From NCBI GenBank assembly GCA_048937405.1, contig JBHLNF010000011.1, positions 32,001 to 96,000 of the forward strand: a stretch of DNA of 64,000 bases. The letters run 5' to 3'. This stretch comes from Promethearchaeota archaeon (GTDB lineage Archaea > Asgardarchaeota > Lokiarchaeia > Sigyniarchaeales > SOKP01). The notes under the pieces are model-generated. The model worked only from the letters and a program-made list of their open reading frames with translations. It ran no database searches and had not been told where the DNA came from. The position numbers were made by a program, and so were the translations under genes. Shown one piece after another: positions 1-64,000 of the stretch. Numbering within the stretch: the stretch's first letter is position 1; every line of letters begins with the position of its first letter.

Positions 1-145
1 ATGATAAATATGAATTTATCAAATAAAAACATTTTCATTATGTATTAACAATAAAATTCTCAAATAATCTTTTTCTATCTCTTTTACATTTTAAAATTAT
101 TCTTATTTAGTTATATTTTTTTGTGAGAATGTCTTAGATTGCATT

Positions 146-778
146 ATGAGTTTATTAAAATTAGGCGCAATTGCTTCTGGTTCAGGCTCAAATTTTGAAT
201 CAATAGTTAATGCATGTGAAAATGGGATTTTAAAAGATAAGGCAATAGTAGAAGTATTAATTTGTAATAAAGCGGGAGCTTTTTGTATGGAAAGAGCTAA
301 AAATCATAATATTCCTTATTTTTTGATTGAATCGGATAATTATACAGGTACAAGAGAAGAATTTGACCAAAAAATGATAGAAATATTGGATAATTATAAA
401 TGTGAACTTATTGTACTAGTTGGTTATATGCGTTTTGTTAGTGAAATATTCATAAATCATTTTAAAGGAAAGATCATGAACATTCATCCCGCTCTTCTTC
501 CGAGTTTTAAAGGTATGCACGCCCATGAAGATGCATTAGCCTATGGTGTTAAAATTTCGGGAGTTACTGTTCATTTCGTTGATATTCATGAAGATCATGG
601 TCCAATAATAATTCAAAAATGCGTACCTGTCTATGATACAGATACGAAAGAAACTTTAGGAACGAGAATTTTAGAATGGGAACATAAAGCTTTTCCTAAA
701 GCTATAGAACTTTTCTATGATGGAAAATTGCATGTTGATGGAAGAATTGTTAAAATAGATGGAGAAGTTAAATTATAA
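146..778 (+). CDS. purN: Phosphoribosylglycinamide formyltransferase
   Basis: ASGSGSN phosphate-binding loop, LVGYMR, NIHPALLPSFKG, GVTVHFVD..DHGPII motifs. Confidence 0.95.
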   Translation: MSLLKLGAIASGSGSNFESIVNACENGILKDKAIVEVLICNKAGAFCMERAKNHNIPYFLIESDNYTGTREEFDQKMIEILDNYKCELIVLVGYMRFVSEIFINHFKGKIMNIHPALLPSFKGMHAHEDALAYGVKISGVTVHFVDIHEDHGPIIIQKCVPVYDTDTKETLGTRILEWEHKAFPKAIELFYDGKLHVDGRIVKIDGEVKL

Positions 779-797
779 CTTTTACTTTATTTACTTA

Positions 798-899
798 GGG
801 AAATGACTTTTTCTTTGACCTATCTGACCCAACTGAGATTGATTATTAAATTATCAATTAAATGAAGAAGATCTTGAGTAGTGAGAAAATTCATTTCCC
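798..899 (+). ncRNA. Box C/D guide sRNA, predicted to direct 2'-O-methylation of C34 of tRNA-Leu(CAA)
   Basis: Terminal stem 798-813/885-899; C box variant TTGACCT 815-821; D' CTGA 833-836; internal hairpin about 838-858; C' ATGAAGA 862-868; 12-nt guide AGATCTTGAGTA 869-880; D box variant GTGA 881-884 with compensatory C-G pair; guide is complementary to ACTCAAGATC. Confidence 0.72.
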
Positions 900-986
900 G
901 CTAATTTCATTTCTTAGAAATCCTAAAATTTTAATCAGAGTAATTATAATCCTTAATAAAATTACAGATAATTTATTAGTTGAATA

Positions 987-3176
987 ATGCCTCGTAGAAA
1001 GGAAATCGCAGAAATACTAAAGCTTATGGAAAAAACTAAAAATATCAGAAATTTTGGTTTAGTTGGACATATAGATCATGGAAAAACAACACTTTCAGAT
1101 TCTCTACTAAGCGAAGCGGGTTTTTTATCCTCAGATTTAGCAGGAGAGGCACGTGCTTTAGATTTTCTTGAGGAAGAACAAAGACGTGGTATTACTATGA
1201 AATCCGCGAACATTTCTTTATACTATGAAAAATCTCTAGAAGGTTATGATCCTTTTCTAATTAATTTAGTAGATACACCAGGTCATTTAGACTTCAGTGG
1301 AAAAGTAACCCGGGCACTTAGGTTGGTAGATGGAGTGGTAGTTGTAGTTGATGCTGTTGAAGAAGTAATAACTCAATCTGAAACGGTAATAAAACAGGCT
1401 TTACAGGAGGGTGTCAAACCTGTACTGTTTATTAATAAAATCGATCGTCTAATTAGAGAATTAAGGCTTTCAGATGGAGAAATTAAAGAAAAATATATAA
1501 GAATTATAAAATCATTCAATACACTTATAGAAAGATTTGCCACACATCCTTTTAATAAAAAATGGAAAGTTTCCCCTCTTGCGGGTAATGTTGCGTTTGG
1601 TTCAGCACTTCATAAATGGGGTTTTACATTAAACATTTTGGAAAAAAGTAGTTTAAAATTCCGTGATATTAGAGAAAGATATAATAAAGAGACCTATACA
1701 AAAGAAACTTATGCAGATTTAGCTACCTATTTTCCAATTCATAAAGCTATATTGGAAATGGTTGTTGATCATTTACCAAATCCTATAGAAGCTCAAAAAT
1801 ATAGAATTAAGAAAATATGGGACGGGGATATTAATTCTGAGTTAGGAAAAGCAATGGTTAATTGTGATCCTAATGGTCCCTTAATTGTATGTTTAAGTAA
1901 AGTTCAAGTTGATAAACATGGTTTAATATCCACAGGAAGGATATTTTCAGGTAGTTGTACAAATAAGAAGGAAATCTTTCTTTTAAATGAAAATACTTAT
2001 GAGAGAATTCAACGTCTTGCCATTTTTATGGGACAAAGAAGGGAACACGCAGAGAAAATACCTGTTGGTAATATTGTAGCAATAGAAGGTCTCAAGAAGA
2101 TTAAAAGCGGAGAAACCATAATAGAAAGTGAAAAAATTGATAAAATGGTACCATTTGAAAGTGTAAAGTATATTACTACTCCAGTTGTAACTGTCTCAAT
2201 TGAACCTGAGTATCTAAGAGATCTAGATAAAATGAAGGAGTTAATAGAAAATCTATTAATAGAAGATCCAAATTTGAAATTCGATATAAATAAAGAAAAT
2301 GGTGAATTTCTTTTATCTGGTGCGGGACCTCTCCACCTGGAGGTAACAGCAAATGAAATTGGAAAGAGAGGGATAAATGTTTCAATTTCTGAGCCTAGAG
2401 CCGTTTTTAAAGAATCCTGTCGAAAAAAGTCCCCTTTAATCTCAGTAACCTCACCTAATAGTACTAGCTTTCTTAAATTAAGAATTGAGCGGTTAGATGA
2501 GATAACTATAAAGTTTTTTCAAGATGTTGATTATAAGACAATAAAACCATTTACAAAACTAAAAGAGATCCTCAGAGAAAAAACTTCACTTAATGAAGAG
2601 GAAATTGAGAACTTTTGGATGTGTGATTATGATCAAAACATCTTAATATATAAGTGTGAATTTGAATTAAAGGAATTTTATAAAAATGCAATCCAAGAAA
2701 TCATTGAAAAGATCCATTTAAATGGTCCTTTATGTGCTGAAAAAATAGCAGAAATTAAAATTACAATTGAAGGATTAAATATATCTGATATACCAGACGA
2801 AAATATTTTTACCGAATTATCAGTTATGTTTTATGACGCTATTAAAAAAGGATTAAATGAAGCAGAATTAATTCTTCTTGAGCCAATATATCATACTATC
2901 ATCCAACTTCCTCCAGATTATATTAAAAATACTATGTCATTACTTACTAAATATTCTGCTAAGATTAAGATGGTAGATCAAGATAAAGATTATCAAGCAG
3001 TTATGGAAATTTTAATTCCTGTGAGGCATTCAATAAAGTTTGCTGAAGAAATTCGGTCAACAAGTTCAGGAAGAGCATTTTGGCAAAATGAATTTTATGC
3101 TTTTATGGAAGTTCCACCGCATGAATCTCAAAAATTAATTCAAGAAATTAAATTTTTCAAAGGAATATCTTGGTAG
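987..3176 (+). CDS. fusA: Elongation factor 2 paralogue (aEF-2p-like, diphthamide loop absent)
   Basis: GHIDHGKTT, RGITM, DTPGH, NKID GTPase motifs; GPLHLEV; domain IV lacks the HEDxxHRG motif. Confidence 0.88.
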   Translation: MPRRKEIAEILKLMEKTKNIRNFGLVGHIDHGKTTLSDSLLSEAGFLSSDLAGEARALDFLEEEQRRGITMKSANISLYYEKSLEGYDPFLINLVDTPGHLDFSGKVTRALRLVDGVVVVVDAVEEVITQSETVIKQALQEGVKPVLFINKIDRLIRELRLSDGEIKEKYIRIIKSFNTLIERFATHPFNKKWKVSPLAGNVAFGSALHKWGFTLNILEKSSLKFRDIRERYNKETYTKETYADLATYFPIHKAILEMVVDHLPNPIEAQKYRIKKIWDGDINSELGKAMVNCDPNGPLIVCLSKVQVDKHGLISTGRIFSGSCTNKKEIFLLNENTYERIQRLAIFMGQRREHAEKIPVGNIVAIEGLKKIKSGETIIESEKIDKMVPFESVKYITTPVVTVSIEPEYLRDLDKMKELIENLLIEDPNLKFDINKENGEFLLSGAGPLHLEVTANEIGKRGINVSISEPRAVFKESCRKKSPLISVTSPNSTSFLKLRIERLDEITIKFFQDVDYKTIKPFTKLKEILREKTSLNEEEIENFWMCDYDQNILIYKCEFELKEFYKNAIQEIIEKIHLNGPLCAEKIAEIKITIEGLNISDIPDENIFTELSVMFYDAIKKGLNEAELILLEPIYHTIIQLPPDYIKNTMSLLTKYSAKIKMVDQDKDYQAVMEILIPVRHSIKFAEEIRSTSSGRAFWQNEFYAFMEVPPHESQKLIQEIKFFKGISW

Positions 3177-3206
3177 AATGGATTTTTAATTTTAAGTAAT
3201 TAAAGA

Positions 3207-4565
3207 TTAAGTTCCAATGAATTTAATAATTTTATCTTTGATTTCATAATTTGGTAGGATATAATCTGCATAACCTTTTTCTGCAGCGAACTTAGGCATT
3301 GCATACAATATACACGTTTCTTCTGCCTCAGCAATTGTTTTTCCGCCTACTTTTTTAATTGCCCCTAAACCTTCTACTCCATCTGATCCCATCCCGGTTA
3401 GAATTACCCCCATAGCACGATTTCTATAAATTTTTGCTGCCGAAAAAAATAATACATCTATGGAAGGCATACAAAAGTTAACTGGAGTTCCTTTATAAAT
3501 TTTAATTGAAGGTGTTTTATTTTTTACAGAAATTTCCATATGCATATCACCTGGAGCAAGATACACATGTCCTGGTTGAAGAAATTCTCCATTTTTTGCT
3601 ACTTTTATTTTAAGAACACATTCCATATCTAAATTATCTGCAAATGCATCAGTAAAATGAGAAGATAAATGCTGAACAATTAAGATTGGAGCATTAATAC
3701 TTCTTGGAATTTCTTTTAATATTGTTGTGATAGTTCTAGGACCCCCAACACTAGCGCCTATAACAATAATATTTGAAGATATAGTAGATCCTTTGATCGG
3801 TGCAAGATCGAGAGTCCTACCAATTTTTCTCTTTTTGATTGGTGTTGATATTGATTTTTTTTGTAAAGTAGATTTAGCTATTTTCTTTTTTGCCTTTTTT
3901 TCTTCTGTTTCTGATTTGATAATTGGTGGTTTAGTAATTTCTTCTTCTGATACTTCTTCTACCATTTGGATATTTTTTTCATCCTTAAGGATTGCCTTGA
4001 CTTTCATAACCTCAAAGGCATCATGTTCTGGTTTTTCTTCAATTTCTTCAATTGGAGTTAATCTATTAAGATATTGTCCAAAATCGAATATACGATCAAC
4101 CATTTCTTGTCGAAGAGATCTACTTTTTTTCAATATACTCTCTTCTTTCCTGAAAATACGTTTAATCTGGGATTGTGATGCTAACAGTACCTTTGCAAGT
4201 AATTCCTCACGAAATCTTGGTAAATCTTTTGCCCCAATACCTCCAGGTTTTATAATATAATCAAATGCTCCCATCAAAAGTGCTTGAATGGAAGAATCTA
4301 GATTCTTTGGACTTATAGCTGAAAGGATAATTGTAGGCGTGGGATGTTCTTCCATAACTAACTTGAATGCATCTAATCCGTTCATTTTAGGCATTACCAA
4401 ATCTAAGACTAATACATCTGGGCTATGTTTTTTATTAAGTTCTACTGCTTCTTTTCCATCCTTTGCAAAGTCAACAATATTTATCGAATCATGTTCTTTA
4501 AGAATATCTGCAATACTCTTTCTTAAATATTGCGAATCATCCGCTATTAATACATCAATCGTCAA
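3207..4565 (-). CDS. cheB: Chemotaxis response regulator/methylesterase CheB, long-linker copy
   Basis: REC domain (IADDS, VLDLVMP, KP); methylesterase motifs GASVGGP, VQHL, PSIDVLF, LTGMGSDG. Confidence 0.95.
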   Translation of the reverse strand: MTIDVLIADDSQYLRKSIADILKEHDSINIVDFAKDGKEAVELNKKHSPDVLVLDLVMPKMNGLDAFKLVMEEHPTPTIILSAISPKNLDSSIQALLMGAFDYIIKPGGIGAKDLPRFREELLAKVLLASQSQIKRIFRKEESILKKSRSLRQEMVDRIFDFGQYLNRLTPIEEIEEKPEHDAFEVMKVKAILKDEKNIQMVEEVSEEEITKPPIIKSETEEKKAKKKIAKSTLQKKSISTPIKKRKIGRTLDLAPIKGSTISSNIIVIGASVGGPRTITTILKEIPRSINAPILIVQHLSSHFTDAFADNLDMECVLKIKVAKNGEFLQPGHVYLAPGDMHMEISVKNKTPSIKIYKGTPVNFCMPSIDVLFFSAAKIYRNRAMGVILTGMGSDGVEGLGAIKKVGGKTIAEAEETCILYAMPKFAAEKGYADYILPNYEIKDKIIKFIGT

Positions 4566-4639
4566 ATAAATTTCCTATTTGCTATTAATTAAATATTCTA
4601 ATAATTAGTAAAGTAAGAAAATTTATATGTTACTAAAAG

Positions 4640-4807
4640 TTAAAAAGGGATTGCTATAATTGCCCCAACTAATTCATCCTTAAATCCTTCTACTGAAGCT
4701 CGAGTAATTATCAAACCATCCAGATTAACGATTAAGACTGCTAAGAGGTTCTGCGCTTCATTCAATAATTTAGTAAGTAATTCTTCAAGATCAGTTACTT
4801 GAGATAT
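4640..4807 (-). pseudogene. Truncated Roadblock/LC7 (MglB-like) reading frame, 55 aa, ATA start; absent from the ORF track
   Basis: Translates ISQVTDLEELLTKLLNEAQNLLAVLIVNLDGLIITRASVEGFKDELVGAIIAIPF*; helix plus AVLIVNLDGLII hairpin is the roadblock N-terminal half (compare 53061 ORF: AIVNRNGLLISS); in-frame TGA two codons upstream. Confidence 0.7.
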
Positions 4808-4846
4808 TTCTCATTCCCTTTGATAGTGTTTTGTTGCTTCCACATT

Positions 4847-5506
4847 TCACAAATTAAGATCATATTTTAAGTTTAAAATCTCAAAAAGGCTCTTTAAAAT
4901 ACTAACAGAAGGTATAAGACAAATAATTCCTTCCAGATTTATTTCAGATACAGTTATTTTTGTATTTATTATAATCAAGTAATCTGATAATTGTGCATAT
5001 TTGGCAATTATAATATCTAAAATGGCATTTAAAGTATCTATTGCTATTTTTGGAATATTTGGAACCAACTTAATTGATAACATATCTGCTAAGGCATTTG
5101 TATAATGACCAGATAAAATGTTTCCTATTTCACTTATAATACTTAATGAAAATTCATCTAAATCCTCAATAGATTTTAGATCCTCAATCGTAAATCTTTC
5201 AGAATTTGTTAATATATTGATTAAATTAACGATTGATTCTTTGGTAAATATCTGAACAATTGCTAAATCTGATTTAAATTGAATTTCTGAATAGATTCCA
5301 ACCATATCAATTGATGTCTTCTCAAATAATTCAGGAACTTTCCAAAAAGAAACAATATCTATGGATGTTAATGAAACTTCAACCTTATTGTTAAGTAATT
5401 TTGATAGTGCTGTTATTGCATGTCCAGAGCCAATATTGCCAAGTTCTTTTAAAATATCTAGTTGTTCATAGCTTAATTTTATATCCCTTGAATCATTCAT
5501 CTTCAA
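4847..5506 (-). CDS. cheC: CheY-P phosphatase CheC
   Basis: Two D/S-x3-E-x2-N sites (DILKELGNIG, SIISEIGNIL); adjacent to cheD. Confidence 0.93.
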   Translation of the reverse strand: MKMNDSRDIKLSYEQLDILKELGNIGSGHAITALSKLLNNKVEVSLTSIDIVSFWKVPELFEKTSIDMVGIYSEIQFKSDLAIVQIFTKESIVNLINILTNSERFTIEDLKSIEDLDEFSLSIISEIGNILSGHYTNALADMLSIKLVPNIPKIAIDTLNAILDIIIAKYAQLSDYLIIINTKITVSEINLEGIICLIPSVSILKSLFEILNLKYDLNL

Positions 5507-5543
5507 TCATCTCAATTTTATATTCTTTTCATAAAAATCTTTT

Positions 5544-6092
5544 TTATTCACGTAATTTTTTAAATTTTGATTCTTTTGTCGAACTAACATATACAGAGAA
5601 TTCTTTAGTGTTAAACTTTACAACTCTACCTTCAGATCCTCCCGTATTTTCTCCAATAATTTTAATTTGTAATTCCTTCAATTTTTTTTTGATTGCATTA
5701 ATGTTTTCAGTGCCTATTGTATTGCCTTCGATATCAAAAATCTTAGAACCTCCAATTATAATTGCTTTTATATTTTTCTTTATAGCCCCATGTTTTATTA
5801 ATTCTTGAACTAATAATTTTACGGAGAGATCGGCATATTTATGAGGAAATTCAATATTTTTATGAAGTTTAGAATTAGAAAGTAATACATGAGACATTCC
5901 ACCAACTCTTTTGAGGGAGTCAAAAAGTATTAAAGCAATACAAGAACCTAATCCAATTATTGATATTTTTGGATCGAAATTTCTCACTTTATTTGTACTA
6001 TGTACAATTACATAATGCCCTATTGGTAAGGCAATTTCACCATCCTTACCTGTTATTTCAATACGTCCATTTGAATTTATCTTTTCCATCAT
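5544..6092 (-). CDS. cheD: Chemoreceptor glutamine deamidase CheD
   Basis: GLGSCIAL, GGMSHVLL, KYAD, GGSKIF, IGTENI, NTGGSEGR motifs. Confidence 0.93.
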   Translation of the reverse strand: MMEKINSNGRIEITGKDGEIALPIGHYVIVHSTNKVRNFDPKISIIGLGSCIALILFDSLKRVGGMSHVLLSNSKLHKNIEFPHKYADLSVKLLVQELIKHGAIKKNIKAIIIGGSKIFDIEGNTIGTENINAIKKKLKELQIKIIGENTGGSEGRVVKFNTKEFSVYVSSTKESKFKKLRE

Positions 6093-6109
6093 AAAGAATT
6101 GATATACAC

Positions 6110-7267
6110 TTATATTTCATCTTGAGAAATTGAATAATTACTAGCGAATTTTAACATCTGATCTTTAATTTCATAATTTGGAACTATTAATTTAGCAGCT
6201 CCTCTTTTTATGGCTGCTTTGGGCATACCAAAAACCACACAGGTCTGTTCTGATTCTGCAATTGTTTGACCTCCATTTTTTTTAATCGCTTCTAAACCAG
6301 CAGCACCATCCTGTCCCAATCCTGTTAGTAAAATTCCTAAAATTTGACTTTTATATACTTTTGCTGCTGAAAGAAATAACACATCCACCGAAGGCATACA
6401 AAAATTTACAGGTTCTCCATCTACAATCCTAATAAATTGTTGATTATTTCTTTCCACAACCTCCATATGTTTTCCTCCGGGACTAAGATATGTAATACCA
6501 GGAAGAATTTTTTCACCATTTACAGGGATTTTAACTTCAATATTACAGATCTCATTTAATGATTTTGTGAGTTCTTTCATGAAAAATGCATCTAAATGTT
6601 GAACAACTAAAATTGGCATAGGGAAATTTTTTGGAATATCTTTCAAAATTGTTCTTAAGGTTTTTGGTCCACCAGTACTAGTTCCGATTACTATTGCATT
6701 GGATTTAAATCTCGCTTTAGGTATTGGTTTCTTTTTTGGAATTTTTTCAATCTTCGTTTTTGGTTTTTTAGTTATTTGATATTCGGCACTATCTATAGTA
6801 GAATCAAAAGTTTTCTTAATTGATTTTTTTATTAATAAATTTCTTTTTTCATAAGTCTTTTTAATTTTACTAGCATAAAGCGTACTTAAAATTAATTTTT
6901 CTTTTAATTTGGGGAATTCTTTTTTCCATACTCCTTTTGGTTTCACAATAAAATCAAATGCTCCCAAAAGTAACGCTTGAACAGAATCATCTAATGTTTC
7001 TGGAGATTTAGATGTAAATATTATTGTAGGTATAGGATAATGTTCTGAAAGAAATTTAAAGACAGTTATTCCATCTACTTCAGGCATCATTAAATCCAAA
7101 ATTAGTACATCTGGATTAATAGTCTCAATTTTTTCAATTACTTCTCTTCCATTTATTGCAATATCTACTTTAGCTATTTCATCGCTTGATAATAACATAT
7201 TAGTGACTAATTTTCTCTGAAATGTTGAATCTTCTGCTAGTAACACTTTAATTGGTACTATAATCAC
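6110..7267 (-). CDS. cheB: Chemotaxis response regulator/methylesterase CheB, second copy
   Basis: REC (AEDS, ILDLMMP); GTSTGGP, VQHL, PSVDVLF, LTGLGQDG. Confidence 0.95.
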   Translation of the reverse strand: MIIVPIKVLLAEDSTFQRKLVTNMLLSSDEIAKVDIAINGREVIEKIETINPDVLILDLMMPEVDGITVFKFLSEHYPIPTIIFTSKSPETLDDSVQALLLGAFDFIVKPKGVWKKEFPKLKEKLILSTLYASKIKKTYEKRNLLIKKSIKKTFDSTIDSAEYQITKKPKTKIEKIPKKKPIPKARFKSNAIVIGTSTGGPKTLRTILKDIPKNFPMPILVVQHLDAFFMKELTKSLNEICNIEVKIPVNGEKILPGITYLSPGGKHMEVVERNNQQFIRIVDGEPVNFCMPSVDVLFLSAAKVYKSQILGILLTGLGQDGAAGLEAIKKNGGQTIAESEQTCVVFGMPKAAIKRGAAKLIVPNYEIKDQMLKFASNYSISQDEI

Positions 7268-7393
7268 CTTTTTTTAAATATTTTCGACAACTAATTTAAT
7301 TGAAACCAGTTATTTTCATCGATAAGTGAATCAGAAAATTATGATAATTCAATTCAAATCGAATATCATTATTAGGTCTCAATTTTAAACACT

Positions 7394-7945
7394 TTATTTT
7401 TCTAATAATTTTTCAATTTCAGCAAAACGTTGTTGAATATGAGTAATTGAATAAGTTATATGAGCTTGAATTTCCTTAATCTCAGAGAGGATTTTTCTAA
7501 TGCGAGATTTGACTGTTTTAGATAATTCTTTACCATCTCCCATTATTTCAGATTCCAAACTTTGTTCTGAGGATAAGTTTGCCCCATATATAGAAGACGC
7601 TTGAGTTTGAATTACATATCTAGATTGTCCTGGATATTGTAAGTTAGAATTTTGTTCTTTAATTTCTTTGAATATTATATGAAACTCTGAGGGTTCAAGA
7701 CCTTCTTTAATAACTTCATATTTAAAATTATAAAATTTTTTTTTTGTTTTAAGTTTTCCAGCAAAATTAGCTGCCATGTAACGATGGAATAATCGAGAAT
7801 GACTACCTGCCCAAATCCAAATTAGTTTTAATTCTTTGTCTACAATTAAATATACACTATTAGGATCAAAAATCTTCTCTGGTCTTAATTTTAGTGTTTC
7901 ACCTTGCACTTCGTAAATGTAATCGTAATAACCGCTTTTTAACAT
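7394..7945 (-). CDS. Single gelsolin-homology domain protein with C-terminal helical/coiled-coil segment
   Basis: FDPNSVYLIVD..LIWIWAG....LFHRYMAANFA...YEVIKEGLEPSEF fits the gelsolin/villin repeat consensus (vyild..iyvWiG...A..v.EG.Ep.eF). Confidence 0.8.
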   Translation of the reverse strand: MLKSGYYDYIYEVQGETLKLRPEKIFDPNSVYLIVDKELKLIWIWAGSHSRLFHRYMAANFAGKLKTKKKFYNFKYEVIKEGLEPSEFHIIFKEIKEQNSNLQYPGQSRYVIQTQASSIYGANLSSEQSLESEIMGDGKELSKTVKSRIRKILSEIKEIQAHITYSITHIQQRFAEIEKLLEK

Positions 7946-8029
7946 GACATTTCAGTAGATATTGGTTTTGTTGATATATTAAGACTTATTATAAATTTGG
8001 GTTTTTATATTTATTTTAGAAAATTTTAT

Positions 8030-8041
8030 AAAAAAAAAAAA
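8030..8041 (-). terminator. Oligo-U (T12 on minus strand) archaeal-type terminator after the CheW-CheC-CheC gene
   Basis: A12 run about 28 nt beyond the stop codon at 8069. Confidence 0.4.
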
Positions 8042-8068
8042 TAATTGTTTGATAGCTAGTAATAGATT

Positions 8069-10054
8069 TTAAGAATAAAACCTTAAAAGTGCCTCCAATA
8101 ATTCTTGCAGTGTTTCTAAGTTAGGGATAAATAAAAAAGTTCCAGTGACTTTTATATCTGTTATTATTACATTAGTAGTAATTACCAGTGATAATTTTTT
8201 AAGTAAACCAATTTCTTCTTTTAAAATTTTAAATAATTGACGTCCAGTATCTACACTCATATCTGGAGGTTCTGTCATTAATCTTATACCTAGTAGATCT
8301 CCAATAGCACTTACATAATGGCTACCCAATATATGCCCTAGTTCTGATATTGCACTATGATATAATTCAGGAAAATCGGATGCTTTATTTAACTTTTTTC
8401 TTAAATCGATTTGTTTTTTGTCATAATCATCCACTATTATAGAAGTTATATCTATAGCATCTTTCAAATTAAATAAAGTAAGTACCGTAGCTCTTGTTTT
8501 ACCAATTACATTACTCCAAGCAACCAAAAGTTTCTCATTTTTATTACTAATAGAATTCGCATATTCATCTAATTCAACCATCTCGACTGAGGGAATATTT
8601 ATATCTACTCGTTTATTAATCATCTGAGCTAAGGCATTAGCGGCATTTCCTGCACCAATATTTCCGACTTCTTGTAATGCATCTCTTTGTACTTCTGTAA
8701 GTTTTATCTTATCGAGATTAGGGACTTTTGATACTCTCTTTGTTGTCATTGTCTTGACAGCTATATCATGTTCAATTCCTAATCTGTTGAAAAATATCTT
8801 TAAGGTTTCGAGATCAGGAATAAAGAAGAACATACCGGTCAATTTCAAATCTGCTACTTTTATTGAAGTTTTTATTATTATAAAATATTGAGCAATAGAT
8901 TTTAATTCTTGAGAAAGAAATTCTCCGATTTCTCCGGCTTCGCTCATTGTAAATTCAGGAATATCAATCATCATTTTTGTTTCTAGTAAATCAGCTAAGG
9001 CTGAAGCATAATGTCCAGCCATGATATTACCCATCTCTACAATAGTAGAAACTGCAAAATCATCAAGATCCTTTTTAGATTTCACAGATTTAGGATCGAT
9101 TTTAGATTGATTCCCAGCTAAATCCGCAATCAATTTCATTAATGGGTGCATTTCAAAAATATTTAATATAGTTGCTTGAGAAGGTTTATCTATATGACAA
9201 AATATCCCACATACCTTTTCCTTATGTCCTCCAAATTGTTTTGGTAATTCATTTAAGGGTATAATACCTACATCTGTGAGAGAAACATCAATTTTCTTTT
9301 TAACTAATCTTGATAAGGCTGTAACCGCATTACCCGTTCCAATATTACCAAGTTCTTTAAGAATATCTTGCTGTTCCTCTGATAAAGATATTTGTTGAGG
9401 TTTTTTTTCTTCTGGAATTTTTGTTAATTTCATTTCGGACGATATGTTTTGAGGGATTACAACAGTTGATTCAATTGTAGGCTCTATTTTTGGTTTAGAT
9501 TTCAATTTAGGTTGTACTTTAGCACGTTCAAGGACTTTAGGCTTTAATTCTTGCTTCTTATCCGTTTTTTTTCCACTACCTTGTAGATACGGTTGGATTA
9601 AGGCATCTAAATCTAATAATATTAGTGCTTCATCCTGAAAAATTCCTGTTAATTTTATCAATCTAAAATCAATATTAGTTTTAACGATAGTACCCTGCTT
9701 TTTAAAGATTGAAAGGGGAATATCTCTAACACCAATTACAGCATCGACTAATAAAGCAATCTTCAAATCCTCATATTCTAATAGTAAAATTCGTGATGTA
9801 TTAGTGAATCCATAATCAATATCAATATCAGATATATTATGTCTTAAAGAGATAATCGAATAAATTTCTCCTCTTATATTAATAATTCCAACAAGAGATT
9901 TTTCTGCTAGTGGAACAGGAATGATATTTTCTCCTGGAACATATATTTCCTTTACATTTTCAACTTCTATAAGATATCTCTCATCAAGAACTTGAATAAT
10001 CACTACATTTAAAGTATCATTAAATTCCTCATTTTTAGCGTTTATTTCTAACAT
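8069..10054 (-). CDS. CheW-CheC-CheC fusion protein
   Basis: N-terminal CheW (PVPLAEKSLVGIINIRGEI, ALLVDAVIG), K/P-rich linker, then two CheC units (DILKELGNIG/STIVEMGNIM; DALQEVGNIG/SAISELGHIL). Confidence 0.9.
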   Translation of the reverse strand: MLEINAKNEEFNDTLNVVIIQVLDERYLIEVENVKEIYVPGENIIPVPLAEKSLVGIINIRGEIYSIISLRHNISDIDIDYGFTNTSRILLLEYEDLKIALLVDAVIGVRDIPLSIFKKQGTIVKTNIDFRLIKLTGIFQDEALILLDLDALIQPYLQGSGKKTDKKQELKPKVLERAKVQPKLKSKPKIEPTIESTVVIPQNISSEMKLTKIPEEKKPQQISLSEEQQDILKELGNIGTGNAVTALSRLVKKKIDVSLTDVGIIPLNELPKQFGGHKEKVCGIFCHIDKPSQATILNIFEMHPLMKLIADLAGNQSKIDPKSVKSKKDLDDFAVSTIVEMGNIMAGHYASALADLLETKMMIDIPEFTMSEAGEIGEFLSQELKSIAQYFIIIKTSIKVADLKLTGMFFFIPDLETLKIFFNRLGIEHDIAVKTMTTKRVSKVPNLDKIKLTEVQRDALQEVGNIGAGNAANALAQMINKRVDINIPSVEMVELDEYANSISNKNEKLLVAWSNVIGKTRATVLTLFNLKDAIDITSIIVDDYDKKQIDLRKKLNKASDFPELYHSAISELGHILGSHYVSAIGDLLGIRLMTEPPDMSVDTGRQLFKILKEEIGLLKKLSLVITTNVIITDIKVTGTFLFIPNLETLQELLEALLRFYS

Positions 10055-10100
10055 TTTATTTACCTTTTTATTTCTCCTTTTTAATAAATAACTTTGATTT

Positions 10101-10976
10101 TCATTTTAACATAATCCCTTTCCAAATTAATTCTAATTCAGGTTCATCTTCGTTTACTTCTGTAAAAAAATCTACTTGTCTATGTACTGATATTTGCCCA
10201 CCTTTAGAATATTTAAATACATAATTTAACATATCATCTGTATTAGTAAAGTTAAAACCCGCAAGTTTTAATTCAGCATCATTAATAATAATTAAATCTT
10301 CTCTATTAAAAGGACGGTTTTCTTCAATCCATTCAATCCATATCTCTGAATTAAGTTCTTTATTGATAATTTTTATTGATTTATCAATTGGTATATTGCG
10401 GAATGATTTACCTACAGCAAATATGATTTTATCAGGAATTAAATTTTCATTCTTTGCAAATTCATTTATCTTAGCTATTGCTTTATTATAACTATCAATA
10501 TCTAAAACATCATAACATAGAGTTAAAATCACTTCATTTTCTTCAGTTTCAAGAATAAAATCAATTAATAAGTCTGGATTAAGATCTGCGTTAACTTTTA
10601 TCGTTTTGATATTTACGTCTGGTATATATTTAAGATATTGATAAAATCGCCACTTAATGCTTAATTTATCACTTTTTTCCCTGCTAATAAAAATTTGAAA
10701 CATTAATTTTAACTGTTCTATAGTCATTTTTGATAAATTAGCTAGTTTTTCCACATCTTTTCCTAGTTCGACATAATTAATTTTTGATTTTGCATTTGAA
10801 GTTTTTTTTCCAGAAAAATCTTCTAAAAAAATCTTTAATTCATTTTCAGTGAATTGGGGTAGTACTTGTTCAATAAGATATAATAAATATTCTTTTGATT
10901 TGTCATCCATCATTTCATAATACTGTAATTTCATATTATTTCCTCCTAAATTTTTCTTAATTGTTTTTTTATCCAA
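10101..10976 (-). CDS. Hypothetical protein in the che operon
   Basis: 291-aa ORF overlapping the upstream gene by 8 nt; no motif recognised. Confidence 0.7.
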   Translation of the reverse strand: MDKKTIKKNLGGNNMKLQYYEMMDDKSKEYLLYLIEQVLPQFTENELKIFLEDFSGKKTSNAKSKINYVELGKDVEKLANLSKMTIEQLKLMFQIFISREKSDKLSIKWRFYQYLKYIPDVNIKTIKVNADLNPDLLIDFILETEENEVILTLCYDVLDIDSYNKAIAKINEFAKNENLIPDKIIFAVGKSFRNIPIDKSIKIINKELNSEIWIEWIEENRPFNREDLIIINDAELKLAGFNFTNTDDMLNYVFKYSKGGQISVHRQVDFFTEVNEDEPELELIWKGIMLK

Positions 10977-12996
10977 CGAAAAATGATTCTAACTCTGAAA
11001 ATTTTTTATCCTTTCCTGTTATGCTTTTTAGATAATACATTATCTCTCTTTCTTGGTAAGGTAAAAGAGTATCAATTGTGAAAGATATCTTTTGTTCACT
11101 ATTTTTCTTTGATTTACTCAGTTTATATTCTATATTTGAGGATATCATTTCAAAAGACCCTGGAAAAGAATCTGTAATATTAACATCATTCAATTTCATA
11201 TTTGAACCATTTTTTGCAGTAATATATATAGCAAATTCATTAGCATTCCTTCCTGGATAAATTTGTTTTCCAACAATTACTTTACGTCTCTTATGAGAAA
11301 TTCTTATTTTAGATTTATCTGTTTTAGATATCTCATCCGAGATCATAAAATATTCTTTTATATAACGATTTTTATATTTTGAATAAAATGTATAAACTCT
11401 AAGTGGGAAAATATAATCTTTTTTATAATCTGGGTTGACTGCTTTGATAGGATATTTCAATTCCAAGAAATCATCCACAGCAATAATTGATTCCAAAGGA
11501 CTTTTCTTTAAATTGATATTTAATTCAATCGTATGCTCATGAGATGAATCTTCATCATCAGGTTTTAGATTCATCTCAATATCCTCAATATCTAATTTAC
11601 CCGACGATTTGGATAATACAAATTCAGAAATATCTCTTGGAGGTAAAAAGTTTTCAGGGATTTTTTCAATAATTTGAAGACCGTTGATTGGAAGTGATCC
11701 TTGATTATTAATAATTATTTGTGAATGTATTAATGTTTCTTCAAATGATTTAACCTCTTCTTCTGATAATTTCTTTTTTATTGACGAATAAGCAACTTTA
11801 AAGAAATTGTCATCGAATCTAGAAGTAATCATTGAATTCTTCTCAGTTTCGTAACCAACTGTATATCCTACTTTTCTTGAAAAGATTGGCTCCTTCTCAT
11901 CAGTAACATAAAAATAATCTGATTTATATTTACCATGTGGATTAATTACTTTTTTACGTAATACTGATCTATCTAATTCTAGGATTTTGTTTTTTTTTGT
12001 CTTATCAAATATTGTTATAGAGTTTAATTTTAATGTAAAATCACTAAGGTTTTCGAATCTAAGAGAACATTTCCAATTATTAGGTTCATGAATTTTCTCT
12101 GTTTTCTTAATGGCATGCATTGCGTGTGAATATGCTGAGAAATGATCGACTCTTACACCTGATATTACTTTCTTTGATAAATTAAAGGTTACTTCAATGT
12201 TTCCTGTGTTGATATTTTCCTTCTTCTTAGGAAATATTTTCGCATAGATAATAATTTCAGCACTTTCTCCTGGATTTAAATCTTTTAATTGGCTCTCGAT
12301 AGAATTTCTTAAAATTTTAAATTCATTACTTTTATTGCTTTCAAACTCAAAATCATAAAAAGCTGGTACGAACGATTTTTTAAACTTAACATTATCAATT
12401 TTTGTGTTTGAAATGTTAATAATATAAATTGTAAATTTAATTGTATTTTCTTTTCCCCATAAAAGTAAATAATGTTTAGTAGGATTTTTTTTCGAGGATT
12501 CTATTTCATTTAACTCCATATCTTCAAAACTACTTTTAAAGAACCCAATATCTTCACTAAGATTTTCAATACTTTCGTTAACTTCTATTAAATCTGGTAA
12601 ATCTTCAGAATTTACAATTTCATATTTCAATACTTTATTTGAATTAGGCTCAAAGACACCTAAATTAAGATTATTTTCTGCTTTTTGATTATCAAATTGT
12701 GAACCAGAGAATTGTAAATTTGCATCCCAAATTCTATCTTTAACAGAATTATTAAAAATTGAAATATTCCCATTCCCTATAACTGATTTTCTTGTTCTAT
12801 CGTTTTGATAATGATATTCCAAGAATTCTTCATTCAATATTAATACTTCTGATGCAGTACCCATATAACTTGATTCAATTTTTTGTTCTCTATGATTTTT
12901 TTGGATAAGTTTACCGCCTTCCCTGATGGGGATACCAAGAAAATTTGGGCTTATTTTTGTTTTTAATTCGTCAAGATCAATTTTTTTAAAACCCAT
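10969..12996 (-). CDS. Cytoplasmic multi-beta-sandwich (DUF11/Ig-like repeat) protein
   Basis: Recurring I.I.N....I.....D/E.lP..F and I..L.P.E...I.Y motifs (IIINNQGSLPINGLQIIEKIPENF; ITAKNGSNMKLNDVNITDSFPGSF...IDTLLPYQEREIMY); no signal peptide or TM segment. Confidence 0.55.
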   Translation of the reverse strand: MGFKKIDLDELKTKISPNFLGIPIREGGKLIQKNHREQKIESSYMGTASEVLILNEEFLEYHYQNDRTRKSVIGNGNISIFNNSVKDRIWDANLQFSGSQFDNQKAENNLNLGVFEPNSNKVLKYEIVNSEDLPDLIEVNESIENLSEDIGFFKSSFEDMELNEIESSKKNPTKHYLLLWGKENTIKFTIYIINISNTKIDNVKFKKSFVPAFYDFEFESNKSNEFKILRNSIESQLKDLNPGESAEIIIYAKIFPKKKENINTGNIEVTFNLSKKVISGVRVDHFSAYSHAMHAIKKTEKIHEPNNWKCSLRFENLSDFTLKLNSITIFDKTKKNKILELDRSVLRKKVINPHGKYKSDYFYVTDEKEPIFSRKVGYTVGYETEKNSMITSRFDDNFFKVAYSSIKKKLSEEEVKSFEETLIHSQIIINNQGSLPINGLQIIEKIPENFLPPRDISEFVLSKSSGKLDIEDIEMNLKPDDEDSSHEHTIELNINLKKSPLESIIAVDDFLELKYPIKAVNPDYKKDYIFPLRVYTFYSKYKNRYIKEYFMISDEISKTDKSKIRISHKRRKVIVGKQIYPGRNANEFAIYITAKNGSNMKLNDVNITDSFPGSFEMISSNIEYKLSKSKKNSEQKISFTIDTLLPYQEREIMYYLKSITGKDKKFSELESFFVG

Positions 12997-13049
12997 TGCT
13001 TATTTCCTCTAAATTTTTCTTTTTGTGATATATTTATTATTTTAAAAAA

Positions 13050-15122
13050 TTAATTTAAATTAGTAATTATATTTTCTTCTGTTTTAGAGCTAATAATACT
13101 TAAAACATCAAGTATTAAACAAATTGTTCCTTCACCTGTAATTGTAGAGCCTAATATCTCGCGAGAATCAGAATAATTGGATTTAAAAGGTTTTACAACT
13201 ACATCCAGTTGTTGAAGTTGTTTATCGGCAACAAATATAGCTGAATTATCTTCATCCTTTTGACACCATATTGCAATTTTCTTATGAGAATTTGGAGTGC
13301 TTTCAGATCCCATGTTTAGATATTCATTTAAATGAATTAAAGGTATTGTATTTGAATCTATTTTATAATATTGTTCTCCGTCAATATATTCAACTTGGTT
13401 AGGATTGAAAAAATAAATTTGTTTAATATTTTCAGTTGGAATCGCAAATAAATCATCTGCTATTTGGATTAATTGTGCTCTTAAAATTGCCCTTGTAAAG
13501 GGTACGTCTATAGTAAATTTAGTACCTATGTCTTTTTCTGAATGGATTCTTAAATTACCACCTAAATCCTTAATTTTTTCAGCTACAATAGCTAAGCCCA
13601 TACCTCTTCCTGAAATAATATCCGCATCTCCTAATGTAGAAAAGCCGGGTAAAAGAATATAGTGGTGAAGATCTTCTTTTGTTAATTGTTGTGCTTCCTC
13701 GGAGTTATAATAACCTTTGCTTATAACTTTTGCTCTTATTTTATCATAATTAATTCCAGCACCATCATCTTGAATTTCTATGAAAATTGAGCCTGCCCTT
13801 CTGTATGTTTTTAGTTTTAAAACACCAAGTTCATTCTTCCCTTTTTTTTTCCGATTCTTAGGTAATTCAATTCCATGATAAATTGCATTTCTAATTAAAT
13901 GGACTAATGGAGAATTAATTTCTTCTAAGATTTTTCTATCAATTTCAACATTAGTTCCCTCTAGAATAAGCCTAATTTTTTTCCCAGTTTCATTTGCAAC
14001 ATCTCGGACTAATCGTTTATACTTTCTAAATGTTGATTCAACCCTTACTAGTTTTAATTTGAACAGAATTTCTTGAATATCCAAGAAGGGTTTATCCATT
14101 TGATCAATTAACCTTATTATTGTTCTGTCTTCTTTTTCCTTTAAAAGTTGACTAATATGATTTTTCATTATTACGAGTTCTCCGAAGTAATTCATGAGTT
14201 CCTCTAGATATTCAATGTTAACTTTAACACTCATGATTTTTATGTTTTGATCCGAATAACTACCTACAATCCGGGAAACACTCTCTACTTCTTCAATATC
14301 AGCTTCTTCATCAAAATCCTCAATAAGTATTTCCTCACTCATAGATTTTGACTTTTCAAGTTCCCATTTTTCTTTAAGATCATCTATAGTCTTACTAAAT
14401 TCTTCAGATTTTATTGGAGTGATTACTATACTTTCAATTTCAAGAATTTCATCTAAAATCTGAAAAAGATTATCTTTGGTAGTCTGAGTGATGTAAAAGA
14501 TTTCAAACTCACTTCTAATTGTAGCTTTTTCTAGCTCTTCAGGAGTAGGATTAGTCCAACATATTTTACCATTTTCATTTAATGCTCTAAATATTATGAA
14601 TAATCTTACTTTTTTAAAAACACAAGTTTCTTCAAGACGAATATAAATCTTAAATGATTTATTTTTATTTTGACTTAATAATTTTGTAATTTCATCTGAT
14701 TCTAAAGGTTGAATAAAAGTAATACTATAATCCGTTTCAAAAGTATCAAAGCTATTTTTTATATCTTCAACGAAATTTGCATCAAGATCATTCATATTTC
14801 CAGTTTTTACTCGCTTTAAAATATTTCTTAACACATCTAGACTCTCAAATAACATATCTATGAAATTTCCTTGTTTGGTTTTAGAAACATTATTATCTTT
14901 AGCATTATCTAAAAAAGATTCAAAATGATGGCAAAACTTAGACAAATTCTCAAAACCTGCCATAGCAGTTAATCCTTTTAATGTATGAAATGTAAAGAAT
15001 AGTTCTTTAATTGGTTTAGGATTATCTGGATTTTCTTCTAAAGCAAGAATTTCTTCTTCAGTCTTTTGAATTAAATCCTCTGCTTCACTTATGAAAAGCT
15101 TTATATCGTCATCAGATGACAC
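13050..15122 (-). CDS. cheA: Chemotaxis histidine kinase CheA
   Basis: Hpt FHTLKG, P2 region, dimerisation domain, HLIRNAIYHG, DDGAGI, GFST, SGRGMGL, C-terminal CheW-like P5. Confidence 0.97.
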   Translation of the reverse strand: MSSDDDIKLFISEAEDLIQKTEEEILALEENPDNPKPIKELFFTFHTLKGLTAMAGFENLSKFCHHFESFLDNAKDNNVSKTKQGNFIDMLFESLDVLRNILKRVKTGNMNDLDANFVEDIKNSFDTFETDYSITFIQPLESDEITKLLSQNKNKSFKIYIRLEETCVFKKVRLFIIFRALNENGKICWTNPTPEELEKATIRSEFEIFYITQTTKDNLFQILDEILEIESIVITPIKSEEFSKTIDDLKEKWELEKSKSMSEEILIEDFDEEADIEEVESVSRIVGSYSDQNIKIMSVKVNIEYLEELMNYFGELVIMKNHISQLLKEKEDRTIIRLIDQMDKPFLDIQEILFKLKLVRVESTFRKYKRLVRDVANETGKKIRLILEGTNVEIDRKILEEINSPLVHLIRNAIYHGIELPKNRKKKGKNELGVLKLKTYRRAGSIFIEIQDDGAGINYDKIRAKVISKGYYNSEEAQQLTKEDLHHYILLPGFSTLGDADIISGRGMGLAIVAEKIKDLGGNLRIHSEKDIGTKFTIDVPFTRAILRAQLIQIADDLFAIPTENIKQIYFFNPNQVEYIDGEQYYKIDSNTIPLIHLNEYLNMGSESTPNSHKKIAIWCQKDEDNSAIFVADKQLQQLDVVVKPFKSNYSDSREILGSTITGEGTICLILDVLSIISSKTEENIITNLN

Positions 15123-15151
15123 ATAATCACCTTAATTCCTCTTTATTATAA

Positions 15152-15550
15152 TTATTTCTTCTCTACTGGTTTATTTTTAAGTATTCGGTCCATGACCTCT
15201 AATATTTGCTCGGTCTTGAAGGGCTTTTGTATAAAGTCTTTTGCCCCTTTCTTCGCTGCTTCAAGAACTAAAGCTTCCTGACCTAGCGCAGAAACTACTA
15301 TAATTACTGCTTTCGGGTTTATTTTTAAAATCTCCTCTGTTGCTTCAATACCACCCTTTTCTGGCATTACTAAATCCATGGTTACTAAATCAGGATTTAA
15401 TTTCTTATATAGGGAGATTGCTTCTACACCATTCGAAGCTTCGCCTACAACCTCAATTTGTTCGATTTTATTAATTATGTTTTTCAACATATTCCGGGTG
15501 AATTGTGCGTCATCTACTATTAGGACCTTTTTTTTATTATTCTTTGACAT
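15152..15550 (-). CDS. cheY: Chemotaxis response regulator CheY
   Basis: Stand-alone REC (IVDDAQF, TMDLVMP, SALG, FIQKPF) between cheW and cheA. Confidence 0.93.
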   Translation of the reverse strand: MSKNNKKKVLIVDDAQFTRNMLKNIINKIEQIEVVGEASNGVEAISLYKKLNPDLVTMDLVMPEKGGIEATEEILKINPKAVIIVVSALGQEALVLEAAKKGAKDFIQKPFKTEQILEVMDRILKNKPVEKK

Positions 15551-15577
15551 TTTATCAACTCCTATTTTTATTTAAGT

Positions 15578-16111
15578 TTAGGTTGATGCCGATAAATCTT
15601 TCTGGATTTTGAGTTTATCTACATCACTAAAAATCTTACTTAAATCAAGCAATATCCTTGGTCTTTCTTCAAATTTAATAATTCCCTTGATATATTCCAT
15701 TGCAACACTGGTCTGAAATATTGGACTCAATCCTATTATTTCAGCTGGTTTTATATGATCAATACTAAGGATAGAATCTGAATAAAAACCGATTAAATCA
15801 TTATCTATTTTTAGAATTATTATAAATTTTTTATTAGTTTTTGAATCTTGCTTAAATGAAGAACGCCTTGATTGATACAATTCTGAGTTAGTTAATTCTA
15901 ATTTTTTCGTCAGGTTAATTACATGAATAATTTCTCCTCTATAATTGTAAATGCCATCTATATAATCCACACTTTTGGGTAGTTTTCTAACTAAACCTGC
16001 TTGAATTATCTCCTTTACATCATATAAATCTATACAGAACTCTTCCCATCCAATTTGAAAGGATAGGATAGAAACTTGATTCAGTCCTTCATAATTTTGT
16101 TTTTGGCTCAT
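15578..16111 (-). CDS. cheW: Chemotaxis coupling protein CheW
   Basis: SFQIGWEEFCID..VKEII, LPKSVDYIDGIYNYRGEII, IKGIIK...ILLDL. Confidence 0.92.
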   Translation of the reverse strand: MSQKQNYEGLNQVSILSFQIGWEEFCIDLYDVKEIIQAGLVRKLPKSVDYIDGIYNYRGEIIHVINLTKKLELTNSELYQSRRSSFKQDSKTNKKFIIILKIDNDLIGFYSDSILSIDHIKPAEIIGLSPIFQTSVAMEYIKGIIKFEERPRILLDLSKIFSDVDKLKIQKDLSAST

Positions 16112-16129
16112 TTTTTTATAACCTATTTT

Positions 16130-16948
16130 TTATATTATAAAATATTGATTAATTTTTTTTTCAAATTCGTTAAATGGAGTAACATCTCCATTAAAATCTT
16201 TTATATAATCGCGGAAATCGAAGATAAATTCGTCCGCGATAAGATACATATACCTTTGAAGTAATGAATTCATATTTTCAACCAAGAAAGCAAAGATAAC
16301 ATTACTTTTTGATATTACATAAAATTGTTGGTTCCCAAAATTAATTTCCTTAAGCTTTGCTCCCGTTTCCTCACCAATTATCGTATTTGAAAATGACAAT
16401 AAAGCGGATATAAATCCACCTATGTGAACTTCGTGCTCGGCTATATTTGATCGATTTTTATTAATTTTAGATACAAATGGACTTCCTGTAGAACCTATAA
16501 TGAATATTGCAATAACACCATCAGATTTTGGAATTTCAATCTCAGATTTAAAAACATTTTTTATTTCTGATAAAGGAGCATTAGAGAGAATTTGTTTATT
16601 TATTTTTTTCGACAAAAAATATAATTTTGGATAATTAACTGGAACATTTGGTTCTTTTTCTTCCATATACACTATAACAGAAATATTTTTTTCTCCATTT
16701 CTAAAATATTGTATATAAATTGTAAAATCCTCTAATGGAATAATTGAGTTTCCCTGCCTTTTATCAACAATTTCATTTTTATATAACTCAAAAATATTTT
16801 GAATTAACGATACTCCAATGCCCTTCTGAAAAACTACATTGAGCTTTCCACCATTCTCGAGGTCTGAAATGTCCAATAGACCATAACCGAGCATATGTAA
16901 TTTTTCAATTGGTTTACTTGAATTTCGATTTGTATCCATAGCGATCAT
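16130..16948 (-). CDS. Longin-domain protein, possibly with tandem longin-like domains
   Basis: C-terminal IAIFIIGSTGSPFVS...HIGGFISALLSFS...LKEINFG...IFAFLV...IADEF...F.FEKKI is the Asgard longin (sybindin/sigma-adaptin/Mon1-like) pattern. Confidence 0.75.
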   Translation of the reverse strand: MIAMDTNRNSSKPIEKLHMLGYGLLDISDLENGGKLNVVFQKGIGVSLIQNIFELYKNEIVDKRQGNSIIPLEDFTIYIQYFRNGEKNISVIVYMEEKEPNVPVNYPKLYFLSKKINKQILSNAPLSEIKNVFKSEIEIPKSDGVIAIFIIGSTGSPFVSKINKNRSNIAEHEVHIGGFISALLSFSNTIIGEETGAKLKEINFGNQQFYVISKSNVIFAFLVENMNSLLQRYMYLIADEFIFDFRDYIKDFNGDVTPFNEFEKKINQYFII

Positions 16949-17420
16949 ATTAGAGTCATATTTAGATTTTTGTGGAACTTCTGTTTAAATGGACTAATTT
17001 TAGAAATCTTTTCGAATAAATTAATTCGTGTTGTAAAAAATTAATTATTCAAAGATTTTTTTATATTCTCTACTTTGCTTTGAACTAAAAAAAATATAAT
17101 AAAAAGGATTTATAAAATTTCGTTTAACAAAAAATGTGATAAGAAGAAAAAAAACAAAATAATAGGATGTTGGGTTAAATATGTTAAAAAGTTTTAGTAT
17201 GATAAATATTTAAATACTTTGAATAAATTACATAAATAGTAATATTTTGAATGCCAAAATATATAATTTTAAAATAGTTTTGCATCCAAAAAAAGGGTTT
17301 TACATACATACTATATTATTTTATAGTTGTCTTTAAGTGGTATTATAAATAGTGTATAGAATATTTTTAAAATTGAAAATATGTTTAATTTAAACTACTC
17401 TAAAATTAAGGAGTATAAAA

Positions 17421-18065
17421 ATGAATGCTCAAGAGGACCTAAATCAGGGAAATGAAATCTATTTACATGAGATTAATATTCGATGCCCACAATGCTCATC
17501 CAATAAGAATTTGAAGATACCAAAAAAAGTCATCGATCAAAGCAAACAGTTGACTACAATCTCAATTCCTTCAAATTTATGTTGCGAACATAGTTTTCAA
17601 GCTTTTGTGGATAAAAACTTTATTGTTAGAGGCTATCAAAAAGTAGATTTTGAATTCTCACATATGGAATTTTATGAAAGTGGTGATGATACTTCTGATA
17701 CCCTTGAATTTACTTCTTTACCAGTTTTTCAGAATATAATCCAATTATTAAGAGATTGTGTAGATGATAATGAAATAATAGGGTCAGGAATCTTTACCGA
17801 TGAGGGAAAAGTATTATATTCTTCTTTACCGCAAACTACTTTATTCAATACAATTAAAGAATTTGAAGTTCGAAATCAGAAGAACCTAATTAGTGTAAAA
17901 AAAATGTATCTCGAATTAGAGAATAACGAGAAGTTTATCTCGAATGTTTTTTCTTTTAATGGAAATAAATTTAATTTGGTCTTAATGTTTGCTTTTAGAG
18001 TAAAATTTGGGATGGGCAACCTTCACATGCGTGATCTCTTAAAAAAGATAAAAAAAATTCATTGA
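17421..18065 (+). CDS. Zn-ribbon plus roadblock/profilin-like domain protein
   Basis: CPQC...CCEHSFQAFVDKNFIVRGYQ N-terminal metal-binding module; C-terminal IIGSGIFTDEGKVLYSSLP hairpin. Confidence 0.6.
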   Translation: MNAQEDLNQGNEIYLHEINIRCPQCSSNKNLKIPKKVIDQSKQLTTISIPSNLCCEHSFQAFVDKNFIVRGYQKVDFEFSHMEFYESGDDTSDTLEFTSLPVFQNIIQLLRDCVDDNEIIGSGIFTDEGKVLYSSLPQTTLFNTIKEFEVRNQKNLISVKKMYLELENNEKFISNVFSFNGNKFNLVLMFAFRVKFGMGNLHMRDLLKKIKKIH

Positions 18066-18436
18066 AAAAATTAATTCATTTCATTTTATAATTAGATTAA
18101 TTTATTGTAAAATTTAAAATCGAGATTCTTGATTTGAAATTTTTTAATAATAGGAAGTTTTCAGACAACGTGATTTTGTTTAGTTTTTTACTCACAAATT
18201 TCAAATAGAAATAGGATTATTGATAAAATTTAAAGAGAAACTGAATATTGTGTTTACTTATATTATTTATTATTTATCCCAAAAAATGAATCTAATAAAA
18301 TAATTTGCCACAAAAAAAGTTTCTAAATCTTTATTAAGATATTTTTGTATGTAAAGTTATTTTTATTAAAAATATAAACGAAATATTTAAGAAGATATAT
18401 TCTAAAATATACTTAATCAAAAAGATTTAAAAATTA

Positions 18437-18706
18437 ATGAGAAAAATCTCAATGATAACAAATGAAGATGAAATTAATAAAAAAATTAAGCTAACCAGCA
18501 AGATCTTAAGTAATGTTCATGAAATATTGGAATTATTTAAACCACTTCTAATTAAAATGATTAATATGCCAGAGGCTGAAGATTATAAAAAAAATGGAAA
18601 TTTTTTAAGAGCTGCATCATTATTTAGTAAAATCTCTGATTTATGTGAAGAGATTGAAACCATTTCCTTTTGTTCAGTAGATTTTCTTAAAAGCCTAGGT
18701 AACTAA
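18437..18706 (+). CDS. Small hypothetical helical protein
   Basis: 89-aa ATG-started ORF in otherwise non-coding AT-rich DNA. Confidence 0.55.
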   Translation: MRKISMITNEDEINKKIKLTSKILSNVHEILELFKPLLIKMINMPEAEDYKKNGNFLRAASLFSKISDLCEEIETISFCSVDFLKSLGN

Positions 18707-18805
18707 ACTTATTGCTAAATCTATTTATCTTCTTTTAAAGAAAAGGTTTATAAAATAAAGATTCACCTTTTTATCGAAATATCGTAATTTGAAAGGTTTC
18801 AAGAG

Positions 18806-18876
18806 TGCGCCCGCCGGGAATTGAACCCGGGACGCTGGCTTGGGAAGCCAGCATATTACCACTATACTACGAGCGC
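18806..18876 (-). tRNA. tRNA-Gly(CCC), no intron, CCA not encoded
   Basis: GCGCTCG/CGGGCGC acceptor stem, TAGTATAGTGGTAA D region, CTGGC-TTCCCAA-GCCAG anticodon arm, GGTTCAATTCC T arm. Confidence 0.95.
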
Positions 18877-19201
18877 CAATTTATATGAGATTTGTGCTAT
18901 TGAGGGGACTTTTTTTGGGATATATATTAATTAAATTTGATTACCTAATTAAAACTTTTTGATAACTGACAGAAGTATTTATTTTGTATCAGTATATAGA
19001 ACAATTAGATAATCTCCATACAAATATAACATTAAGTTACTATGTTTTTCATATTTTATACATCAATATTAAAAATATTTACTTTGTTTTTGAAATCATA
19101 GCTGTGATATACTAAATAATGAACATTCATTAAAAATTCAATAAAAAAAAAGTTATAATAAAAAAGAATACATTGAGGATATTATATGGTGAAGCAGATT
19201 T

Positions 19202-20320
19202 ATGAGAAATGAAGAATTATTAAGAAATTCAGAGGAAAAATATAAGTTAATTTTAGATAATGCTAATGACTTAATTACAATTTTAAATGATAAATTAGAG
19301 CATGAATATATTAATGAGAAAGCAGTTTTTGAATGTTTGGGCTATTTAAGAGAAGATCTAATTGGAAAATCCGCACTTATTAACATTCATCCAGACGATG
19401 TGAAAATCGCCACTAAAACTATAAGGAATTTATTTAAATATGGGGAAAGTAGAAATGAAATGAGACTGAAGCATAAAGATGGACATTATCTTTGGTTTGA
19501 ACATAAAGGGAAAAAATTCATTGATACAGAGGGAACAGCTAAAGCAATAATAATTTCCCGAGATATAACTGAACGCAAGAAGGCTGAAAGTATTCAACTT
19601 GAAGAATATAAAAAATTAGAAGAATTAAGTCAAATAAAAAGTGAATTAATAATGAAAGCATCTCATGAACTCAAAACTCCATTGAACTCTGTTTATGCCG
19701 CATCGCAGCTTCTTTTAAGAAATTTCAAAAATAAATTTGAAGAGAATGAATTGAATTTTCTTGAAATTATATATAGAGGAAGTCAAAAATTAAGACTTTT
19801 GATTGATAATCTGCTTGACATATCTAAATTAGAATCAGATGAATTGAAACTGGACTTGAAAGATGAGGATCTTGTTGAATTAATAAAAGATTGCGTTAAC
19901 GATTTAAAACTTAGAGCGGATAAAAAAAAGCTTAATATTAAAGTTAATTTACCTGAAAAATGTATTTTGTGTATTGATAGAATTAGATTAGAGCAAGTGA
20001 TAATTAATCTGTTATCTAATGCAATAAAATATACACCTTCTGAGGGAGCTATTTTTATAAATTTAAATGACAAAAAAGAAAACATAGAATTCTCAGTTAA
20101 AGATACTGGGATTGGAATTACAAAGAAAGAAAAAGGACAATTGTTTAAAAAGTTTGGTAAAATCAATAGAATTAATTATTATTCTGATATTAGTACTGAA
20201 GGAGCTGGTTTGGGGTTATATATTTCTAAAGAAATTGTTGAACTTCATAAGGGTAAAATAATTGTACAATCTCAAGGTAGAAATAAAGGATCAACTTTTA
20301 TAATTAGTTTCCCTAAATAA
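19202..20320 (+). CDS. Cytoplasmic PAS-domain sensor histidine kinase
   Basis: PAS/PAC (IHPDD, RLKHKDGHYLW, SRDITERK), ASHELKTPL, NLLSNAIKY, DTGIG, GAGLGL. Confidence 0.93.
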   Translation: MRNEELLRNSEEKYKLILDNANDLITILNDKLEHEYINEKAVFECLGYLREDLIGKSALINIHPDDVKIATKTIRNLFKYGESRNEMRLKHKDGHYLWFEHKGKKFIDTEGTAKAIIISRDITERKKAESIQLEEYKKLEELSQIKSELIMKASHELKTPLNSVYAASQLLLRNFKNKFEENELNFLEIIYRGSQKLRLLIDNLLDISKLESDELKLDLKDEDLVELIKDCVNDLKLRADKKKLNIKVNLPEKCILCIDRIRLEQVIINLLSNAIKYTPSEGAIFINLNDKKENIEFSVKDTGIGITKKEKGQLFKKFGKINRINYYSDISTEGAGLGLYISKEIVELHKGKIIVQSQGRNKGSTFIISFPK

Positions 20321-20482
20321 CTTGTTTTCAATATTCTGAACAGCTCTAATTTGAAATATAAATGAGTTTATAAGGAGTATTACTTTTTAAGGTCTTAATT
20401 TAGTTTCCCCATCACAAAAAGACATTTATAATTAACCTATTAAATTATATTCTTTTTTAAGTCAATTTACGAGCATTTTAAA

Positions 20483-21133
20483 ATGGAAAATTTCAGGATA
20501 AACATTAATAAAACTTTACAGAAAATATCATTTGGTGCATATGGATTAATATCTATTATATTTGGAGCTATAGGTGATTTAATTGCATATTTGATGTATC
20601 CAGGATATAATCCTTTACGAAGAGCTGTAAGTTCATTATGTTTAGGGCCAGGTTGGTTATTTTTTCAATCAGGTACCGTAATTTCAGGTTTCTTTGCACT
20701 TTTATATTTAATTTCTCTTGAAAAAACATTTAATAAGGAAGAAGTCAATAATAATGTTAGAAAGTATGCTAAAATTTCAGGAACAATTTCCTGTACAACT
20801 TTTATGACATTAGGTGTTTTTTGCGGTTCTAATCTAATAATTGCATACATTCATGGAATTAGTGCTTTGATCACTTGGATTTCTGGTTTATTATATATTA
20901 GTTTTTATAATTTTTTAATAATTAATTCATCAAATTATTCAAAAAAACTAGGTTATTGTGGATTAATTACAACCTTTACTTTGGGTTTAATGTTGGTTTT
21001 CTTTTTATTACATTTATTTCCAGCTTTGAGATTTTTAATGATTATTTTACCTAGTTTGGAATGGTTGAATACGTTATCACTAATTGTATGGTATCTGATT
21101 ACATCGATTTATGTTATTCATAAAAAATATTAA
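20483..21133 (+). CDS. DUF998/Frag1-like multi-TM membrane protein
   Basis: YPGYNPLRRAVSSL, HGISA and EW motifs; about 6 hydrophobic helices. Confidence 0.65.
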   Translation: MENFRININKTLQKISFGAYGLISIIFGAIGDLIAYLMYPGYNPLRRAVSSLCLGPGWLFFQSGTVISGFFALLYLISLEKTFNKEEVNNNVRKYAKISGTISCTTFMTLGVFCGSNLIIAYIHGISALITWISGLLYISFYNFLIINSSNYSKKLGYCGLITTFTLGLMLVFFLLHLFPALRFLMIILPSLEWLNTLSLIVWYLITSIYVIHKKY

Positions 21134-21216
21134 GGATCTATTAGAAAGATATTTTTACTATTATAATTTTTAAGCTATTATATGATTTTTAAAGTAATAA
21201 ATGGAGATTGTTTATT

Positions 21217-21918
21217 ATGAAAAAAGTAAATGAATTTTTTGATAATATCTTTAATTACACTTCTGGATATAATTTTGGTTTCCTTGCATTTATAATAGGT
21301 TATTCAGGAATTTATTTAGCACTTTTAATATCTGCTTTAATGGGAGAGTATATAATGTGGGAGGAATCGATTAGTGTATTAGGACTTGTTGCAGGGGGAC
21401 CTTATTTAAGAGTTGGATTAATAAGTTCTTATATTCTTGCAATTCCATTTATTATTTATTTAGGAAGACTATTGAAAAATGAGAATATTAATGAAAATTT
21501 AAGAAAGATAACTATTGTAGTTAGTATTTTTTCTTCTATAACTGCTGTATTAACAGGAATATTTTCAGGTATAAATGAGTTCATCAGTAGCTTACATGGT
21601 TTATTTGCTCTTCTAAGTTGGATTGGAGGGGCTATAGCATGTAGTCTTTTTGGTTGCTTAATGTTAAAAAATCCGAAATTTTCAAAATCTATTATTTATT
21701 TTAATTTTATAATTGCTGGGATTTTTGTTTCTTATCTAATACCATTTTTCATAACAAATTTCTGTGATTGTTTTTCTGAGATATGCTATTCATTTGGTCG
21801 TGCTATATACACCATAATGCCTATTTATGAATGGACAGTAATGTTTTCCATTTTGATCTGGTATTTTGGCAACGCTACTTATCTATTAAATAATAAATCT
21901 ATAACTGTGAATGATTAA
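21217..21918 (+). CDS. DUF998-like membrane protein, tandem paralogue (track starts at TTG 21208; ATG 21217 preferred)
   Basis: SISVLG, LHGLFA and YEW motifs parallel those of the upstream gene. Confidence 0.6.
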   Translation: MKKVNEFFDNIFNYTSGYNFGFLAFIIGYSGIYLALLISALMGEYIMWEESISVLGLVAGGPYLRVGLISSYILAIPFIIYLGRLLKNENINENLRKITIVVSIFSSITAVLTGIFSGINEFISSLHGLFALLSWIGGAIACSLFGCLMLKNPKFSKSIIYFNFIIAGIFVSYLIPFFITNFCDCFSEICYSFGRAIYTIMPIYEWTVMFSILIWYFGNATYLLNNKSITVND

Positions 21919-22041
21919 ATTATAGTTTTTCTAAAAATTTATATAGTTCTCTGATTTTATTTCGGGGTATAATCAATACTTTATTTAATCTTTAAAAGGA
22001 TTTAATTATTATAGGAACCTACATCATATTAAAATAAAATA

Positions 22042-22731
22042 ATGAAAGCGATTATTGAAATGCAAATTAAATATGAAAGAAATATTCAAATTAATAAAAA
22101 GGATGCATTGATAATTGTTGATATACAAAACGATTTTCTTCCCGGAGGCGCATTAGCGGTAAATGAGGGAGACTTAATTATTGATGATATTAATAAACTC
22201 GCTCAAAAATTTAAAGATAATAAGGTTATCATTGTATTAACTCAAGATTGGCATCCAAAAAATCATTTATCGTTTGCTAGTAATCATAAAGGGAAAAAAC
22301 CAGGAGATGAATATACATCGAAAAATGGAGCTATTGGTCCAGTTTTATGGCCTGATCACTGTATACAAGGTACTAATGGGGCAAAATTTCATAAAGATCT
22401 AAATACACAATTAGCAAATAAGATTATTCAAAAAGGTATACGTCGCAAGGTTGATAGTTATTCTGGATTTCGGGATAATGATAAAAAAACTGAAACTGGT
22501 TTGAGAAAATATCTCAACTCAAAAAAAATTCAGCGAATTTTTATTTGTGGCTTAGCTCTAGATTATTGTTGCTACTATACAGCGATGGACGGTCTTGAGT
22601 TTGGTTATGAAGTATATTTCATAGAGCGATTAACAAGGGGAGTTGATTTACCAGAAGGTAATATAAATAATGCTCTTAGTAATATGAAGAAATCAGGTAT
22701 CACATTTGCGGATATTGATAGTTTCAAATAA
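22042..22731 (+). CDS. pncA: Nicotinamidase/pyrazinamidase
   Basis: VDIQNDFLPGGALAV, QDWHP, WPDHC, KG..DSYSGF, GLALDYC. Confidence 0.93.
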   Translation: MKAIIEMQIKYERNIQINKKDALIIVDIQNDFLPGGALAVNEGDLIIDDINKLAQKFKDNKVIIVLTQDWHPKNHLSFASNHKGKKPGDEYTSKNGAIGPVLWPDHCIQGTNGAKFHKDLNTQLANKIIQKGIRRKVDSYSGFRDNDKKTETGLRKYLNSKKIQRIFICGLALDYCCYYTAMDGLEFGYEVYFIERLTRGVDLPEGNINNALSNMKKSGITFADIDSFK

Positions 22732-22770
22732 TAATAACAGTTTTTTTTAATCTTTCTTTTTAACTTCATA

Positions 22771-23247
22771 ATGGTTAATAAATTCCCTTATCACTCTATT
22801 TTGGTAGTATGTTCTGTAAACACTGCTAGATCAAGAATGGCAGAAGGTTTTTTAAGAGATTTTTTCAAAAAAATGAATTTTGGAATTAAAGTGAATTCTG
22901 GGGGTATTGCTCCTAATGCCAGAGATGGAATGACAATATCAATGGATGCAAAACTAGTTATGGAAGAAGTTGGAATTAAATTATCAGATAGTGCTTTATC
23001 AATTGATTTAAAGAGGCATCATGAATATATAAAGGATGCTGATTTAATTCTCACCTTAACAAACAAACACAAAGAAGATATCCAAAATATTTTTAATATA
23101 AATAGTAAAGATATTTTAACAATAAAAGAATTTGCTGAAGAAAAGGGAGATATTGAAGATCCTTCAATGAATGAAGCACTTTTTCGAGCAGTAAGAGATG
23201 AAATTATCAATAGTTTAATGAAAGGATTAAATAAATATGAGTTTTAA
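22771..23247 (+). CDS. Low-molecular-weight protein tyrosine/arginine phosphatase family protein
   Basis: P-loop VCSVNTARSRMAE, ADLILT, DIEDP. Confidence 0.85.
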   Translation: MVNKFPYHSILVVCSVNTARSRMAEGFLRDFFKKMNFGIKVNSGGIAPNARDGMTISMDAKLVMEEVGIKLSDSALSIDLKRHHEYIKDADLILTLTNKHKEDIQNIFNINSKDILTIKEFAEEKGDIEDPSMNEALFRAVRDEIINSLMKGLNKYEF

Positions 23248-23250
23248 ATC

Positions 23251-24096
23251 ATGATTGAGTACATCATAATTGCTATTCTTCAAGGTTTATTTGAATGGCT
23301 TCCAATATCCTCTAGCGGTCAAACTATGATTATTTCTATGAATATATTTGGTATATCTGCTGATGAAGCATTCAGTCTTAGCATATGGTTACATTTAGGT
23401 ACAACCTTAGCTGTTTTATTGAAGTTTAAAACAGATTATATTAAGATTATAAAAAGTATTATACCACGGACATTTATCATAGATGAAATTGATATCAGAA
23501 AGAGAAATTGGTTGATATATGCTACGATTGGGACAGCAATTACAGCCTTACCACTTTATTTTATCTTTAGATTTATCATTTCAGGCGCATTTACTCCATT
23601 CCAAGGGGACTTAATCACTCTATTAGTTTGTGGATTATTGATTATTACTGGTATAATTTTATTGAAATCAAGAAAAATCTATGGAGAAAATTCTATAGAA
23701 AAAGTGCCAGAAAAATTCATACGAAAAGATAGTTTTGTATCTGGGCTAATTCAAGGTTTCTCGATATTACCTGGTATCTCCCGTTCTGGAGTTACTGTTT
23801 CATCAATTCTAATAGAAAATTATGACCAAGATAATGCTCTAAGATTAAGTTTTTTAATGTCTGCACCTGTTGTTATTGCTTCAATCATAGTTGATATAAT
23901 TTTTGGGGGGAATTCAATATTTCGAGTAATTAGTCCTGTTATTATTGTTATCACGGTATTGATTTCTTTTATAATTGGCTATTTATCCATAGAGTTCTTA
24001 CTTAAAATAGCTCAAAAAATTAGCTTTGGTTATTTCTGCATTTTATATGGTGTAATAGCTTGTTTGATTATTATTCCTTTTATGATAATATCTTAA
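23251..24096 (+). CDS. uppP: Undecaprenyl-diphosphate phosphatase (BacA family)
   Basis: QGLFEWLPISSSG, LHLGT, PGISRSGVT, RLSFL. Confidence 0.92.
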   Translation: MIEYIIIAILQGLFEWLPISSSGQTMIISMNIFGISADEAFSLSIWLHLGTTLAVLLKFKTDYIKIIKSIIPRTFIIDEIDIRKRNWLIYATIGTAITALPLYFIFRFIISGAFTPFQGDLITLLVCGLLIITGIILLKSRKIYGENSIEKVPEKFIRKDSFVSGLIQGFSILPGISRSGVTVSSILIENYDQDNALRLSFLMSAPVVIASIIVDIIFGGNSIFRVISPVIIVITVLISFIIGYLSIEFLLKIAQKISFGYFCILYGVIACLIIIPFMIIS

Positions 24097-24986
24097 AGGT
24101 TTTCTATAAAGTTCTCAATAAAATTTTTTAACTCTAAATCTGCTTTGGGAATTCCTTTAAAACTTGGAAAATCATTTAAATCTATAATATAATATTTATC
24201 AAAGTCAACTGGTCGAACTAAATCAAATCCGAAAATCTTGAGATTTAATTCTTTAGATAAAATTTTTGATAATTTCTTAATATCTTCTGTTACTTCAAAC
24301 TCTTCTCGCTCAATTAAACTTACATCAATATTTTCTGGTTTATCTCTTAAATAAATATAAATAGGATTTTCCCTCTCAATACCGAATACCTTATCACCAA
24401 TCACATATATTTTTCTCTCAATACCATCACATTCTATAAATTCTTGAATATATACATCATAAGATAGGAATTCTTTATATCTCTCACAAAATTTATCTAT
24501 ATCCTCAATCTTTTGAACCAAAAAGTTGAATCTATTGTATTTATCATGTTGATAATGACTTTTAATAACTATAGGTAACTTTTTTGATACCCATTTCTTA
24601 AATTTTTCAAGATCAGACAATGACTGGTTCCAAGAATTGGGTAGTAAAAAATTTTCAAGAACTTTTTTATGTGTATTGAATATTTTTCTTATAGCATAAT
24701 CAAGAGCAATTTTATTCATACATAATAATACAGTATCTATATTGTGAAGTGTGGGGAGATTATAGATTTTAGCATAATGTAATAAATCTATAGAACATTC
24801 ATTCCTGACTTTTACTATAATTAAGTCTGTTTCTAATAATTCTGGCGGCATTTCAGAAAGACAGTAGAAATGTTTTGTCGGATCATGCAATATCAGTTTA
24901 ATATTTTTAATCTCCTTTAACTTCTTAATTAACTTTGTAATAACTTCATGATCTTGTCTTGCGGAAAAAAAAATTTTTTTTTTCAT
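24093..24986 (-). CDS. ATP-grasp inositol phosphate kinase, ITPK1-like (track starts at TTG 25043; ATG 24986 preferred)
   Basis: IQEFI..DG.ERKIYVIGD, LKIFGFD, YIIDLNDFPSF resemble ITPK1 QEFV/KVYVVG/FxxD/VIDINxFPG; next to INO1. Confidence 0.8.
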   Translation of the reverse strand: MKKKIFFSARQDHEVITKLIKKLKEIKNIKLILHDPTKHFYCLSEMPPELLETDLIIVKVRNECSIDLLHYAKIYNLPTLHNIDTVLLCMNKIALDYAIRKIFNTHKKVLENFLLPNSWNQSLSDLEKFKKWVSKKLPIVIKSHYQHDKYNRFNFLVQKIEDIDKFCERYKEFLSYDVYIQEFIECDGIERKIYVIGDKVFGIERENPIYIYLRDKPENIDVSLIEREEFEVTEDIKKLSKILSKELNLKIFGFDLVRPVDFDKYYIIDLNDFPSFKGIPKADLELKNFIENFIENL

Positions 24987-25242
24987 TGATTTGGTAATAG
25001 TTTTTATCCCATATTTATTGTTATAATATTTTAATGCTTTCAATCCACATATAGTATATTTAATAATAATTTAATAATTAAAACATCATTTATAGGTTAA
25101 GATTACTTAATTAAAATTAAAACTTGAGTTCAATTCTATTAAATTCACCTTTATTTATCTTTATGATTCATACATCTAAGTATTAAATCTTTATGGTATT
25201 TTAAAATGATTTAAATATTATTACTATATTATACAAAATATC

Positions 25243-26337
25243 ATGGCTAATAATATTATTAATGTTGCTTTAATTGGTGTTGGTGATGTAGCTTCAGCTC
25301 TCGTTCAGGGTGTTGAAAATTACAAGAAAAATCCAGAAAAAACAATAGGCATAATTCCAGAAATTACTCAATATAGTATACATGATATCAATTTTGTTTT
25401 AGGAATTGATGTTAATTCAAATAAAGTCGGAAAAGATATGAGTGAAGCAATTTTTGAACCACCAAATTGTAATATGAAACTATTTGAGCCTGAGTTTTTA
25501 AATGCTCCAGTGCTTAAAGGACCAGTTATGGATGGTTTAGATAGCAACATCAAAAATATTATACCTGTAGATGAATCCCAAGAACCAGTAAACATTACCA
25601 ATGAAATAAAGAGTAGGAAAATAGACGTTACAGTAATACTACTCCCTACTGGTTCTCATAAAGCAGTAAAATTTTATGCTATGAGTGCACTTGATGCCGG
25701 ATCATGTATTGTAAATGGAATGCCATCCTACGTAGTTAAAGATCCAGAAATCGTCGAAAAAGCTGAGAAATTAAAGCTTTCCTTAATTGGTGATGATGTA
25801 AAATCACAAATTGGAGCTACTATCATTCATCGCGCATTAGCTAATCTTTTTCCGATGCGTGGTGCTATATTGGACAAAACAATTCAATTAGATTGGGGTG
25901 GCTCGAGTGATTTCTGTAATCTTTTAACGACAATGCCAGATGGTTCTTTAAGATATGAAGAAGGAAAACGTCAATCTAAAACTGAAGCTGTGATTTCTAA
26001 TCTCCAAAATAAAAATACGGTTGATTGTCAAATTTCTGCTGTAGATTACATACCTTTTTTAAAGAATCAGAAAGAGGCTTATATGAGATTAGAAGGCCAA
26101 ATTTTTGGGGGTGCCCCAGTAAGAGTAGATATTACAATGTTTGTTGAGGATGGAAATAATTCGGCGGGAATTATTACAGATTGTATTAGGGTTACTCAAA
26201 TTGCTAGAGATAGAAAAATTGGGGGCGTTCTTAATTCCGCTTGTTCTTTTTTTGCTAAACATCCTACAGAGCAGTTAGAAGACTATATTGCTAAAAAAAG
26301 ATTATTAGAATTTTTAGAAAACAAGATAGAAAGGTAG
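25243..26337 (+). CDS. ino1: myo-inositol-1-phosphate synthase
   Basis: GVGDVASALVQG, LPTGS, GDDVKSQIGAT, DF.NL..K..SKT, EDGNNSAG. Confidence 0.93.
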   Translation: MANNIINVALIGVGDVASALVQGVENYKKNPEKTIGIIPEITQYSIHDINFVLGIDVNSNKVGKDMSEAIFEPPNCNMKLFEPEFLNAPVLKGPVMDGLDSNIKNIIPVDESQEPVNITNEIKSRKIDVTVILLPTGSHKAVKFYAMSALDAGSCIVNGMPSYVVKDPEIVEKAEKLKLSLIGDDVKSQIGATIIHRALANLFPMRGAILDKTIQLDWGGSSDFCNLLTTMPDGSLRYEEGKRQSKTEAVISNLQNKNTVDCQISAVDYIPFLKNQKEAYMRLEGQIFGGAPVRVDITMFVEDGNNSAGIITDCIRVTQIARDRKIGGVLNSACSFFAKHPTEQLEDYIAKKRLLEFLENKIER

Positions 26338-26376
26338 ATATATTTTAAGGTTGGAATAGTCTTCTAAACTTTATTC

Positions 26377-27285
26377 TCAAACTTTAATTGGTGTTTTATA
26401 TACTTGTTGCTGTAATATTACAAGATTGTATATATAATCAGAAATTAAACTCACTGCTTCAGGAATGCTTCTAAAACTTGGAAAATCATTAACATCGATA
26501 ATCTTTGGAATTCCATTTTTAGTTAATACATAATCAATTCCAAAAATAGATAATCCCATTTTTCTACCCAATCTTAATATTCTTCTTTTTAACTGTTTTT
26601 CTATTGGAACACGGATGTGAATCAATTCTAAAGGAGATAAATTTTCATTTAGTTGCAAACGGTTATGAGAAGTTATTGAGACCATCCAACGACCGATGAC
26701 ATAAATCTTGTATATAATTTCATATTCTCCTAAATATTCTTGGAAAAACAAATCATTTTCATTGAATTCTTCTTTTAAATTATTAAAATTTTCTAAATTT
26801 TCAGCAATTCCGATGATTCTTTCATTTTTTGGCAGTTCTGGTATATTATGTTTATCTAATTTAATTATAATTTTAGATCCATTAGAACATGCTTTCTTAG
26901 CTTCAATCAAGGAATAATAAGATTGAGGAATATCTAGATTTTTACATTTTTGTGATATTTTTCTAAAAGTTTCTCTCCTACTTTCGCAAATCTTAACAGC
27001 ATTAATACTATTAAGAAGAGGAATATTTGGAGCAATTTCTCTAATTGCTTGGTAAATTTCTTGATTATGATTATCAGACAATAATTTGATAATGATGAAT
27101 GAAATAGGGTATCTTTTAAGCTGTTTTTTTAAAAACTTAGCACTAAATGTATCTGATCCTTTCTTAAGTAGGTTTATTATAGAAATATTATAGTTTTTAC
27201 TACAGAACTTCTTGATTTTTTCAAAAACAATGAGGTCTCGATTACAAATAGAGCCTATATAGATCCTATTAAGCTTATTTGACAT
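26377..27285 (-). CDS. ATP-grasp inositol phosphate kinase, ITPK1-like
   Basis: FQEYL, YKIYVIG, GLSIFGIDYV, IIDVNDFPSF. Confidence 0.8.
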   Translation of the reverse strand: MSNKLNRIYIGSICNRDLIVFEKIKKFCSKNYNISIINLLKKGSDTFSAKFLKKQLKRYPISFIIIKLLSDNHNQEIYQAIREIAPNIPLLNSINAVKICESRRETFRKISQKCKNLDIPQSYYSLIEAKKACSNGSKIIIKLDKHNIPELPKNERIIGIAENLENFNNLKEEFNENDLFFQEYLGEYEIIYKIYVIGRWMVSITSHNRLQLNENLSPLELIHIRVPIEKQLKRRILRLGRKMGLSIFGIDYVLTKNGIPKIIDVNDFPSFRSIPEAVSLISDYIYNLVILQQQVYKTPIKV

Positions 27286-27537
27286 GTAAAAATCCCTAAT
27301 ATTTTGATGAATTATGAGTTAATTATGTTATTTAAATATATTGATTAATTCCTGTTGTTAAACGCTTTAGTAGTAAAAAATCCTTACAATTTCAACTTAC
27401 TTGAAAATCACCAGTTTAATTTCAGAATTAATAGTTTAAATTTTAATTCTAAGTGTATTTATTTTAAATATTTTTTTTATTTAATATTAAATAAATTAAC
27501 CGTTTTTTTTTTATAAAATATACTCAAGGTAAATTAT

Positions 27538-28353
27538 GTGACAAAAATAGGAATACTAATCGATAAATACCATCTAGAAAATAAAGTCACTGATTTTATA
27601 CAATATTTAAAATCGAAAGCAGAAATAAAAATATATATTGAGGAATCTTATTTATTTAATAGTTCCAAATCTACTTTCGATGAAGATTTATTCTTTACAA
27701 AAGCGAAGGGAGATTTAATTTTAGCATTTATTAAATTAATTGAAGAAGAATCTTCTATTCCCATAATAAATTCTTTTAAAGGTACTTGGTTGGCAATTAA
27801 TAGATTCTTAAATAGTGTTTTTTTAAAAAAAGCAGGAATTCCGATTGCTGAATTCTCGTTGAATCCTAAAGGAAGCGATCCTCCGTTTAGAGATTTTATT
27901 ATAAAAAATATTATAGATCAGAAAAATTATAAATTTAAACCAATAGTAAATAAAGTTAATGGAAGACTCAATGTAGCTGATGAAAGAGCTTTAAATGAAG
28001 TTGATAAAACTAATCCAAAATATAATTATCTTTATTATCAAAAATTCATAAAAAGCAAATGGGAATATAAAATCTATGGTATTGGGGAAGAAGTTTTTTT
28101 CTATAAGCAATTACCTATATTAGTAAATCCTAATAAAACAGAATCTAGAAAAAAAATTGATGACATTCCTGAATTAAAAGAATATTGCTATAAAGCAATG
28201 GAAGTTATGGATTTAAAATTAACTTCATTAGATTTTTTAAAATCAAAAGATCAATTTTATTTAACAGACATTAATTGTACTCCAAATTTTAATTATATAA
28301 AAGATGGTCATAAAATAGTTGCGAATTATTTATTAAAACAAGCAAAACAGTAA
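27538..28353 (+). CDS. ATP-grasp protein, ITPK1/RimK-like
   Basis: YQKFI, EYKIYGIG, LDFL, LTDINCTPNF. Confidence 0.72.
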   Translation: MTKIGILIDKYHLENKVTDFIQYLKSKAEIKIYIEESYLFNSSKSTFDEDLFFTKAKGDLILAFIKLIEEESSIPIINSFKGTWLAINRFLNSVFLKKAGIPIAEFSLNPKGSDPPFRDFIIKNIIDQKNYKFKPIVNKVNGRLNVADERALNEVDKTNPKYNYLYYQKFIKSKWEYKIYGIGEEVFFYKQLPILVNPNKTESRKKIDDIPELKEYCYKAMEVMDLKLTSLDFLKSKDQFYLTDINCTPNFNYIKDGHKIVANYLLKQAKQ

Positions 28354-28358
28354 AGTTT

Positions 28359-29159
28359 ATGAGAAATATGAATATCGGAATTTTATCAAAAAGAACAACC
28401 ATGCTCACTGGTAAACTAAAAAAGTGTTTAGAGAATAGAGGATTTAATGTTTCAATATATACTTTAGATAATTTAGTGATTAATCAAAACCTCTTAAATC
28501 AAGATTTTTATATACTGAAATCAAAAAACTTATTTTTTCTTTATGCGGGATATTTTTTAGAGGCAAATGGTATCCCAGTTATTCCAAAACCAGATATCTC
28601 TTTTGTACAAAAACATCGCATACATTCTAATTTAGTAATGAAAAAAATAGGTTTAACGACTCCAGAAATTTATCTTGGTACATTTGATACATTTAAAAAA
28701 CAATTTAAATTAGAAGATTTTCCTTTTATTTTAAAACCAATAATGGGTTCAGGAAGTAAGGGTGTTAAAATTATTAGATCATTTAAAGATTTGAATTCAA
28801 AAGATAAAGCCATATTATACTTAGAGAAATTTATTAACGGTGTTCATTACAATGTATATTTCATTGATAATGAAATATGCACATTAATTAAACCTCCATT
28901 ATCGCATGAACATGTTGATATGAAATTAATTGAAACTCCAGATGATATACAGAATCTAATACAAAAATGGAGAAATTACTTCAATGGAGATTTATTATTT
29001 GGACACTTAGATATTGTAAGAGAGGAATTTACTAATAAATTATATGTTGTGGATCCTGGTTCATTTCCAGAATTTACTAATTGGAAGTGTAAAATTTCAC
29101 CCATTGAAAATATTTGTAATATTATTTTAGAAAAATATCAAGATTTAAATAAAAAATAA
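28359..29159 (+). CDS. ATP-grasp protein with degenerate DxN motif
   Basis: PFILKPIMGSGSKGV, LEKFING, GHLDIV, VVDPGSFPEF. Confidence 0.72.
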   Translation: MRNMNIGILSKRTTMLTGKLKKCLENRGFNVSIYTLDNLVINQNLLNQDFYILKSKNLFFLYAGYFLEANGIPVIPKPDISFVQKHRIHSNLVMKKIGLTTPEIYLGTFDTFKKQFKLEDFPFILKPIMGSGSKGVKIIRSFKDLNSKDKAILYLEKFINGVHYNVYFIDNEICTLIKPPLSHEHVDMKLIETPDDIQNLIQKWRNYFNGDLLFGHLDIVREEFTNKLYVVDPGSFPEFTNWKCKISPIENICNIILEKYQDLNKK

Positions 29160-29195
29160 AATAATTTATGATTTTTGATTAATAGTTTTTGAAAA

Positions 29196-30158
29196 ATGAG
29201 CAAACAGAAACAAATTGAGAAGTTAATAGTTGAACAACAAAAAGTACGATTATACAAAATAAAACATTTTATTTTTGATTTTGGAGGCGTATTAATAGAA
29301 AAGACTTTTGTATTAAAAAATTTACTTGATATTATTGAGGCAGATTTGAATATATCTATACCACGTGATGAGAATTCATTTATAAGAAAAATCAAAAGAG
29401 GATTAAGTTCTGGAAGAATTTCTAGTAATGAATTTTTAGAAAAGATTTTCGATAAGTATTATTATCCATTTCAGGAAAAAGGCGGAGCTTTACCTCCTAA
29501 AAAGGTAAATGCGGAATATTATGTTGAGCTTTGGTTTGATTTATACTCACAAGTCACAAATATATCTTCAGAAATGGAAGAGATAATAGAACGTTTACAC
29601 CAAGCAGATTATACAGTGAGTCTAATGTCTAATACTCATGATATCCATGCTAAGTCAAATTATTTAAGAGGATTCTATGACATTTTTGATAATGTTTTCT
29701 TATCCAACGAAATTGGCTTTATTAAACCAGAAATGGCGAAATATAAATACGTATTAAAAAAATTAGATACAAAACCGAAAAAATGCATCTTTATTGATGA
29801 TAAAATTCAGAATCTAGTCCCCGCTAGAGAATTAGGAATAATTGTAATTAGATTTGAATCCTTTGAAAAATTTAAAGCTAAATTAAACGAATTGGGAATA
29901 GGAAATATTAGCAAGGATATTCGTCATAAAATAAAGAAAAAATATAAGAAATATAAAAAGACAAAAAAGGAATATAAGAAAGCTAAGAAGGAATATAAGA
30001 AAGCTAAAAAAGAGTACTTTAAAAAGAAAGGTAAAGCACCAAAAAAAAGAAAGGAGTATCAACAAAAACGAGCACAATATAAGAAAAAAAAGACAGAATA
30101 TAAGCAACAGAAAGATAAGAAAAAGGAGGAACTAGTTTCAAAAATACGAATTACTTAG
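29196..30158 (+). CDS. HAD-superfamily phosphatase with Lys-rich C-terminal tail
   Basis: FDFGGVL, LMSNT, SNEIGFIKPE, FIDDKIQN; last about 75 aa dominated by Lys. Confidence 0.87.
   Translation: MSKQKQIEKLIVEQQKVRLYKIKHFIFDFGGVLIEKTFVLKNLLDIIEADLNISIPRDENSFIRKIKRGLSSGRISSNEFLEKIFDKYYYPFQEKGGALPPKKVNAEYYVELWFDLYSQVTNISSEMEEIIERLHQADYTVSLMSNTHDIHAKSNYLRGFYDIFDNVFLSNEIGFIKPEMAKYKYVLKKLDTKPKKCIFIDDKIQNLVPARELGIIVIRFESFEKFKAKLNELGIGNISKDIRHKIKKKYKKYKKTKKEYKKAKKEYKKAKKEYFKKKGKAPKKRKEYQQKRAQYKKKKTEYKQQKDKKKEELVSKIRIT
29967..30008 (+). repeat. Two tandem 21-nt units encoding KEYKKAK
   Basis: aaggaatataagaaagctaag followed by aaggaatataagaaagctaaa. Confidence 0.8.
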
Positions 30159-30179
30159 GAACTAATTAATTAATTTTAG

Positions 30180-31310
30180 TTACTCTTTACTTTCTTCCTT
30201 TTCTTCTTGTTCTTTGTTGAATTCTTCAACCTTCTTCATAACACTTTCAGATGGTGTTTCTGGTAAAGAAATTTTTTCAAAGATTTCTATAAATTTAACA
30301 TCGTCAATTTCATCAGTCATATGTGTTTGTAAATCCATTGCTAACCCGAATTTAACATAAGTTAAATTTTGGAAAAGAAACATTTTTGGAATCGTAATCT
30401 CAAGAGTTTTACTCTTAGGAATATAACTAACTTGAAAATCGGAAATGCTTTCTTTTGGGATTCCTTTATTCATCATAAAATATTCTATCTTTTCATTAAA
30501 GTCTTCAATTTTATCTATTATTTCTAAATTGTAATCGATACTTTGACCTGCTAAAGGATGGTTATAATCAACAATAACTCTTCCTTGCAGAACATTTGTA
30601 ACTGTTCCCCTTTGTGTTTGTCCTTGAGTTTGTTTAACAAATTCTTGTCCTATCTCCGGATTTTTTCCTTCATTCATTCTTCTAAATTTGGCAATACCGA
30701 TTCTTTCAATCTTTTGAGGATCGCGTTTTCCAAAAGCTTTGGTAGGTGGTATTCTAACTGATTTTTTTTCAAAAAAATTCATTCCTTTGACTGTCTCAGT
30801 AAGGCCTTCATTTAAAAATCCTGGTTTGCCCACTATAACAAATTCCGGAGTATAATATCCTTGTTTAGCCTGATTTTCATCATAAATTCCTGCTTTTTTT
30901 GCATCTTCTTCTGAAGAAACTCGAAAAATTTTCCCTTTTTGTGTTCGAGCAGTGATTTTAATGATAACGAAATCTCCTTCTTCAACTTTCTTGCCTTGTA
31001 ATTTTGATTTTTTTTGTTCTAATTTTTTAATCTCTTCTTGAATTTTCTTTTCTTCTTCATCCCCTTCCTTCTTAGTCTGATCAACTTCTTCTTTCTTATT
31101 TGGTTCAGTTTTTCCTTTTTCAGTTTTGCTTTGTATCATTTCTTTAGCATTTTCAATAACTTTTTCGGCTGTAGCTTTCCCAAATCCTTTAAGATCAGTT
31201 AATTCTTCTAATTTTGAGTTTGCTAATTTTTCAACTGTATCAATTCCAGCTTCTTTTAATGTGTCAATCTTTTTGCCTAGACCCTTGATATCTTCTAATT
31301 TAAGAGACAT
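30180..31310 (-). CDS. slyD: Long-type FKBP peptidyl-prolyl isomerase with N-terminal helix-hairpin-helix domain (track starts at 31424; ATG 31310 preferred)
   Basis: IKGLG/LKGFG HhH pair; GDFVII, IPPTKAFGKRDP, VDYNHPLAGQ. Confidence 0.85.
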   Translation of the reverse strand: MSLKLEDIKGLGKKIDTLKEAGIDTVEKLANSKLEELTDLKGFGKATAEKVIENAKEMIQSKTEKGKTEPNKKEEVDQTKKEGDEEEKKIQEEIKKLEQKKSKLQGKKVEEGDFVIIKITARTQKGKIFRVSSEEDAKKAGIYDENQAKQGYYTPEFVIVGKPGFLNEGLTETVKGMNFFEKKSVRIPPTKAFGKRDPQKIERIGIAKFRRMNEGKNPEIGQEFVKQTQGQTQRGTVTNVLQGRVIVDYNHPLAGQSIDYNLEIIDKIEDFNEKIEYFMMNKGIPKESISDFQVSYIPKSKTLEITIPKMFLFQNLTYVKFGLAMDLQTHMTDEIDDVKFIEIFEKISLPETPSESVMKKVEEFNKEQEEKEESKE

Positions 31311-31407
31311 TTCAACTCGATTAATTTCCTTTTTAAAAGTAGAATCGTTAAAAGTTAATTCAAGCAATATTTGATTACTTATAGATTTTACTAAAATAGA
31401 GAATTCC

Positions 31408-32520
31408 TTATGACACAGGTTCAAATATTATTCCTAATCCTTTTGCATATAATTTTACTTCACGTATTTCATCCGGTGTAGGTCGTCTATTTATCTCTTC
31501 ATGATTAAAAGCTTTGTATTGAGGACGATATTGTTTCATAATATTCATTACAGCATTGGGAAGTTCTTTAGCAACATAATCTAATATTGGTTTAGAACAG
31601 CATTCAATATGATTTGGCATAACTAAATGTCTAATACAGATTTCTCCACTTCCCTCATCATGGATTCTTTTATGATTTCTGGCTATAACATCAAAGTAGT
31701 TATCAATACCAGAATATTTTTTTCCACACTCATTATTTCCATACTTCCAGTCTGGCAACCAAAAATCCATAAAATCGATAATTAAAGATAAAGCTTTATC
31801 TGTTAAGAAAAAGTTTGAATTCCATAATTGGCAAATATTGGATTTTTGAAATTTTAAACTCCCAATTATTGTGTGAATGTTTGGAATGGGATCCCCCCCA
31901 ACATAATTTATATTTATTGCTCCCCGATCAACTAATTTTTCTGCAATTCCTGCTAAAGATATAGAATTAACTTTCTGTGCAACATCTTCAATGTTTTTAC
32001 TCCCTTTCCATGCCTGAGAGATATCATAATTCTGACAAAAGACACAACCAAAATTACAGCCTTGGAAGAAAATTGTACCAGAAGGAATCAAATGAGGTTC
32101 TTCTCCCATATGAAGGAAAGAAGAAGATACATATGAATCTTTTGAAATTAGGCAGAATCCCTTTTCACCACTTATTCTATTTGCTTCGCATTGCCTTTCA
32201 CAGAATATGCATGCCTGTAAATACTTAATTGCTATAGTTTCTGCGAGTAATATGTAGTTACTATCTTGTATCACTCTGTGTTCGATGTCAGATATATTTT
32301 CATTGAGTAGTTTATTAAACTCTTGAGATTTTTCTTTCAATAGTTTTTCAAGCGATTCTATTGAATCTGTTAGCTTAAAGTCACATTTAACACTCTTAGC
32401 TATTAGATATCTAGCTAATTGAGTTCCATCAATAATTCCTCGATATTTTGAAAATCTTTTGAGAATTTCTTTATCTTCCCAAACACGTACCGAATCTGGT
32501 CGAAGTGCTTTAAAAACCAT
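31408..32520 (-). CDS. pflX: Radical SAM protein, PflX-like
   Basis: CIFCERQC.ANR..GFC, HMGEE, SGTIFFQGCNFGCVFCQN, RHLVMPNH. Confidence 0.87.
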   Translation of the reverse strand: MVFKALRPDSVRVWEDKEILKRFSKYRGIIDGTQLARYLIAKSVKCDFKLTDSIESLEKLLKEKSQEFNKLLNENISDIEHRVIQDSNYILLAETIAIKYLQACIFCERQCEANRISGEKGFCLISKDSYVSSSFLHMGEEPHLIPSGTIFFQGCNFGCVFCQNYDISQAWKGSKNIEDVAQKVNSISLAGIAEKLVDRGAININYVGGDPIPNIHTIIGSLKFQKSNICQLWNSNFFLTDKALSLIIDFMDFWLPDWKYGNNECGKKYSGIDNYFDVIARNHKRIHDEGSGEICIRHLVMPNHIECCSKPILDYVAKELPNAVMNIMKQYRPQYKAFNHEEINRRPTPDEIREVKLYAKGLGIIFEPVS

Positions 32521-32545
32521 AATAAATTAGATAGGGTTGTAAAAA

Positions 32546-33274
32546 CTAAATCTCAAAAGATAACCAATCTATAATATTTGAAAGAAATTTTAGATTATCT
32601 CCGGCATCTAATCCAAAATCATTCTCTAAAAGCCAATCTGATGAGCCTATGGTAACACATCTGCCATTGAAAAATTCTGATACAACACATATCGGAACTG
32701 GCCCAAGAGCACCTATTTCTTCATCTACATAATACTTAAACTCCGCTTTTTCAGAAGTAACAATTAAATCTTCCACCTCTTCTTCAGTAAGAGTAAAAAA
32801 AGTACAATTGGGCAATACTAATTCAGTTATACCCTCGGTTATTGGATGATTAAACAGCTCAGTAACTAAAATATTTTTCTTTTTAATTAGATAATTAGAG
32901 GGCGCTTCTTGAATGATTCCATTCCAATATCTTCGAACACCACTTATTTTATATAACACTCTAATAGAGCCATTCTTCATAGGTATATCTTTATCACCTC
33001 CATCTCCGCTTGTTAAAAGTAATCCTCCACCTTCTCCTACAAATTTTTTGATAGCGAGTAATTCGTTTTGGGTTAATTTATCTTTTTTCCCATCCTTAGA
33101 ATGTTGGATATTTCCAATGAATAAAATGTCAAAGTCTTCAAGCATATCAAATTCGATAGGTCCTTCATTTTTATCAATATATTCGACTTCATAATCATCC
33201 TCTCCTAATGCGAACTCGGGAAATTCCTCTAACTTTTCCTTATGAGACAAATCTACAATAATTCTATAACTCAT
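32546..33274 (-). CDS. DUF4350/GIFT (IFT52 N-terminal-like) glutamine-amidotransferase-fold protein
   Basis: IIVDLSHKE, FDILFIG, ELLAIKKFVGEGGGLLL, HPITEGI, GRCVTIGS, DNLKFLSNIIDWL. Confidence 0.65.
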   Translation of the reverse strand: MSYRIIVDLSHKEKLEEFPEFALGEDDYEVEYIDKNEGPIEFDMLEDFDILFIGNIQHSKDGKKDKLTQNELLAIKKFVGEGGGLLLTSGDGGDKDIPMKNGSIRVLYKISGVRRYWNGIIQEAPSNYLIKKKNILVTELFNHPITEGITELVLPNCTFFTLTEEEVEDLIVTSEKAEFKYYVDEEIGALGPVPICVVSEFFNGRCVTIGSSDWLLENDFGLDAGDNLKFLSNIIDWLSFEI

Positions 33275-33512
33275 CCCAATACACTGTTATATTTTTGCTT
33301 TACAATGAATATTCCTAGTTTTGAGCAACAATTTAAAGATACTTTCAGAGAAAATCCTTCTATCTTAAGATTATATAATATAATTTTATAAAATTATGCT
33401 ATTAGTATTATTAAATATTTTCTTTTAAATTTTTTTAAATGAAAATAAAGATAGATAAAACTTAAATAAGAGGAGACCTAATTTTTGTGTCAAAAAGAAA
33501 AAGTAAGGAAAA

Positions 33513-34205
33513 TTAGATTGATATGAATTCTCGTTCGGCAGGACCCTCTTTATTAATCACAACAATATCAATCCCATTACCACTCGCCATATCACGTATA
33601 ATTGAAGAGGACACCGCTTTTTTTACGATTTCTTTGCCTTCTTCAATTGTTAAATTATCTTTATATCTTGCTTCTAAAACACCATATGAGAAATTTTGAC
33701 CACTTCCGACAGCGCAGTATTTCTCAGGTAAAATGGACCCATAAGCACTAATATCTAAAAGAACTGGACCTTCTTCTTCTGTAACTCCCCCTAAAATAAG
33801 TCCTACTTCAAAGGGAAACATTTTGTTTTGATATAAGATATTGGATAGTAATTTGGCAGCAGATTTTACTAATATTGGTTTATTATCATGAGCCAATTGA
33901 TATATAGTAGTTTCCGCACGCAAAATATCCACTAAGTATAAGGCGTCTGCAACTCCTCCAGCAATGGTCATCCAGAGGTGTTCTTGGAGTTTATGGACTT
34001 TTTCAGCAGTTTTACTTGCTACAAAGTATGCCATTGAAGCTCTCTTATCTGCTCCTAAAATAATAGCGTCTTTACATGTTAAACCAACTGTTGTAGTACC
34101 CGTTTTTAACGTATGAGTATTAATTTGCTGTTTTTTCTGTAATTTTAATGCTGAATTCTTCATAAATTCAGATTTAATTAGCTTTAATAAATCTTCTTTA
34201 CTCAT
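33513..34205 (-). CDS. psmB: Proteasome subunit beta
   Basis: Propeptide then G|TTTVG, ADKRAS, AGGVADA, GSG, RDMASG. Confidence 0.95.
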   Translation of the reverse strand: MSKEDLLKLIKSEFMKNSALKLQKKQQINTHTLKTGTTTVGLTCKDAIILGADKRASMAYFVASKTAEKVHKLQEHLWMTIAGGVADALYLVDILRAETTIYQLAHDNKPILVKSAAKLLSNILYQNKMFPFEVGLILGGVTEEEGPVLLDISAYGSILPEKYCAVGSGQNFSYGVLEARYKDNLTIEEGKEIVKKAVSSSIIRDMASGNGIDIVVINKEGPAEREFISI

Positions 34206-34368
34206 AATTTCATTAAAGAACTCTTGTTTTTATAATTTTTTTTAATTTTTTATCAATTTTTTCTAAAGGTGCTCAAGTAGTTATATATAATTATGACGTT
34301 TAAATTTAGATATTATCACTCAACTTAAAGACAATACTTTTAAAATAAGTATAAATACTATTTTTTAA

Positions 34369-35304
34369 ATGGCTGAGTTAGTTTGGTTTATTTTAATTTT
34401 TGTTGTCATATTCACTTGGGCAATAGCATCTCTAGTTTATAAAAGAGGATTGGAAAAAACACAGCCAAAAGCTAATTTATTCTTTAGATTATGTTGTACA
34501 AGTTTAGGAACCTTTATGTTCTCTTTAATTTTAGGAAATTATAATATTCTTGGAGATTTAACTAATTTAGAAATAATTTCCTATCTGATGGCTTGCCTAA
34601 TATCAGGACTAAGTGTTACAATTGGAGATTTGTTGTATTATATGTCATTAAAAAAAATTGATGCCTCGCGTACCTATCCTCTCGTTCAAACATCGCTAAT
34701 TTTTGTAATTTTTTTCTCTATCTTCTTGTATAATGAAAATATCACCTATTCCATCCTTATCGGAAGTATATTAATCCTTTTAAGCATTTTCATATTAAGT
34801 ACAAAAGATAAAACAGAAAAAAATGATCTAAAGACAAGCCTAAAAGAAAAAATCTCAGAAGATTTAATTATTGGTGTGATATTAGCAATTGGTACAGCAT
34901 TTTTTTGGGCGCTCGCATATATTTCATTAAATCAAGCAAGGCTTTTAACTGGAGATGTGTTTATATCTAACTTTTTTAGAGTAGGTTTTGGAATGATCGC
35001 AATAGCAATATTGGGGATATTTCAACGTGAATATTATGGAGGATTTAAAAAAGAAAATCGTAAAAATTTAAAATTCTATGCCTACATTGGAATAGCAGGA
35101 ATAATTTCTTTAGGTTTTGCTGATGCTATATATATAAAAGCAGCAGAAATCAATGGGTTGATATTGACATCAGCATTTACAATTAATACACCAATGGTTC
35201 AACAGATCCTTTCAATTCTTTTTTTAAAAGAAAAATTTCGGAAAAGGTTTATAATTGCTGTCATTCTCATTATTATTGGCAATTATATTATTTTATTTTT
35301 ATAA
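34369..35304 (+). CDS. DMT/EamA family transporter
   Basis: About 10 TM in two EamA repeats (GDLLYYMSLKKIDASRTYP; LFLKEK). Confidence 0.85.
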   Translation: MAELVWFILIFVVIFTWAIASLVYKRGLEKTQPKANLFFRLCCTSLGTFMFSLILGNYNILGDLTNLEIISYLMACLISGLSVTIGDLLYYMSLKKIDASRTYPLVQTSLIFVIFFSIFLYNENITYSILIGSILILLSIFILSTKDKTEKNDLKTSLKEKISEDLIIGVILAIGTAFFWALAYISLNQARLLTGDVFISNFFRVGFGMIAIAILGIFQREYYGGFKKENRKNLKFYAYIGIAGIISLGFADAIYIKAAEINGLILTSAFTINTPMVQQILSILFLKEKFRKRFIIAVILIIIGNYIILFL

Positions 35305-35426
35305 TATAAGCAAATTATTTTTCTTGATATTCTGAAAACTTAGAGTATTATCTAGTAAAAATTAAAAATACTGGAAATTATTATATTTAATTAATTTGTA
35401 AAAAAATTCTTTTATAATAAGAATCC

Positions 35427-36098
35427 ATGTCTCTTGAAGATTTAATAGGTAAAAATAAGATAAAAGCTGATGATTATATTATTATTTTCATGATTGGAAG
35501 TTATTTACTCTTTGCTTTATTTTTCCATTTAGAGGCACTTGTATGTATTATATTTTATCCTTTTGCATCTCTTGGGATTTGTGGCGTTTTAAAAATTATA
35601 AATGCACTTAATAAAAGAAATCATGGTGGACATGTAAATGAAAATATGATTTTAGTTGGTATAATTTATATCATATTATCAATTCTATTTTCAACTTTTA
35701 TATTATCACAACCTAATATAACATCACATATCGTAATCTCAATAATTTCATATCCTTTATTGGTTGTTGGATGTGCTGGAATTATTAAAGGTATGCTAAT
35801 TGAGATATATTCAATTCGGTATAGAATAATTAATATCCTCATAGGCCTTTTTACAATAATCGTATGTTCTTTTGCCTTTTTTTCTGTAGTGAGCAGTCTT
35901 TTAATTAATATGATTATATTTTCTATAGTATTTTTTTTGAATGTTCTAAGTAGAGCAGCGCTATATTTAAGTGAGTATGGCTTATCTCTTCGCCACTTAA
36001 CAAATCTTAAACTCTTTTTCTATATAATATCAGACTATATTATATGTATAGATGCAAATGGAGATGTTGTACTAAGTAAAATAAATTTAACTATTTAA
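35427..36098 (+). CDS. Hypothetical multi-pass membrane protein
   Basis: About 6 hydrophobic segments. Confidence 0.6.
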   Translation: MSLEDLIGKNKIKADDYIIIFMIGSYLLFALFFHLEALVCIIFYPFASLGICGVLKIINALNKRNHGGHVNENMILVGIIYIILSILFSTFILSQPNITSHIVISIISYPLLVVGCAGIIKGMLIEIYSIRYRIINILIGLFTIIVCSFAFFSVVSSLLINMIIFSIVFFLNVLSRAALYLSEYGLSLRHLTNLKLFFYIISDYIICIDANGDVVLSKINLTI

Positions 36099-36290
36099 TG
36101 TATTTTGCTTTGTATTCCAATTTATGAATATTTGTGGATGATCTATAGTAGAGTGATTCTTTATGTTTAGAACTCTTAGAATATATAATCTAAAATTTTA
36201 TTTAAAAAAGCAAAAATTATATCTAATCCTATTACTTAATTAAGTTTACTAAACTAAAATTTTCAAACTAGACCAAAAAACATTCCAATT

Positions 36291-37406
36291 ATGACAGATA
36301 TTCATTTTAATAAAGAAAAAGGTTCACAGCTTAAATTATTCACTCCAGGTCCTGTTTATGTTCCTGAAAGAGTCTTAAAGGAAATGGCTAAGCCAAATGA
36401 TACACATAGATCTAAAGCCTACTCAGAAATGCATCAAATGGTGGCAGAAGGTCTTCAGAAATTATTATATACAAAAAATGAGTGTTTAATTTTTACATCG
36501 AGTGCAACAGGGATAATGGAGGCTTGTGTGAGAAATCTAATTAAAGATGATGAAAAAGGATTATTTTTTTCAGTTGGGGCTTTTGGAGATCGATGGTATG
36601 AGATTGGGGTATCAAATGGAAAAACTTCAATTAAAGAAGGTGTTGAATGGGGGAAAGGGATATCTTCTGAAATTACTCAAAAGGTATTAAACAAAGATAA
36701 TTATTCAGTTGTCTTTATTCAAGCTAATGAAACTTCAACTGGGGTATATAACCCTATTGATGAAATAGCTCCAATTATCAAAGATTCAGGAGCTTTATTA
36801 TGTGTAGATGCTACATCATCAATGGCAGGGGTAAAATTAGAAGTTGATAAATTAGGAATAGATGTTGCTTTAGCATCTGTTCAAAAATGCTTTGCTTTAC
36901 CACCAGGACTAGCAGTTTGTTCTGTTTCCACTGCTGCTTTTGAAAAAGCAGAGAATGTGAAAAATAGAGGTTTATACTTTGATTTGATTGAAATGAAAAA
37001 AAGACACGTTGCCAAATATCAAACTCCAACTACTCCACCTATACCACAAATACGAGGTCTAACAGCACAATTAGATTTTATGCTAAATGAAGAAGGTTTA
37101 GAAAAGAGATTTGAGAGACATGAACAACTTGCAAAACAAACTCGAAAATGGGTTCATGAGAATAGCCTAGAAATGTTTCCAGAGAATGGATTTGAGTCAA
37201 ATACCGTATCAACTATAAAGAATTCATTAAATTTAGATCTTCCAAGAATGATCTCCATGCTTCTGGGAAAAGGTTACCGAATTGTGAATGGGTATGGACA
37301 GCTCGCAAACAAAACCTTTAGAATTGGTCATATGGGAGAAATTCAAATCAAAGAAATTGATAAAATGTTAAAAGTACTTACAGACATCATTAGTGACCTG
37401 AAATAA
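36291..37406 (+). CDS. Class V PLP aminotransferase (serine-pyruvate/alanine-glyoxylate type; likely serves as SerC)
   Basis: LFTPGP, SSATG, NETSTGV, VDATSS, SVQKCFALPPG, FRIGHMG. Confidence 0.9.
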   Translation: MTDIHFNKEKGSQLKLFTPGPVYVPERVLKEMAKPNDTHRSKAYSEMHQMVAEGLQKLLYTKNECLIFTSSATGIMEACVRNLIKDDEKGLFFSVGAFGDRWYEIGVSNGKTSIKEGVEWGKGISSEITQKVLNKDNYSVVFIQANETSTGVYNPIDEIAPIIKDSGALLCVDATSSMAGVKLEVDKLGIDVALASVQKCFALPPGLAVCSVSTAAFEKAENVKNRGLYFDLIEMKKRHVAKYQTPTTPPIPQIRGLTAQLDFMLNEEGLEKRFERHEQLAKQTRKWVHENSLEMFPENGFESNTVSTIKNSLNLDLPRMISMLLGKGYRIVNGYGQLANKTFRIGHMGEIQIKEIDKMLKVLTDIISDLK

Positions 37407-37533
37407 CAAAAATTATTATCAGTTTTTTTTTTATTAAAACAATCCTTAATTTGACTTGTGTCTTATTAAATTAAGAAAAACTCATTAAAAATTGAAACCT
37501 AAAAATAGATTCAAGTAATTAAAATCAATTTGT

Positions 37534-38475
37534 GTGATATACATGAAAATATTAATTACTGATAAAATGCAAGATATAGGTATTAAAATATTTGAAGAAA
37601 ATGGATTTGAAGTTACAAAAAACTTTACAATTACTAAAGAAGAATTGAGACAGAAAATTGGGGACTATGATGTTGTTGTCGTACGTTCAAGAACAAAATT
37701 AACTGCTGACATATTAGAAAATGCCAAGAATCTGAAAGTTATTGGAAGGTCTGGAGTAGGATTAGATAATATAGATCAAAAAAAGGCTGCTGAACTGAAT
37801 ATAGAAATTTTTAATACACCAGAAGCACCAGCCGTTTCAGTTGGAGAATTTGCATTAGCATTAATGTTAACTTTGGCTAGAAGAATATCTTATGCCGATC
37901 GTACGACCCATGAAGCTCAATGGAATAAAAATGAGTGTTTAGGATATACTTTAGAAGGAAAAAAACTTGGATTAATAGGTTTTGGAAATACTGCAAAATA
38001 TTTAGCAAAAATTACACTTGCTTTAGGTATGGATGTTGGAGTATATTCCAGATTTAGTAAAGGACAAGTTGCTATTGATGAAGCTAAAAAGATTGGTTGC
38101 TCAATCTATCCAACCCTCGAAGAATTATTAATAAATGCTCAAATTATCTCATTACATCTCCCTTCTTCACCCCAAACTGAAAATATTATAAATGAAGAAA
38201 GGATAAATCTAATGAGAAAAGATGCTATAATTATAAATACAGCAAGAGGTAGCTTAATTGATAATAAAGCTTTATTAAAAGCTTTAAGAAACAAAGTTAT
38301 TTCTGGTGCGGCGCTTGATGTTTATCAAGAAGAACCTCTTAAAGATCAAGACTTAATTGATTGGAATGAGAATCTCATACTTACACCACATATAGCAAGT
38401 CAAACTGTTGAAAATCAAACTGCTGCAGCCATTTTAATTGCACAAAAAATCTCAAGTTTTCTAAAAAAGGGATAA
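37534..38475 (+). CDS. serA: D-3-phosphoglycerate dehydrogenase-like D-2-hydroxyacid dehydrogenase, no ACT domain
   Basis: VVRSRTK, GRSGVGLDNID, GLIGFG, INTARG, LDVYQEEP, TPHIA. Confidence 0.82.
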   Translation: MIYMKILITDKMQDIGIKIFEENGFEVTKNFTITKEELRQKIGDYDVVVVRSRTKLTADILENAKNLKVIGRSGVGLDNIDQKKAAELNIEIFNTPEAPAVSVGEFALALMLTLARRISYADRTTHEAQWNKNECLGYTLEGKKLGLIGFGNTAKYLAKITLALGMDVGVYSRFSKGQVAIDEAKKIGCSIYPTLEELLINAQIISLHLPSSPQTENIINEERINLMRKDAIIINTARGSLIDNKALLKALRNKVISGAALDVYQEEPLKDQDLIDWNENLILTPHIASQTVENQTAAAILIAQKISSFLKKG

Positions 38476-38488
38476 ATTCACAGTTCAT

Positions 38489-39691
38489 TTAATTTTCTTC
38501 TAAATCGTGTAGAATCAATCCTGACAGAACTTTTGGATCAAACCAAGTAGATTTAGGAGGCATAACCTCACCTTTATTTGCAATTATCTCAAGATCTTTG
38601 ATATCTACTGGATATAAATTAAAAAATAAATCATTTCCTTTCTCTGTAACATATTTTTCCATTTTTTTGGGATCTTGAATACCTCCTACAAAGAAAATGT
38701 TTTCATCAGACCGTATATCAACAATATTCAAAATTGGTTTTAAGATATAATTCTGAAGAATTGCCACATCTAAACTATCTTTTTGGTTTTCAAATTTTTT
38801 ATTTTTAACGATGAGTTTATACCAATTACCTTTTAAGCAACATGCTATTACATTTTTTTTCTCTGGATTAAACGCTTGCTTCATTGGAATGATTTCAAAA
38901 TCTTTTTCTAATTTCTCCAAGAAAGATTTTTGTTCTAAAGATAATTTCTTAATTACACGGTTATATGGTAATATACGAATTTGATCATCTGATGCCACAT
39001 AGCATAATAAATATTCCCAAGGTGCTTTTAACTCCTTATTTCTATCTTGTTTCTGTAATTTCATTTTACGATATTCTGCAGCGCTAGCAGCCCTGTGATG
39101 TCCATCCGCAATGTAAATCTTTTTATCTTTAAATAAATCTGTTAGTTTTTTGATTACTTTTATATCAGTTTCTTGCCATAAAAGATGGCGATACCCATAT
39201 TTAGTAAAGTCAAATATAGGTTCTTTTTTTTCTATCCCTTCAACTAAAGAATTTATTTTTTTATTAGCCTCAAAAACTGTCCATACCAGACCTGCAGCAA
39301 CTTTTGATGCAGCAATATGATTGGTACGGTCTCTAAGTGGTTTTTCCCTCGTATGTTCATGTCTCACTATCGTACCATTTTCATAATCTTGAAGAGCAAC
39401 TCCAACTATTAATCCTTGATGACTAAAATTAGTAGATTCTTGACGATATATAAATATACTTGGATTATTTACCTTTTCAATTATCTCTATTTTCTTAAAA
39501 TTACTATAAGCAGTAGCAGCATTTCGATAAATTTGATCACCTTCTCCATTCGGTAATAAAAGATGTATTAATGAATTTGTATTTTTCTTTAACTCCTGTT
39601 CTTCTTCTTTACTTATAATATCATATGGATTAGTACAAAACTCTTTAGGATTAATAGGAATATAGGGTTTTAACGGAGAGATCAATACCAT
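38489..39691 (-). CDS. DUF1015 family protein (ParB/Srx-like)
   Basis: PYDII, HEHT, YIADGHHRAASA, ILPYNR, MPPKSTWFDPK. Confidence 0.9.
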   Translation of the reverse strand: MVLISPLKPYIPINPKEFCTNPYDIISKEEEQELKKNTNSLIHLLLPNGEGDQIYRNAATAYSNFKKIEIIEKVNNPSIFIYRQESTNFSHQGLIVGVALQDYENGTIVRHEHTREKPLRDRTNHIAASKVAAGLVWTVFEANKKINSLVEGIEKKEPIFDFTKYGYRHLLWQETDIKVIKKLTDLFKDKKIYIADGHHRAASAAEYRKMKLQKQDRNKELKAPWEYLLCYVASDDQIRILPYNRVIKKLSLEQKSFLEKLEKDFEIIPMKQAFNPEKKNVIACCLKGNWYKLIVKNKKFENQKDSLDVAILQNYILKPILNIVDIRSDENIFFVGGIQDPKKMEKYVTEKGNDLFFNLYPVDIKDLEIIANKGEVMPPKSTWFDPKVLSGLILHDLEEN

Positions 39692-39953
39692 GATATTATT
39701 TAAAAGTATTTGATAAATATATTAATTTCCATAACAAAATGAATTAATACAGCAAATTTTTCATATTTAATATATTTGAATTTAATAAAAATACTGTATT
39801 AAACTAAGAATTCTCATTACTTTCTATTTCGAAAATTATTTTAAACTAAGCTTTCTTAATAGATATAATTTTTTTTGTGAAAAAATTATTAAACATTTAA
39901 TTTATATAAATATCATTAAAATCTAACTTAAATCAAAATAAAGAGATATAAAT

Positions 39954-40952
39954 ATGCCGAAGGATTTAAGGAAAGCTCTAGACGGAATTGAATCAAGCGA
40001 GAAAGAGATAGCAACCATTCAGGCAAAGGTTGATAAACTTACTGCGTTAGTAGAGCGACAAAAAAAAATAATTACTGACCAAGAAGTAATAGTTGAACAA
40101 CAAAAAAGTAAAATTTCTCAAATGACTGATGTCCCAGCAGATATACTTGAATTAAAGGAGTTGATTGGAGAGCAAAGACATTTAATTAATGAGAAAGATA
40201 TTGAACTAGAATATGCAAAAGGGGAGATAGCTCAATATAAGAGAGAAATGGAATTAATAAAAAAGCAAATTGTACCAACTCAAAAAAAGTTAGAAGAAGC
40301 TTATGAAACTATGGGTAATTTAAGGACAGAATTAGCTGAAAAAAACTCAGAATTAATCTTAAAAAATGAAGCAATAAAAAATCATGAAAACAAAATACAA
40401 GAATTAGAAGCATTTACTGATAAATTCAAAGAAGAACAGGTCAAGATGATCAAGGAAATGGAAGAAAAGTACCGTACAGAAACTCAAGAACTAAAGGAAG
40501 AGATAGGCAAATTAGAAAACGTTTTAATGGACAGCAAATTAACTTCTACTGAAAAATCCTCAGAAGCGAAAGATGCAACTTCTAGACTCGAAAGTATGAA
40601 AGCGAAATTTGATGAATTAGTCAATAAGGTAGAAGATTTAGGTGATAAAAACAGAGACGCAAATGAAGAAATTGAGCGACTGAATAAAGAACTTATTAAT
40701 ATGAAGAATTTCCAGAAAGATAATATAGATAAAGTTAGTTTTTATGATAAATTGAAACCTTTAATGGAAAAAGAACCTCTTTTTAAAACTTTTTTAATAG
40801 TTGAAGAAGTAGGGGGAATAACATTAGAAGATCTTAAGAATGCATTAGGAGTTCCTATTGTTACTGTTAAAAAGAATATTCAACAGTTAGAAGATATTGG
40901 ACTTCTTGATACTGATGATCGAGGAAAAATTATTATTAAAAGTATAGAGTAA
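39954..40952 (+). CDS. Long coiled-coil protein with C-terminal winged helix
   Basis: About 260 aa of E/K/L heptads, then ITLEDLKNALGVPIVTVKKNIQQLEDIGLL. Confidence 0.75.
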   Translation: MPKDLRKALDGIESSEKEIATIQAKVDKLTALVERQKKIITDQEVIVEQQKSKISQMTDVPADILELKELIGEQRHLINEKDIELEYAKGEIAQYKREMELIKKQIVPTQKKLEEAYETMGNLRTELAEKNSELILKNEAIKNHENKIQELEAFTDKFKEEQVKMIKEMEEKYRTETQELKEEIGKLENVLMDSKLTSTEKSSEAKDATSRLESMKAKFDELVNKVEDLGDKNRDANEEIERLNKELINMKNFQKDNIDKVSFYDKLKPLMEKEPLFKTFLIVEEVGGITLEDLKNALGVPIVTVKKNIQQLEDIGLLDTDDRGKIIIKSIE

Positions 40953-41051
40953 TTAAATTCTACTATTTTATTTATTCAATTGTTGAAATTTTAAATTTCC
41001 TTCCAATTTTTAAATTGATTTAACAAAGAATTAAGGAGCTATTAAAGATTT

Positions 41052-41429
41052 TTAAATTTTGGCTAATTGTTCATATAAAGCTGGTAATACTTCCTTAAAT
41101 TTATCATCTGGAATTTTTTCTAATATTTCAGCAGCAATAGTTTTTAAGATCTCTCGATATTTACCAGGTTTTTCATCTCTTCGAAGCAAAAGTGCGACCA
41201 CATAATTTTCTACAGAAATAAAATCTTGACCTACTCCAGAGAAAAATGATACAACTTTATTGTTTTTAAGAGCAATAGAGGCAAATCCTGGTTTAAGACT
41301 CTGATAACGATGACTGGAATAAACTTGTGTGAGTAAATTATTAGTTATTTTTAATGTATCTGGATAAAATCCTTCATTGATCGGTCCAATTTCATTGTCC
41401 CAGCGGATTACAAGAATTCCTACAGGCAT
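41052..41429 (-). CDS. Small stand-alone uDENN/longin-like protein
   Basis: GILVIRWDNEIGP.....YP start is typical of uDENN/longin (F/W-D-x3-GP); YVVALLL strand and C-terminal helices. Confidence 0.65.
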   Translation of the reverse strand: MPVGILVIRWDNEIGPINEGFYPDTLKITNNLLTQVYSSHRYQSLKPGFASIALKNNKVVSFFSGVGQDFISVENYVVALLLRRDEKPGKYREILKTIAAEILEKIPDDKFKEVLPALYEQLAKI

Positions 41430-41709
41430 ATTTTTATACCAACAAATTTGTGTTTTGAAATAAATTTAAGAATAATAATTTAAAGACGTCATTCAATACA
41501 AGTTATCTTATAATTTTAATATCTTTCTTTTATTTATTTCTTTTTATTTTTATATATATTTGTATTATCTAACTATTAATTAATTCAGATTAAATCCCTA
41601 ATACAATTAATTTAAGAAAAAATTTAAATTAAAATTATAACTTTGATTTATTGTTGCCCTTAAAAGCTTAGAATTACTACTTTTAAAATAAAAATCTTAT
41701 TTTTTCATT

Positions 41710-41886
41710 GGAGGGGTTACCGAGTATGGTCAAAGCCATTTTACACCAAAATGGGTCAACTAAATTGCTAGTTTACACAAAACTATAGCAGGATAAGGTG
41801 CTGGACTTAAGATCCCGTGGCAAAGGCCTTCGTGGGTTCGAAATGTTATTAGGTTTCCTATAAACACGGTTTTCCCACCCCCTCCA
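41710..41886 (+). tRNA. tRNA-Leu(UAA) with two non-canonical introns (about 41735-41796 in the D arm; 41843-41872 in the T loop)
   Basis: GGAGGGG/CCCCTCC acceptor, ACC/GGT D stem, CT-TAA-GA loop, long variable arm; removing both inserts restores GGTCAAAGGTG and GTGGGTTCGAATCCCAC. Confidence 0.88.
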
Positions 41887-42055
41887 CACTAAAAAAAAGA
41901 TTCTTGAATAGTTTTAGCGGTTATAAAATTGAGGATTAATTTACTATAAAAGTAAATTTTCTATCTTTAAAACTATTAGAAAAAGAATTTAAACTAAGTA
42001 TACAATATTTTTACTAATCAAAATCATTAAAATTTTAAAAAATGGAGAAAGTGAT

Positions 42056-43336
42056 TTGAAACTTACAGAGATTATTGGATTGGAACAAAAACATGCTAAG
42101 CTATTAGAAAGTGAAGGAATCTCTAACACTGAAGATTTAATATCACTTACAAAAAATCAAATTGGAAAACTCGCGAGAAAAATAGGGATTGCTGTAAAAA
42201 CTCTTGATACTTGGCAAGAACACGCAGAATTAATGCAAATTCAAGGGGTGAATCCTGAAATTGCTAATGCATTAAACACCATTGGCATAGATTCTGTAAA
42301 GGAATTTGCACGAAGAAATCCTGAAAGCACATTAGAAAAGCTAAAACAATTAAAGAAAGATAAACCTAAAGTTCTAACAAAACTACCTCCTCAAAAAGAC
42401 GTTGAAAATTGGATTAAAATCGCAAAAGATATTTCAGGAACACCAGAAAAGAAGCCAGCAAAAAAACCAGAGAAAAAAGAAAAATCAAAGTCATCACCTA
42501 TACCACCAACGGATTATGTGCCAATAGAAGAATTTAAAGGTGATTATGGAGAATATGGACCAGATTATTGGAATAATAAATGGGAGACTGCACCAATAAT
42601 TTACACAGGGAGGGCATTGAGGGCTGAAGTATATAAAAAACAAATAGATGTTGATGTTAAAGCATTTATTAAAAAAAATGATGCGATATTATGGCATGTT
42701 ATAACCCAAGTAGGATTAAGGAGAGAAACTCCCAATGAAACGGCTTTTGTTATTCAGAATTTTGTTTGCAATTTCTTGAAATATAAATACGATGACTTAA
42801 CAGCTGAAGTTCCTGAATTTTGGTTATTCCCCTTCGAGAGTATCCAAGCAGAGGTCGGGGATTGTGAAGATGGAGCTATCCTGACTGCTGCTTTATTGAT
42901 TAATGCCGGTATCCCAAGTTGGCGTGTAAAAGTAGCAGCAGCAGAAGTATTAGCTGATCCTATTTTTGCACCATCAGATACTGAAGTAGGTGGTCATTCT
43001 TACTGTCTTTATCTTGCTGATAGACCAGATTCTAAAAGGAAATTGGAATGGGTGATCCTTGATTGGTGCTATTTACAAGACCCAGAGGTGCCAGTAGAGC
43101 AAAAACCATTAGCTAGAGATGGTGGAACGGAAGGTGCATATAAAGATGTCCTCTTTACATTTAACGATGAGTTTAGTTGGGCGCAAACTGCTTTAGAAGT
43201 TAAAGGAGGTCGGATTAGTAAAAATCGAACTACTAAAACAGATGAGATAATTGCCCCTATGAAGGATATTCTTAAACATTTAGCAGACGAAGAACTTAAA
43301 AAGATATTCAGAAAATATGGTATCTATATTGAGTGA
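42056..43336 (+). CDS. DUF4332 (HhH) domain fused to a transglutaminase-like Cys-His-Asp domain
   Basis: N-terminal LESEGISNTEDL...WQEHAELMQIQGV...IGIDSVKEFARRNP; C-terminal GDCEDGAIL, GGHSY, WVILDW. Confidence 0.8.
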   Translation: MKLTEIIGLEQKHAKLLESEGISNTEDLISLTKNQIGKLARKIGIAVKTLDTWQEHAELMQIQGVNPEIANALNTIGIDSVKEFARRNPESTLEKLKQLKKDKPKVLTKLPPQKDVENWIKIAKDISGTPEKKPAKKPEKKEKSKSSPIPPTDYVPIEEFKGDYGEYGPDYWNNKWETAPIIYTGRALRAEVYKKQIDVDVKAFIKKNDAILWHVITQVGLRRETPNETAFVIQNFVCNFLKYKYDDLTAEVPEFWLFPFESIQAEVGDCEDGAILTAALLINAGIPSWRVKVAAAEVLADPIFAPSDTEVGGHSYCLYLADRPDSKRKLEWVILDWCYLQDPEVPVEQKPLARDGGTEGAYKDVLFTFNDEFSWAQTALEVKGGRISKNRTTKTDEIIAPMKDILKHLADEELKKIFRKYGIYIE

Positions 43337-43534
43337 ACTTAACTAAATATTCTGGTGTTTTTAATCCATTATACTTTTAATTTTATGAAATACTGTTCTA
43401 AATAATCTTTTGAAAAAGTATAAACAAATAAATGAATCATTCAAATCTCAAATTTAGAAAAAAAAGATAAAATTGATAAAAAATAACTAATAGATTAATA
43501 GAACAATATTAAGTCCAATTTCTTATTACTTAAT

Positions 43535-45088
43535 TTAATTTTTTTCTATTTCCTCTTCAGTAGCACCCATTACTGGTGTATCAGTCCTCGAAAATACGAT
43601 GTTCATCTTTTTGATTGCGTGATATGGTGCGAGGGCCTCTTCAGATAAATCTTTTACGGTAACTCGTGCTCCTTGTTCACGAAGTGTATCCTGTAGTAAT
43701 TTAATGTCCAACTCTTTTGGAGTTATATTATTAATCGCAGCTAGCGCAGCAGCTGTACCTGCAGCTTGACCTTGACATATACTAGGTGTACAATATCTTA
43801 ATCCACCACCAGCAAAGGTTCCACATGAAAGTGTTGTACCTGCAGCCATAAGATTATCGATATCTTTAGAAACTAAACATCGATATGGTATATCATGAGG
43901 TAAGATATCATAAGCAAATCTCCCAACTACCTCATAGATATCCGGAGGCATATTATTTATTGCAATAGAGTCCTCAAATGTCTTTCCCTTACGCATATCT
44001 CCTACTGTTAAGACATAATCACCCTTTAATTTATGTCCAATCCCTGTACATGGAAGGTTGGGTGTGCTTTCAATATAAGAGTTCTCAAAACCAGGTACAT
44101 TCTCCTTAAGCATTTTAAAGACTGCCCATACTTGCTTTCTAAGATCAAATTCGCAATCAGTCAACTCCTCAACCTCCCAACTCTTTGCACCAGGTTTAAT
44201 TCTATGGATTGCATTCATTACATATATCCGTCCCGCATTATATACATCTTGTATTTCAGAAAGAACAACAGCTTCACCTTTAATGTAAGCTCCTTCTTCT
44301 TTCGCTTTTTTAATCAAACTTTTACCAGAATACATTTGTCCCCATTCTTTACGATTTTCTCTTTTAAAAGCTCTGAATTTTTCTATATCTACTCCAGCAA
44401 TAAAGAATGCATTTAAATAACCTCCAGCTCTACCCTTATTTCGTCCAATGGGGATTCCCTGATCTCCCATGCTAGCAGCTCCTGATTTCCATATGATATC
44501 TCCTTCTCCTGAAACATCTATTATTACTTTTCCTAAAATTGCTTTCCTTCCTTCCTTGGATTCAATGATAATACCTTTAAGTAAATTATCTTCCCTTATA
44601 ACATCAGCCGCAAAAGTATGATACAAGATCTTAACACCAGCTTCTTCCATCATGGTTTCAAGAAGAAACTTGTAATGTTCCATATCAAAACAAAGACCCC
44701 AACATCCCCAATAACCTGCTTCTGTCTCAACCAAGCGTTTCGGGAGATTTTCTGCTCCAACAGCTTTCATTACTAGATCTTTCAACCTAGTTCTCACACT
44801 CCTAGGAATTTCATCCACATTTTTTAGACCTCCACCTTCTTTAAGACGCCTAAGAATTTCTTGCATAATCCCACCATGCAACTCAGGATCGACAAATGAA
44901 AATATTGGATTATTTCCCTGTACTTGTAACCCTCCCATACTCCCAAACCTTTCTACTAGAAGAGTTTTAGCGCCATTTCTTCCAGAAGCAATGGCAGCAC
45001 CTATCCCTGCTGGACCAGCTCCAACAACTATAACATCTACTTCATCCATTACTTCAATCTTTTTTTCAGGTTCAATAATTTCTTTCAT
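43535..45088 (-). CDS. FAD-dependent oxidoreductase (FAD_oxidored family)
   Basis: VVGAGPAG, LLVER.GSMGG, IDVSGEGD, DIPYRCLV, GQAAGTAAA. Confidence 0.88.
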   Translation of the reverse strand: MKEIIEPEKKIEVMDEVDVIVVGAGPAGIGAAIASGRNGAKTLLVERFGSMGGLQVQGNNPIFSFVDPELHGGIMQEILRRLKEGGGLKNVDEIPRSVRTRLKDLVMKAVGAENLPKRLVETEAGYWGCWGLCFDMEHYKFLLETMMEEAGVKILYHTFAADVIREDNLLKGIIIESKEGRKAILGKVIIDVSGEGDIIWKSGAASMGDQGIPIGRNKGRAGGYLNAFFIAGVDIEKFRAFKRENRKEWGQMYSGKSLIKKAKEEGAYIKGEAVVLSEIQDVYNAGRIYVMNAIHRIKPGAKSWEVEELTDCEFDLRKQVWAVFKMLKENVPGFENSYIESTPNLPCTGIGHKLKGDYVLTVGDMRKGKTFEDSIAINNMPPDIYEVVGRFAYDILPHDIPYRCLVSKDIDNLMAAGTTLSCGTFAGGGLRYCTPSICQGQAAGTAAALAAINNITPKELDIKLLQDTLREQGARVTVKDLSEEALAPYHAIKKMNIVFSRTDTPVMGATEEEIEKN

Positions 45089-45178
45089 AATAATAACTTC
45101 TTATTATAAAAACTAAGTTTACTAATTAAGTTATAATAATTTCTGTAAAACTTAAATTTTATTTAATAATCATTTTTT

Positions 45179-45805
45179 CTATTCATCGAAATTTTCTTGA
45201 AATAATGATTCTCCACAGTTAGGACAAAAAGCAACCTCTCGACCTATTTCAGATCCACATTTAGTACACATGATTTTAAAATCTAAAGTTGGAGGAATAT
45301 TCTGTATAACATTTTTAAAAGTGTTACTGAGAGCATCTTGTATTTCTGCAATTTTTTTGCTTTTTTCTTGATTTGGGAAGGAGTGTATAAAAATAGAAGA
45401 TAGTTCGACAAGAAAATTCTCAACAAACTTGAGTTGTTCATAATAATTTTTATTTACCTTAAATTTCAATAATTTTTCTCCTACCTCAGTCAGTGAATAT
45501 ACTTTTCTTAAGGGTCCTATTGGACTTTTTACTTGCTTGGCTTTTAAAAATCCATCTTTTTCTAATTTTCTTAATATTGGATATATTGTACCAGAACGTG
45601 CCTCCCATGTTCCTGCAAAATGTCTATTTAAATTCCTAATTAAATCATACCCAGAAAGTTGTTGACTATTAAAAATAGTTTCAATAATAGTAAATTCAAG
45701 TGGGGTAAGTTTACTTTTTTGAAGACCTTTAAGTAATTCTTCTTTTATAACAGAACTAAGTTCTTCAATAACATCCTCAAGATTCAGAAATTTGCCCAAC
45801 CACAT
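45179..45805 (-). CDS. PadR-family transcription regulator with C-terminal zinc ribbon
   Basis: GYDLI, GTIYPILRKLEKDG, RKVYSLT..G; CTKCG...FCPNCG. Confidence 0.88.
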   Translation of the reverse strand: MWLGKFLNLEDVIEELSSVIKEELLKGLQKSKLTPLEFTIIETIFNSQQLSGYDLIRNLNRHFAGTWEARSGTIYPILRKLEKDGFLKAKQVKSPIGPLRKVYSLTEVGEKLLKFKVNKNYYEQLKFVENFLVELSSIFIHSFPNQEKSKKIAEIQDALSNTFKNVIQNIPPTLDFKIMCTKCGSEIGREVAFCPNCGESLFQENFDE

Positions 45806-45817
45806 TTTATACTTAAT

Positions 45818-46339
45818 CTAAATATTTCTATGTTGTTTTTTTCTCATCTTTTCCAATTCTTTCTCAATCGCTCGCTCTTTTCTTGATACTTGTTTTCCAG
45901 ATTTTTCAACTTTTTTACTGAAAAATTGCATATATAAAATTATATGGAAAATGACAGCCATACCCCAGAAAATCGCAGGAAAATTCGCCCAATAAACTTC
46001 CTCTAGAGTAAAAATGTTAACAATATATAAAAATACTATAACAGAAATAAAGGATACAATGTGGAAGATTACCCCTCGCTTAGCCATTGGATAAACACCT
46101 CTTGCATATAAAATATACGCTGTAATGTGCATACTAACTCCTATTAACCATGAAAATAATGGAAAAATAAACCAATAAAGTAAGGGTGTATAAAGTATAT
46201 TTATTAAGATAAGCAATAAGTTAATAACAATATAAACAATAAAATGAATCTTCACAGAAAACCTATAACTTACCTTTTGTGCGGCAATCATTCTTAAATT
46301 TTCATCAGAAAATCCAGAATTTTCATTCATTAATATCAC
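45818..46339 (-). CDS. Tandem 2TM-domain membrane protein
   Basis: Two repeats of H..vy..in.ll..in......W..fP...W..gl..H. Confidence 0.75.
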   Translation of the reverse strand: MILMNENSGFSDENLRMIAAQKVSYRFSVKIHFIVYIVINLLLILINILYTPLLYWFIFPLFSWLIGVSMHITAYILYARGVYPMAKRGVIFHIVSFISVIVFLYIVNIFTLEEVYWANFPAIFWGMAVIFHIILYMQFFSKKVEKSGKQVSRKERAIEKELEKMRKKQHRNI

Positions 46340-46689
46340 TTTGAATCAATTAAATTATTAGAAAGATGAATTAACTTTATTTTTATTTAATAAATACTCA
46401 TATATATATCTATTGTTGATTCTACCTAGCGGTTGAATATGTAAAGATTTCCATGAAATCTTTAAAATTGAAAATTCGACATTTTATTAATCCAAGATAA
46501 ATAATGAACTATGTTGATTTTGATCAGTTCCTTTTCTAGATTCTTAAGATCTATAGTATTGTCAAAAATAATACTAATTATACTCGGAATAATAAAATCT
46601 TTCAATATGATTAGGAGTAGCAAAAACTATAAATATCAAATTTTGTAATTAATCTAAATCCTGCGTTAAATAAGATCAGCAAGTTTAAT

Positions 46690-47343
46690 ATGTCGAGTTT
46701 ATCAGATTATCTCGAAAAATTAGAAGCTTGGGACAAAAAAGCTTTCTTGAGTGTTTATAAAAGTGATTTTAGCAGGAGAACTAAAAAATTTGCTATTGTG
46801 TATGGATTTTTTGGTTCATTGTATTTTTGGGGTCTTGTTTGGCTAATTTGGTTTATTTATGGATATGTTACAAAAGATTACTATTTACTTGTACTCTTTA
46901 CAGGAGGTTTTGAGCAGAGTGTTATTATCCATAGTCTTATTCGCTACAAAATAATAAAAAGAAACCGCCCATTCATCACACTTAAAGAAAGTGGGGTGAA
47001 AAAGCACGACGACTTCATCAGAATTCCATACATAATGAAAGAATCCGAAAAACAATCATTTCCCTCTGGACATGTTACATTTTTATTATTCTTTGGATTT
47101 GTTTTTGCTTATTTTTTTTCAACATACTTTTGGATTATCTTATCGATTTTTATTATTTTGGATATTCTAATGGCAGTTACAAGATTGATACTCGGTGTAC
47201 ACTTCCCTATTGATGTAATCTTTGGATTTATTTTCGGAATGCTTTACGCGTTTTTATATTTAGGAATTACTTATATCTATTGGGTGAGATTTTATTATTG
47301 GTTGGGAGAAACTTTTTCACCAATAATCCACTTTTGGCTATAA
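46690..47343 (+). CDS. PAP2-family membrane phosphatase
   Basis: KRNRP, SFPSGH, TRLILGVHFPIDV. Confidence 0.9.
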   Translation: MSSLSDYLEKLEAWDKKAFLSVYKSDFSRRTKKFAIVYGFFGSLYFWGLVWLIWFIYGYVTKDYYLLVLFTGGFEQSVIIHSLIRYKIIKRNRPFITLKESGVKKHDDFIRIPYIMKESEKQSFPSGHVTFLLFFGFVFAYFFSTYFWIILSIFIILDILMAVTRLILGVHFPIDVIFGFIFGMLYAFLYLGITYIYWVRFYYWLGETFSPIIHFWL

Positions 47344-47558
47344 TATAAAAATATATTCTTTTACATTAGTTTTATCCTATTATTATAACTTATTCTGGTT
47401 ATTCATTTAATATATATTAAGCAAAAATTGCAGAATTCTTTTTTGTTTTGAAAAAAATAAATGAAAATAAAGATTTAATGAACATTTCAAGAAAATAATA
47501 CAAATTAGGAGGATATCTAAAAATTTTTTTGTTATAATCTTCTTGTCCAATTAATAGT

Positions 47559-48866
47559 ATGAAATTAATTATAAAAGATAGAAAAAAACAAAAAGTGCAA
47601 TATCATCACAAATTTACTTCAGATTTCGACTCAGTAATATTTATTGTTTTATGGAATTCTCTTGGTTTCTTTTTCATAGAATTTATAATGAATTACTATA
47701 TTTTTAAAGTTTTAGGATACCCTGCTTATAATGTAGGGTTCTATTTTGCAGCTATTACAGTTGGAGGATTAACAAGCTCAATTTTCATTGGATATCTCAC
47801 CGATCGTTTTTCCAAAAAATTATTAGTCATGATAGGAGCTTTTGGGAGAGGGTTCTCTTATTTTGGATTATATACTGCTATAATCATGGAGTCTCTAATA
47901 GGTATGTATATAAGTGCCTTTCTTTTAGGATTGGGGGCTTATATTTTTTGGAATCCATTAGATACAATAATCTCAGAAAAATCTTCAAAACATCATCGAT
48001 CCTCTGCTTTTGGGAAGAGAAGATTTGCTTTAGGCATTGGAATGGCGCTTGGAACAGTAATAGGATTTTTAGTATTTATTATCTCAACTTTTTTCTTTCC
48101 AGGTAATGCATTTTTATTATTTGGGGCTATTCCTATATTTGGAATCTCAAATATAATTGCAGGGATTCGTTTCTCAAGAAATGTTGATGAAAACAAAAAA
48201 TTTGAATATCCTCAGATTGAAATTGAAAATAAAGTCGACTCCGAATTAGAAATAACTGATGAATCTTCAAAAAAATCACTAAATATGGTTTATTATTTTA
48301 GTATCCTAATATTATTTACTGGTTTTTTTTTAACTGCAATCAATTTTGGACTTTATAGACCTTATATTCAAACTTATGTACTTACATATATTAGTGATAA
48401 TCCTGTTTTAGTTGCATTTTTTTATTTACCAGCATCATTAATAGGTACATTAATCGCACCAAAATTAGGAACTATAGCTGATAGACTTAATACATACTTA
48501 ACTATTACTATAGCAAGTTTTTTAGGTGGAATAGTAACCTGGTTAATTATTTATTCTAAAGATTTATGGATATTTGCAATTTTACTTATCATTGATAATA
48601 CAATAATGTTAACTGTTAGTTTTGTATTTGTAAATTTCCTTAGTCGCGTTTCAATAAAACATAGGGGAAAAATATTTAGTATAATTAGCTTTTTTGAAAA
48701 TTTCGGTATGATAATAGGTCCGGTCTTAGGAGGAATCGTATGGGAAAGTATCACCCCTCAAGCACCATTTATAATCTCAATTATTGTTGAATGGTCTCTA
48801 ATACCTTTTTTTCTAATTGGAATGAAGCTTCTAAGCCCCAATCTTAGTGAATCTATTGAGGACTAA
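47559..48866 (+). CDS. MFS transporter
   Basis: GYLTDRFSKK and GTIADRLN motif A; about 12 TM. Confidence 0.9.
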   Translation: MKLIIKDRKKQKVQYHHKFTSDFDSVIFIVLWNSLGFFFIEFIMNYYIFKVLGYPAYNVGFYFAAITVGGLTSSIFIGYLTDRFSKKLLVMIGAFGRGFSYFGLYTAIIMESLIGMYISAFLLGLGAYIFWNPLDTIISEKSSKHHRSSAFGKRRFALGIGMALGTVIGFLVFIISTFFFPGNAFLLFGAIPIFGISNIIAGIRFSRNVDENKKFEYPQIEIENKVDSELEITDESSKKSLNMVYYFSILILFTGFFLTAINFGLYRPYIQTYVLTYISDNPVLVAFFYLPASLIGTLIAPKLGTIADRLNTYLTITIASFLGGIVTWLIIYSKDLWIFAILLIIDNTIMLTVSFVFVNFLSRVSIKHRGKIFSIISFFENFGMIIGPVLGGIVWESITPQAPFIISIIVEWSLIPFFLIGMKLLSPNLSESIED

Positions 48867-48908
48867 AAAGAAAGGAATAAAAATTAAAATTCTAAATTTA
48901 ATAAACAG

Positions 48909-49445
48909 CTAATACCAATCAATAAAATCATCTAAAGGACGTCGTTTTCTTTCTATTGCTCGTGTTTTTTCTCGAGCTTCATCAATGTGTCCAATAGCAA
49001 TAATTCCCATTAATTCAAATTTATTTACTGGAAATTTAAATATCCCATTAACTTCTTCTTTTCGTTTCAAAATTTCTCCAATCCAGACCCCCCCTAGATC
49101 TTCTTGAGCATGAACACCTAAAAGAATATTTTGCATAAATGCTCCGATTGCTTGTATGTCCTTAACTCTGTCATATCCCCTCTCAAGATCCAAGAATATA
49201 ACAAAATTAACATAGGCATCTTCCATAGTACCACCGTACTTAGAGAGTTCTGAAAGCATTCTCTTAACTGTAGGATGAATCACAACACAAACTTTCCAAG
49301 GTTGGGTATTATTCCCAGATGGCGCCCATTGAGCCCCTTCCAAAATGTTCATGATTATTTGCTTATCAATTTTTTGATAAATAAAACTCCTGATACTTTT
49401 TCTCTTTTTTATGAACTCTATAAAATCATTTTTAGTTAGTTCCAT
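48909..49445 (-). CDS. Nitroreductase family protein
   Basis: KRKSIRSF, APSGNNTQPW, QNILL, IAIGH. Confidence 0.9.
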   Translation of the reverse strand: MELTKNDFIEFIKKRKSIRSFIYQKIDKQIIMNILEGAQWAPSGNNTQPWKVCVVIHPTVKRMLSELSKYGGTMEDAYVNFVIFLDLERGYDRVKDIQAIGAFMQNILLGVHAQEDLGGVWIGEILKRKEEVNGIFKFPVNKFELMGIIAIGHIDEAREKTRAIERKRRPLDDFIDWY

Positions 49446-49619
49446 ATTTAAAACATGGGTAAAGATAATAATAAAAACTTTTCCTATAATTCAGTGCTTT
49501 CTGGGTATTATTTAGAGATCCATCCAGATATTTCTTTTATTTATCTTTTTTAGAAATTAATTATACACTGAATATATGAAATTTAGTCTATTATCAGAAA
49601 AAATTACAAGGTAATAAAT

Positions 49620-49964
49620 ATGGGCAAACTTTGGGGAAAAAAGGAAGATCATGAATTATTAGGTTCACCGCAAGAAACAATGGGATTTTCTAAAGAATAT
49701 TCTTCATTACTCCAAAATTTTATAATAAGAAAATATGATTTTACAAATCTACACCAAATAGAAGATATAAAAAATCAATTATTAAAGAGAAAAATATTAA
49801 TTATAAATGCAAAAGAAATCCTTGAAAATATTGATGTTTCAGAGCTTAAAAAAGGAATAGAAGAAATTAAAACATTTTTAAGAGAAAATGGAGGGAGTAT
49901 GGGAAGACTTGGAGATAATTATTTAATAGTTACCCCAAATGCTCACGTAAAAATAGCTAATTGA
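49620..49964 (+). CDS. sepF: Archaeal SepF (DUF552)
   Basis: IEDIKNQL..KILIIN...GGSMGRLGDNYLIVTPN. Confidence 0.8.
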   Translation: MGKLWGKKEDHELLGSPQETMGFSKEYSSLLQNFIIRKYDFTNLHQIEDIKNQLLKRKILIINAKEILENIDVSELKKGIEEIKTFLRENGGSMGRLGDNYLIVTPNAHVKIAN

Positions 49965-49968
49965 TTTA

Positions 49969-51228
49969 TCATCTCTTTTTTCTTTTCTGGAGAATTTCTA
50001 TAAAACTTTCAATTTGATTGAGTACTTGAGTCTCATTCATTTTACGTGGATCGTTCATATCGCTTGTGATAACAAGTGAAGGAATATCTGATTCTTCCAT
50101 TAATTTTCTTTTTAAATCATACATTCCACAGGCATTAGGGCGACAGGAAAGATTATCATGCATTATAATACCATCAATTTTCCAATTTTTGATGATTTCC
50201 TTGAGCTTTTCAAATCTAGTCTTAAGATCATAAATGTACCAAAAACTTAAAGCTAATTCAGCCATTGTTTCTATGGGATTATTAATTGCCATTTCTTTTG
50301 TTATATTAGGATCAGCAAATTTACTAAATGAATAGACATAGGTTTCAAAAACTATAATGGCATTCCATCTTTCTAAATTTGAAAAAAAACGAAGGTTATA
50401 CCAAAAAGGAATTCCCATAAAAGCTAATCTAGAATCTTCTTTTTTTAGTGCTCCTATTCCGTTATCAACCCGTTCTTTCGCTTCTTTGTACATTTTTTTA
50501 TATAATCTAATCGGAGATTTTAAACCAGGCATTGTAAATAATGGAAATAGACCTCCAAATGTATCTCTAGTAGAAACAGGACAAGGGCTACTTTTTCTTA
50601 ACTCATAAATATCTTGCCATACTTTTCCAAGTTCATAAGAATTGAGTGCAATTTCTTTTCCTTTTTCTGGATTGTATTCAGTACCTGCTAGTTCAGTTAT
50701 AAAATCTAACAATTCCCAAAGTTGTTCTCCTATATATTTTTTAAAATATTCTCGTTGCCGATTATTTGTATTACTTACAACATGTGGAACATCAATGGTA
50801 AAATGAGGAACATTTAATCTTTCTGCTTGAACTTGAAACCAATTAACATGGGTATCACAAATTACATCACTAGATAGCATAAAAGTTGGTTTTCTTGTTC
50901 CACCTACATTCATATTTGCATTACTTAAGACTGCTCCAACATTCGTCTTAAAATATGAACATAGGTCATAAGAGAATCCTTCATCCTCAGCTACTTCGAT
51001 AAAATTTTGAGATTTACTCAAAGCAGCTGAAATTGTTGCTGAATTTTCAGGTAACATCGGTTGTACATCCATAGCATATAATAATTCCACAGGTGTACCT
51101 GCTGTAGCCCAGGCAGTAGGTTTACCTTCTCTATAAGCTTGTTCAATAGCTAAATAATGTCTCCCCATTTCATTCTTTAATTTATTTGTAGCATTCAACA
51201 TCTTACCATCAGTTTTAACTTTTGACAT
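49969..51228 (-). CDS. 2-hydroxyacyl-CoA dehydratase/benzoyl-CoA reductase family subunit (alpha-like)
   Basis: PVELL.AMD..PEN, DLCSY, ICD, DGII...SCRP. Confidence 0.88.
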   Translation of the reverse strand: MSKVKTDGKMLNATNKLKNEMGRHYLAIEQAYREGKPTAWATAGTPVELLYAMDVQPMLPENSATISAALSKSQNFIEVAEDEGFSYDLCSYFKTNVGAVLSNANMNVGGTRKPTFMLSSDVICDTHVNWFQVQAERLNVPHFTIDVPHVVSNTNNRQREYFKKYIGEQLWELLDFITELAGTEYNPEKGKEIALNSYELGKVWQDIYELRKSSPCPVSTRDTFGGLFPLFTMPGLKSPIRLYKKMYKEAKERVDNGIGALKKEDSRLAFMGIPFWYNLRFFSNLERWNAIIVFETYVYSFSKFADPNITKEMAINNPIETMAELALSFWYIYDLKTRFEKLKEIIKNWKIDGIIMHDNLSCRPNACGMYDLKRKLMEESDIPSLVITSDMNDPRKMNETQVLNQIESFIEILQKRKKR

Positions 51229-51243
51229 TTTTCTCTTCCTCCT

Positions 51244-52281
51244 TTAAATCATTTCTGCAAATGCTTCAAACCTAGTTGTTAATTGTTTGTAAGATTCACG
51301 ATTATATTCCATCTCAACGAATAAATAGGGAATTCCTAATTCCTTAAACTTTTTACTAATATAAGGATGTGAATATAAGACTGGTTCACAAAATTTTTGA
51401 GCAATATTTAGTATTCCATCAACATTATATTTTTTTGCCAACCTCTTGAGGGTTTTGAATCGTTCATAAGATGGAAATTTGGTTGAATATATAGGCTTAT
51501 TTAAATAATATTTCGCAAGAGCTTCGATAGGATCTTCAGATTCATCAACATTATTCCAAAAATATTTTGTTCCGATACATAGATCATCGGTAATTATATG
51601 AAACTTGAGAGCTTCAAGAAATTTAATGAACTCTGAATCATCTATTACAGAACCCGTCAATAGAATCTTTTTTATCTTATTATCTAAATATGGCTTCTTA
51701 GTTTTTAACTCATTAAGTTCTGATTGTAACATCTCTATAACTTTATTTTTTTCCATTTGTTGTGCTCTTTTAACTAAAGAGTGAAAGTCTGAACCATGTA
51801 AAATCATCTTTTCCCTATAGATAGAAATCTCTCTTAATAAATCTCTAATATGGTTCATTTTTTTTATTGCTTCTTTAATTTTTTCGGATGTTATCTTTAC
51901 ATTGAATTTATACTCTAGCTGAGCCATTAATTCTCTAATATCATTAATAAAGAATCTTAAAGCTGTATCATTACGTTTCAATGGAGAGTTAAGAAAATAG
52001 AAGAAGTCCAAATTTACAGATTCTAACCAAATATCAAATTCACGATTAGTACAATCACATCCATGAGTAGTAATAATACCTTTAATATCTTGGTTAAGAC
52101 CTTCTATTGCTTGCTGAAGAATGTTTCTTGCCCATACACAATGATTTGGAGGAACATGTTCATTTGCTTTATCAATACTTATTAAAGGGTTTCCAAAGAG
52201 TCTAATTGGAGTGATATCGGCAGCAACCAAGATTTCTTCTGGAGTTTCTGTCGAAGCATCAAAATAAGCAATCTTTACCAT
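51244..52281 (-). CDS. 2-hydroxyacyl-CoA dehydratase family subunit (beta-like)
   Basis: TPEEILVAA, HCVW, CDC, DDLCIG, KFCEP, QLTTRFEAFAEMI. Confidence 0.88.
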   Translation of the reverse strand: MVKIAYFDASTETPEEILVAADITPIRLFGNPLISIDKANEHVPPNHCVWARNILQQAIEGLNQDIKGIITTHGCDCTNREFDIWLESVNLDFFYFLNSPLKRNDTALRFFINDIRELMAQLEYKFNVKITSEKIKEAIKKMNHIRDLLREISIYREKMILHGSDFHSLVKRAQQMEKNKVIEMLQSELNELKTKKPYLDNKIKKILLTGSVIDDSEFIKFLEALKFHIITDDLCIGTKYFWNNVDESEDPIEALAKYYLNKPIYSTKFPSYERFKTLKRLAKKYNVDGILNIAQKFCEPVLYSHPYISKKFKELGIPYLFVEMEYNRESYKQLTTRFEAFAEMI

Positions 52282-52414
52282 TATTTTGCCACATTAGTAA
52301 AATTATTATTTAAAACTCTAAATTTTCTAAATTCTTAAATATTTAAAAAAATATTTATTTAATCCTTCTATTTAATCCTTATATTTAGAATAAATTTAAG
52401 TTGTTTTCAATTTA

Positions 52415-52723
52415 ATGTCACAAGCTACCATTTCCCGAACTTTAAGTAAAGCTATTTTAAAAGATAAAGTCCGTATCAAATTAAAAATTTGGAATACATA
52501 TTTAACTGGCAAGTTAGTTAAATTTGATAATTATATGAATTTAATTGTTGAAGAAGCAAAAGAGATTTATTTTGGTCGAGGTGGAAAACGAAGTAAGGAC
52601 TTGGGAACTGTAATGATTCGAGGTGCTTCGATTATATTCATAGGGCAAGATCGGGAAAAGCTAATATTCGGAGAAAATGATGAAGAAAAACTTATGTATC
52701 GAGAAGAATTTGATGATATATAG
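52415..52723 (+). CDS. Sm/LSm family protein (SmAP)
   Basis: GKLVKFDNYMNLIVEEA (Sm1), VMIRGASI (Sm2); conserved linkage to L37e. Confidence 0.9.
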   Translation: MSQATISRTLSKAILKDKVRIKLKIWNTYLTGKLVKFDNYMNLIVEEAKEIYFGRGGKRSKDLGTVMIRGASIIFIGQDREKLIFGENDEEKLMYREEFDDI

Positions 52724-52743
52724 TTAATAGGAGCTGATTAAAA

Positions 52744-52944
52744 ATGGGAAAAGGTACACCGAGTAAGGGAAAAAAGAATAAAGCTTCATCTCATAAGACT
52801 TGTAGAAGATGTGGAAAGCATTCATATCATAGACGTAAAAAATTTTGTGCTAGTTGTGGTTTTGGACATACTGCGAAGTTACGACAACCGAGTTGGCGTA
52901 ATAGATACCGTGCCTTTAATGGAAAGAAATCTTTTTATAGATAA
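52744..52944 (+). CDS. rpl37e: 50S ribosomal protein L37e
   Basis: MGKGTPS.GK...HKTCRRCG..SYH..K..CASCGFG. Confidence 0.97.
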   Translation: MGKGTPSKGKKNKASSHKTCRRCGKHSYHRRKKFCASCGFGHTAKLRQPSWRNRYRAFNGKKSFYR

Positions 52945-53060
52945 TAACTTTAATTTAAAAGTTTTACTTTACATGACCAAATTAACTAGTTTTAACTTTT
53001 TATATTTGCTTGCATTTCTATCATATTGATAATAAAATTATGATCTAATTTTGAATTCAA

Positions 53061-53435
53061 ATGAATAACTTAGTAGTCAAAAATCTTACTAAAGAATTAG
53101 AGAGGATAAAAAATTTTAATGAAATCATTGGAAATGCGATAGTAAATCGAAATGGCTTATTAATTTCGTCAAGTCTCCCTAGAGATATCGATGAAAGACG
53201 ATTTGGAGCATTAGCTGCAACTATGTTTGAAGCAGTTGAAACAGCCACTTCAAGTTTTGATCAGAATCAAATCAAGAATTTGACTGTAGATTATCAGGAT
53301 TGCCATTTAATAATCTTAGGAATTGATGATAAAATGATTAATGTTTCATTAATAGAGAAGGACACAAATTTAGGTTTAATTTTTATCGAAATTGAAGAGA
53401 GTATAAAAGAATTCAGAAAAATCATAGAAATGTGA
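53061..53435 (+). CDS. Roadblock/LC7 domain protein
   Basis: IIGNAIVNRNGLLISSSLP, FGALAATM, NLGLIFIEI. Confidence 0.88.
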   Translation: MNNLVVKNLTKELERIKNFNEIIGNAIVNRNGLLISSSLPRDIDERRFGALAATMFEAVETATSSFDQNQIKNLTVDYQDCHLIILGIDDKMINVSLIEKDTNLGLIFIEIEESIKEFRKIIEM

Positions 53436-53441
53436 TGATAT

Positions 53442-54179
53442 ATTTTAACTGAAGAACAAAAAGAAAGATATTCTAGGCAAATAATTTCTCCCTTTATTGG
53501 AGAGGAGGGACAAGAAAAGATTTCTAAGTTAAAAGTCCTTCAAATTGGCTGTGGAGGTTTGGGCAGTCCATTCGCATTATATTTAACAGCTGCTGGAATA
53601 AATCAACTAACTATTATAGATAATGATATTTTAGATATTTCTAATCTACAACGACAGATACTCTATAATGAAACCCAAATCGGTAAAGAGAAAATTAAAT
53701 CTGCAAAAAATGTATTGATTAAACTTAATTCTGGAGTCAATATAAATACTTATAAAGATTATATTGATGAGAATTCCATCAAGAAGTATCTAAAAGAAGA
53801 AAACTATGATTTTATTGTTGATTGTAGTGATAATTTTAAAACAAAATTTTTAGTCAATAAAATCGCTGTAGAAAATAACTTAAAAAGTGTGATCGCTGGA
53901 ATAAAAGATTTCTATGGTCAAATAATGACTATCAATCCAAAAGTTTCCGCATGTTATCAATGTGTTTTCTCACCTATAGAAACTCCGTCAAATGAAGGTC
54001 CTTTACCAGTTATTGGGGTTACACCTGGAATTTTAGGAACGTTAGAAGCTTTAGAAGTAATAAAAACAGCTTTAGGGTTACCTAATTTAGAAAATAAAAT
54101 TCTTATGGTTAATCTAATAGATTTAAGGTTTAATATCATAGATATAATAAAGAATGAAAAATGTATTTGTTCATCATAA
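53442..54179 (+). CDS. moeB: ThiF/MoeB/HesA E1-like adenylyltransferase; likely start ATT 53442, upstream of the track's TTG 53559
   Basis: In-frame ILTEEQKERYSRQII..IGEEGQEKI..KVLQIGCGGLGS upstream of the TTG; SNLQRQ, DCSDN, CYQC. Confidence 0.85.
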   Translation: MLTEEQKERYSRQIISPFIGEEGQEKISKLKVLQIGCGGLGSPFALYLTAAGINQLTIIDNDILDISNLQRQILYNETQIGKEKIKSAKNVLIKLNSGVNINTYKDYIDENSIKKYLKEENYDFIVDCSDNFKTKFLVNKIAVENNLKSVIAGIKDFYGQIMTINPKVSACYQCVFSPIETPSNEGPLPVIGVTPGILGTLEALEVIKTALGLPNLENKILMVNLIDLRFNIIDIIKNEKCICSS

Positions 54180-54204
54180 ACATATCATAAAATTAAATAA
54201 GAAT

Positions 54205-54762
54205 TTAGATTTTACTGAACTCTGGATTATTTTCAAAAAAATTTTTGAATTCTTTTCCATTAATTACATAATCTCCTGAACTATTTTCCCCGATAAGATT
54301 TTCATCTTTAGGAAAATCCTTTAGAAATTTGGCTGGAACACCCCCCCATAATTGATTAGCAGGTATTTCTTTATTAGTAATTACCGCTCCAGCTGCGATC
54401 ATAGAACCATCTTTCATTTTAGTATTATGTAATACATTACTACCAATACCAATTAAACACCCATTTCCTATTTCTGTTGGACCATGAATCATCGCATGGT
54501 GCCCAATTATGCAATTCGAGCCAATTTTAACATTAGTTCCAATTTCATTATGAATTGTAACATTTTCTTGGATACTTGTATTTTTTCCAATCTTAATTTT
54601 CCCCCAATCACCTCTTAAAATAGCCCCAAACCATATATTTGAACCTTCACCAATTATTACATCTCCAATAATTACTGCTGTAGGTGCTATATAAACAGAT
54701 GGATGAATTACAGGTTTTCTTCCTGTCTTCGGACTTGGCATTATTATTGGTATAATTTTCAC
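54205..54762 (-). CDS. Gamma-class carbonic anhydrase / hexapeptide-repeat protein
   Basis: IAPTAVIIGDVIIG, ILRGD, QENVTIH, IGHHAMIHG, WGGVPAK. Confidence 0.88.
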   Translation of the reverse strand: MKIIPIIMPSPKTGRKPVIHPSVYIAPTAVIIGDVIIGEGSNIWFGAILRGDWGKIKIGKNTSIQENVTIHNEIGTNVKIGSNCIIGHHAMIHGPTEIGNGCLIGIGSNVLHNTKMKDGSMIAAGAVITNKEIPANQLWGGVPAKFLKDFPKDENLIGENSSGDYVINGKEFKNFFENNPEFSKI

Positions 54763-54846
54763 CTAATACTTTGATTATCTCAAGATGAAAAATCAAGTCA
54801 GAAATAAGAAAGTTATGATGATAATTTATAAAAAGAAATTTCAAAT

Positions 54847-55548
54847 TTACCAGAAATTCAAACTATTTTTAGTCGCGAACTTTATTCCCTTTTTAATCAT
54901 TTTTTTTAGTGAATCGGTAATATTTCCAGGTGGAACATCAATACCTTTAGTTAGATCTATCAGAAAGTATGTTTCAAAATTAAAGTCAACACCATCTACA
55001 GCAGTATTATAACAACAGTAATCTAGTGCTAAACCACATATGAAAATTCTCTTAATATTAAAAGAATTCAAATATTCTTTCAATCCAGTTTCAGTTTTTT
55101 TATCATTTTCAAGAAAAGCTGAATAGCTATCGATTTCTGGGTTCATACCTTTTTGAATTATCTTATTAATCATTTTTGTATTGATTTCTTTGTGAAATCG
55201 CGCACCATAAGTATTTTGAACACAATGATCAGGCCATAAAATTGGTCCAATTGCCCCATCTTCAGAACTGAATTCATCTCCAGGATCTTTATTTGGATGA
55301 TTGCTTGCGAAGGATAAATGATTTGAAGGGTGCCAATCTTGAGAGTGCACAACGGTGCTATCAACAAAAAATTCAATTACATCATTAATACCATTTATTA
55401 TTGAATCACCTTCTTCTACAGGTAAAGCTCCCCCCGGGAGAAAATCATTCTGCATATCAATAATTAATAGAGCATCATATTTATTAGGGATAATTTTCTT
55501 TTCAATTTTTAAATCAACACCATAAAATTTTACCATACTTATCTCCAC
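54847..55548 (-). CDS. pncA: Nicotinamidase, second copy
   Basis: IDMQNDFLPGGAL, QDWHP, WPDHC, KG..DSYSAF, GLALDYC. Confidence 0.93.
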   Translation of the reverse strand: MEISMVKFYGVDLKIEKKIIPNKYDALLIIDMQNDFLPGGALPVEEGDSIINGINDVIEFFVDSTVVHSQDWHPSNHLSFASNHPNKDPGDEFSSEDGAIGPILWPDHCVQNTYGARFHKEINTKMINKIIQKGMNPEIDSYSAFLENDKKTETGLKEYLNSFNIKRIFICGLALDYCCYNTAVDGVDFNFETYFLIDLTKGIDVPPGNITDSLKKMIKKGIKFATKNSLNFW

Positions 55549-55681
55549 TTCCTTTAATTATTAAGTATATTTTAAAAAGTCTTTAAATCTAAATGAAAAG
55601 TAATAATGTCTGTAATTTATGGTAATATTTAATTTCATATCTTAAAAAAAAGATAAATAAATAAAATTAAAAAAAAGAGGA

Positions 55682-58084
55682 TTAAAAATTCTGCATCATT
55701 AACCATTGAGTATATAGCTGAGAAAATTGCATCATAAAATTTGCATCATCTAATGTGCCACTTTTTAAATTATTTATAAGATTTACAATTTCGTTCTTTT
55801 TGCTTGTATGAAATTGTCTTATTCTATCAGAATCTACAACTTCTTCTAGCATATTCATAAATGTGTCCCAATCTATTTCTGTTGGAATTGCAATAGTAGT
55901 TTCTTTTTCCTCTACATTTTTAATCTTAAATATCCGTTGCTGTGCATAGAATTTCTTAACATATTCATATATCTGCTCACATACTCTTTCAAAATCTTGT
56001 GGATTATATTCAATGCCGGGAGGTTGTGAGAGTCCTGTAGTTATTATATCTTGCCATGAAACATCTGTTCCTTTCATGGGTAAGACAGGAACACTATATT
56101 TTCTAGAAAGTTCTAATTCATGAGCACAATCTACTGAATTGAATACGGATTTATTTGTACCTAAAAAGAATATAACATCACTAATAGGGACATTCTGATC
56201 CATAAAATCATCTATATTTCCAGATAAATCTTGCTCACAGAGAAGTACATCATATACTTCGGGTTTTTTCTCTAAATATTCACCTAATGCTGCCAATTTA
56301 TAAGGTTCATAATCAACAACTGCGTGGGATATAAAAATTGCCATACTAGCCCTCTGTTTGAGATAATCTCGTAGGGTATCCATATCACGTTTGATTAATT
56401 GTTTTTCTTCTTCTGATAATGGATTTTCTTCAATATCAAAATTCTCTAAAGTTTCGAGTGACCATAACAAATATGGTAATGTTTTAAATTTATTACTTTT
56501 TAAAGAGATAGTACGAATATTTGAAGTGCCTATACTCTCTGGCAAGGTCTCCATTTGATTTTCAGCAAAGCTGATACTTCTTAAACTTTTACATTGTCCT
56601 ATTGAGGAAGGGATGGAAGATAAATTATTCTTGTTAGCAATTAATCCACTGAGGGAAGTCATTCTATCAAAACAATTAGGTAATGAGACCAATACATTGT
56701 CGCTAACATCTAAAGTTGTCAATGATGATAAATTACATAGTTCAGAGGGTAGACTAGTTAATTGGTTTTTGTTTAACGTCAATTTCCCAAGGTTTTTTAA
56801 ATTTCCTATCTCAATAGGTAAACTTTCGATTTCATTTCCTTCTAAATTAAGTTCTTTCAATTTCTCTAACTTTCCAATACTTGCAGGTAATTTTTTCAGT
56901 TTTCCATTTGTAACTCTCATGTGCCATATATTAATTAATTCCCCTATTGAGCCTGGAAGCGATTCTAAAGGAGTTCCTCTTATATCAAGATAACTTAATT
57001 TGTTAAGTTCTCCGAAATTTTCTGGCAAATTAATTATTTTACAATCTTGAATATTAAGACGTTCTAATCCTTTCATAAGTGCAAAGGATTGGGGTAAAGA
57101 AGTTATATTATTTTTACTTAAATCTAATCCAAATACTTTATCTAAATTACATATTGAATTTGGTAAGCTTTCAAGTGGATTTCCAGTAAAATTAATAGCA
57201 TTCAAATTTTTCAAATTTCCAATTGATTCTGGAATTTTTTTGACTTGATTATTATCCAAACGAAATACTTTCAATGAGAGTAAATTTCCTATACTTTCAG
57301 GTAATTCATCAAGTTTATTATCTTTTACAAGAAGAGTTTGGAGGTTTGATAAATTACCTATTGTATTGGGTAATTTATGCAAATCTAAAGAACTGATCTC
57401 CAAGCTTTCAAGTGAAGTAAGTTCTCCTATTGAGTCTGGTAATTGAGAAATTCGAGTTACTCCTAAGTCAAGAGAAATAAGTGACCTTAGTTGTCCTATA
57501 TTAGATGGTAAATCTTCTATATTGTTATGTCTAAGTGATAATTTTTTAAGAGCAAGTAGATTATATATACTTTCTGGAACACGGGTTAGTCTATTGTCAC
57601 TTAAATCAAGTTCAGTTAAAGCTGTACAAGCCTCAATTTCCACGGGGATATCCCTTATTTTATTAGTGCGAAGATCCAATTTCTCAAGATTTTTTAAATT
57701 TGAAATCCAGCTTGGTAGTACTTTCAATTCATTTACTCCCAAATCAAGCTGTTTAAGAGCAGTACAGTTAACTAAGCTAGATGGAAGCTCATAAAGGTTA
57801 TTTTGTTGGGCAGCAAGCCATTCTAAATTTGTTAATTCTCCAATAGATTCTGGGATAGTTTCAATTTTATTACCATAAAAAAGTAATGATTGAAGTTTTT
57901 TACAATTCCCGATATTTTCAGGTAAACCTGTAAGAGTTCCTCGAGTAACCTCAATTCGAATAACACGGTTATCTTCAACCCTAAAATTATTTGAACTCCA
58001 ATCTGATCCCATCTTTTGTTCTAAATCCTTAAGAACTTCTATCTCTTCTATGGGAAGCGTATAGTTCATGTATTGATCGCTCAT
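55682..58084 (-). CDS. LRR-TIR protein with predicted catalytic TIR Glu
   Basis: About 22 LxxLPxxIGxLxxLxxLxLxxN repeats, then IFISHA...SDVIFFL..NKSVFNSVDCAHELELS..VPVLP (E656, nt 56117-56119); no TM segment. Confidence 0.88.
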   Translation of the reverse strand: MSDQYMNYTLPIEEIEVLKDLEQKMGSDWSSNNFRVEDNRVIRIEVTRGTLTGLPENIGNCKKLQSLLFYGNKIETIPESIGELTNLEWLAAQQNNLYELPSSLVNCTALKQLDLGVNELKVLPSWISNLKNLEKLDLRTNKIRDIPVEIEACTALTELDLSDNRLTRVPESIYNLLALKKLSLRHNNIEDLPSNIGQLRSLISLDLGVTRISQLPDSIGELTSLESLEISSLDLHKLPNTIGNLSNLQTLLVKDNKLDELPESIGNLLSLKVFRLDNNQVKKIPESIGNLKNLNAINFTGNPLESLPNSICNLDKVFGLDLSKNNITSLPQSFALMKGLERLNIQDCKIINLPENFGELNKLSYLDIRGTPLESLPGSIGELINIWHMRVTNGKLKKLPASIGKLEKLKELNLEGNEIESLPIEIGNLKNLGKLTLNKNQLTSLPSELCNLSSLTTLDVSDNVLVSLPNCFDRMTSLSGLIANKNNLSSIPSSIGQCKSLRSISFAENQMETLPESIGTSNIRTISLKSNKFKTLPYLLWSLETLENFDIEENPLSEEEKQLIKRDMDTLRDYLKQRASMAIFISHAVVDYEPYKLAALGEYLEKKPEVYDVLLCEQDLSGNIDDFMDQNVPISDVIFFLGTNKSVFNSVDCAHELELSRKYSVPVLPMKGTDVSWQDIITTGLSQPPGIEYNPQDFERVCEQIYEYVKKFYAQQRIFKIKNVEEKETTIAIPTEIDWDTFMNMLEEVVDSDRIRQFHTSKKNEIVNLINNLKSGTLDDANFMMQFSQLYTQWLMMQNF

Positions 58085-60450
58085 TGTTGCTTACCCCCAT
58101 AAAATTGTGTCATAGCTTTCTTTTGTTGTATAAATCCCATAAAAAGACCTGAAAGTTGAGTAAGAAACAATCCTTCTCCTCCGATTTTTGCCGATTGTAA
58201 GTTATTACATATTCCAGTTAATGATGGTTTGTTCTGTTCAAAAAATTCTTTCATTTCAGGCATATGAATGATGCGATCAAGTTCGGCTTTAAAGGTTCCA
58301 AAACCAGCAGGATCACTAACGGCTACAGCTTCTTCTTTTTTTAAGATTATAGATTTATCTTTAAAAATATTATGAGAACGTTTTAATTGTTGAATATAAC
58401 TATAGACATTTTCACAAAAACCATCAAAATCATCTGGAGTAAATTCGTGGCCTAACTCACGACTAAGATCTACAGTGGCTAGGTCACCCCAACCAACATC
58501 TAGACCTTTCAAAGGGATTACTTCAATACCTTGACTTTTAGCACTTTTTAAAATTTGAACCATATCTGGAGAATTAATAGAACCTGCAGTAGCAAGAAAT
58601 AGAACTAAATCAGTAGCATTAAGGTTAGCTTCTATAGGAGGAAAAGTAGCAAATATTTCGCTTTTTTCTTCCAAGAATGCTGTTAAATCCGATATACGAT
58701 GAGCTTCCGCATCTTTTTCTTTATAAATTAACATAACTGCAATACTTGCACGTTGACGACAATATTCCAGAATCGCACTGGTGTCTCTTTGAGAAATCTC
58801 TTGTTCTTCCTCTGAAAATTGATTTTCTTTCACGTCTAACTCATTCAGAGATTCCATTGTATATATAAAATAAGGAAGATTTTTAAGTTGATTATTGGAG
58901 ATACTTAGAACTGTTAATGGAAGTTTTGTAATTACTTCTGGTATTTCTATCAACTGGTTTTCATTTAGATATAATCTTTCTAATGATCCCAAATTTGCTA
59001 TTGAAGGGGGAATTTCTGTTATTTTATTACCTCCTATATAAAGCATATTTACTGATTTAAGCTGGTCTATGCAATCTGGAACTTTTTCAATGAGATTGTA
59101 TGAAAGATCTAATTGAAAGACTTTTTTTAATCGACAAATAGAAGGAGGAATCTTTGAGATTCTATTTGATCTTAAGCTCAAAAAGCTCAAATCAACTAAG
59201 TCACCAATGGATTCAGGAATCTCAGTTATTCGATTTGTGTCTAAGAAAAGTTCTTTAAGAGATTTCAATTGACCAATGTTACTTGGCAAAGATTTTAATC
59301 CATTTTCCTTACAATTAAAGATTTTTAGTTTTTTCAAATTACAAAAAGAACTAGGAAGTTCCAAGATCCCATTATATATAGCTTTATCGTCATTTGTTGA
59401 CCAAGAACCCTCTAAATCCAATTCTTCTAATTCTGTCAGATTCCCAAAACTTTCAGGTAAAGCATCAAGCTTGTTCCATTTAAGTTTTAAGATTCTTAAT
59501 TTTGTTAAATTTCCTATCGATTCAGGTAAAATATCCAATTCTTTCATTACCAAATTTAGACCAATTATATGTTGATTATCACATACAAAACCGAAATGAT
59601 CTACTTTTACAGGTCTTTCAGACACTTCAATCCCATATTGTTTACCAATATCTTCCATACTTGGTTGAGAGGGCTGGGTTTTTACACCATATTGTGCAAG
59701 CATATTTTGTATTTTTTGATATACCGACTGTGCATACTGTTTGGCTGATTGAATTGCCATTTCCTCACTCATTCCTAATAATGGGGTTAATAAAACAAGA
59801 TTAGGGTCATTTGCACCTAATTGTTGTATTCCCACATCAATTGTGACTTTTAATTGAGCTTGGTATTCTGGTGTAATCATTGAATTATAATATTTAATAC
59901 TTTCTTTTTCCAATTCTTCAAGTGATATTTGAGAGTATATTACCTCATTTATTCTTTGGGTAGCTTCTTTATTAATAGCCTGAAGTTTAAAATTTTGTTG
60001 CATAAACTTAGCCATTGTTTTTGCTTTTTGTTTTGCTTTAGCTTCATCCAATTCTAACATAGATTTCATTTGCTGGATAGAAGGATGGCTTTCTCCTAAC
60101 ATAGGAATAAGAGAATTAAGTTGTGCTTTAATATTTGATTTCATAGCTGGATTTATTTGAGCTAGGTATTGATTTTCATAAGTTTTTTCTAACTCTTCTA
60201 ATGAAAGTTGTGCTAATCTTTCTTGTTCGGTTACTTGAGCTTTAAAAGCTTGAACTTGGGTGCTTAGAATTGTTTTGGCATCCATCTGTGGTGTTTGACG
60301 GCTTTCAGCTAATCTGAGTCTGGTTTCATCTCTCTTCTCAAGACAAGGAATTGCTTCTGCTATTAATTTTTCTACCTGTTCAAGAAATTCAACTTCTGAA
60401 GATATTAAGGAAACACCCTGATATTCTTTCAATTCTTCAATAATAATCAC
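58081..60450 (-). CDS. LRR plus degenerate TIR protein with N-terminal Gln/Met-rich duplicated insert
   Basis: About 11 LRRs; C-terminal region aligns with the downstream TIR (TDLVLFLAT..SINSPDMVQIL..EVIPLKG.DV.W.D) but has Ile at the Glu site; 4-nt ATGA overlap with the partner. Confidence 0.82.
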   Translation of the reverse strand: MIIIEELKEYQGVSLISSEVEFLEQVEKLIAEAIPCLEKRDETRLRLAESRQTPQMDAKTILSTQVQAFKAQVTEQERLAQLSLEELEKTYENQYLAQINPAMKSNIKAQLNSLIPMLGESHPSIQQMKSMLELDEAKAKQKAKTMAKFMQQNFKLQAINKEATQRINEVIYSQISLEELEKESIKYYNSMITPEYQAQLKVTIDVGIQQLGANDPNLVLLTPLLGMSEEMAIQSAKQYAQSVYQKIQNMLAQYGVKTQPSQPSMEDIGKQYGIEVSERPVKVDHFGFVCDNQHIIGLNLVMKELDILPESIGNLTKLRILKLKWNKLDALPESFGNLTELEELDLEGSWSTNDDKAIYNGILELPSSFCNLKKLKIFNCKENGLKSLPSNIGQLKSLKELFLDTNRITEIPESIGDLVDLSFLSLRSNRISKIPPSICRLKKVFQLDLSYNLIEKVPDCIDQLKSVNMLYIGGNKITEIPPSIANLGSLERLYLNENQLIEIPEVITKLPLTVLSISNNQLKNLPYFIYTMESLNELDVKENQFSEEEQEISQRDTSAILEYCRQRASIAVMLIYKEKDAEAHRISDLTAFLEEKSEIFATFPPIEANLNATDLVLFLATAGSINSPDMVQILKSAKSQGIEVIPLKGLDVGWGDLATVDLSRELGHEFTPDDFDGFCENVYSYIQQLKRSHNIFKDKSIILKKEEAVAVSDPAGFGTFKAELDRIIHMPEMKEFFEQNKPSLTGICNNLQSAKIGGEGLFLTQLSGLFMGFIQQKKAMTQFYGGKQQ

Positions 60451-60586
60451 CTAATACAAATGATTATTGGAATTTTGATTTTATTTTTCAATTAGTATTA
60501 TTAATGAAGCTTAAGAATTTTTATATGTTTGCATTCACTATAATAAAAAATCTAATGAAAATAATTCAATATATATCTTTTCAAAA

Positions 60587-63046
60587 GTGATTAAGATGGA
60601 AAAACCATCTGTCGAAAGTAAGAAATCTAATATAAATATTGATGAACGAACTACTACTGAAGCTAAAATTTCAAAAAAAGTAATTGAAACTGTACTATCG
60701 TATCATAGCCTTGAAGTAAGAGATATTGAGATTAGTCCTGATGGAAATTTCTTAATCTCCTGCTCTGAATATGAAGAAAATGAAAATCCTTACTTAATTG
60801 TTTGGAATATTGGCCAACTTTTAGAAGGAGATACTACACCTGAAGTTAAACTTCAAGCAGAGAATAAAGTGAATAAATACACTAAAATTACAAATTGGCT
60901 TTTATGCGCTGATTCTACGGTTGTTGAAATTGAAGGCATAAAATGGTGGGTAATATGCTCTGGAAGTATTGGTGGAGATATCTATATATGGTCTTTTAGA
61001 CTTACTCCCGATTTAAGAAAATGGGATTTTAAGAATTATAAAACGGTTATCCTATCTGGAGGGAATGGAAATGATGAAAAATATCCAAAAGCTATATTTG
61101 ATATCAAGATTCAAAAAGAAAAAAGTCAAGACAATATGCTCCACATTTATTTTGTACTAAATAATATACATACATCAATATGGAAAGAAAAAACTAATGA
61201 TAACACCCTTAATAAAGTGGATATTACTCTTGATAGCTCTGGAATAATTTCAAGAATAGATAACATTAAAGTAATTGGTAGAAATGATGTTTGGATAACT
61301 AAATTAATGATTAAAAGAGATTTAGAAGAAGAAATATTATTTACTGGTTCTAAAGATGGTAAAGTAAATCTATGGAATATTGGGATCGAAAAAGATCCAA
61401 TGTTGATAGGTGAACATGATGGTGCAATAACAGATATCAGTATAATCCAAAATGGTAAAATGATTGCTTCATCATCTACAGATACAAAAATAACCATATG
61501 GGAACAAGAGTATGCAAATAAATATCGTAAAAAAATAGATCTACTTGGACATACTGAAGCTGTTTTATCACTTGATGTTCAAACTGATAACAATTTTATG
61601 GTTTCGGCTTCTAAAGATAACACCATTAAAATTTGGGATTTAAACAATTTTAGGTGGATAAGAAGTATAGATATACATCATTATTTAGAGGACTATGAAA
61701 AAATTAAAGGGAGTGTTAGGCAAAATGTTATAATAAAGGGATTAGACTTTGTAAGAAATATCAAAATAACTCCTGAAAATCGTTATATCTTTGTCACCAA
61801 GTATAACAGAATTATTATTCTACGTAATTTTGGTAGTGTATGGCATTTTATTCAGCAATTAAAATTCATTAAAAAAAACGATCCTGAATTATATCGAAAG
61901 ATTTATGGAAATAATTTAAAGCAAATAGCTAAACACAGCCCAGAAAATGAAGAATCTCTCGGTAATTTATACAATATACTGAAAAAACGCTTAATAAAAA
62001 GCAGGAAAATGGAGTTAGAAGGGAAAACTGAACAAAAAATAGAATATAATATGCGTGAACTTGGTACTCTTTTTATACCTTTTTTTATGAAATTTGAATC
62101 AAAATTAAAATCCCAAAAGCAATTTATCTTAGGAACAAAACAAAATTACGAAGCATATTGGCATAGTGTAAGAAATTCTATATTTAAACACCCAGATATC
62201 CCTTGGGGATTTAAATTATATATTACAACTTCAGAGATGGATGAAAGGATTGAAGATTCCAATTTTGTTGAAATCACAGCTCGAACTGGAGAAATACCAT
62301 ATATCATTCTTGATGATCGTTCTCAGACACAAATCCGGTTTTTAATGGTATTAAATAATGTTCAAACCAATTTTATTCCTCTGTTAAACAATATTTCTAT
62401 AGATATCGAAGATGATCGTGGAGATAAAGATACTTTAGTTTTTTCTGATTTCACTTATTCTAAAAATTTCCTACGAATTTTAACAAATCCAACACGATCT
62501 TTAGATAAGGTCAAAAAGATCAATGAACCGGATTATATTTATTATGCTGATTGCACTTTTCAGATTGATGAAGGCTATTGCACTGATAATTTTGCAAATA
62601 TTTTTATAAGGAAAATAACAGTAGAATATACCGAGACTTTAGAACCATCAGAATCAATAACAAGTGATGAAGAAGATTTTAAAATCTTTGAAGCTTTTAG
62701 AAAAAATTTTATTTATCCATTAACTCCGAAAACTAAGATCCAAATAGGTAAAGGTTTAAAATCAAAACTGGGAAAAATGATTGATGAATACTTTACTAAA
62801 ATAATCATTATAGAATTTATATTGAGTTTATGGGGTATAATTGAAAGTGGATTAGCCCGCACAGAACTTAGTCAGAATTTACTTGAAAGGATTTCAGCAA
62901 TCGTGGATGTAGCATCTATTCTTATTATTGCTATCATTTTCATAATGATATTTGTTCAATCACGCGGTGGAAAAAAAAGAGAGATTGATATAGAAGAATT
63001 AGATCAAAAAATGAGAAAAAGGAGGAGAAGAAAATTTGGAAAATAA
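60587..63046 (+). CDS. WD40-repeat protein with two C-terminal TM helices and a basic tail (ATG 60596 likely)
   Basis: GH/xH...SxSxDxxIxIW repeats (GHTEAVLSLDV..VSASKDNTIKIWD); hydrophobic IIIIEFILSLWGII and ILIIAIIFIMIFV; KRRRRK end. Confidence 0.8.
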   Translation: MIKMEKPSVESKKSNINIDERTTTEAKISKKVIETVLSYHSLEVRDIEISPDGNFLISCSEYEENENPYLIVWNIGQLLEGDTTPEVKLQAENKVNKYTKITNWLLCADSTVVEIEGIKWWVICSGSIGGDIYIWSFRLTPDLRKWDFKNYKTVILSGGNGNDEKYPKAIFDIKIQKEKSQDNMLHIYFVLNNIHTSIWKEKTNDNTLNKVDITLDSSGIISRIDNIKVIGRNDVWITKLMIKRDLEEEILFTGSKDGKVNLWNIGIEKDPMLIGEHDGAITDISIIQNGKMIASSSTDTKITIWEQEYANKYRKKIDLLGHTEAVLSLDVQTDNNFMVSASKDNTIKIWDLNNFRWIRSIDIHHYLEDYEKIKGSVRQNVIIKGLDFVRNIKITPENRYIFVTKYNRIIILRNFGSVWHFIQQLKFIKKNDPELYRKIYGNNLKQIAKHSPENEESLGNLYNILKKRLIKSRKMELEGKTEQKIEYNMRELGTLFIPFFMKFESKLKSQKQFILGTKQNYEAYWHSVRNSIFKHPDIPWGFKLYITTSEMDERIEDSNFVEITARTGEIPYIILDDRSQTQIRFLMVLNNVQTNFIPLLNNISIDIEDDRGDKDTLVFSDFTYSKNFLRILTNPTRSLDKVKKINEPDYIYYADCTFQIDEGYCTDNFANIFIRKITVEYTETLEPSESITSDEEDFKIFEAFRKNFIYPLTPKTKIQIGKGLKSKLGKMIDEYFTKIIIIEFILSLWGIIESGLARTELSQNLLERISAIVDVASILIIAIIFIMIFVQSRGGKKREIDIEELDQKMRKRRRRKFGK

Positions 63047-63902
63047 AAAATTAAATATTATTATAACCAGTTCGGTTCAAAATGATTTCATTGAACCGTT
63101 AGATATTCACCCCACATCAGAAGATAGTTTAAAATTAGGTTATGGTCAAGTTTCAGATAAATGGATGGAGTACTTTTTGAATCAGAAAAGGGATACAAGT
63201 GAAGCAAATGTTGATCAATTTATTTCATGGCTAAAAAATAATTCCAGTAGTGAAGTGATTGGAGGTGCTCTATCATACCATCATATCTTAGAGCATTATA
63301 GACATAGAGTTCATATTGACTATGATGAAAGTAGAAGAATATGGGAAGGTGAAAAATTAAGCCAATTTATACGAGAATTAATGATTAAAGCATCTGACTC
63401 CAATTCAAATGAGATGAGAGGAATAGAATATCAATGCATTCATCTAAGGGATTGGCATGACCAAACAGACGAATCTCAAAAGGGTGAGATGGATCTTTTT
63501 GGACCTCACTGTATTAAAGGTACATATGGAGCGAAATTTATTTCACCCTTAGATGAGTTAATACAAAAACATCATGAATTTAACGTTATTTTAAATTCAA
63601 ACAGCCTTAGTTCCTTCGATGAGACAGATCTCGAACATGTACTAGATACGGTTATTAAAAATGCAGGGAGTTCCCATAAAGAAGTTAAAATTGGAGTTTT
63701 TGGGGTAATTACTAACGTAAAAGTTTTTCTTTTAACTTTTGAGCTTATGACTATCCATAAATTTAGAAATGTTTATGTCTGTGGTGATTTCTGTGCTGGT
63801 TTTAACAAACAAGGACATCAAGCAGGTATTAGCGCTATGGCTAGTATCTTAGCGGCAAATATAGTTGATCATAATAAATTTAGAGAAATCTTTAATATAT
63901 AA
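63036..63902 (+). CDS. Isochorismatase/nicotinamidase-fold protein with altered catalytic residues
   Basis: VQNDFI, RDWHD, HCIKGTYGA retained; catalytic Asp replaced (TSSVQ) and nucleophile Cys replaced by Lys (GVITNVKV); 11-nt overlap with the WD40 gene. Confidence 0.75.
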   Translation: MENKKLNIIITSSVQNDFIEPLDIHPTSEDSLKLGYGQVSDKWMEYFLNQKRDTSEANVDQFISWLKNNSSSEVIGGALSYHHILEHYRHRVHIDYDESRRIWEGEKLSQFIRELMIKASDSNSNEMRGIEYQCIHLRDWHDQTDESQKGEMDLFGPHCIKGTYGAKFISPLDELIQKHHEFNVILNSNSLSSFDETDLEHVLDTVIKNAGSSHKEVKIGVFGVITNVKVFLLTFELMTIHKFRNVYVCGDFCAGFNKQGHQAGISAMASILAANIVDHNKFREIFNI

Positions 63903-64000
63903 GAAATTCATTTTTTTTAATTTTTTTTTTATATAAGAACTTATTTTGATTAAAAGCTTTATTCATAATAGTAGCAAAATAAATTTTTTAATGTTTATAT

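Follow-up and report, generated by a model that had tools for sequence, protein, structure and literature searches.

In archaeal chemotaxis through CheF and ArlCDE, as found in Halobacterium and Haloferax (PMC7534055, PMC9126983), the pathway comprises MCPs, CheA, CheW, CheY, CheB, CheD, CheC, and CheR, and CheY carries canonical phospho-acceptor and switch residues. In Myxococcus xanthus, the Che-type Frz pathway acts on MglA, a Ras-like GTPase, and MglB, a Roadblock protein (PMC3441718, PMC10329633). The modules of that system are separate loci, its motility is surface-based rather than rotary, and its motors are type IV pili and Agl-Glt.

Within the Lokiarchaeia, Ca. Lokiarchaeum ossiferum shows Lokiactin-dependent crawling, and its gelsolins co-precipitate with Lokiactin (PMC13716822). 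Putative chemoreceptor arrays have also been seen in this organism (PMC9834061). Structures of the Asgard gelsolins ProGel, 1DGel, and 2DGel have been deposited (PDB 7c2f, 7c2h, and 7whf; Akil et al. 2020, as cited in PMC9834061). Neither PMC9834061 nor PMC13716822 connects che genes with gelsolin, longin, or GTPase genes, and we found no paper describing a linkage of che to gelsolin or longin genes.

We analyzed a 64,000-nt stretch (the window) from a Promethearchaeota archaeon of the Lokiarchaeia (JBHLNF010000011.1, 32,001 to 96,000), and all coordinates are positions within it. A single run of closely packed genes occupies 3207–16948 on the minus strand, and its intergenic gaps of 17–126 nt suggest co-transcription. 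The features, beginning with the first gene of the run and ending with a divergent neighbor, are as follows:

16130–16948, minus strand: tandem-longin protein of 272 aa, encoded at the head of the run (AF2 model and fold comparison)
15578–16111, minus strand: CheW (Pfam CheW, E 8e-23)
15152–15550, minus strand: CheY, single receiver domain (Pfam Response_reg, E 6e-28)
13050–15122, minus strand: CheA, Hpt-P2-dimerisation-HATPase-CheW (five Pfam domains above cut-off)
10969–12996, minus strand: Ig-like beta-sandwich repeat protein, 675 aa, soluble (DUF11)
10101–10934, minus strand: PD-(D/E)XK-like orphan protein, 277 aa from a conserved Met (alternative ORF start 10976)
8069–10054, minus strand: CheW-CheC-CheC fusion (Pfam CheW, E 2e-19; CheC, E 5e-37)
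7394–7945, minus strand: gelsolin-domain protein, 183 aa (PDB sequence matches to gelsolin/villin; below the Pfam cut-off)
6110–7267, minus strand: CheB, receiver plus methylesterase (Pfam, E 8.5e-60)
5544–6092, minus strand: CheD (Pfam, E 1e-22)
4847–5506, minus strand: CheC, two of two active-site motifs present (Pfam, E 7e-19)
4649–4807, minus strand: pseudogene remnant, from a gene for a Roadblock + Ras-like GTPase (tblastn to the intact gene of relatives)
3207–4565, minus strand: second CheB, its linker long and Lys-rich (Pfam, E 2.8e-60)
17421–18065, plus strand: divergent Zn-ribbon protein, 214 aa, a doubtful member of the system (CxxC...CC.H pattern)

The initial annotation had described a minus-strand cluster of che, longin, gelsolin, and Ig-like genes, and this description was confirmed by Pfam for the che genes and by structure, PDB matches, and orthologues for the rest. 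Apart from the GTPase remnant, the 12 genes of the cluster are intact; none of them is a cheR.

The che core is complete and canonical. Residues D13, D14, D59, S87, F106, and K109 of CheY are invariant among nine orthologues (68–94% identity), CheA orthologues sharing at least 48% identity occur in about 45 of the 160 genomes of the class, and the CheW-CheC-CheC fusion retains three of its four D/S-x3-E-x2-N motifs, the fourth reading ELGH. Outside the cluster, the genome, which is 100% complete, holds 11 MCP genes and two cheR genes. Homology shows a predicted route from receptors through CheW and the five-domain CheA to phosphorylation of a canonical CheY, with adaptation and signal termination assigned by the same means to the two CheB proteins, CheD, CheC, CheW-CheC-CheC, and the two CheR encoded elsewhere. 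These Che components and MCPs, and the canonical CheY residues, are common to the Halobacterium and Haloferax system.

Unlike that system, the operon contains four to five lineage-specific non-che genes plus the CheW-CheC-CheC fusion, and no motor side is detectable. In keeping with the earlier suggestion that CheY does not signal to a rotary motor here, searches that gave matches in control archaea detected no CheF, archaellin, ArlCDE, or ArlJ/PilC (T2SSF) platform in this complete genome, and there are almost none in the class (CheF in 1/160 genomes; archaellin above the Pfam cut-off in 1/160). Ordinary taxis might still operate through a filament too divergent or scattered to detect, with the eukaryote-like genes as conserved neighbors outside signaling. 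Contig 7 does encode a T2SSE-like ATPase (57.8 bits), with an A24 prepilin-peptidase-like gene about 20 kb away, and scattered type-IV-filament components have been reported in Asgard genomes (PMC13705601). However, the absence of a platform protein, archaellin, ArlCDE, and CheF despite working controls, together with a strict joint inheritance and loss of gelsolin with che that is hard to explain for a neighbor, makes this very unlikely in our judgment.

The core order longin-CheW-CheY-CheA-Ig-orphan-CheW/CheC/CheC-gelsolin was repeated in about 20 loci, compared across seven genera of the host's family and two further families of Lokiarchaeia (12 loci in the host's genus and 8 in six other genera, plus the two other families). 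Because it is kept in so many loci whose proteins share only 40–60% identity, the gene order is conserved far above chance. Against the nearest relative, dN/dS was 0.06–0.23 across seven genes and 0.08–0.23 for the non-che genes, which by this measure are under purifying selection. Independent che deletions, partial or complete, have struck the same locus in four or more genomes of the host's genus, so the operon is dispensable. These deletions, and a cluster from which CheR and the GTPase (remnant at 4649–4807) have already gone, could indicate a decaying relic that is disappearing from the present genome and has ceased to signal. We consider this extremely unlikely, given the 12 other intact genes, the low dN/dS values, and the cheR and MCP genes still present elsewhere. 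Comparative genomics shows a pathway that is passed on and lost as a unit together with four soluble lineage-specific operon proteins: the tandem-longin protein, the Ig-like beta-sandwich protein, the PD-(D/E)XK-fold orphan, and the gelsolin-domain protein with its coiled-coil tail. The chemosensory operon is a new variant of chemosensory system, the mechanism of which is interesting but unproven.

The tandem-longin gene ends 18 nt ahead of cheW, and 16 of the 18 loci whose sequence extends upstream of cheW have it in synteny; its family of 179 proteins is confined to Asgard archaea. Sequence searches with the protein gave no match, and two orthologues alone gave sub-threshold hits to Fuz_longin_1 (E 5e-5 and 0.013). 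Its longin identity, as first annotated, is borne out by the predicted fold (AF2, pLDDT 81), which comprises two beta-beta-alpha-beta-beta-beta-alpha-alpha units. The C-terminal unit (residues 144–272) resembles the Sec22b longin domain (VIA Z 13.8, rmsd 2.6 over 122 aligned residues), and the N-terminal unit (19–138) resembles the longin domain of Lst4 (VIA Z 11.1) and one from Lokiarchaeota (Z 10.5). The best Foldseek matches of the model were Fuzzy, Inturned, Mon1, and Ccz1. With these tri-longin Rab GEF subunits, and with TRAPP, Lst4, and Nprl2, the protein shares tandem longin domains of the same topology, but it has two such domains where Mon1, Ccz1, Fuzzy, and Inturned have three, and the sequence likeness is sub-threshold only.

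What had been called a roadblock fragment is a true remnant. The gene it derives from encodes a Roadblock + Ras GTPase of 319 aa, is intact in most relatives (Pfam Ras 3e-39, Robl_LC7 0.003), and lies on the che contig in at least 25 of them. The remnant consists of the first ~53 codons, without an ATG and truncated by a deletion, and has 53% identity to the intact gene over 53 residues (tblastn); a 41-aa ORF at 4640–4765 was assigned to it. The GTPase is also dead in two close relatives, and the nearest relative lacks it. The cluster GTPase is thus dispensable, and although small-GTPase polarity was one of the outputs initially proposed, a GTPase switch cannot be obligatory as the output in the present genome. 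As with Frz and MglA/MglB, a Ras-like GTPase and regulators of the Roadblock/longin type accompany a Che-type pathway, and motility of the same surface-based type is proposed for the Asgard system. In the relatives, however, the GTPase is fused to Roadblock inside the che operon, whereas the Myxococcus modules are separate, and in the present genome it is a dead remnant.

The longin protein and the relatives' GTPase raise the alternative of a non-motility output through longin and small GTPases, such as membrane remodeling or trafficking, cell-cell contact, or development, in which gelsolin would be one effector among several or a passenger only. Non-motility outputs are common among bacterial Che-like systems, which counts for this explanation, as do the resemblance to the GEF subunits Mon1, Ccz1, and Fuzzy, the dedicated Roadblock-Ras GTPase of most relatives, and the ~60 Ras-like GTPases of the present genome. 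We regard it as unlikely, since the GTPase has been lost here while the remaining genes are still under purifying selection, and since a full adaptation set like this one (two CheB, CheD, CheC, and CheR) typically belongs to a taxis system.

The Ig-like and orphan genes stand immediately after cheA, ahead of CheW-CheC-CheC. DUF11 was found in 10/10 orthologues of the Ig-like protein, in agreement with its first naming, and DUF7507 in 5/10; a search for a hydrophobic segment in the protein found none. The orphan has a helical N-terminus, a PD-(D/E)XK-like fold in its center, and a conserved C-terminal beta domain (AF2 pLDDT 90.9), with fold matches to AF1548 (VIA Z 8.2), Card1 (8.1), and NucS (7.4); a conserved nuclease motif was looked for and is absent. 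It is single copy in 46–47 of the 160 class genomes, occurs in none of 239 in the rest of the phylum, and has just 59 representatives among 1.84 billion proteins. The pair is also found in G053 and G038, whose che operon is of a second, divergent type, and in G060; the operon's gelsolin and longin genes occur in none of these. The Ig-like and PD-(D/E)XK-fold proteins are therefore the most deeply che-linked orphans, and they are not eukaryotic-signature cytoskeletal proteins.

The position of this pair between cheA and CheW-CheC-CheC, and its retention in the second operon type, would also fit a role of the four non-che proteins in building, anchoring, or partitioning a lineage-specific chemoreceptor array, for example one tethered to actin filaments or into protrusions, with the CheY-P output elsewhere. 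The CheW fusion hints at functions localized to the array, and the coiled-coil tail of the gelsolin-domain protein fits tethering. Such a role nevertheless seems improbable to us: known array-positioning systems show no homology, CheY would be left without a target, and gelsolin and longin are missing from the second operon type, so neither is required to build an array.

All significant PDB sequence matches of the gelsolin-domain protein are gelsolins or villins (Asgard ProGel 7c2f, E 3.6e-5; also 2DGel and villin), which upholds its original naming. Against Pfam it scores 13.2 bits, under the 21-bit cut-off, and a genome scan with the Pfam Gelsolin model misses it but finds the genome's other gelsolin genes. 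Alignment delineates a gelsolin domain (1–98), a YPGQSR motif, a variable linker, and a conserved C-terminal amphipathic helix (146–183), the coiled-coil tail referred to above. Like ProGel, 1DGel, and 2DGel, which give its strongest sequence matches in the PDB (E 3.6e-5 to 1e-4), the protein has one gelsolin-homology domain of ~90 residues; unlike them, it has the YPGQSR motif and the C-terminal helix, is found only in che operons, and is more divergent, and its actin binding is putative. Orthologues occur solely in genomes holding the che operon (15/15) and in 0 of the search's other 45 genomes. Where the operon is split (G006), the gelsolin gene still adjoins CheW-CheC-CheC, and in operon-deletion variants it is gone as well. 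Actin-family genes number five in the present genome, which also has at least four gelsolin genes besides this one.

We tentatively interpret the operon as a Lokiarchaeia-specific chemosensory pathway with co-inherited output proteins acting on actin/GTPase polarity, an interpretation we hold to be possible, short of probable. The rewiring of CheY-P to this output had been suggested initially; the linkage and the lack of a detectable motor speak for it, whereas the rewiring step itself is one that we infer. The co-inherited operon proteins would form an adaptor/output layer standing in for CheF, and their binding of CheY or actin is putative. CheY-P, directly or via the Ig/orphan pair, may alter how active the gelsolin-domain protein is on Lokiactin filaments, or where on them it sits; the Myxococcus motors are absent here, and actin is the candidate target. 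Where the GTPase exists, CheY-P may also act on a longin/Roadblock-GTPase switch. The net effect would be biased protrusion dynamics or cell polarity, comparable to that of Frz on MglA/MglB. As candidates for a link between chemosensing and the actin skeleton, the operon's gelsolin, longin, and two orphans are open to experimental test.

L. ossiferum belongs to the same class and likewise has che genes and an actin/gelsolin cytoskeleton, along with profilin (PMC9834061, PMC13716822). The probable genome of this species has divergent CheA genes (25–32% identity), archaellin matches, and an archaellum locus (PMC13705601), and it lacks both the orphan and the che-linked gelsolin, hence the present operon type. 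That a crawling species has an archaellum and lacks this operon type counts against the actin-output interpretation. The same holds for the dispensability of the operon and of its GTPase, for the non-cytoskeletal nature of the proteins most deeply linked to che, for a gelsolin assignment at E of about 4e-5 and under the Pfam cut-off, and for the lone T2SSE-like ATPase and A24 peptidase, which leave some room for a very divergent filament.

The initial annotation had also grouped a divergent "Zn-roadblock" gene with the cluster. Synteny, which it named as a check, was seen for gelsolin and longin, which stay with che across genera and families; an orthologue of the Zn-ribbon gene remains where the che genes are deleted. 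The zinc part of its name is justified by the CxxC...CC.H zinc-ribbon pattern; neither Pfam nor PDB gave a match. As its family has 12 copies in the present genome (and is found in 154/160 genomes) and it survives che deletion, the gene is a loose associate at most. Among its paralogues, some fuse the ribbon to a Ras GTPase, and in others a longin domain precedes the C-terminal domain.

In the ORF list, the genes of the chemosensory cluster follow one another without interruption on the minus strand between 16948 and 3207; the gaps between them measure 17 to 126 nt, with a single exception of 281 nt. The genome that carries them measures 4.47 Mb in 29 contigs with a G+C content of ~28%, and it is rated 100% complete with 5.7% contamination; the window is 32001-96000 of its contig 16, and its genus comprises 53 species genomes in our collection. 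By the names that homologous proteins carry (Promethearchaeota, Lokiarchaeia), it falls among Loki-type Asgard archaea. Every che gene named in the initial annotation was recovered by Pfam: CheW, CheY, CheA, a CheW-CheC-CheC fusion, two copies of CheB, CheD, and CheC. CheA contains five domains that each exceed the Pfam cut-off (Hpt, P2, dimerisation, HATPase, and CheW-like), and the acidic pocket, phospho-acceptor, and switch residues of CheY (D13, D14, D59, S87, F106, and K109) are invariant across nine orthologues. Both active-site motifs are present in CheC, as are three of the four in the CheW-CheC-CheC fusion. The Che phosphorelay is complete, and for reception and adaptation the genome has 11 MCP genes and two cheR genes outside the cluster as well as the two cheB genes inside it. 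In some relatives, cheR lies within the cluster, between the gelsolin gene and cheB. One relative carries an extra CheY, 63% identical, between cheC and cheB in the downstream part of the cluster (locus L044 on G087:C3, 3700-4068).

The search for archaellum genes and cheF detected none of them in this genome. Neither CheF (PF04283) nor archaellin (PF01917), ArlCDE (PF04659), or the ArlJ/PilC platform protein (PF00482) was found in the 100%-complete assembly, and the same searches were positive in control archaea. Across the 160 Lokiarchaeia genomes searched, CheF occurred in one, and archaellin exceeded the Pfam cut-off in one, a closed 6.0-Mb genome. For ‘Ca. L. ossiferum’, an ordered archaellum locus has been reported (PMC13705601). 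This species also has che genes together with 15 MCPs and putative arrays, and of 97 Asgard MAGs, 27 contain che genes (PMC9834061). The sole filament-like genes found in the window's genome are the following two:

L038 (G000:C7:38000-56000), 8192-10384: T2SSE-like ATPase of 730 aa without recognisable partners, among small unannotatable ORFs and zinc-ribbon proteins
G000:C7:66500-66832: A24 prepilin-peptidase-like gene, ~20 kb from the T2SSE-like ATPase

Together, this ATPase and the peptidase 20 kb away would fit a type-IV-pilus output for the che system, but no platform protein was found and the neighbours of the ATPase are small and unannotatable, and we consider a pilus output to be of low probability.

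To compare the cluster with its relatives, the window's proteins were searched by tblastn against fetched loci. Around the gelsolin orthologues of the genus (12 loci), the order is tandem-longin, CheW, CheY, CheA, Ig-like, orphan, CheW-CheC-CheC, gelsolin, (CheR), CheB, CheD, CheC, (Roadblock-GTPase), and CheB, with the genes in parentheses present in only some loci. Two other families (G043 and G059) share the core order as far as gelsolin, and the first of them has an MCP gene upstream of the operon and a CheR gene downstream. Eight more loci were taken from six further genera of this family; all eight had the core and seven had longin, at 40-60% identity. The downstream genes of these loci were shuffled, and the GTPase was in the cluster in four, in two of them directly after the gelsolin gene. 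Gelsolin and longin thus stay with the che genes across genera and families, which was the main check that the initial annotation proposed. The closed genome G006 has its operon in two pieces, and there gelsolin accompanies the CheW-CheC-CheC gene. The two halves lie ~1.1 Mb apart and carry longin to orphan on one side and CheW-CheC-CheC, gelsolin, CheR, CheB, CheD, CheC, GTPase, and CheB on the other:

L025 (G006:C1 1429431-1448982) and G006:C1 356076-361099: split operon

Several independent deletions in this genus have affected the operon, at the same EF-2-flanked locus. The variants include one scar in which the N-terminus of CheA is fused to the C-terminus of CheB, two loci with only longin and a CheB tail, and one total loss. 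Because the deletion is repeated and independent, the che system is dispensable. The scars in four genomes of the genus are at these sites:

L033, 6126-7569: deletion scar
L034, 8324-8623: deletion scar
L036, 3542-3712: deletion scar
L037, 8320-8547: deletion scar

The che core is co-inherited and co-lost with four soluble lineage-specific proteins (five in the ancestral state), in a setting where archaellar output is undetectable.

One of these proteins, of 183 aa (7394-7945, minus strand), scores 13.2 bits against the Pfam gelsolin model, for which the cut-off is 21. Its significant sequence matches in the PDB are gelsolin or villin only (E 3e-5 to 5e-3), led by the Asgard proteins ProGel and 2DGel. 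In the alignment, the gelsolin domain is followed by a YPGQSR motif, which is conserved, by a linker that varies, and by a conserved amphipathic helix at the C-terminus. Its orthologue was restricted to operon-bearing genomes (15 of 15), and the same search had no match to it in the remaining 45 genomes. Actin-family genes number five in the window's genome, which also has at least four gelsolin genes besides this one. A 2026 study described Lokiactin-dependent crawling, Lokiactin-filled protrusions, and gelsolins that co-precipitate with Lokiactin, and it does not mention chemotaxis (PMC13716822). Of the operon's products, we infer that the gelsolin-domain protein is the one most likely to contact Lokiactin.

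The 272-aa product of the first gene (16130-16948, minus strand) had no significant match in Pfam or the PDB, either as a single sequence or as a profile, and its fold was resolved only by structure prediction. An AlphaFold model built on a 28-row alignment (AF2, pLDDT 81) has two units with the beta-beta-alpha-beta-beta-beta-alpha(-alpha) topology of longin domains, and on this predicted structure the longin call of the initial annotation holds. The C-terminal unit (residues 144-272) resembles Sec22b (Z 13.8), TRAPP (12.7), and Fuzzy (12.0), and the longins of VAMP7 and Ykt6 also fall at Z 12-13.8; the N-terminal unit (residues 19-138) is closest to the Lst4 longin (Z 11.1), and a Lokiarchaeal longin domain also lies within Z 10.5-11.1. 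With the whole model, Foldseek ranks multi-longin GEF subunits highest (Fuzzy, Inturned, Mon1, and Ccz1), and two distant orthologues have sub-threshold matches to Fuz_longin_1.

What the initial annotation called a roadblock fragment proved to be the remnant of a GTPase gene. Most relatives have, between cheC and the last cheB, a gene for a 319-aa protein in which a Roadblock-like N-terminus (Robl_LC7, E 0.003, below the cut-off) is joined to a G domain of the Ras family (E 3e-39). In the window, only its first ~53 codons survive at 4649-4807, lacking the ATG and ended by a deletion, and the gene is also gone from the two closest relatives. The window's genome has ~60 Ras-like GTPases and five Roadblock-GTPase paralogues at ~30% identity, and none of its genes is an orthologue of the che-linked one. 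A paper that describes Roadblock and longin fusions to GTPases in Asgard archaea remarks that GTPase genes do not as a rule share operons with regulators of this kind (PMC10933270), and in our searches we found no paper on gelsolin, longin, or GTPase genes within Asgard che operons. A sister clade of the che-linked GTPase, longer at ~440 aa by an extra domain and off the operon, occurs in genomes with and without che genes (G003:C9:148211-149134, G024:C30:100022-100927, and others).

The remaining 12 genes of the operon are all intact. Against the nearest relative, which like the window's genome lacks the GTPase, dN/dS is 0.08 for longin and rises through gelsolin (0.12) and the orphan (0.15) to 0.23 in the Ig-like gene; CheY and CheW, at 0.06-0.07, are not much lower. 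The lineage-specific proteins may form the adaptor and output layer of the che system, and in GTPase-bearing relatives the longin/Roadblock-GTPase pair would be its switch. Such a switch, proposed here from gene linkage in relatives, would be comparable to the action of Frz over MglA/MglB (PMC3441718, PMC10329633). The initial annotation had suggested that CheY-P is rewired to actin or to small-GTPase polarity; an output of this kind is a tentative reading that we consider rather doubtful, and our remaining confidence is divided among a role in scaffolding the array, an output other than motility, a filament that escaped detection, and decay. A four-chain complex prediction of CheY against longin, orphan, and gelsolin, run without controls, returned a score of 0.00 and speaks neither for nor against binding.

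In its most specific form, the proposal is that in archaellum-less Lokiarchaeia, CheY-P made at the array would act through the operon's gelsolin-domain protein on Lokiactin, and in most relatives also through the tandem-longin/Roadblock-Ras GTPase pair, to steer protrusion growth and crawling. We regard this full chain as unlikely. If true, a prokaryote would have a pathway from chemotaxis to actin, as the counterpart of chemotaxis in amoeboid cells; confirmation of either the actin or the GTPase-polarity link would mean that, before eukaryogenesis, a bacterial-type sensory pathway was already connected to cytoskeletal regulators of the eukaryotic type. The question bears on what steers Lokiactin crawling and on the role of che genes in lineages without an archaellum, and the operon supplies small soluble candidates for it: the gelsolin-domain protein, the tandem-longin protein, two orphans, and, in most relatives, the Roadblock-Ras GTPase.

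The divergent Zn-ribbon gene (17421-18065, plus strand) had also been counted among the roadblock genes of the cluster. The 214-aa protein, its profile, and its paralogues had no sequence match in Pfam or the PDB, and in the ESM Atlas it falls in Asgard clusters only. With shallow family alignments, hhalign gave probabilities below 1% for Zn-ribbon against Roadblock-GTPase, and likewise for longin against either family, values that carry no information on kinship. The family has 12 copies in the window's genome and occurs in 154 of 160 genomes, with related copies flanking the operon in other genera. As a multi-copy family whose orthologue is retained in every che deletion variant, it was rejected as a dedicated che component. 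Three paralogues in the window's genome comprise one Zn ribbon-Ras fusion and two proteins with the C-terminal domain behind a longin-like domain:

L054 (G000:C17:162574-163293): Zn-ribbon paralogue
L052 (G000:C10:60892-61650): Zn-ribbon paralogue
L053 (G000:C20:51837-52646): Zn-ribbon paralogue

These paralogues show how domains have been shuffled among Asgard GTPase regulators, and together with the persistence of the gene where che genes are gone, the fusions place it in the general longin/GTPase world. Beyond the Zn-ribbon gene, the window continues as follows:

18437-18706, plus strand: conserved orphan gene of 89 aa, syntenic across the genus even without che genes
18805-18876, minus strand: tRNA-Gly(CCC)
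19202-20320, plus strand: PAS-HisKA-HATPase sensor kinase, syntenic genus-wide, also where che is deleted

The last two lineage-specific proteins would keep their significance if the actin/GTPase link failed, as a new class-specific core part of the chemosensory system. The 675-aa Ig-like protein (10969-12996, minus strand) consists of DUF11/DUF7507 beta-sandwich repeats across its orthologues and has no membrane segment; the sole PDB match of its profile, an archaeal bundling protein, was not significant (E 0.26). The neighbouring orphan (10101-10934, minus strand) is a 291-aa ORF, most likely starting at a conserved Met that gives 277 aa, and it had no significant match in Pfam or, as single sequence or profile, in the PDB. 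As with the longin protein, it was resolved only by structure prediction: the model (pLDDT 91) begins with helices, has a PD-(D/E)XK-like domain in the centre (Z 7-8.2), and ends in a beta domain, which contains the family's invariant residues. The ESM Atlas has a poor model of it, and its neighbours there are weak PD-(D/E)XK-like matches. Despite the similar fold, the D...(D/E)xK catalytic motif is not conserved in either alignment of the family (A4 and A6), and we rejected the orphan as a PD-(D/E)XK nuclease.

A second, divergent che operon, with CheA 26-28% identical, was found in other Lokiarchaeial families (G053 and G038). It has Ig-like and orphan genes without longin or gelsolin, and this pair is all that it shares with the window's operon among non-che genes; G060 likewise lacks longin and gelsolin. 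Both loci have the order CheY-CheB-CheA-CheD-Ig-like-orphan-like-CheW-CheC-CheC-CheR:

L040 (G053:C67), 4853-16430: second operon type
L041 (G038:C212), 27-7872: second operon type

Since the pair is common to both operon types, it is the deepest che-associated element, and gelsolin, longin, and the GTPase are later additions in one operon lineage. The orphan is single-copy and occurs in 46-47 of the 160 Lokiarchaeia genomes and in none of 239 genomes from the phylum's other classes, and CheA orthologues with an identity of at least 48% follow this distribution. It is also rare overall, with 59 representatives among 1.84 billion library proteins.

Follow-up and report, generated by a model that had tools for sequence, protein, structure and literature searches.

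The locus described here raises the question of what output is controlled by a full chemotaxis (che) system in a Loki-type archaeon that has neither CheF nor an archaellum. The host genome, which is 100% complete by markers, encodes at least 11 MCPs and Lokiactin and carries five actin-family genes, and no CheF, archaellin or T2SSF platform protein was found in it. Among 45 CheA-bearing Asgard genomes, CheF was likewise detected in none (0/45) and archaellin in one (1/45), and that one is not of the Loki type. Chemoreceptor arrays have been observed in L. ossiferum (PMC9834061), Asgard cells crawl using Lokiactin-dependent protrusions, and five gelsolins co-precipitated with Lokiactin in L. 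ossiferum (both PMC13716822). In the window studied here (i.e., the whole 64 kb stretch of DNA that was analysed), the che cluster includes a short gene for a gelsolin-domain protein (P0001), which a first-pass annotation had put forward as the best candidate effector leading from che signalling to Lokiactin. Our analysis points to P0001 as an Asgard gelsolin variant hard-wired to the che system, for which the effector role is that of a candidate only. The cluster contains the following features:

3207-4565, minus strand: second cheB (Pfam), in the adaptation half of the cluster (3207..6092)
4649-4807, minus strand: relic of a roadblock-Ras GTPase gene (72% identity to residues 1-53 of the L002 roadblock-GTPase)
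4847-5506, minus strand: cheC (Pfam), in the adaptation half
5544-6092, minus strand: cheD (Pfam), in the adaptation half
6110-7267, minus strand: downstream neighbour, CheB with REC and methylesterase domains (Pfam)
7394-7945, minus strand: che-linked gelsolin-domain protein gene (P0001), an ORF of 183 aa with an ATG start
7973-8000, minus strand: promoter-like block upstream of the gelsolin gene (alignment of 14 upstream regions)
8030-8041, minus strand: T12 tract after the CheW-CheC-CheC stop codon (A12 on the plus strand)
8069-10054, minus strand: upstream neighbour, CheW-CheC-CheC fusion gene (Pfam CheW, CheC three times, CheX)
10101-16948, minus strand: signalling half of the cluster (Pfam), its order retained across 27 related loci

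The signalling half holds genes for a 272-aa conserved protein with no Pfam match, CheW, CheY, CheA, a 675-aa DUF11-like protein and a 291-aa unknown protein. Both neighbours named in the first-pass annotation were recognized by Pfam on the same strand as the gelsolin gene, and the gaps that it had put at about 120 nt on either side measure 123 nt upstream and 126 nt downstream.

The ORF is a genuine gene under purifying selection, and a chance ORF is disfavoured because P0001 has 147 full-length homologues and a whole-gene dN/dS of 0.12 (against L002). In the protein, a gelsolin domain is joined by a variable disordered linker to a 40-residue heptad helix that is conserved, and dN/dS calculated by part was 0.08 for residues 1-109, 0.42 for the linker and 0.09 for the tail helix. 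Identity over the 27 related loci was 45-84%, and conservation was scored on an alignment of 43 orthologues with an overall identity of 46-90%. The parts of the gene are as follows:

7655-7945, minus strand: gelsolin domain, residues 1-97 (AF2; Foldseek and VIA to ProGel 7c2f)
7619-7636, minus strand: Y-P-G-Q-S-R motif, residues 104-109, just C-terminal of the domain (43 orthologues)
7526-7618, minus strand: variable, probably disordered linker, residues 110-140 (low pLDDT, high dN/dS)
7397-7525, minus strand: C-terminal coiled-coil-type helix, residues 141-183 (AF2, heptads, low dN/dS)

The presence of one gelsolin repeat, claimed in the first-pass annotation, was borne out by structure prediction. 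The AF2 model had pLDDT >90 over residues 10-100, and its best Foldseek match, a comparison which that annotation had proposed as a check, was ProGel 7c2f (E 2.4e-6, TM 0.76); VIA gave a Z of 12.1 to the same structure (rmsd 2.0 Å, 85/88 residues aligned), and the chains with Z >= 8 were gelsolin-family domains in 17 of 17 cases. Based on this modelling, it is very nearly certain that the N-terminal domain adopts the gelsolin fold, in which a long and a short helix flank a central beta-sheet. In sequence searches, phmmer against the PDB returned Thor ProGel 7c2f (E 3.6e-5), Heimdall 2DGel (5e-5) and villin (3e-5), and for Asgard gelsolins of known structure the E-values obtained with phmmer and the family profile were 4e-5 to 5e-6. 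Gelsolin was the sole family listed in the Pfam scan, at 13.2 bits (PF00626, E 0.08) and thus under the gathering score of 21 bits, while a paralogue in L050 clears this threshold with 24.4 bits; an NCBIfam search gave noise only. Despite the sub-threshold score, P0001 reads as a divergent gelsolin-family member. The D..W..G hallmark distinguishes gelsolins from cofilins (Akil et al., PMC7444086, sec. 6), and the corresponding D36, W45 and G47 are invariant in the 43 orthologues and align with the D, W and G of ProGel.

ProGel of Thorarchaeota (PDB 7C2F, PMC7444086), which likewise has a single gelsolin/cofilin-type domain, is both the best structural and the best sequence match of P0001 (gapless over residues 24-89), at about 25% identity. 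It consists of the domain alone (88-94 aa), binds actin weakly (Kd ~337 uM, PMC7444086) and lacks Ca2+ sites (PMC7444086), and a che context has not been reported for it. P0001 adds to such a domain the YPGQSR motif, the linker and the conserved helix. Within the motif, P105, G106 and R109 are invariant and Y/F104, Q/E107 and S108 are at least 86% conserved among the 43 orthologues.

Ca2+ control, for which the first-pass annotation had suggested assays with and without Ca2+, did not find support in the alignments. In a HMMER alignment to domain 1 of 2DGel3, the strand Asp and the long-helix Glu, which we take to be the type-2 Ca2+ ligands, correspond to Gly/Ser30 and an invariant His54 in the P0001 family. 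Ca2+ dependence of P0001 therefore appears unlikely, because the type-2 ligand positions are non-acidic, as is consistent with the lack of Ca2+ sites in ProGel. The Ca2+-regulated gelsolins (2DGel 7C2G/7C2H, 7WHF and 7WHG; gelsolin, villin and CapG) share the fold with P0001 (Z 9-10.4) and contact actin through a long helix equivalent to that of P0001, but they have two to six domains, whereas P0001 has one and no WH2-like LRRV linker. In P0001 this helix (S50-K66) is nearly unchanging, with 14 of its 17 positions invariant and 1 more at least 90% conserved among the 43 orthologues, suggesting that both helix faces are constrained, as a binding surface would be. It is rich in Arg, His and Tyr, and in this differs from the 2DGel of the same genome.

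The linker and tail described in the first-pass annotation fared somewhat differently. The linker itself was recovered (pLDDT <50 for residues 115-137, with length and sequence varying among orthologues), but calling it Ser-rich was only mildly justified, as it contains 6 Ser in 31 poorly conserved residues (110-140). The C-terminal amphipathic helix agreed well with the model, in which the tail forms a single helix over residues 143-182 (pLDDT 89-93), with hydrophobic residues in a 3-4 heptad rhythm (149, 152, 156, 159, 163, 167, 170, 174, 177 and 181) and a polar face that is likewise near-invariant. VIA matched the tail to generic coiled coils only (Z ~5), and an ESM Atlas search with the tail alone returned no usable match. 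Two short stretches of the tail were considered and set aside: T-x-x-Q-Q-x-x-A (residues 168-175) resembles the MCP methylation consensus of a possible CheR/CheB/CheD substrate, but its QQ pair is unconserved (Q/E/H/N at 171, Q/E/R/K at 172), and 'ILSEIKEI' as a FliM- or CheZ-like CheY-binding peptide does not fit in register and found no support.

A gelsolin domain followed by a coiled-coil region recalls Thor 1DGelX, in which a gelsolin domain is joined to a coiled-coil domain X; it binds actin with a Kd of 7.7 uM and nucleates, severs and sequesters without Ca2+ (PMC7444086). P0001 is much shorter, as 1DGelX migrates about actin-sized on gels (PMC7444086) and is thus roughly twice its length, and the likeness drawn here is one of architecture; che linkage is unreported for 1DGelX. 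By this analogy, P0001 would be predicted to behave like 1DGelX, in a Ca2+-independent manner. Two proteins of the longer 1DGelX type (361 aa and 403 aa) are encoded separately in the same genome.

The gelsolin-like domain of Sec23/Sec24, which is embedded in a large COPII subunit, has the same fold as P0001 at a lower score (Z 7.2 and 5.6, ~10% identity), which implies that the gelsolin fold can serve non-actin partners; the fold as such is no guarantee of actin binding. P0001 might thus be a structural or regulatory che component that leaves the cytoskeleton uninvolved, its gelsolin fold re-used, as in Sec23/24, for a Che or MCP partner and its tail packed on the helical bundles of the array. 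We consider this unlikely. In its favour, the strict synteny and co-occurrence with che genes described below would be expected of such a scaffold, and the atypical gelsolin sequence (13 bits in Pfam, an Arg/His/Tyr-rich long helix unlike that of the 2DGel in the same genome), the non-acidic Ca2+ ligand positions and the structural match to Sec23a (Z 7.2) are all in line with it. However, actin-binding gelsolin domains all outscore those of Sec23/24, and clearly so (Z 9-12 vs 5-7), the nearest relatives by both sequence and structure are Asgard gelsolins crystallised on actin, and surface conservation falls on the long helix, through which members of the gelsolin family bind actin. On balance, it is reasonably probable that P0001 binds actin. 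If so, its gelsolin domain would bind Lokiactin in the subdomain 1/3 cleft via the invariant long helix, and probably independently of Ca2+.

We then considered how firmly the gene is tied to the che system. The neighbourhood check suggested in the first-pass annotation revealed contexts that are far from random: the gelsolin gene lies inside the che cluster, directly downstream of CheW-CheC-CheC and on the same strand, in all 27 of 27 loci, which come from different species. In 17 relatives cheR sits between the gelsolin gene and cheB, starting 10-12 nt after the former in 15 of them and 23 and 30 nt after it in the other two. Behind a conserved poly-T tract and TATA-like element, the gelsolin gene is usually the first of a unit that continues with cheR-cheB-cheD-cheC. 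In a closed genome (G325/L009), where 1.08 Mb separates two parts of the cluster, the gelsolin gene remains with CheW-CheC-CheC and the adaptation genes. Across the GTDB family, the gene occurs in single copy in 38 of 134 genomes, all 38 of which carry the Loki-type CheA, and in 0 of 90 genomes without it. Five genomes have CheA without the gelsolin gene; cheA is at a contig edge in three (G216, G339, G311) and a fragment in another (G323), and the last is 74% complete (G310). A sample of 301 genomes from across the phylum included 31 whose CheA is of another type, and no orthologue of the gelsolin gene was found in these. The evidence for the link comes from related and hence non-independent genomes of one family of uncultured organisms, linkage alone lets an in-cluster gene be gained and lost with its cluster, and such physical linkage adds to the pattern. 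No paper in the literature searched connects gelsolin with che genes for any Asgard archaeon.

The first-pass annotation had cautioned that the gaps on both sides and the T12 tract upstream may mark a promoter of the gene's own, and this caveat gained strength from the comparison with relatives. The tract is the sole homopolymer of at least 11 bases within the window, tracts of T7-T14 occur at the equivalent site in most orthologous loci, and it is likely an archaeal oligo-T termination signal. The conserved block behind it, ~25-55 nt 5' of the ATG, reads CCAAAT-T/C-AAATATAA, followed in relatives by a TTTATAAAATA-like TATA element, and its conservation suggests that it functions as a promoter. 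Together, the poly-T tract and this block indicate that transcription of the gelsolin gene is not just a continuation of that of the signalling half. A promoter of its own would still leave the gene coupled to che, because cheR lies 10-30 nt downstream in 17 relatives.

Such a promoter would also suit an actin regulator of the ordinary kind that is only a passenger of the cluster, having arrived by one ancestral insertion and been held there by linkage. The genome has at least five further gelsolin-domain genes at other sites, and because carriers of the che-linked gene are confined to one family, one insertion in an ancestor could account for the distribution. Nevertheless, we regard this explanation as very improbable. 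Loss or displacement of the gene is not seen in any of the 27 loci, even at 45% identity, whereas some clusters have dispensed with cheR and with the roadblock-GTPase gene; the 90 che-less family genomes that lack an orthologue keep a near-identical Lokiactin (95-100% wherever inspected); and in 15 loci the gene stands so close to cheR (10-12 nt) that co-expression is suggested. Pairwise distances of the gelsolin gene also follow those of cluster genes (r 0.65-0.83) and not those of flanking housekeeping genes (0.56 and -0.20), in a test that is weak with its 11 taxa. Taken together, the genomic comparisons indicate that the gelsolin protein is quite likely a dedicated component of the che system.

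Frz, a chemosensory system of Myxococcus, acts on MglA/MglB polarity in a non-swimming, surface-moving cell, and its pathway or gene cluster includes a Ras-like GTPase and a roadblock protein; it is not known to involve gelsolin or actin. Myxococcus belongs to another domain of life than the host of P0001, and the parallel lies in the roadblock-Ras fusion found in relatives of the P0001 cluster, of which only a relic is left in the window. If the cluster worked like Frz on MglA/MglB, its roadblock, longin-like and Ras-like GTPase genes, not CheY-P/CheC, would steer the gelsolin, which would serve as the actin-side effector of the GTPase. The fusion gene lies within the cluster in 16 of 27 loci, and a paralogous family of the same architecture (172-182 aa, 30-40% identity) occurs in che-less genomes, where a paralogue adjoins genes for a roadblock-like protein, a FIST protein and a Ras/Roc-LRR GTPase, although the roadblock match is under the Pfam cut-off. 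A controlling GTPase nonetheless seems improbable to us, as the window genome retains the gelsolin gene beside a 53-codon relic, the roadblock-GTPase gene is likewise missing from the clusters of L001, L005, L024 and L025, and the invariant neighbour is CheW-CheC-CheC, not a GTPase.

Overall, the reading that we favour, with a probability of roughly 0.45, is that P0001 is a dedicated che gelsolin that couples the sensing apparatus to actin filaments. We hypothesize that the tail helix self-associates or pairs up with a chemoreceptor-array component, most plausibly the CheW-CheC-CheC protein, so that the gelsolin protein would physically tie the sensing apparatus to the filaments, and that signalling could locally bias filament capping, severing or anchoring and thereby protrusion growth. 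That the activity of P0001 is itself under the control of che signals is, on present evidence, doubtful. The wider proposal that the MCP-CheA-CheY pathway (with CheC, CheD, CheB and CheR) has the actin cytoskeleton, not a rotary motor, as its output and steers crawling is equally tentative, and we hold it to be rather unlikely; the signal would then reach the gelsolin via CheY-P, the CheW-CheC-CheC protein or a co-encoded GTPase module, and the gelsolin would act on Lokiactin filaments close to the receptor array by capping, severing or anchoring them. A possible functional analogy is with CheF, which in archaea adapts CheY-P to the archaellum switch (pathway: PMC9680633), in that both are small che-associated proteins that could join the signalling core to a motility apparatus, and P0001 occurs in genomes that yielded no CheF; the analogy goes no further, as CheF is unrelated to P0001 in sequence and fold (P0001 had no match to PF04283 in the Pfam scan).

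For the connection that is missing, the most concrete candidate is a protein of gelsolin fold that is retained, lost or moved solely in company with the che system; it may join chemosensing of the bacterial type to a eukaryote-like actin skeleton in a Loki-type family without an evident swimming motor. If the connection holds, bacterial-style two-component chemosensing would have been wired to an actin cytoskeleton before eukaryotes, and an actin output of the che system would represent a prokaryotic forerunner of amoeboid chemotaxis. Should the connection fail, the protein would nonetheless define a gelsolin architecture that is new and independent of Ca2+, and finding the fold put to a use other than actin would be interesting in its own right.

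Two further comparisons concerned possible partners of P0001. Searches of libraries of 5.8 and 1.8 billion proteins found no fusion of a P0001-type gelsolin domain to a Che domain, either in the 322-2000 aa size range or among 103 representative matches, which counts as weak evidence. In a mirror-tree comparison over 11 taxa, the cluster genes behaved alike (r 0.63-0.83 after control) and no partner stood out; CheY had the lowest correlation, because it hardly varies.

Our data show that the gelsolin-domain protein of the window has a fixed place in a che cluster and co-occurs strictly with one che system. As the first-pass annotation had recognized, its ORF lies among che genes of the same strand, directly after a CheW-CheC-CheC fusion gene and before cheB. 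The features of the cluster are as follows.

17421-18065, plus strand, divergent 214-aa Cys-rich gene
16130-16948, minus strand, 272-aa gene leading the cluster
15578-16111, minus strand, cheW (Pfam)
15152-15550, minus strand, cheY (Pfam)
13050-15122, minus strand, cheA (Pfam)
10969-12996, minus strand, 675-aa DUF11-like protein (Pfam scan)
10101-10976, minus strand, 291-aa unknown (Pfam scan)
8069-10054, minus strand, CheW-CheC-CheC fusion (Pfam)
7394-7945, minus strand, gelsolin-domain ORF, ATG start, 183 residues
6110-7267, minus strand, cheB (Pfam)
5544-6092, minus strand, cheD (Pfam)
4847-5506, minus strand, cheC (Pfam)
3207-4565, minus strand, second cheB (Pfam)

The 272-aa and 214-aa genes matched no Pfam family and are kept beside the cluster in most of the loci compared.

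The domain is a ProGel-type gelsolin domain, because sequence and structure searches agree despite a Pfam Gelsolin score (13.2 bits) under the 21-bit cut-off. Searching the PDB by sequence alone returned villin (E 3.1e-5), the Thorarchaeota ProGel 7c2f (E 3.6e-5, gapless across residues 24-89), a Heimdall 2DGel (5e-5) and Thor 2DGel3 (1e-4), while a profile built from 43 orthologues matched ProGel at 4.7e-6. The AlphaFold2 model computed from the same 43 orthologues (pLDDT 81 overall, >90 at residues 10-100) has the secondary-structure order of gelsolin, and its top Foldseek match was ProGel bound to actin (E 2.4e-6, TM 0.76 on the target, rmsd 2.1 Å), with Asgard 2DGels next and eukaryotic gelsolin, adseverin and CapG domains after them, which bears out the single gelsolin repeat proposed at first reading. 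VIA, a structure search independent of Foldseek over 48,161 representatives, likewise placed ProGel at Z 12.1 (rmsd 2.0 Å, 85/88 residues); all 17 chains at Z of at least 8 were gelsolin-family domains, with the gelsolin-like domain of Sec23a at Z 7.2 and twinfilin at Z 4.7.

Residue conservation was examined in an alignment of 43 sequences with 46-90% identity to the window protein. The D..W..G hallmark that separates gelsolins from cofilins in Akil et al. (PMC7444086, sec. 6) is matched by D36, W45 and G47, all three invariant. Fourteen of the 17 positions of the long helix (S50-K66) are also invariant, and a Y/F-P-G-Q/E-S-R motif is conserved at residues 104-109. Residues 110-140 form a linker of variable length and sequence, disordered at 115-137 (pLDDT <50); the Ser-rich linker of the first-pass annotation thus stands as a linker, with only mild Ser richness (6/31 residues). 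The C-terminal amphipathic helix described there is confirmed as a single helix at residues 143-182 (pLDDT 89-93), in which columns 149, 152, 156, 159, 163, 167, 170, 174, 177 and 181 are all hydrophobic, a 3-4-3-4-4-3-4-3-4 spacing that corresponds to a heptad pattern with one stutter. Because these heptad hydrophobics are accompanied by near-invariant polar positions (E155, E158, Q160, H162, Y165, S166, R173 and K179), we interpret the tail as a coiled-coil helix that presents a specific surface to a partner. Both the domain and the tail are under strong purifying selection, with dN/dS against the orthologue of locus L002 of 0.08 and 0.09, respectively, and 0.42 for the linker. In the HMMER alignment to domain 1 of 2DGel3, the Asp preceding the central strand and the Glu that opens the long helix, which we take to be gelsolin type-2 Ca2+ ligands, fall on Gly/Ser30 and the invariant His54 of the window protein. 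Since these ligand positions are so occupied, and ProGel too is without Ca2+ sites (PMC7444086), Ca2+ control of the window protein seems unlikely.

A word-indexed search recovered 147 homologues, nearly all of them unnamed, full-length proteins of 174-200 aa from Promethearchaeota-type MAGs, and exhaustive HMMER over 1.84 billion cluster representatives gave just 103 matches at E <= 1e-3 (15 at E <= 1e-30), none of them fused to a Che domain; a search for longer forms of the protein found none. For synteny, the window's cluster proteins were placed by tblastn in 27 loci from different species genomes. The neighbourhood analysis called for at first reading found the gelsolin gene directly 3' of CheW-CheC-CheC, in the same orientation, in 27/27 loci, and wherever enough flank was available the order was the 272-aa gene, cheW, cheY, cheA, the DUF11-like gene, the 291-aa gene, CheW-CheC-CheC, gelsolin and the adaptation genes. 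A CheR gene (Pfam) follows 10-30 nt past the gelsolin stop codon in 17 loci (10-12 nt in 15 of these) and is absent right after it in the window (7268-7393) and in loci L001, L005, L010, L013, L014, L024 and L025. The window's genome has two CheR-domain genes at other sites (C13:320499-321020 and C28:382680-383261). A roadblock-Ras fusion gene occurs in the adaptation half in 16 loci, in most of which it is flanked by cheC and the second cheB. Given this patchiness of cheR and roadblock-Ras, what follows the gelsolin gene differs between loci (cheR, cheB or cheD), and accessory genes are present in some and absent from others; the gelsolin gene and the CheW-CheC-CheC gene before it are constant. 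Locus L009 belongs to the closed genome G325, in which cheA maps to 0.356 Mb and the group of CheW-CheC-CheC, gelsolin gene, cheR and cheB to 1.44 Mb; in this split the gelsolin gene remained with CheW-CheC-CheC and the adaptation half. The signalling and adaptation halves of this cluster are thereby 1.08 Mb apart on one chromosome.

The first-pass annotation had also cautioned that the gene might have its own promoter, citing gaps of about 120 nt and an upstream T12 tract. The gaps measure 123 nt upstream and 126 nt downstream, and the tract (8030-8041) is the sole homopolymer of at least 11 bases across the 64 kb window (GC 28.6%). Most loci carry a T7-T14 tract soon after the CheW-CheC-CheC stop codon, then a conserved block, GAATATCCAAAT-T/C-AAATATAA, 3' of the tract and, after it, a TTTATAAAATA-like element that lies some 25-35 nt ahead of the gelsolin ATG. 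From general knowledge of archaeal transcription, we infer a putative oligo-T terminator and a putative TATA-type promoter in the region of the TTTATAAAATA-like element, which supports the caution. These upstream signals and the short distance to cheR (10-12 nt) suggest that the gelsolin gene normally heads a gelsolin-cheR-cheB-cheD-cheC transcription unit.

Among 301 Asgard genomes sampled across the phylum, true orthologues (E <= 1e-63, full length) were found in 13, all in the window's GTDB family, and were separated by a wide gap from the next matches (E >= 5e-20). The same 13 genomes and G216 had a CheA of the type seen in the window (identity of at least 54%), and in G216 the contig ends 2.1 kb from cheA; the 31 other genomes with CheA (38% identity or less) contained no gelsolin orthologue. 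A survey of all 134 genomes of the family found the gene in 38, always as a single copy; Loki-type CheA was present in 38/38 carriers and the gelsolin gene in 0/90 genomes without it, counts that come from kindred genomes and from a clustered gene, which moves with its cluster by linkage alone. Five family genomes were CheA-positive without the gene: in G216, G339 and G311 the contig ends 0.6-2.1 kb from cheA on the side that matters, G310 has a completeness of 74% and G323 has a cheA fragment only. The gene is present in 21/53 genomes of the window's own genus, and because of this split we conclude that the che system with its gelsolin gene has been gained or lost repeatedly. An ordinary actin regulator hitch-hiking in the cluster would also travel in this way; in a distance-matrix comparison the gelsolin gene tracked the cluster (r 0.65-0.83, against 0.56 and -0.20 for flanking housekeeping genes), with no individual partner picked out, and we regard hitch-hiking as improbable.

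In archaea the canonical route runs from CheY-P through CheF to the archaellum switch (PMC9680633). No sign of this classical output was seen in genomes of the Loki type: CheF was found in 0/45 CheA-bearing Asgard genomes and archaellin in one, a genome outside that type. Searches of the window's genome (4.47 Mb in 29 contigs, marker completeness 100%) found neither CheF nor archaellin; they also found no platform protein of the T2SSF family, and T2SSE gave weak matches only. The genome encodes at least 11 MCP genes and five actin-family genes, one a Lokiactin. This Lokiactin (C25:219072-220214; locus L052 1495-2640, minus strand) has 95-100% protein identity over 13 genera of the family (relatives L059-L087), far above the conservation of every che-cluster protein, and a second actin on C7 is 85% identical. 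Chemoreceptor arrays and che genes have been reported in L. ossiferum (PMC9834061), and Lokiactin-dependent crawling has been described with gelsolins and profilins as proposed regulators and chemotaxis unmentioned (PMC13716822).

ProGel and 2DGel bind rabbit actin by the long helix, and the window protein would likewise bind Lokiactin by its own; the tail may pair with itself or with a component of the Che array, and the protein would thereby couple sensing to actin. We give this whole chain a probability of 0.45. A rival reading, a scaffold of the array without an actin role, we think rather unlikely. That the activity of the protein is controlled by the che signal is, on its own, a doubtful proposition.

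Control by a co-encoded GTPase module instead of CheY-P would find its candidate in the roadblock-Ras gene of the 16 loci; we judge such control distinctly unlikely. In the window, 4649-4807 (minus strand) is a 53-codon relic of this fusion gene, matching the first 53 residues of a 318-aa protein of L002 (14051-15007) at 72% identity. A second family of 172-182 aa, with the same domain-linker-helix plan and 30-40% domain identity, occurs in genomes without the che system. There its gene belongs to a conserved group with a roadblock-like gene, a FIST gene and an unknown of 311-323 aa, alongside a divergent Ras/Roc-LRR GTPase gene. Such loci in che-less relatives include L050 (6995-10278 and 3775-6615), whose divergent Ras/Roc-LRR protein is a 946-aa membrane protein, and L047 (6944-10196).

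Asgard gelsolins are known, among them one in which a coiled coil extends a single domain (PMC7444086, PMC9433394). Four features distinguish the window protein: at 183 aa its architecture is compact, its Ca2+ ligand positions are no longer acidic, its tail is conserved and, most importantly, it is obligately linked to a che system. Full-text literature searches found no paper connecting an Asgard gelsolin with che genes. Other gelsolin loci of the window's genome (L028, L029, L031, L032 and L034) encode a 338-aa 2DGel ending in a zinc-ribbon-like CxxC...CxxC motif, a 195-aa protein with a gelsolin domain and helices, 361-aa and 403-aa proteins of the 1DGelX kind, each with a long C-terminal region, and a 261-aa protein in which several hydrophobic, membrane-like segments come after a gelsolin-like N-terminus; the closest has 25% identity to the window protein. 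Phosphoinositides regulate eukaryotic gelsolins. An inositol-phosphate gene group lies at 24093-30158 of the window and includes myo-inositol-1-phosphate synthase, two proteins with an inositol 1,3,4-trisphosphate 5/6-kinase ATP-grasp domain, two more ATP-grasp-like paralogues and a HAD hydrolase whose long repetitive tail is rich in Lys and Tyr (KKEYKK repeats).
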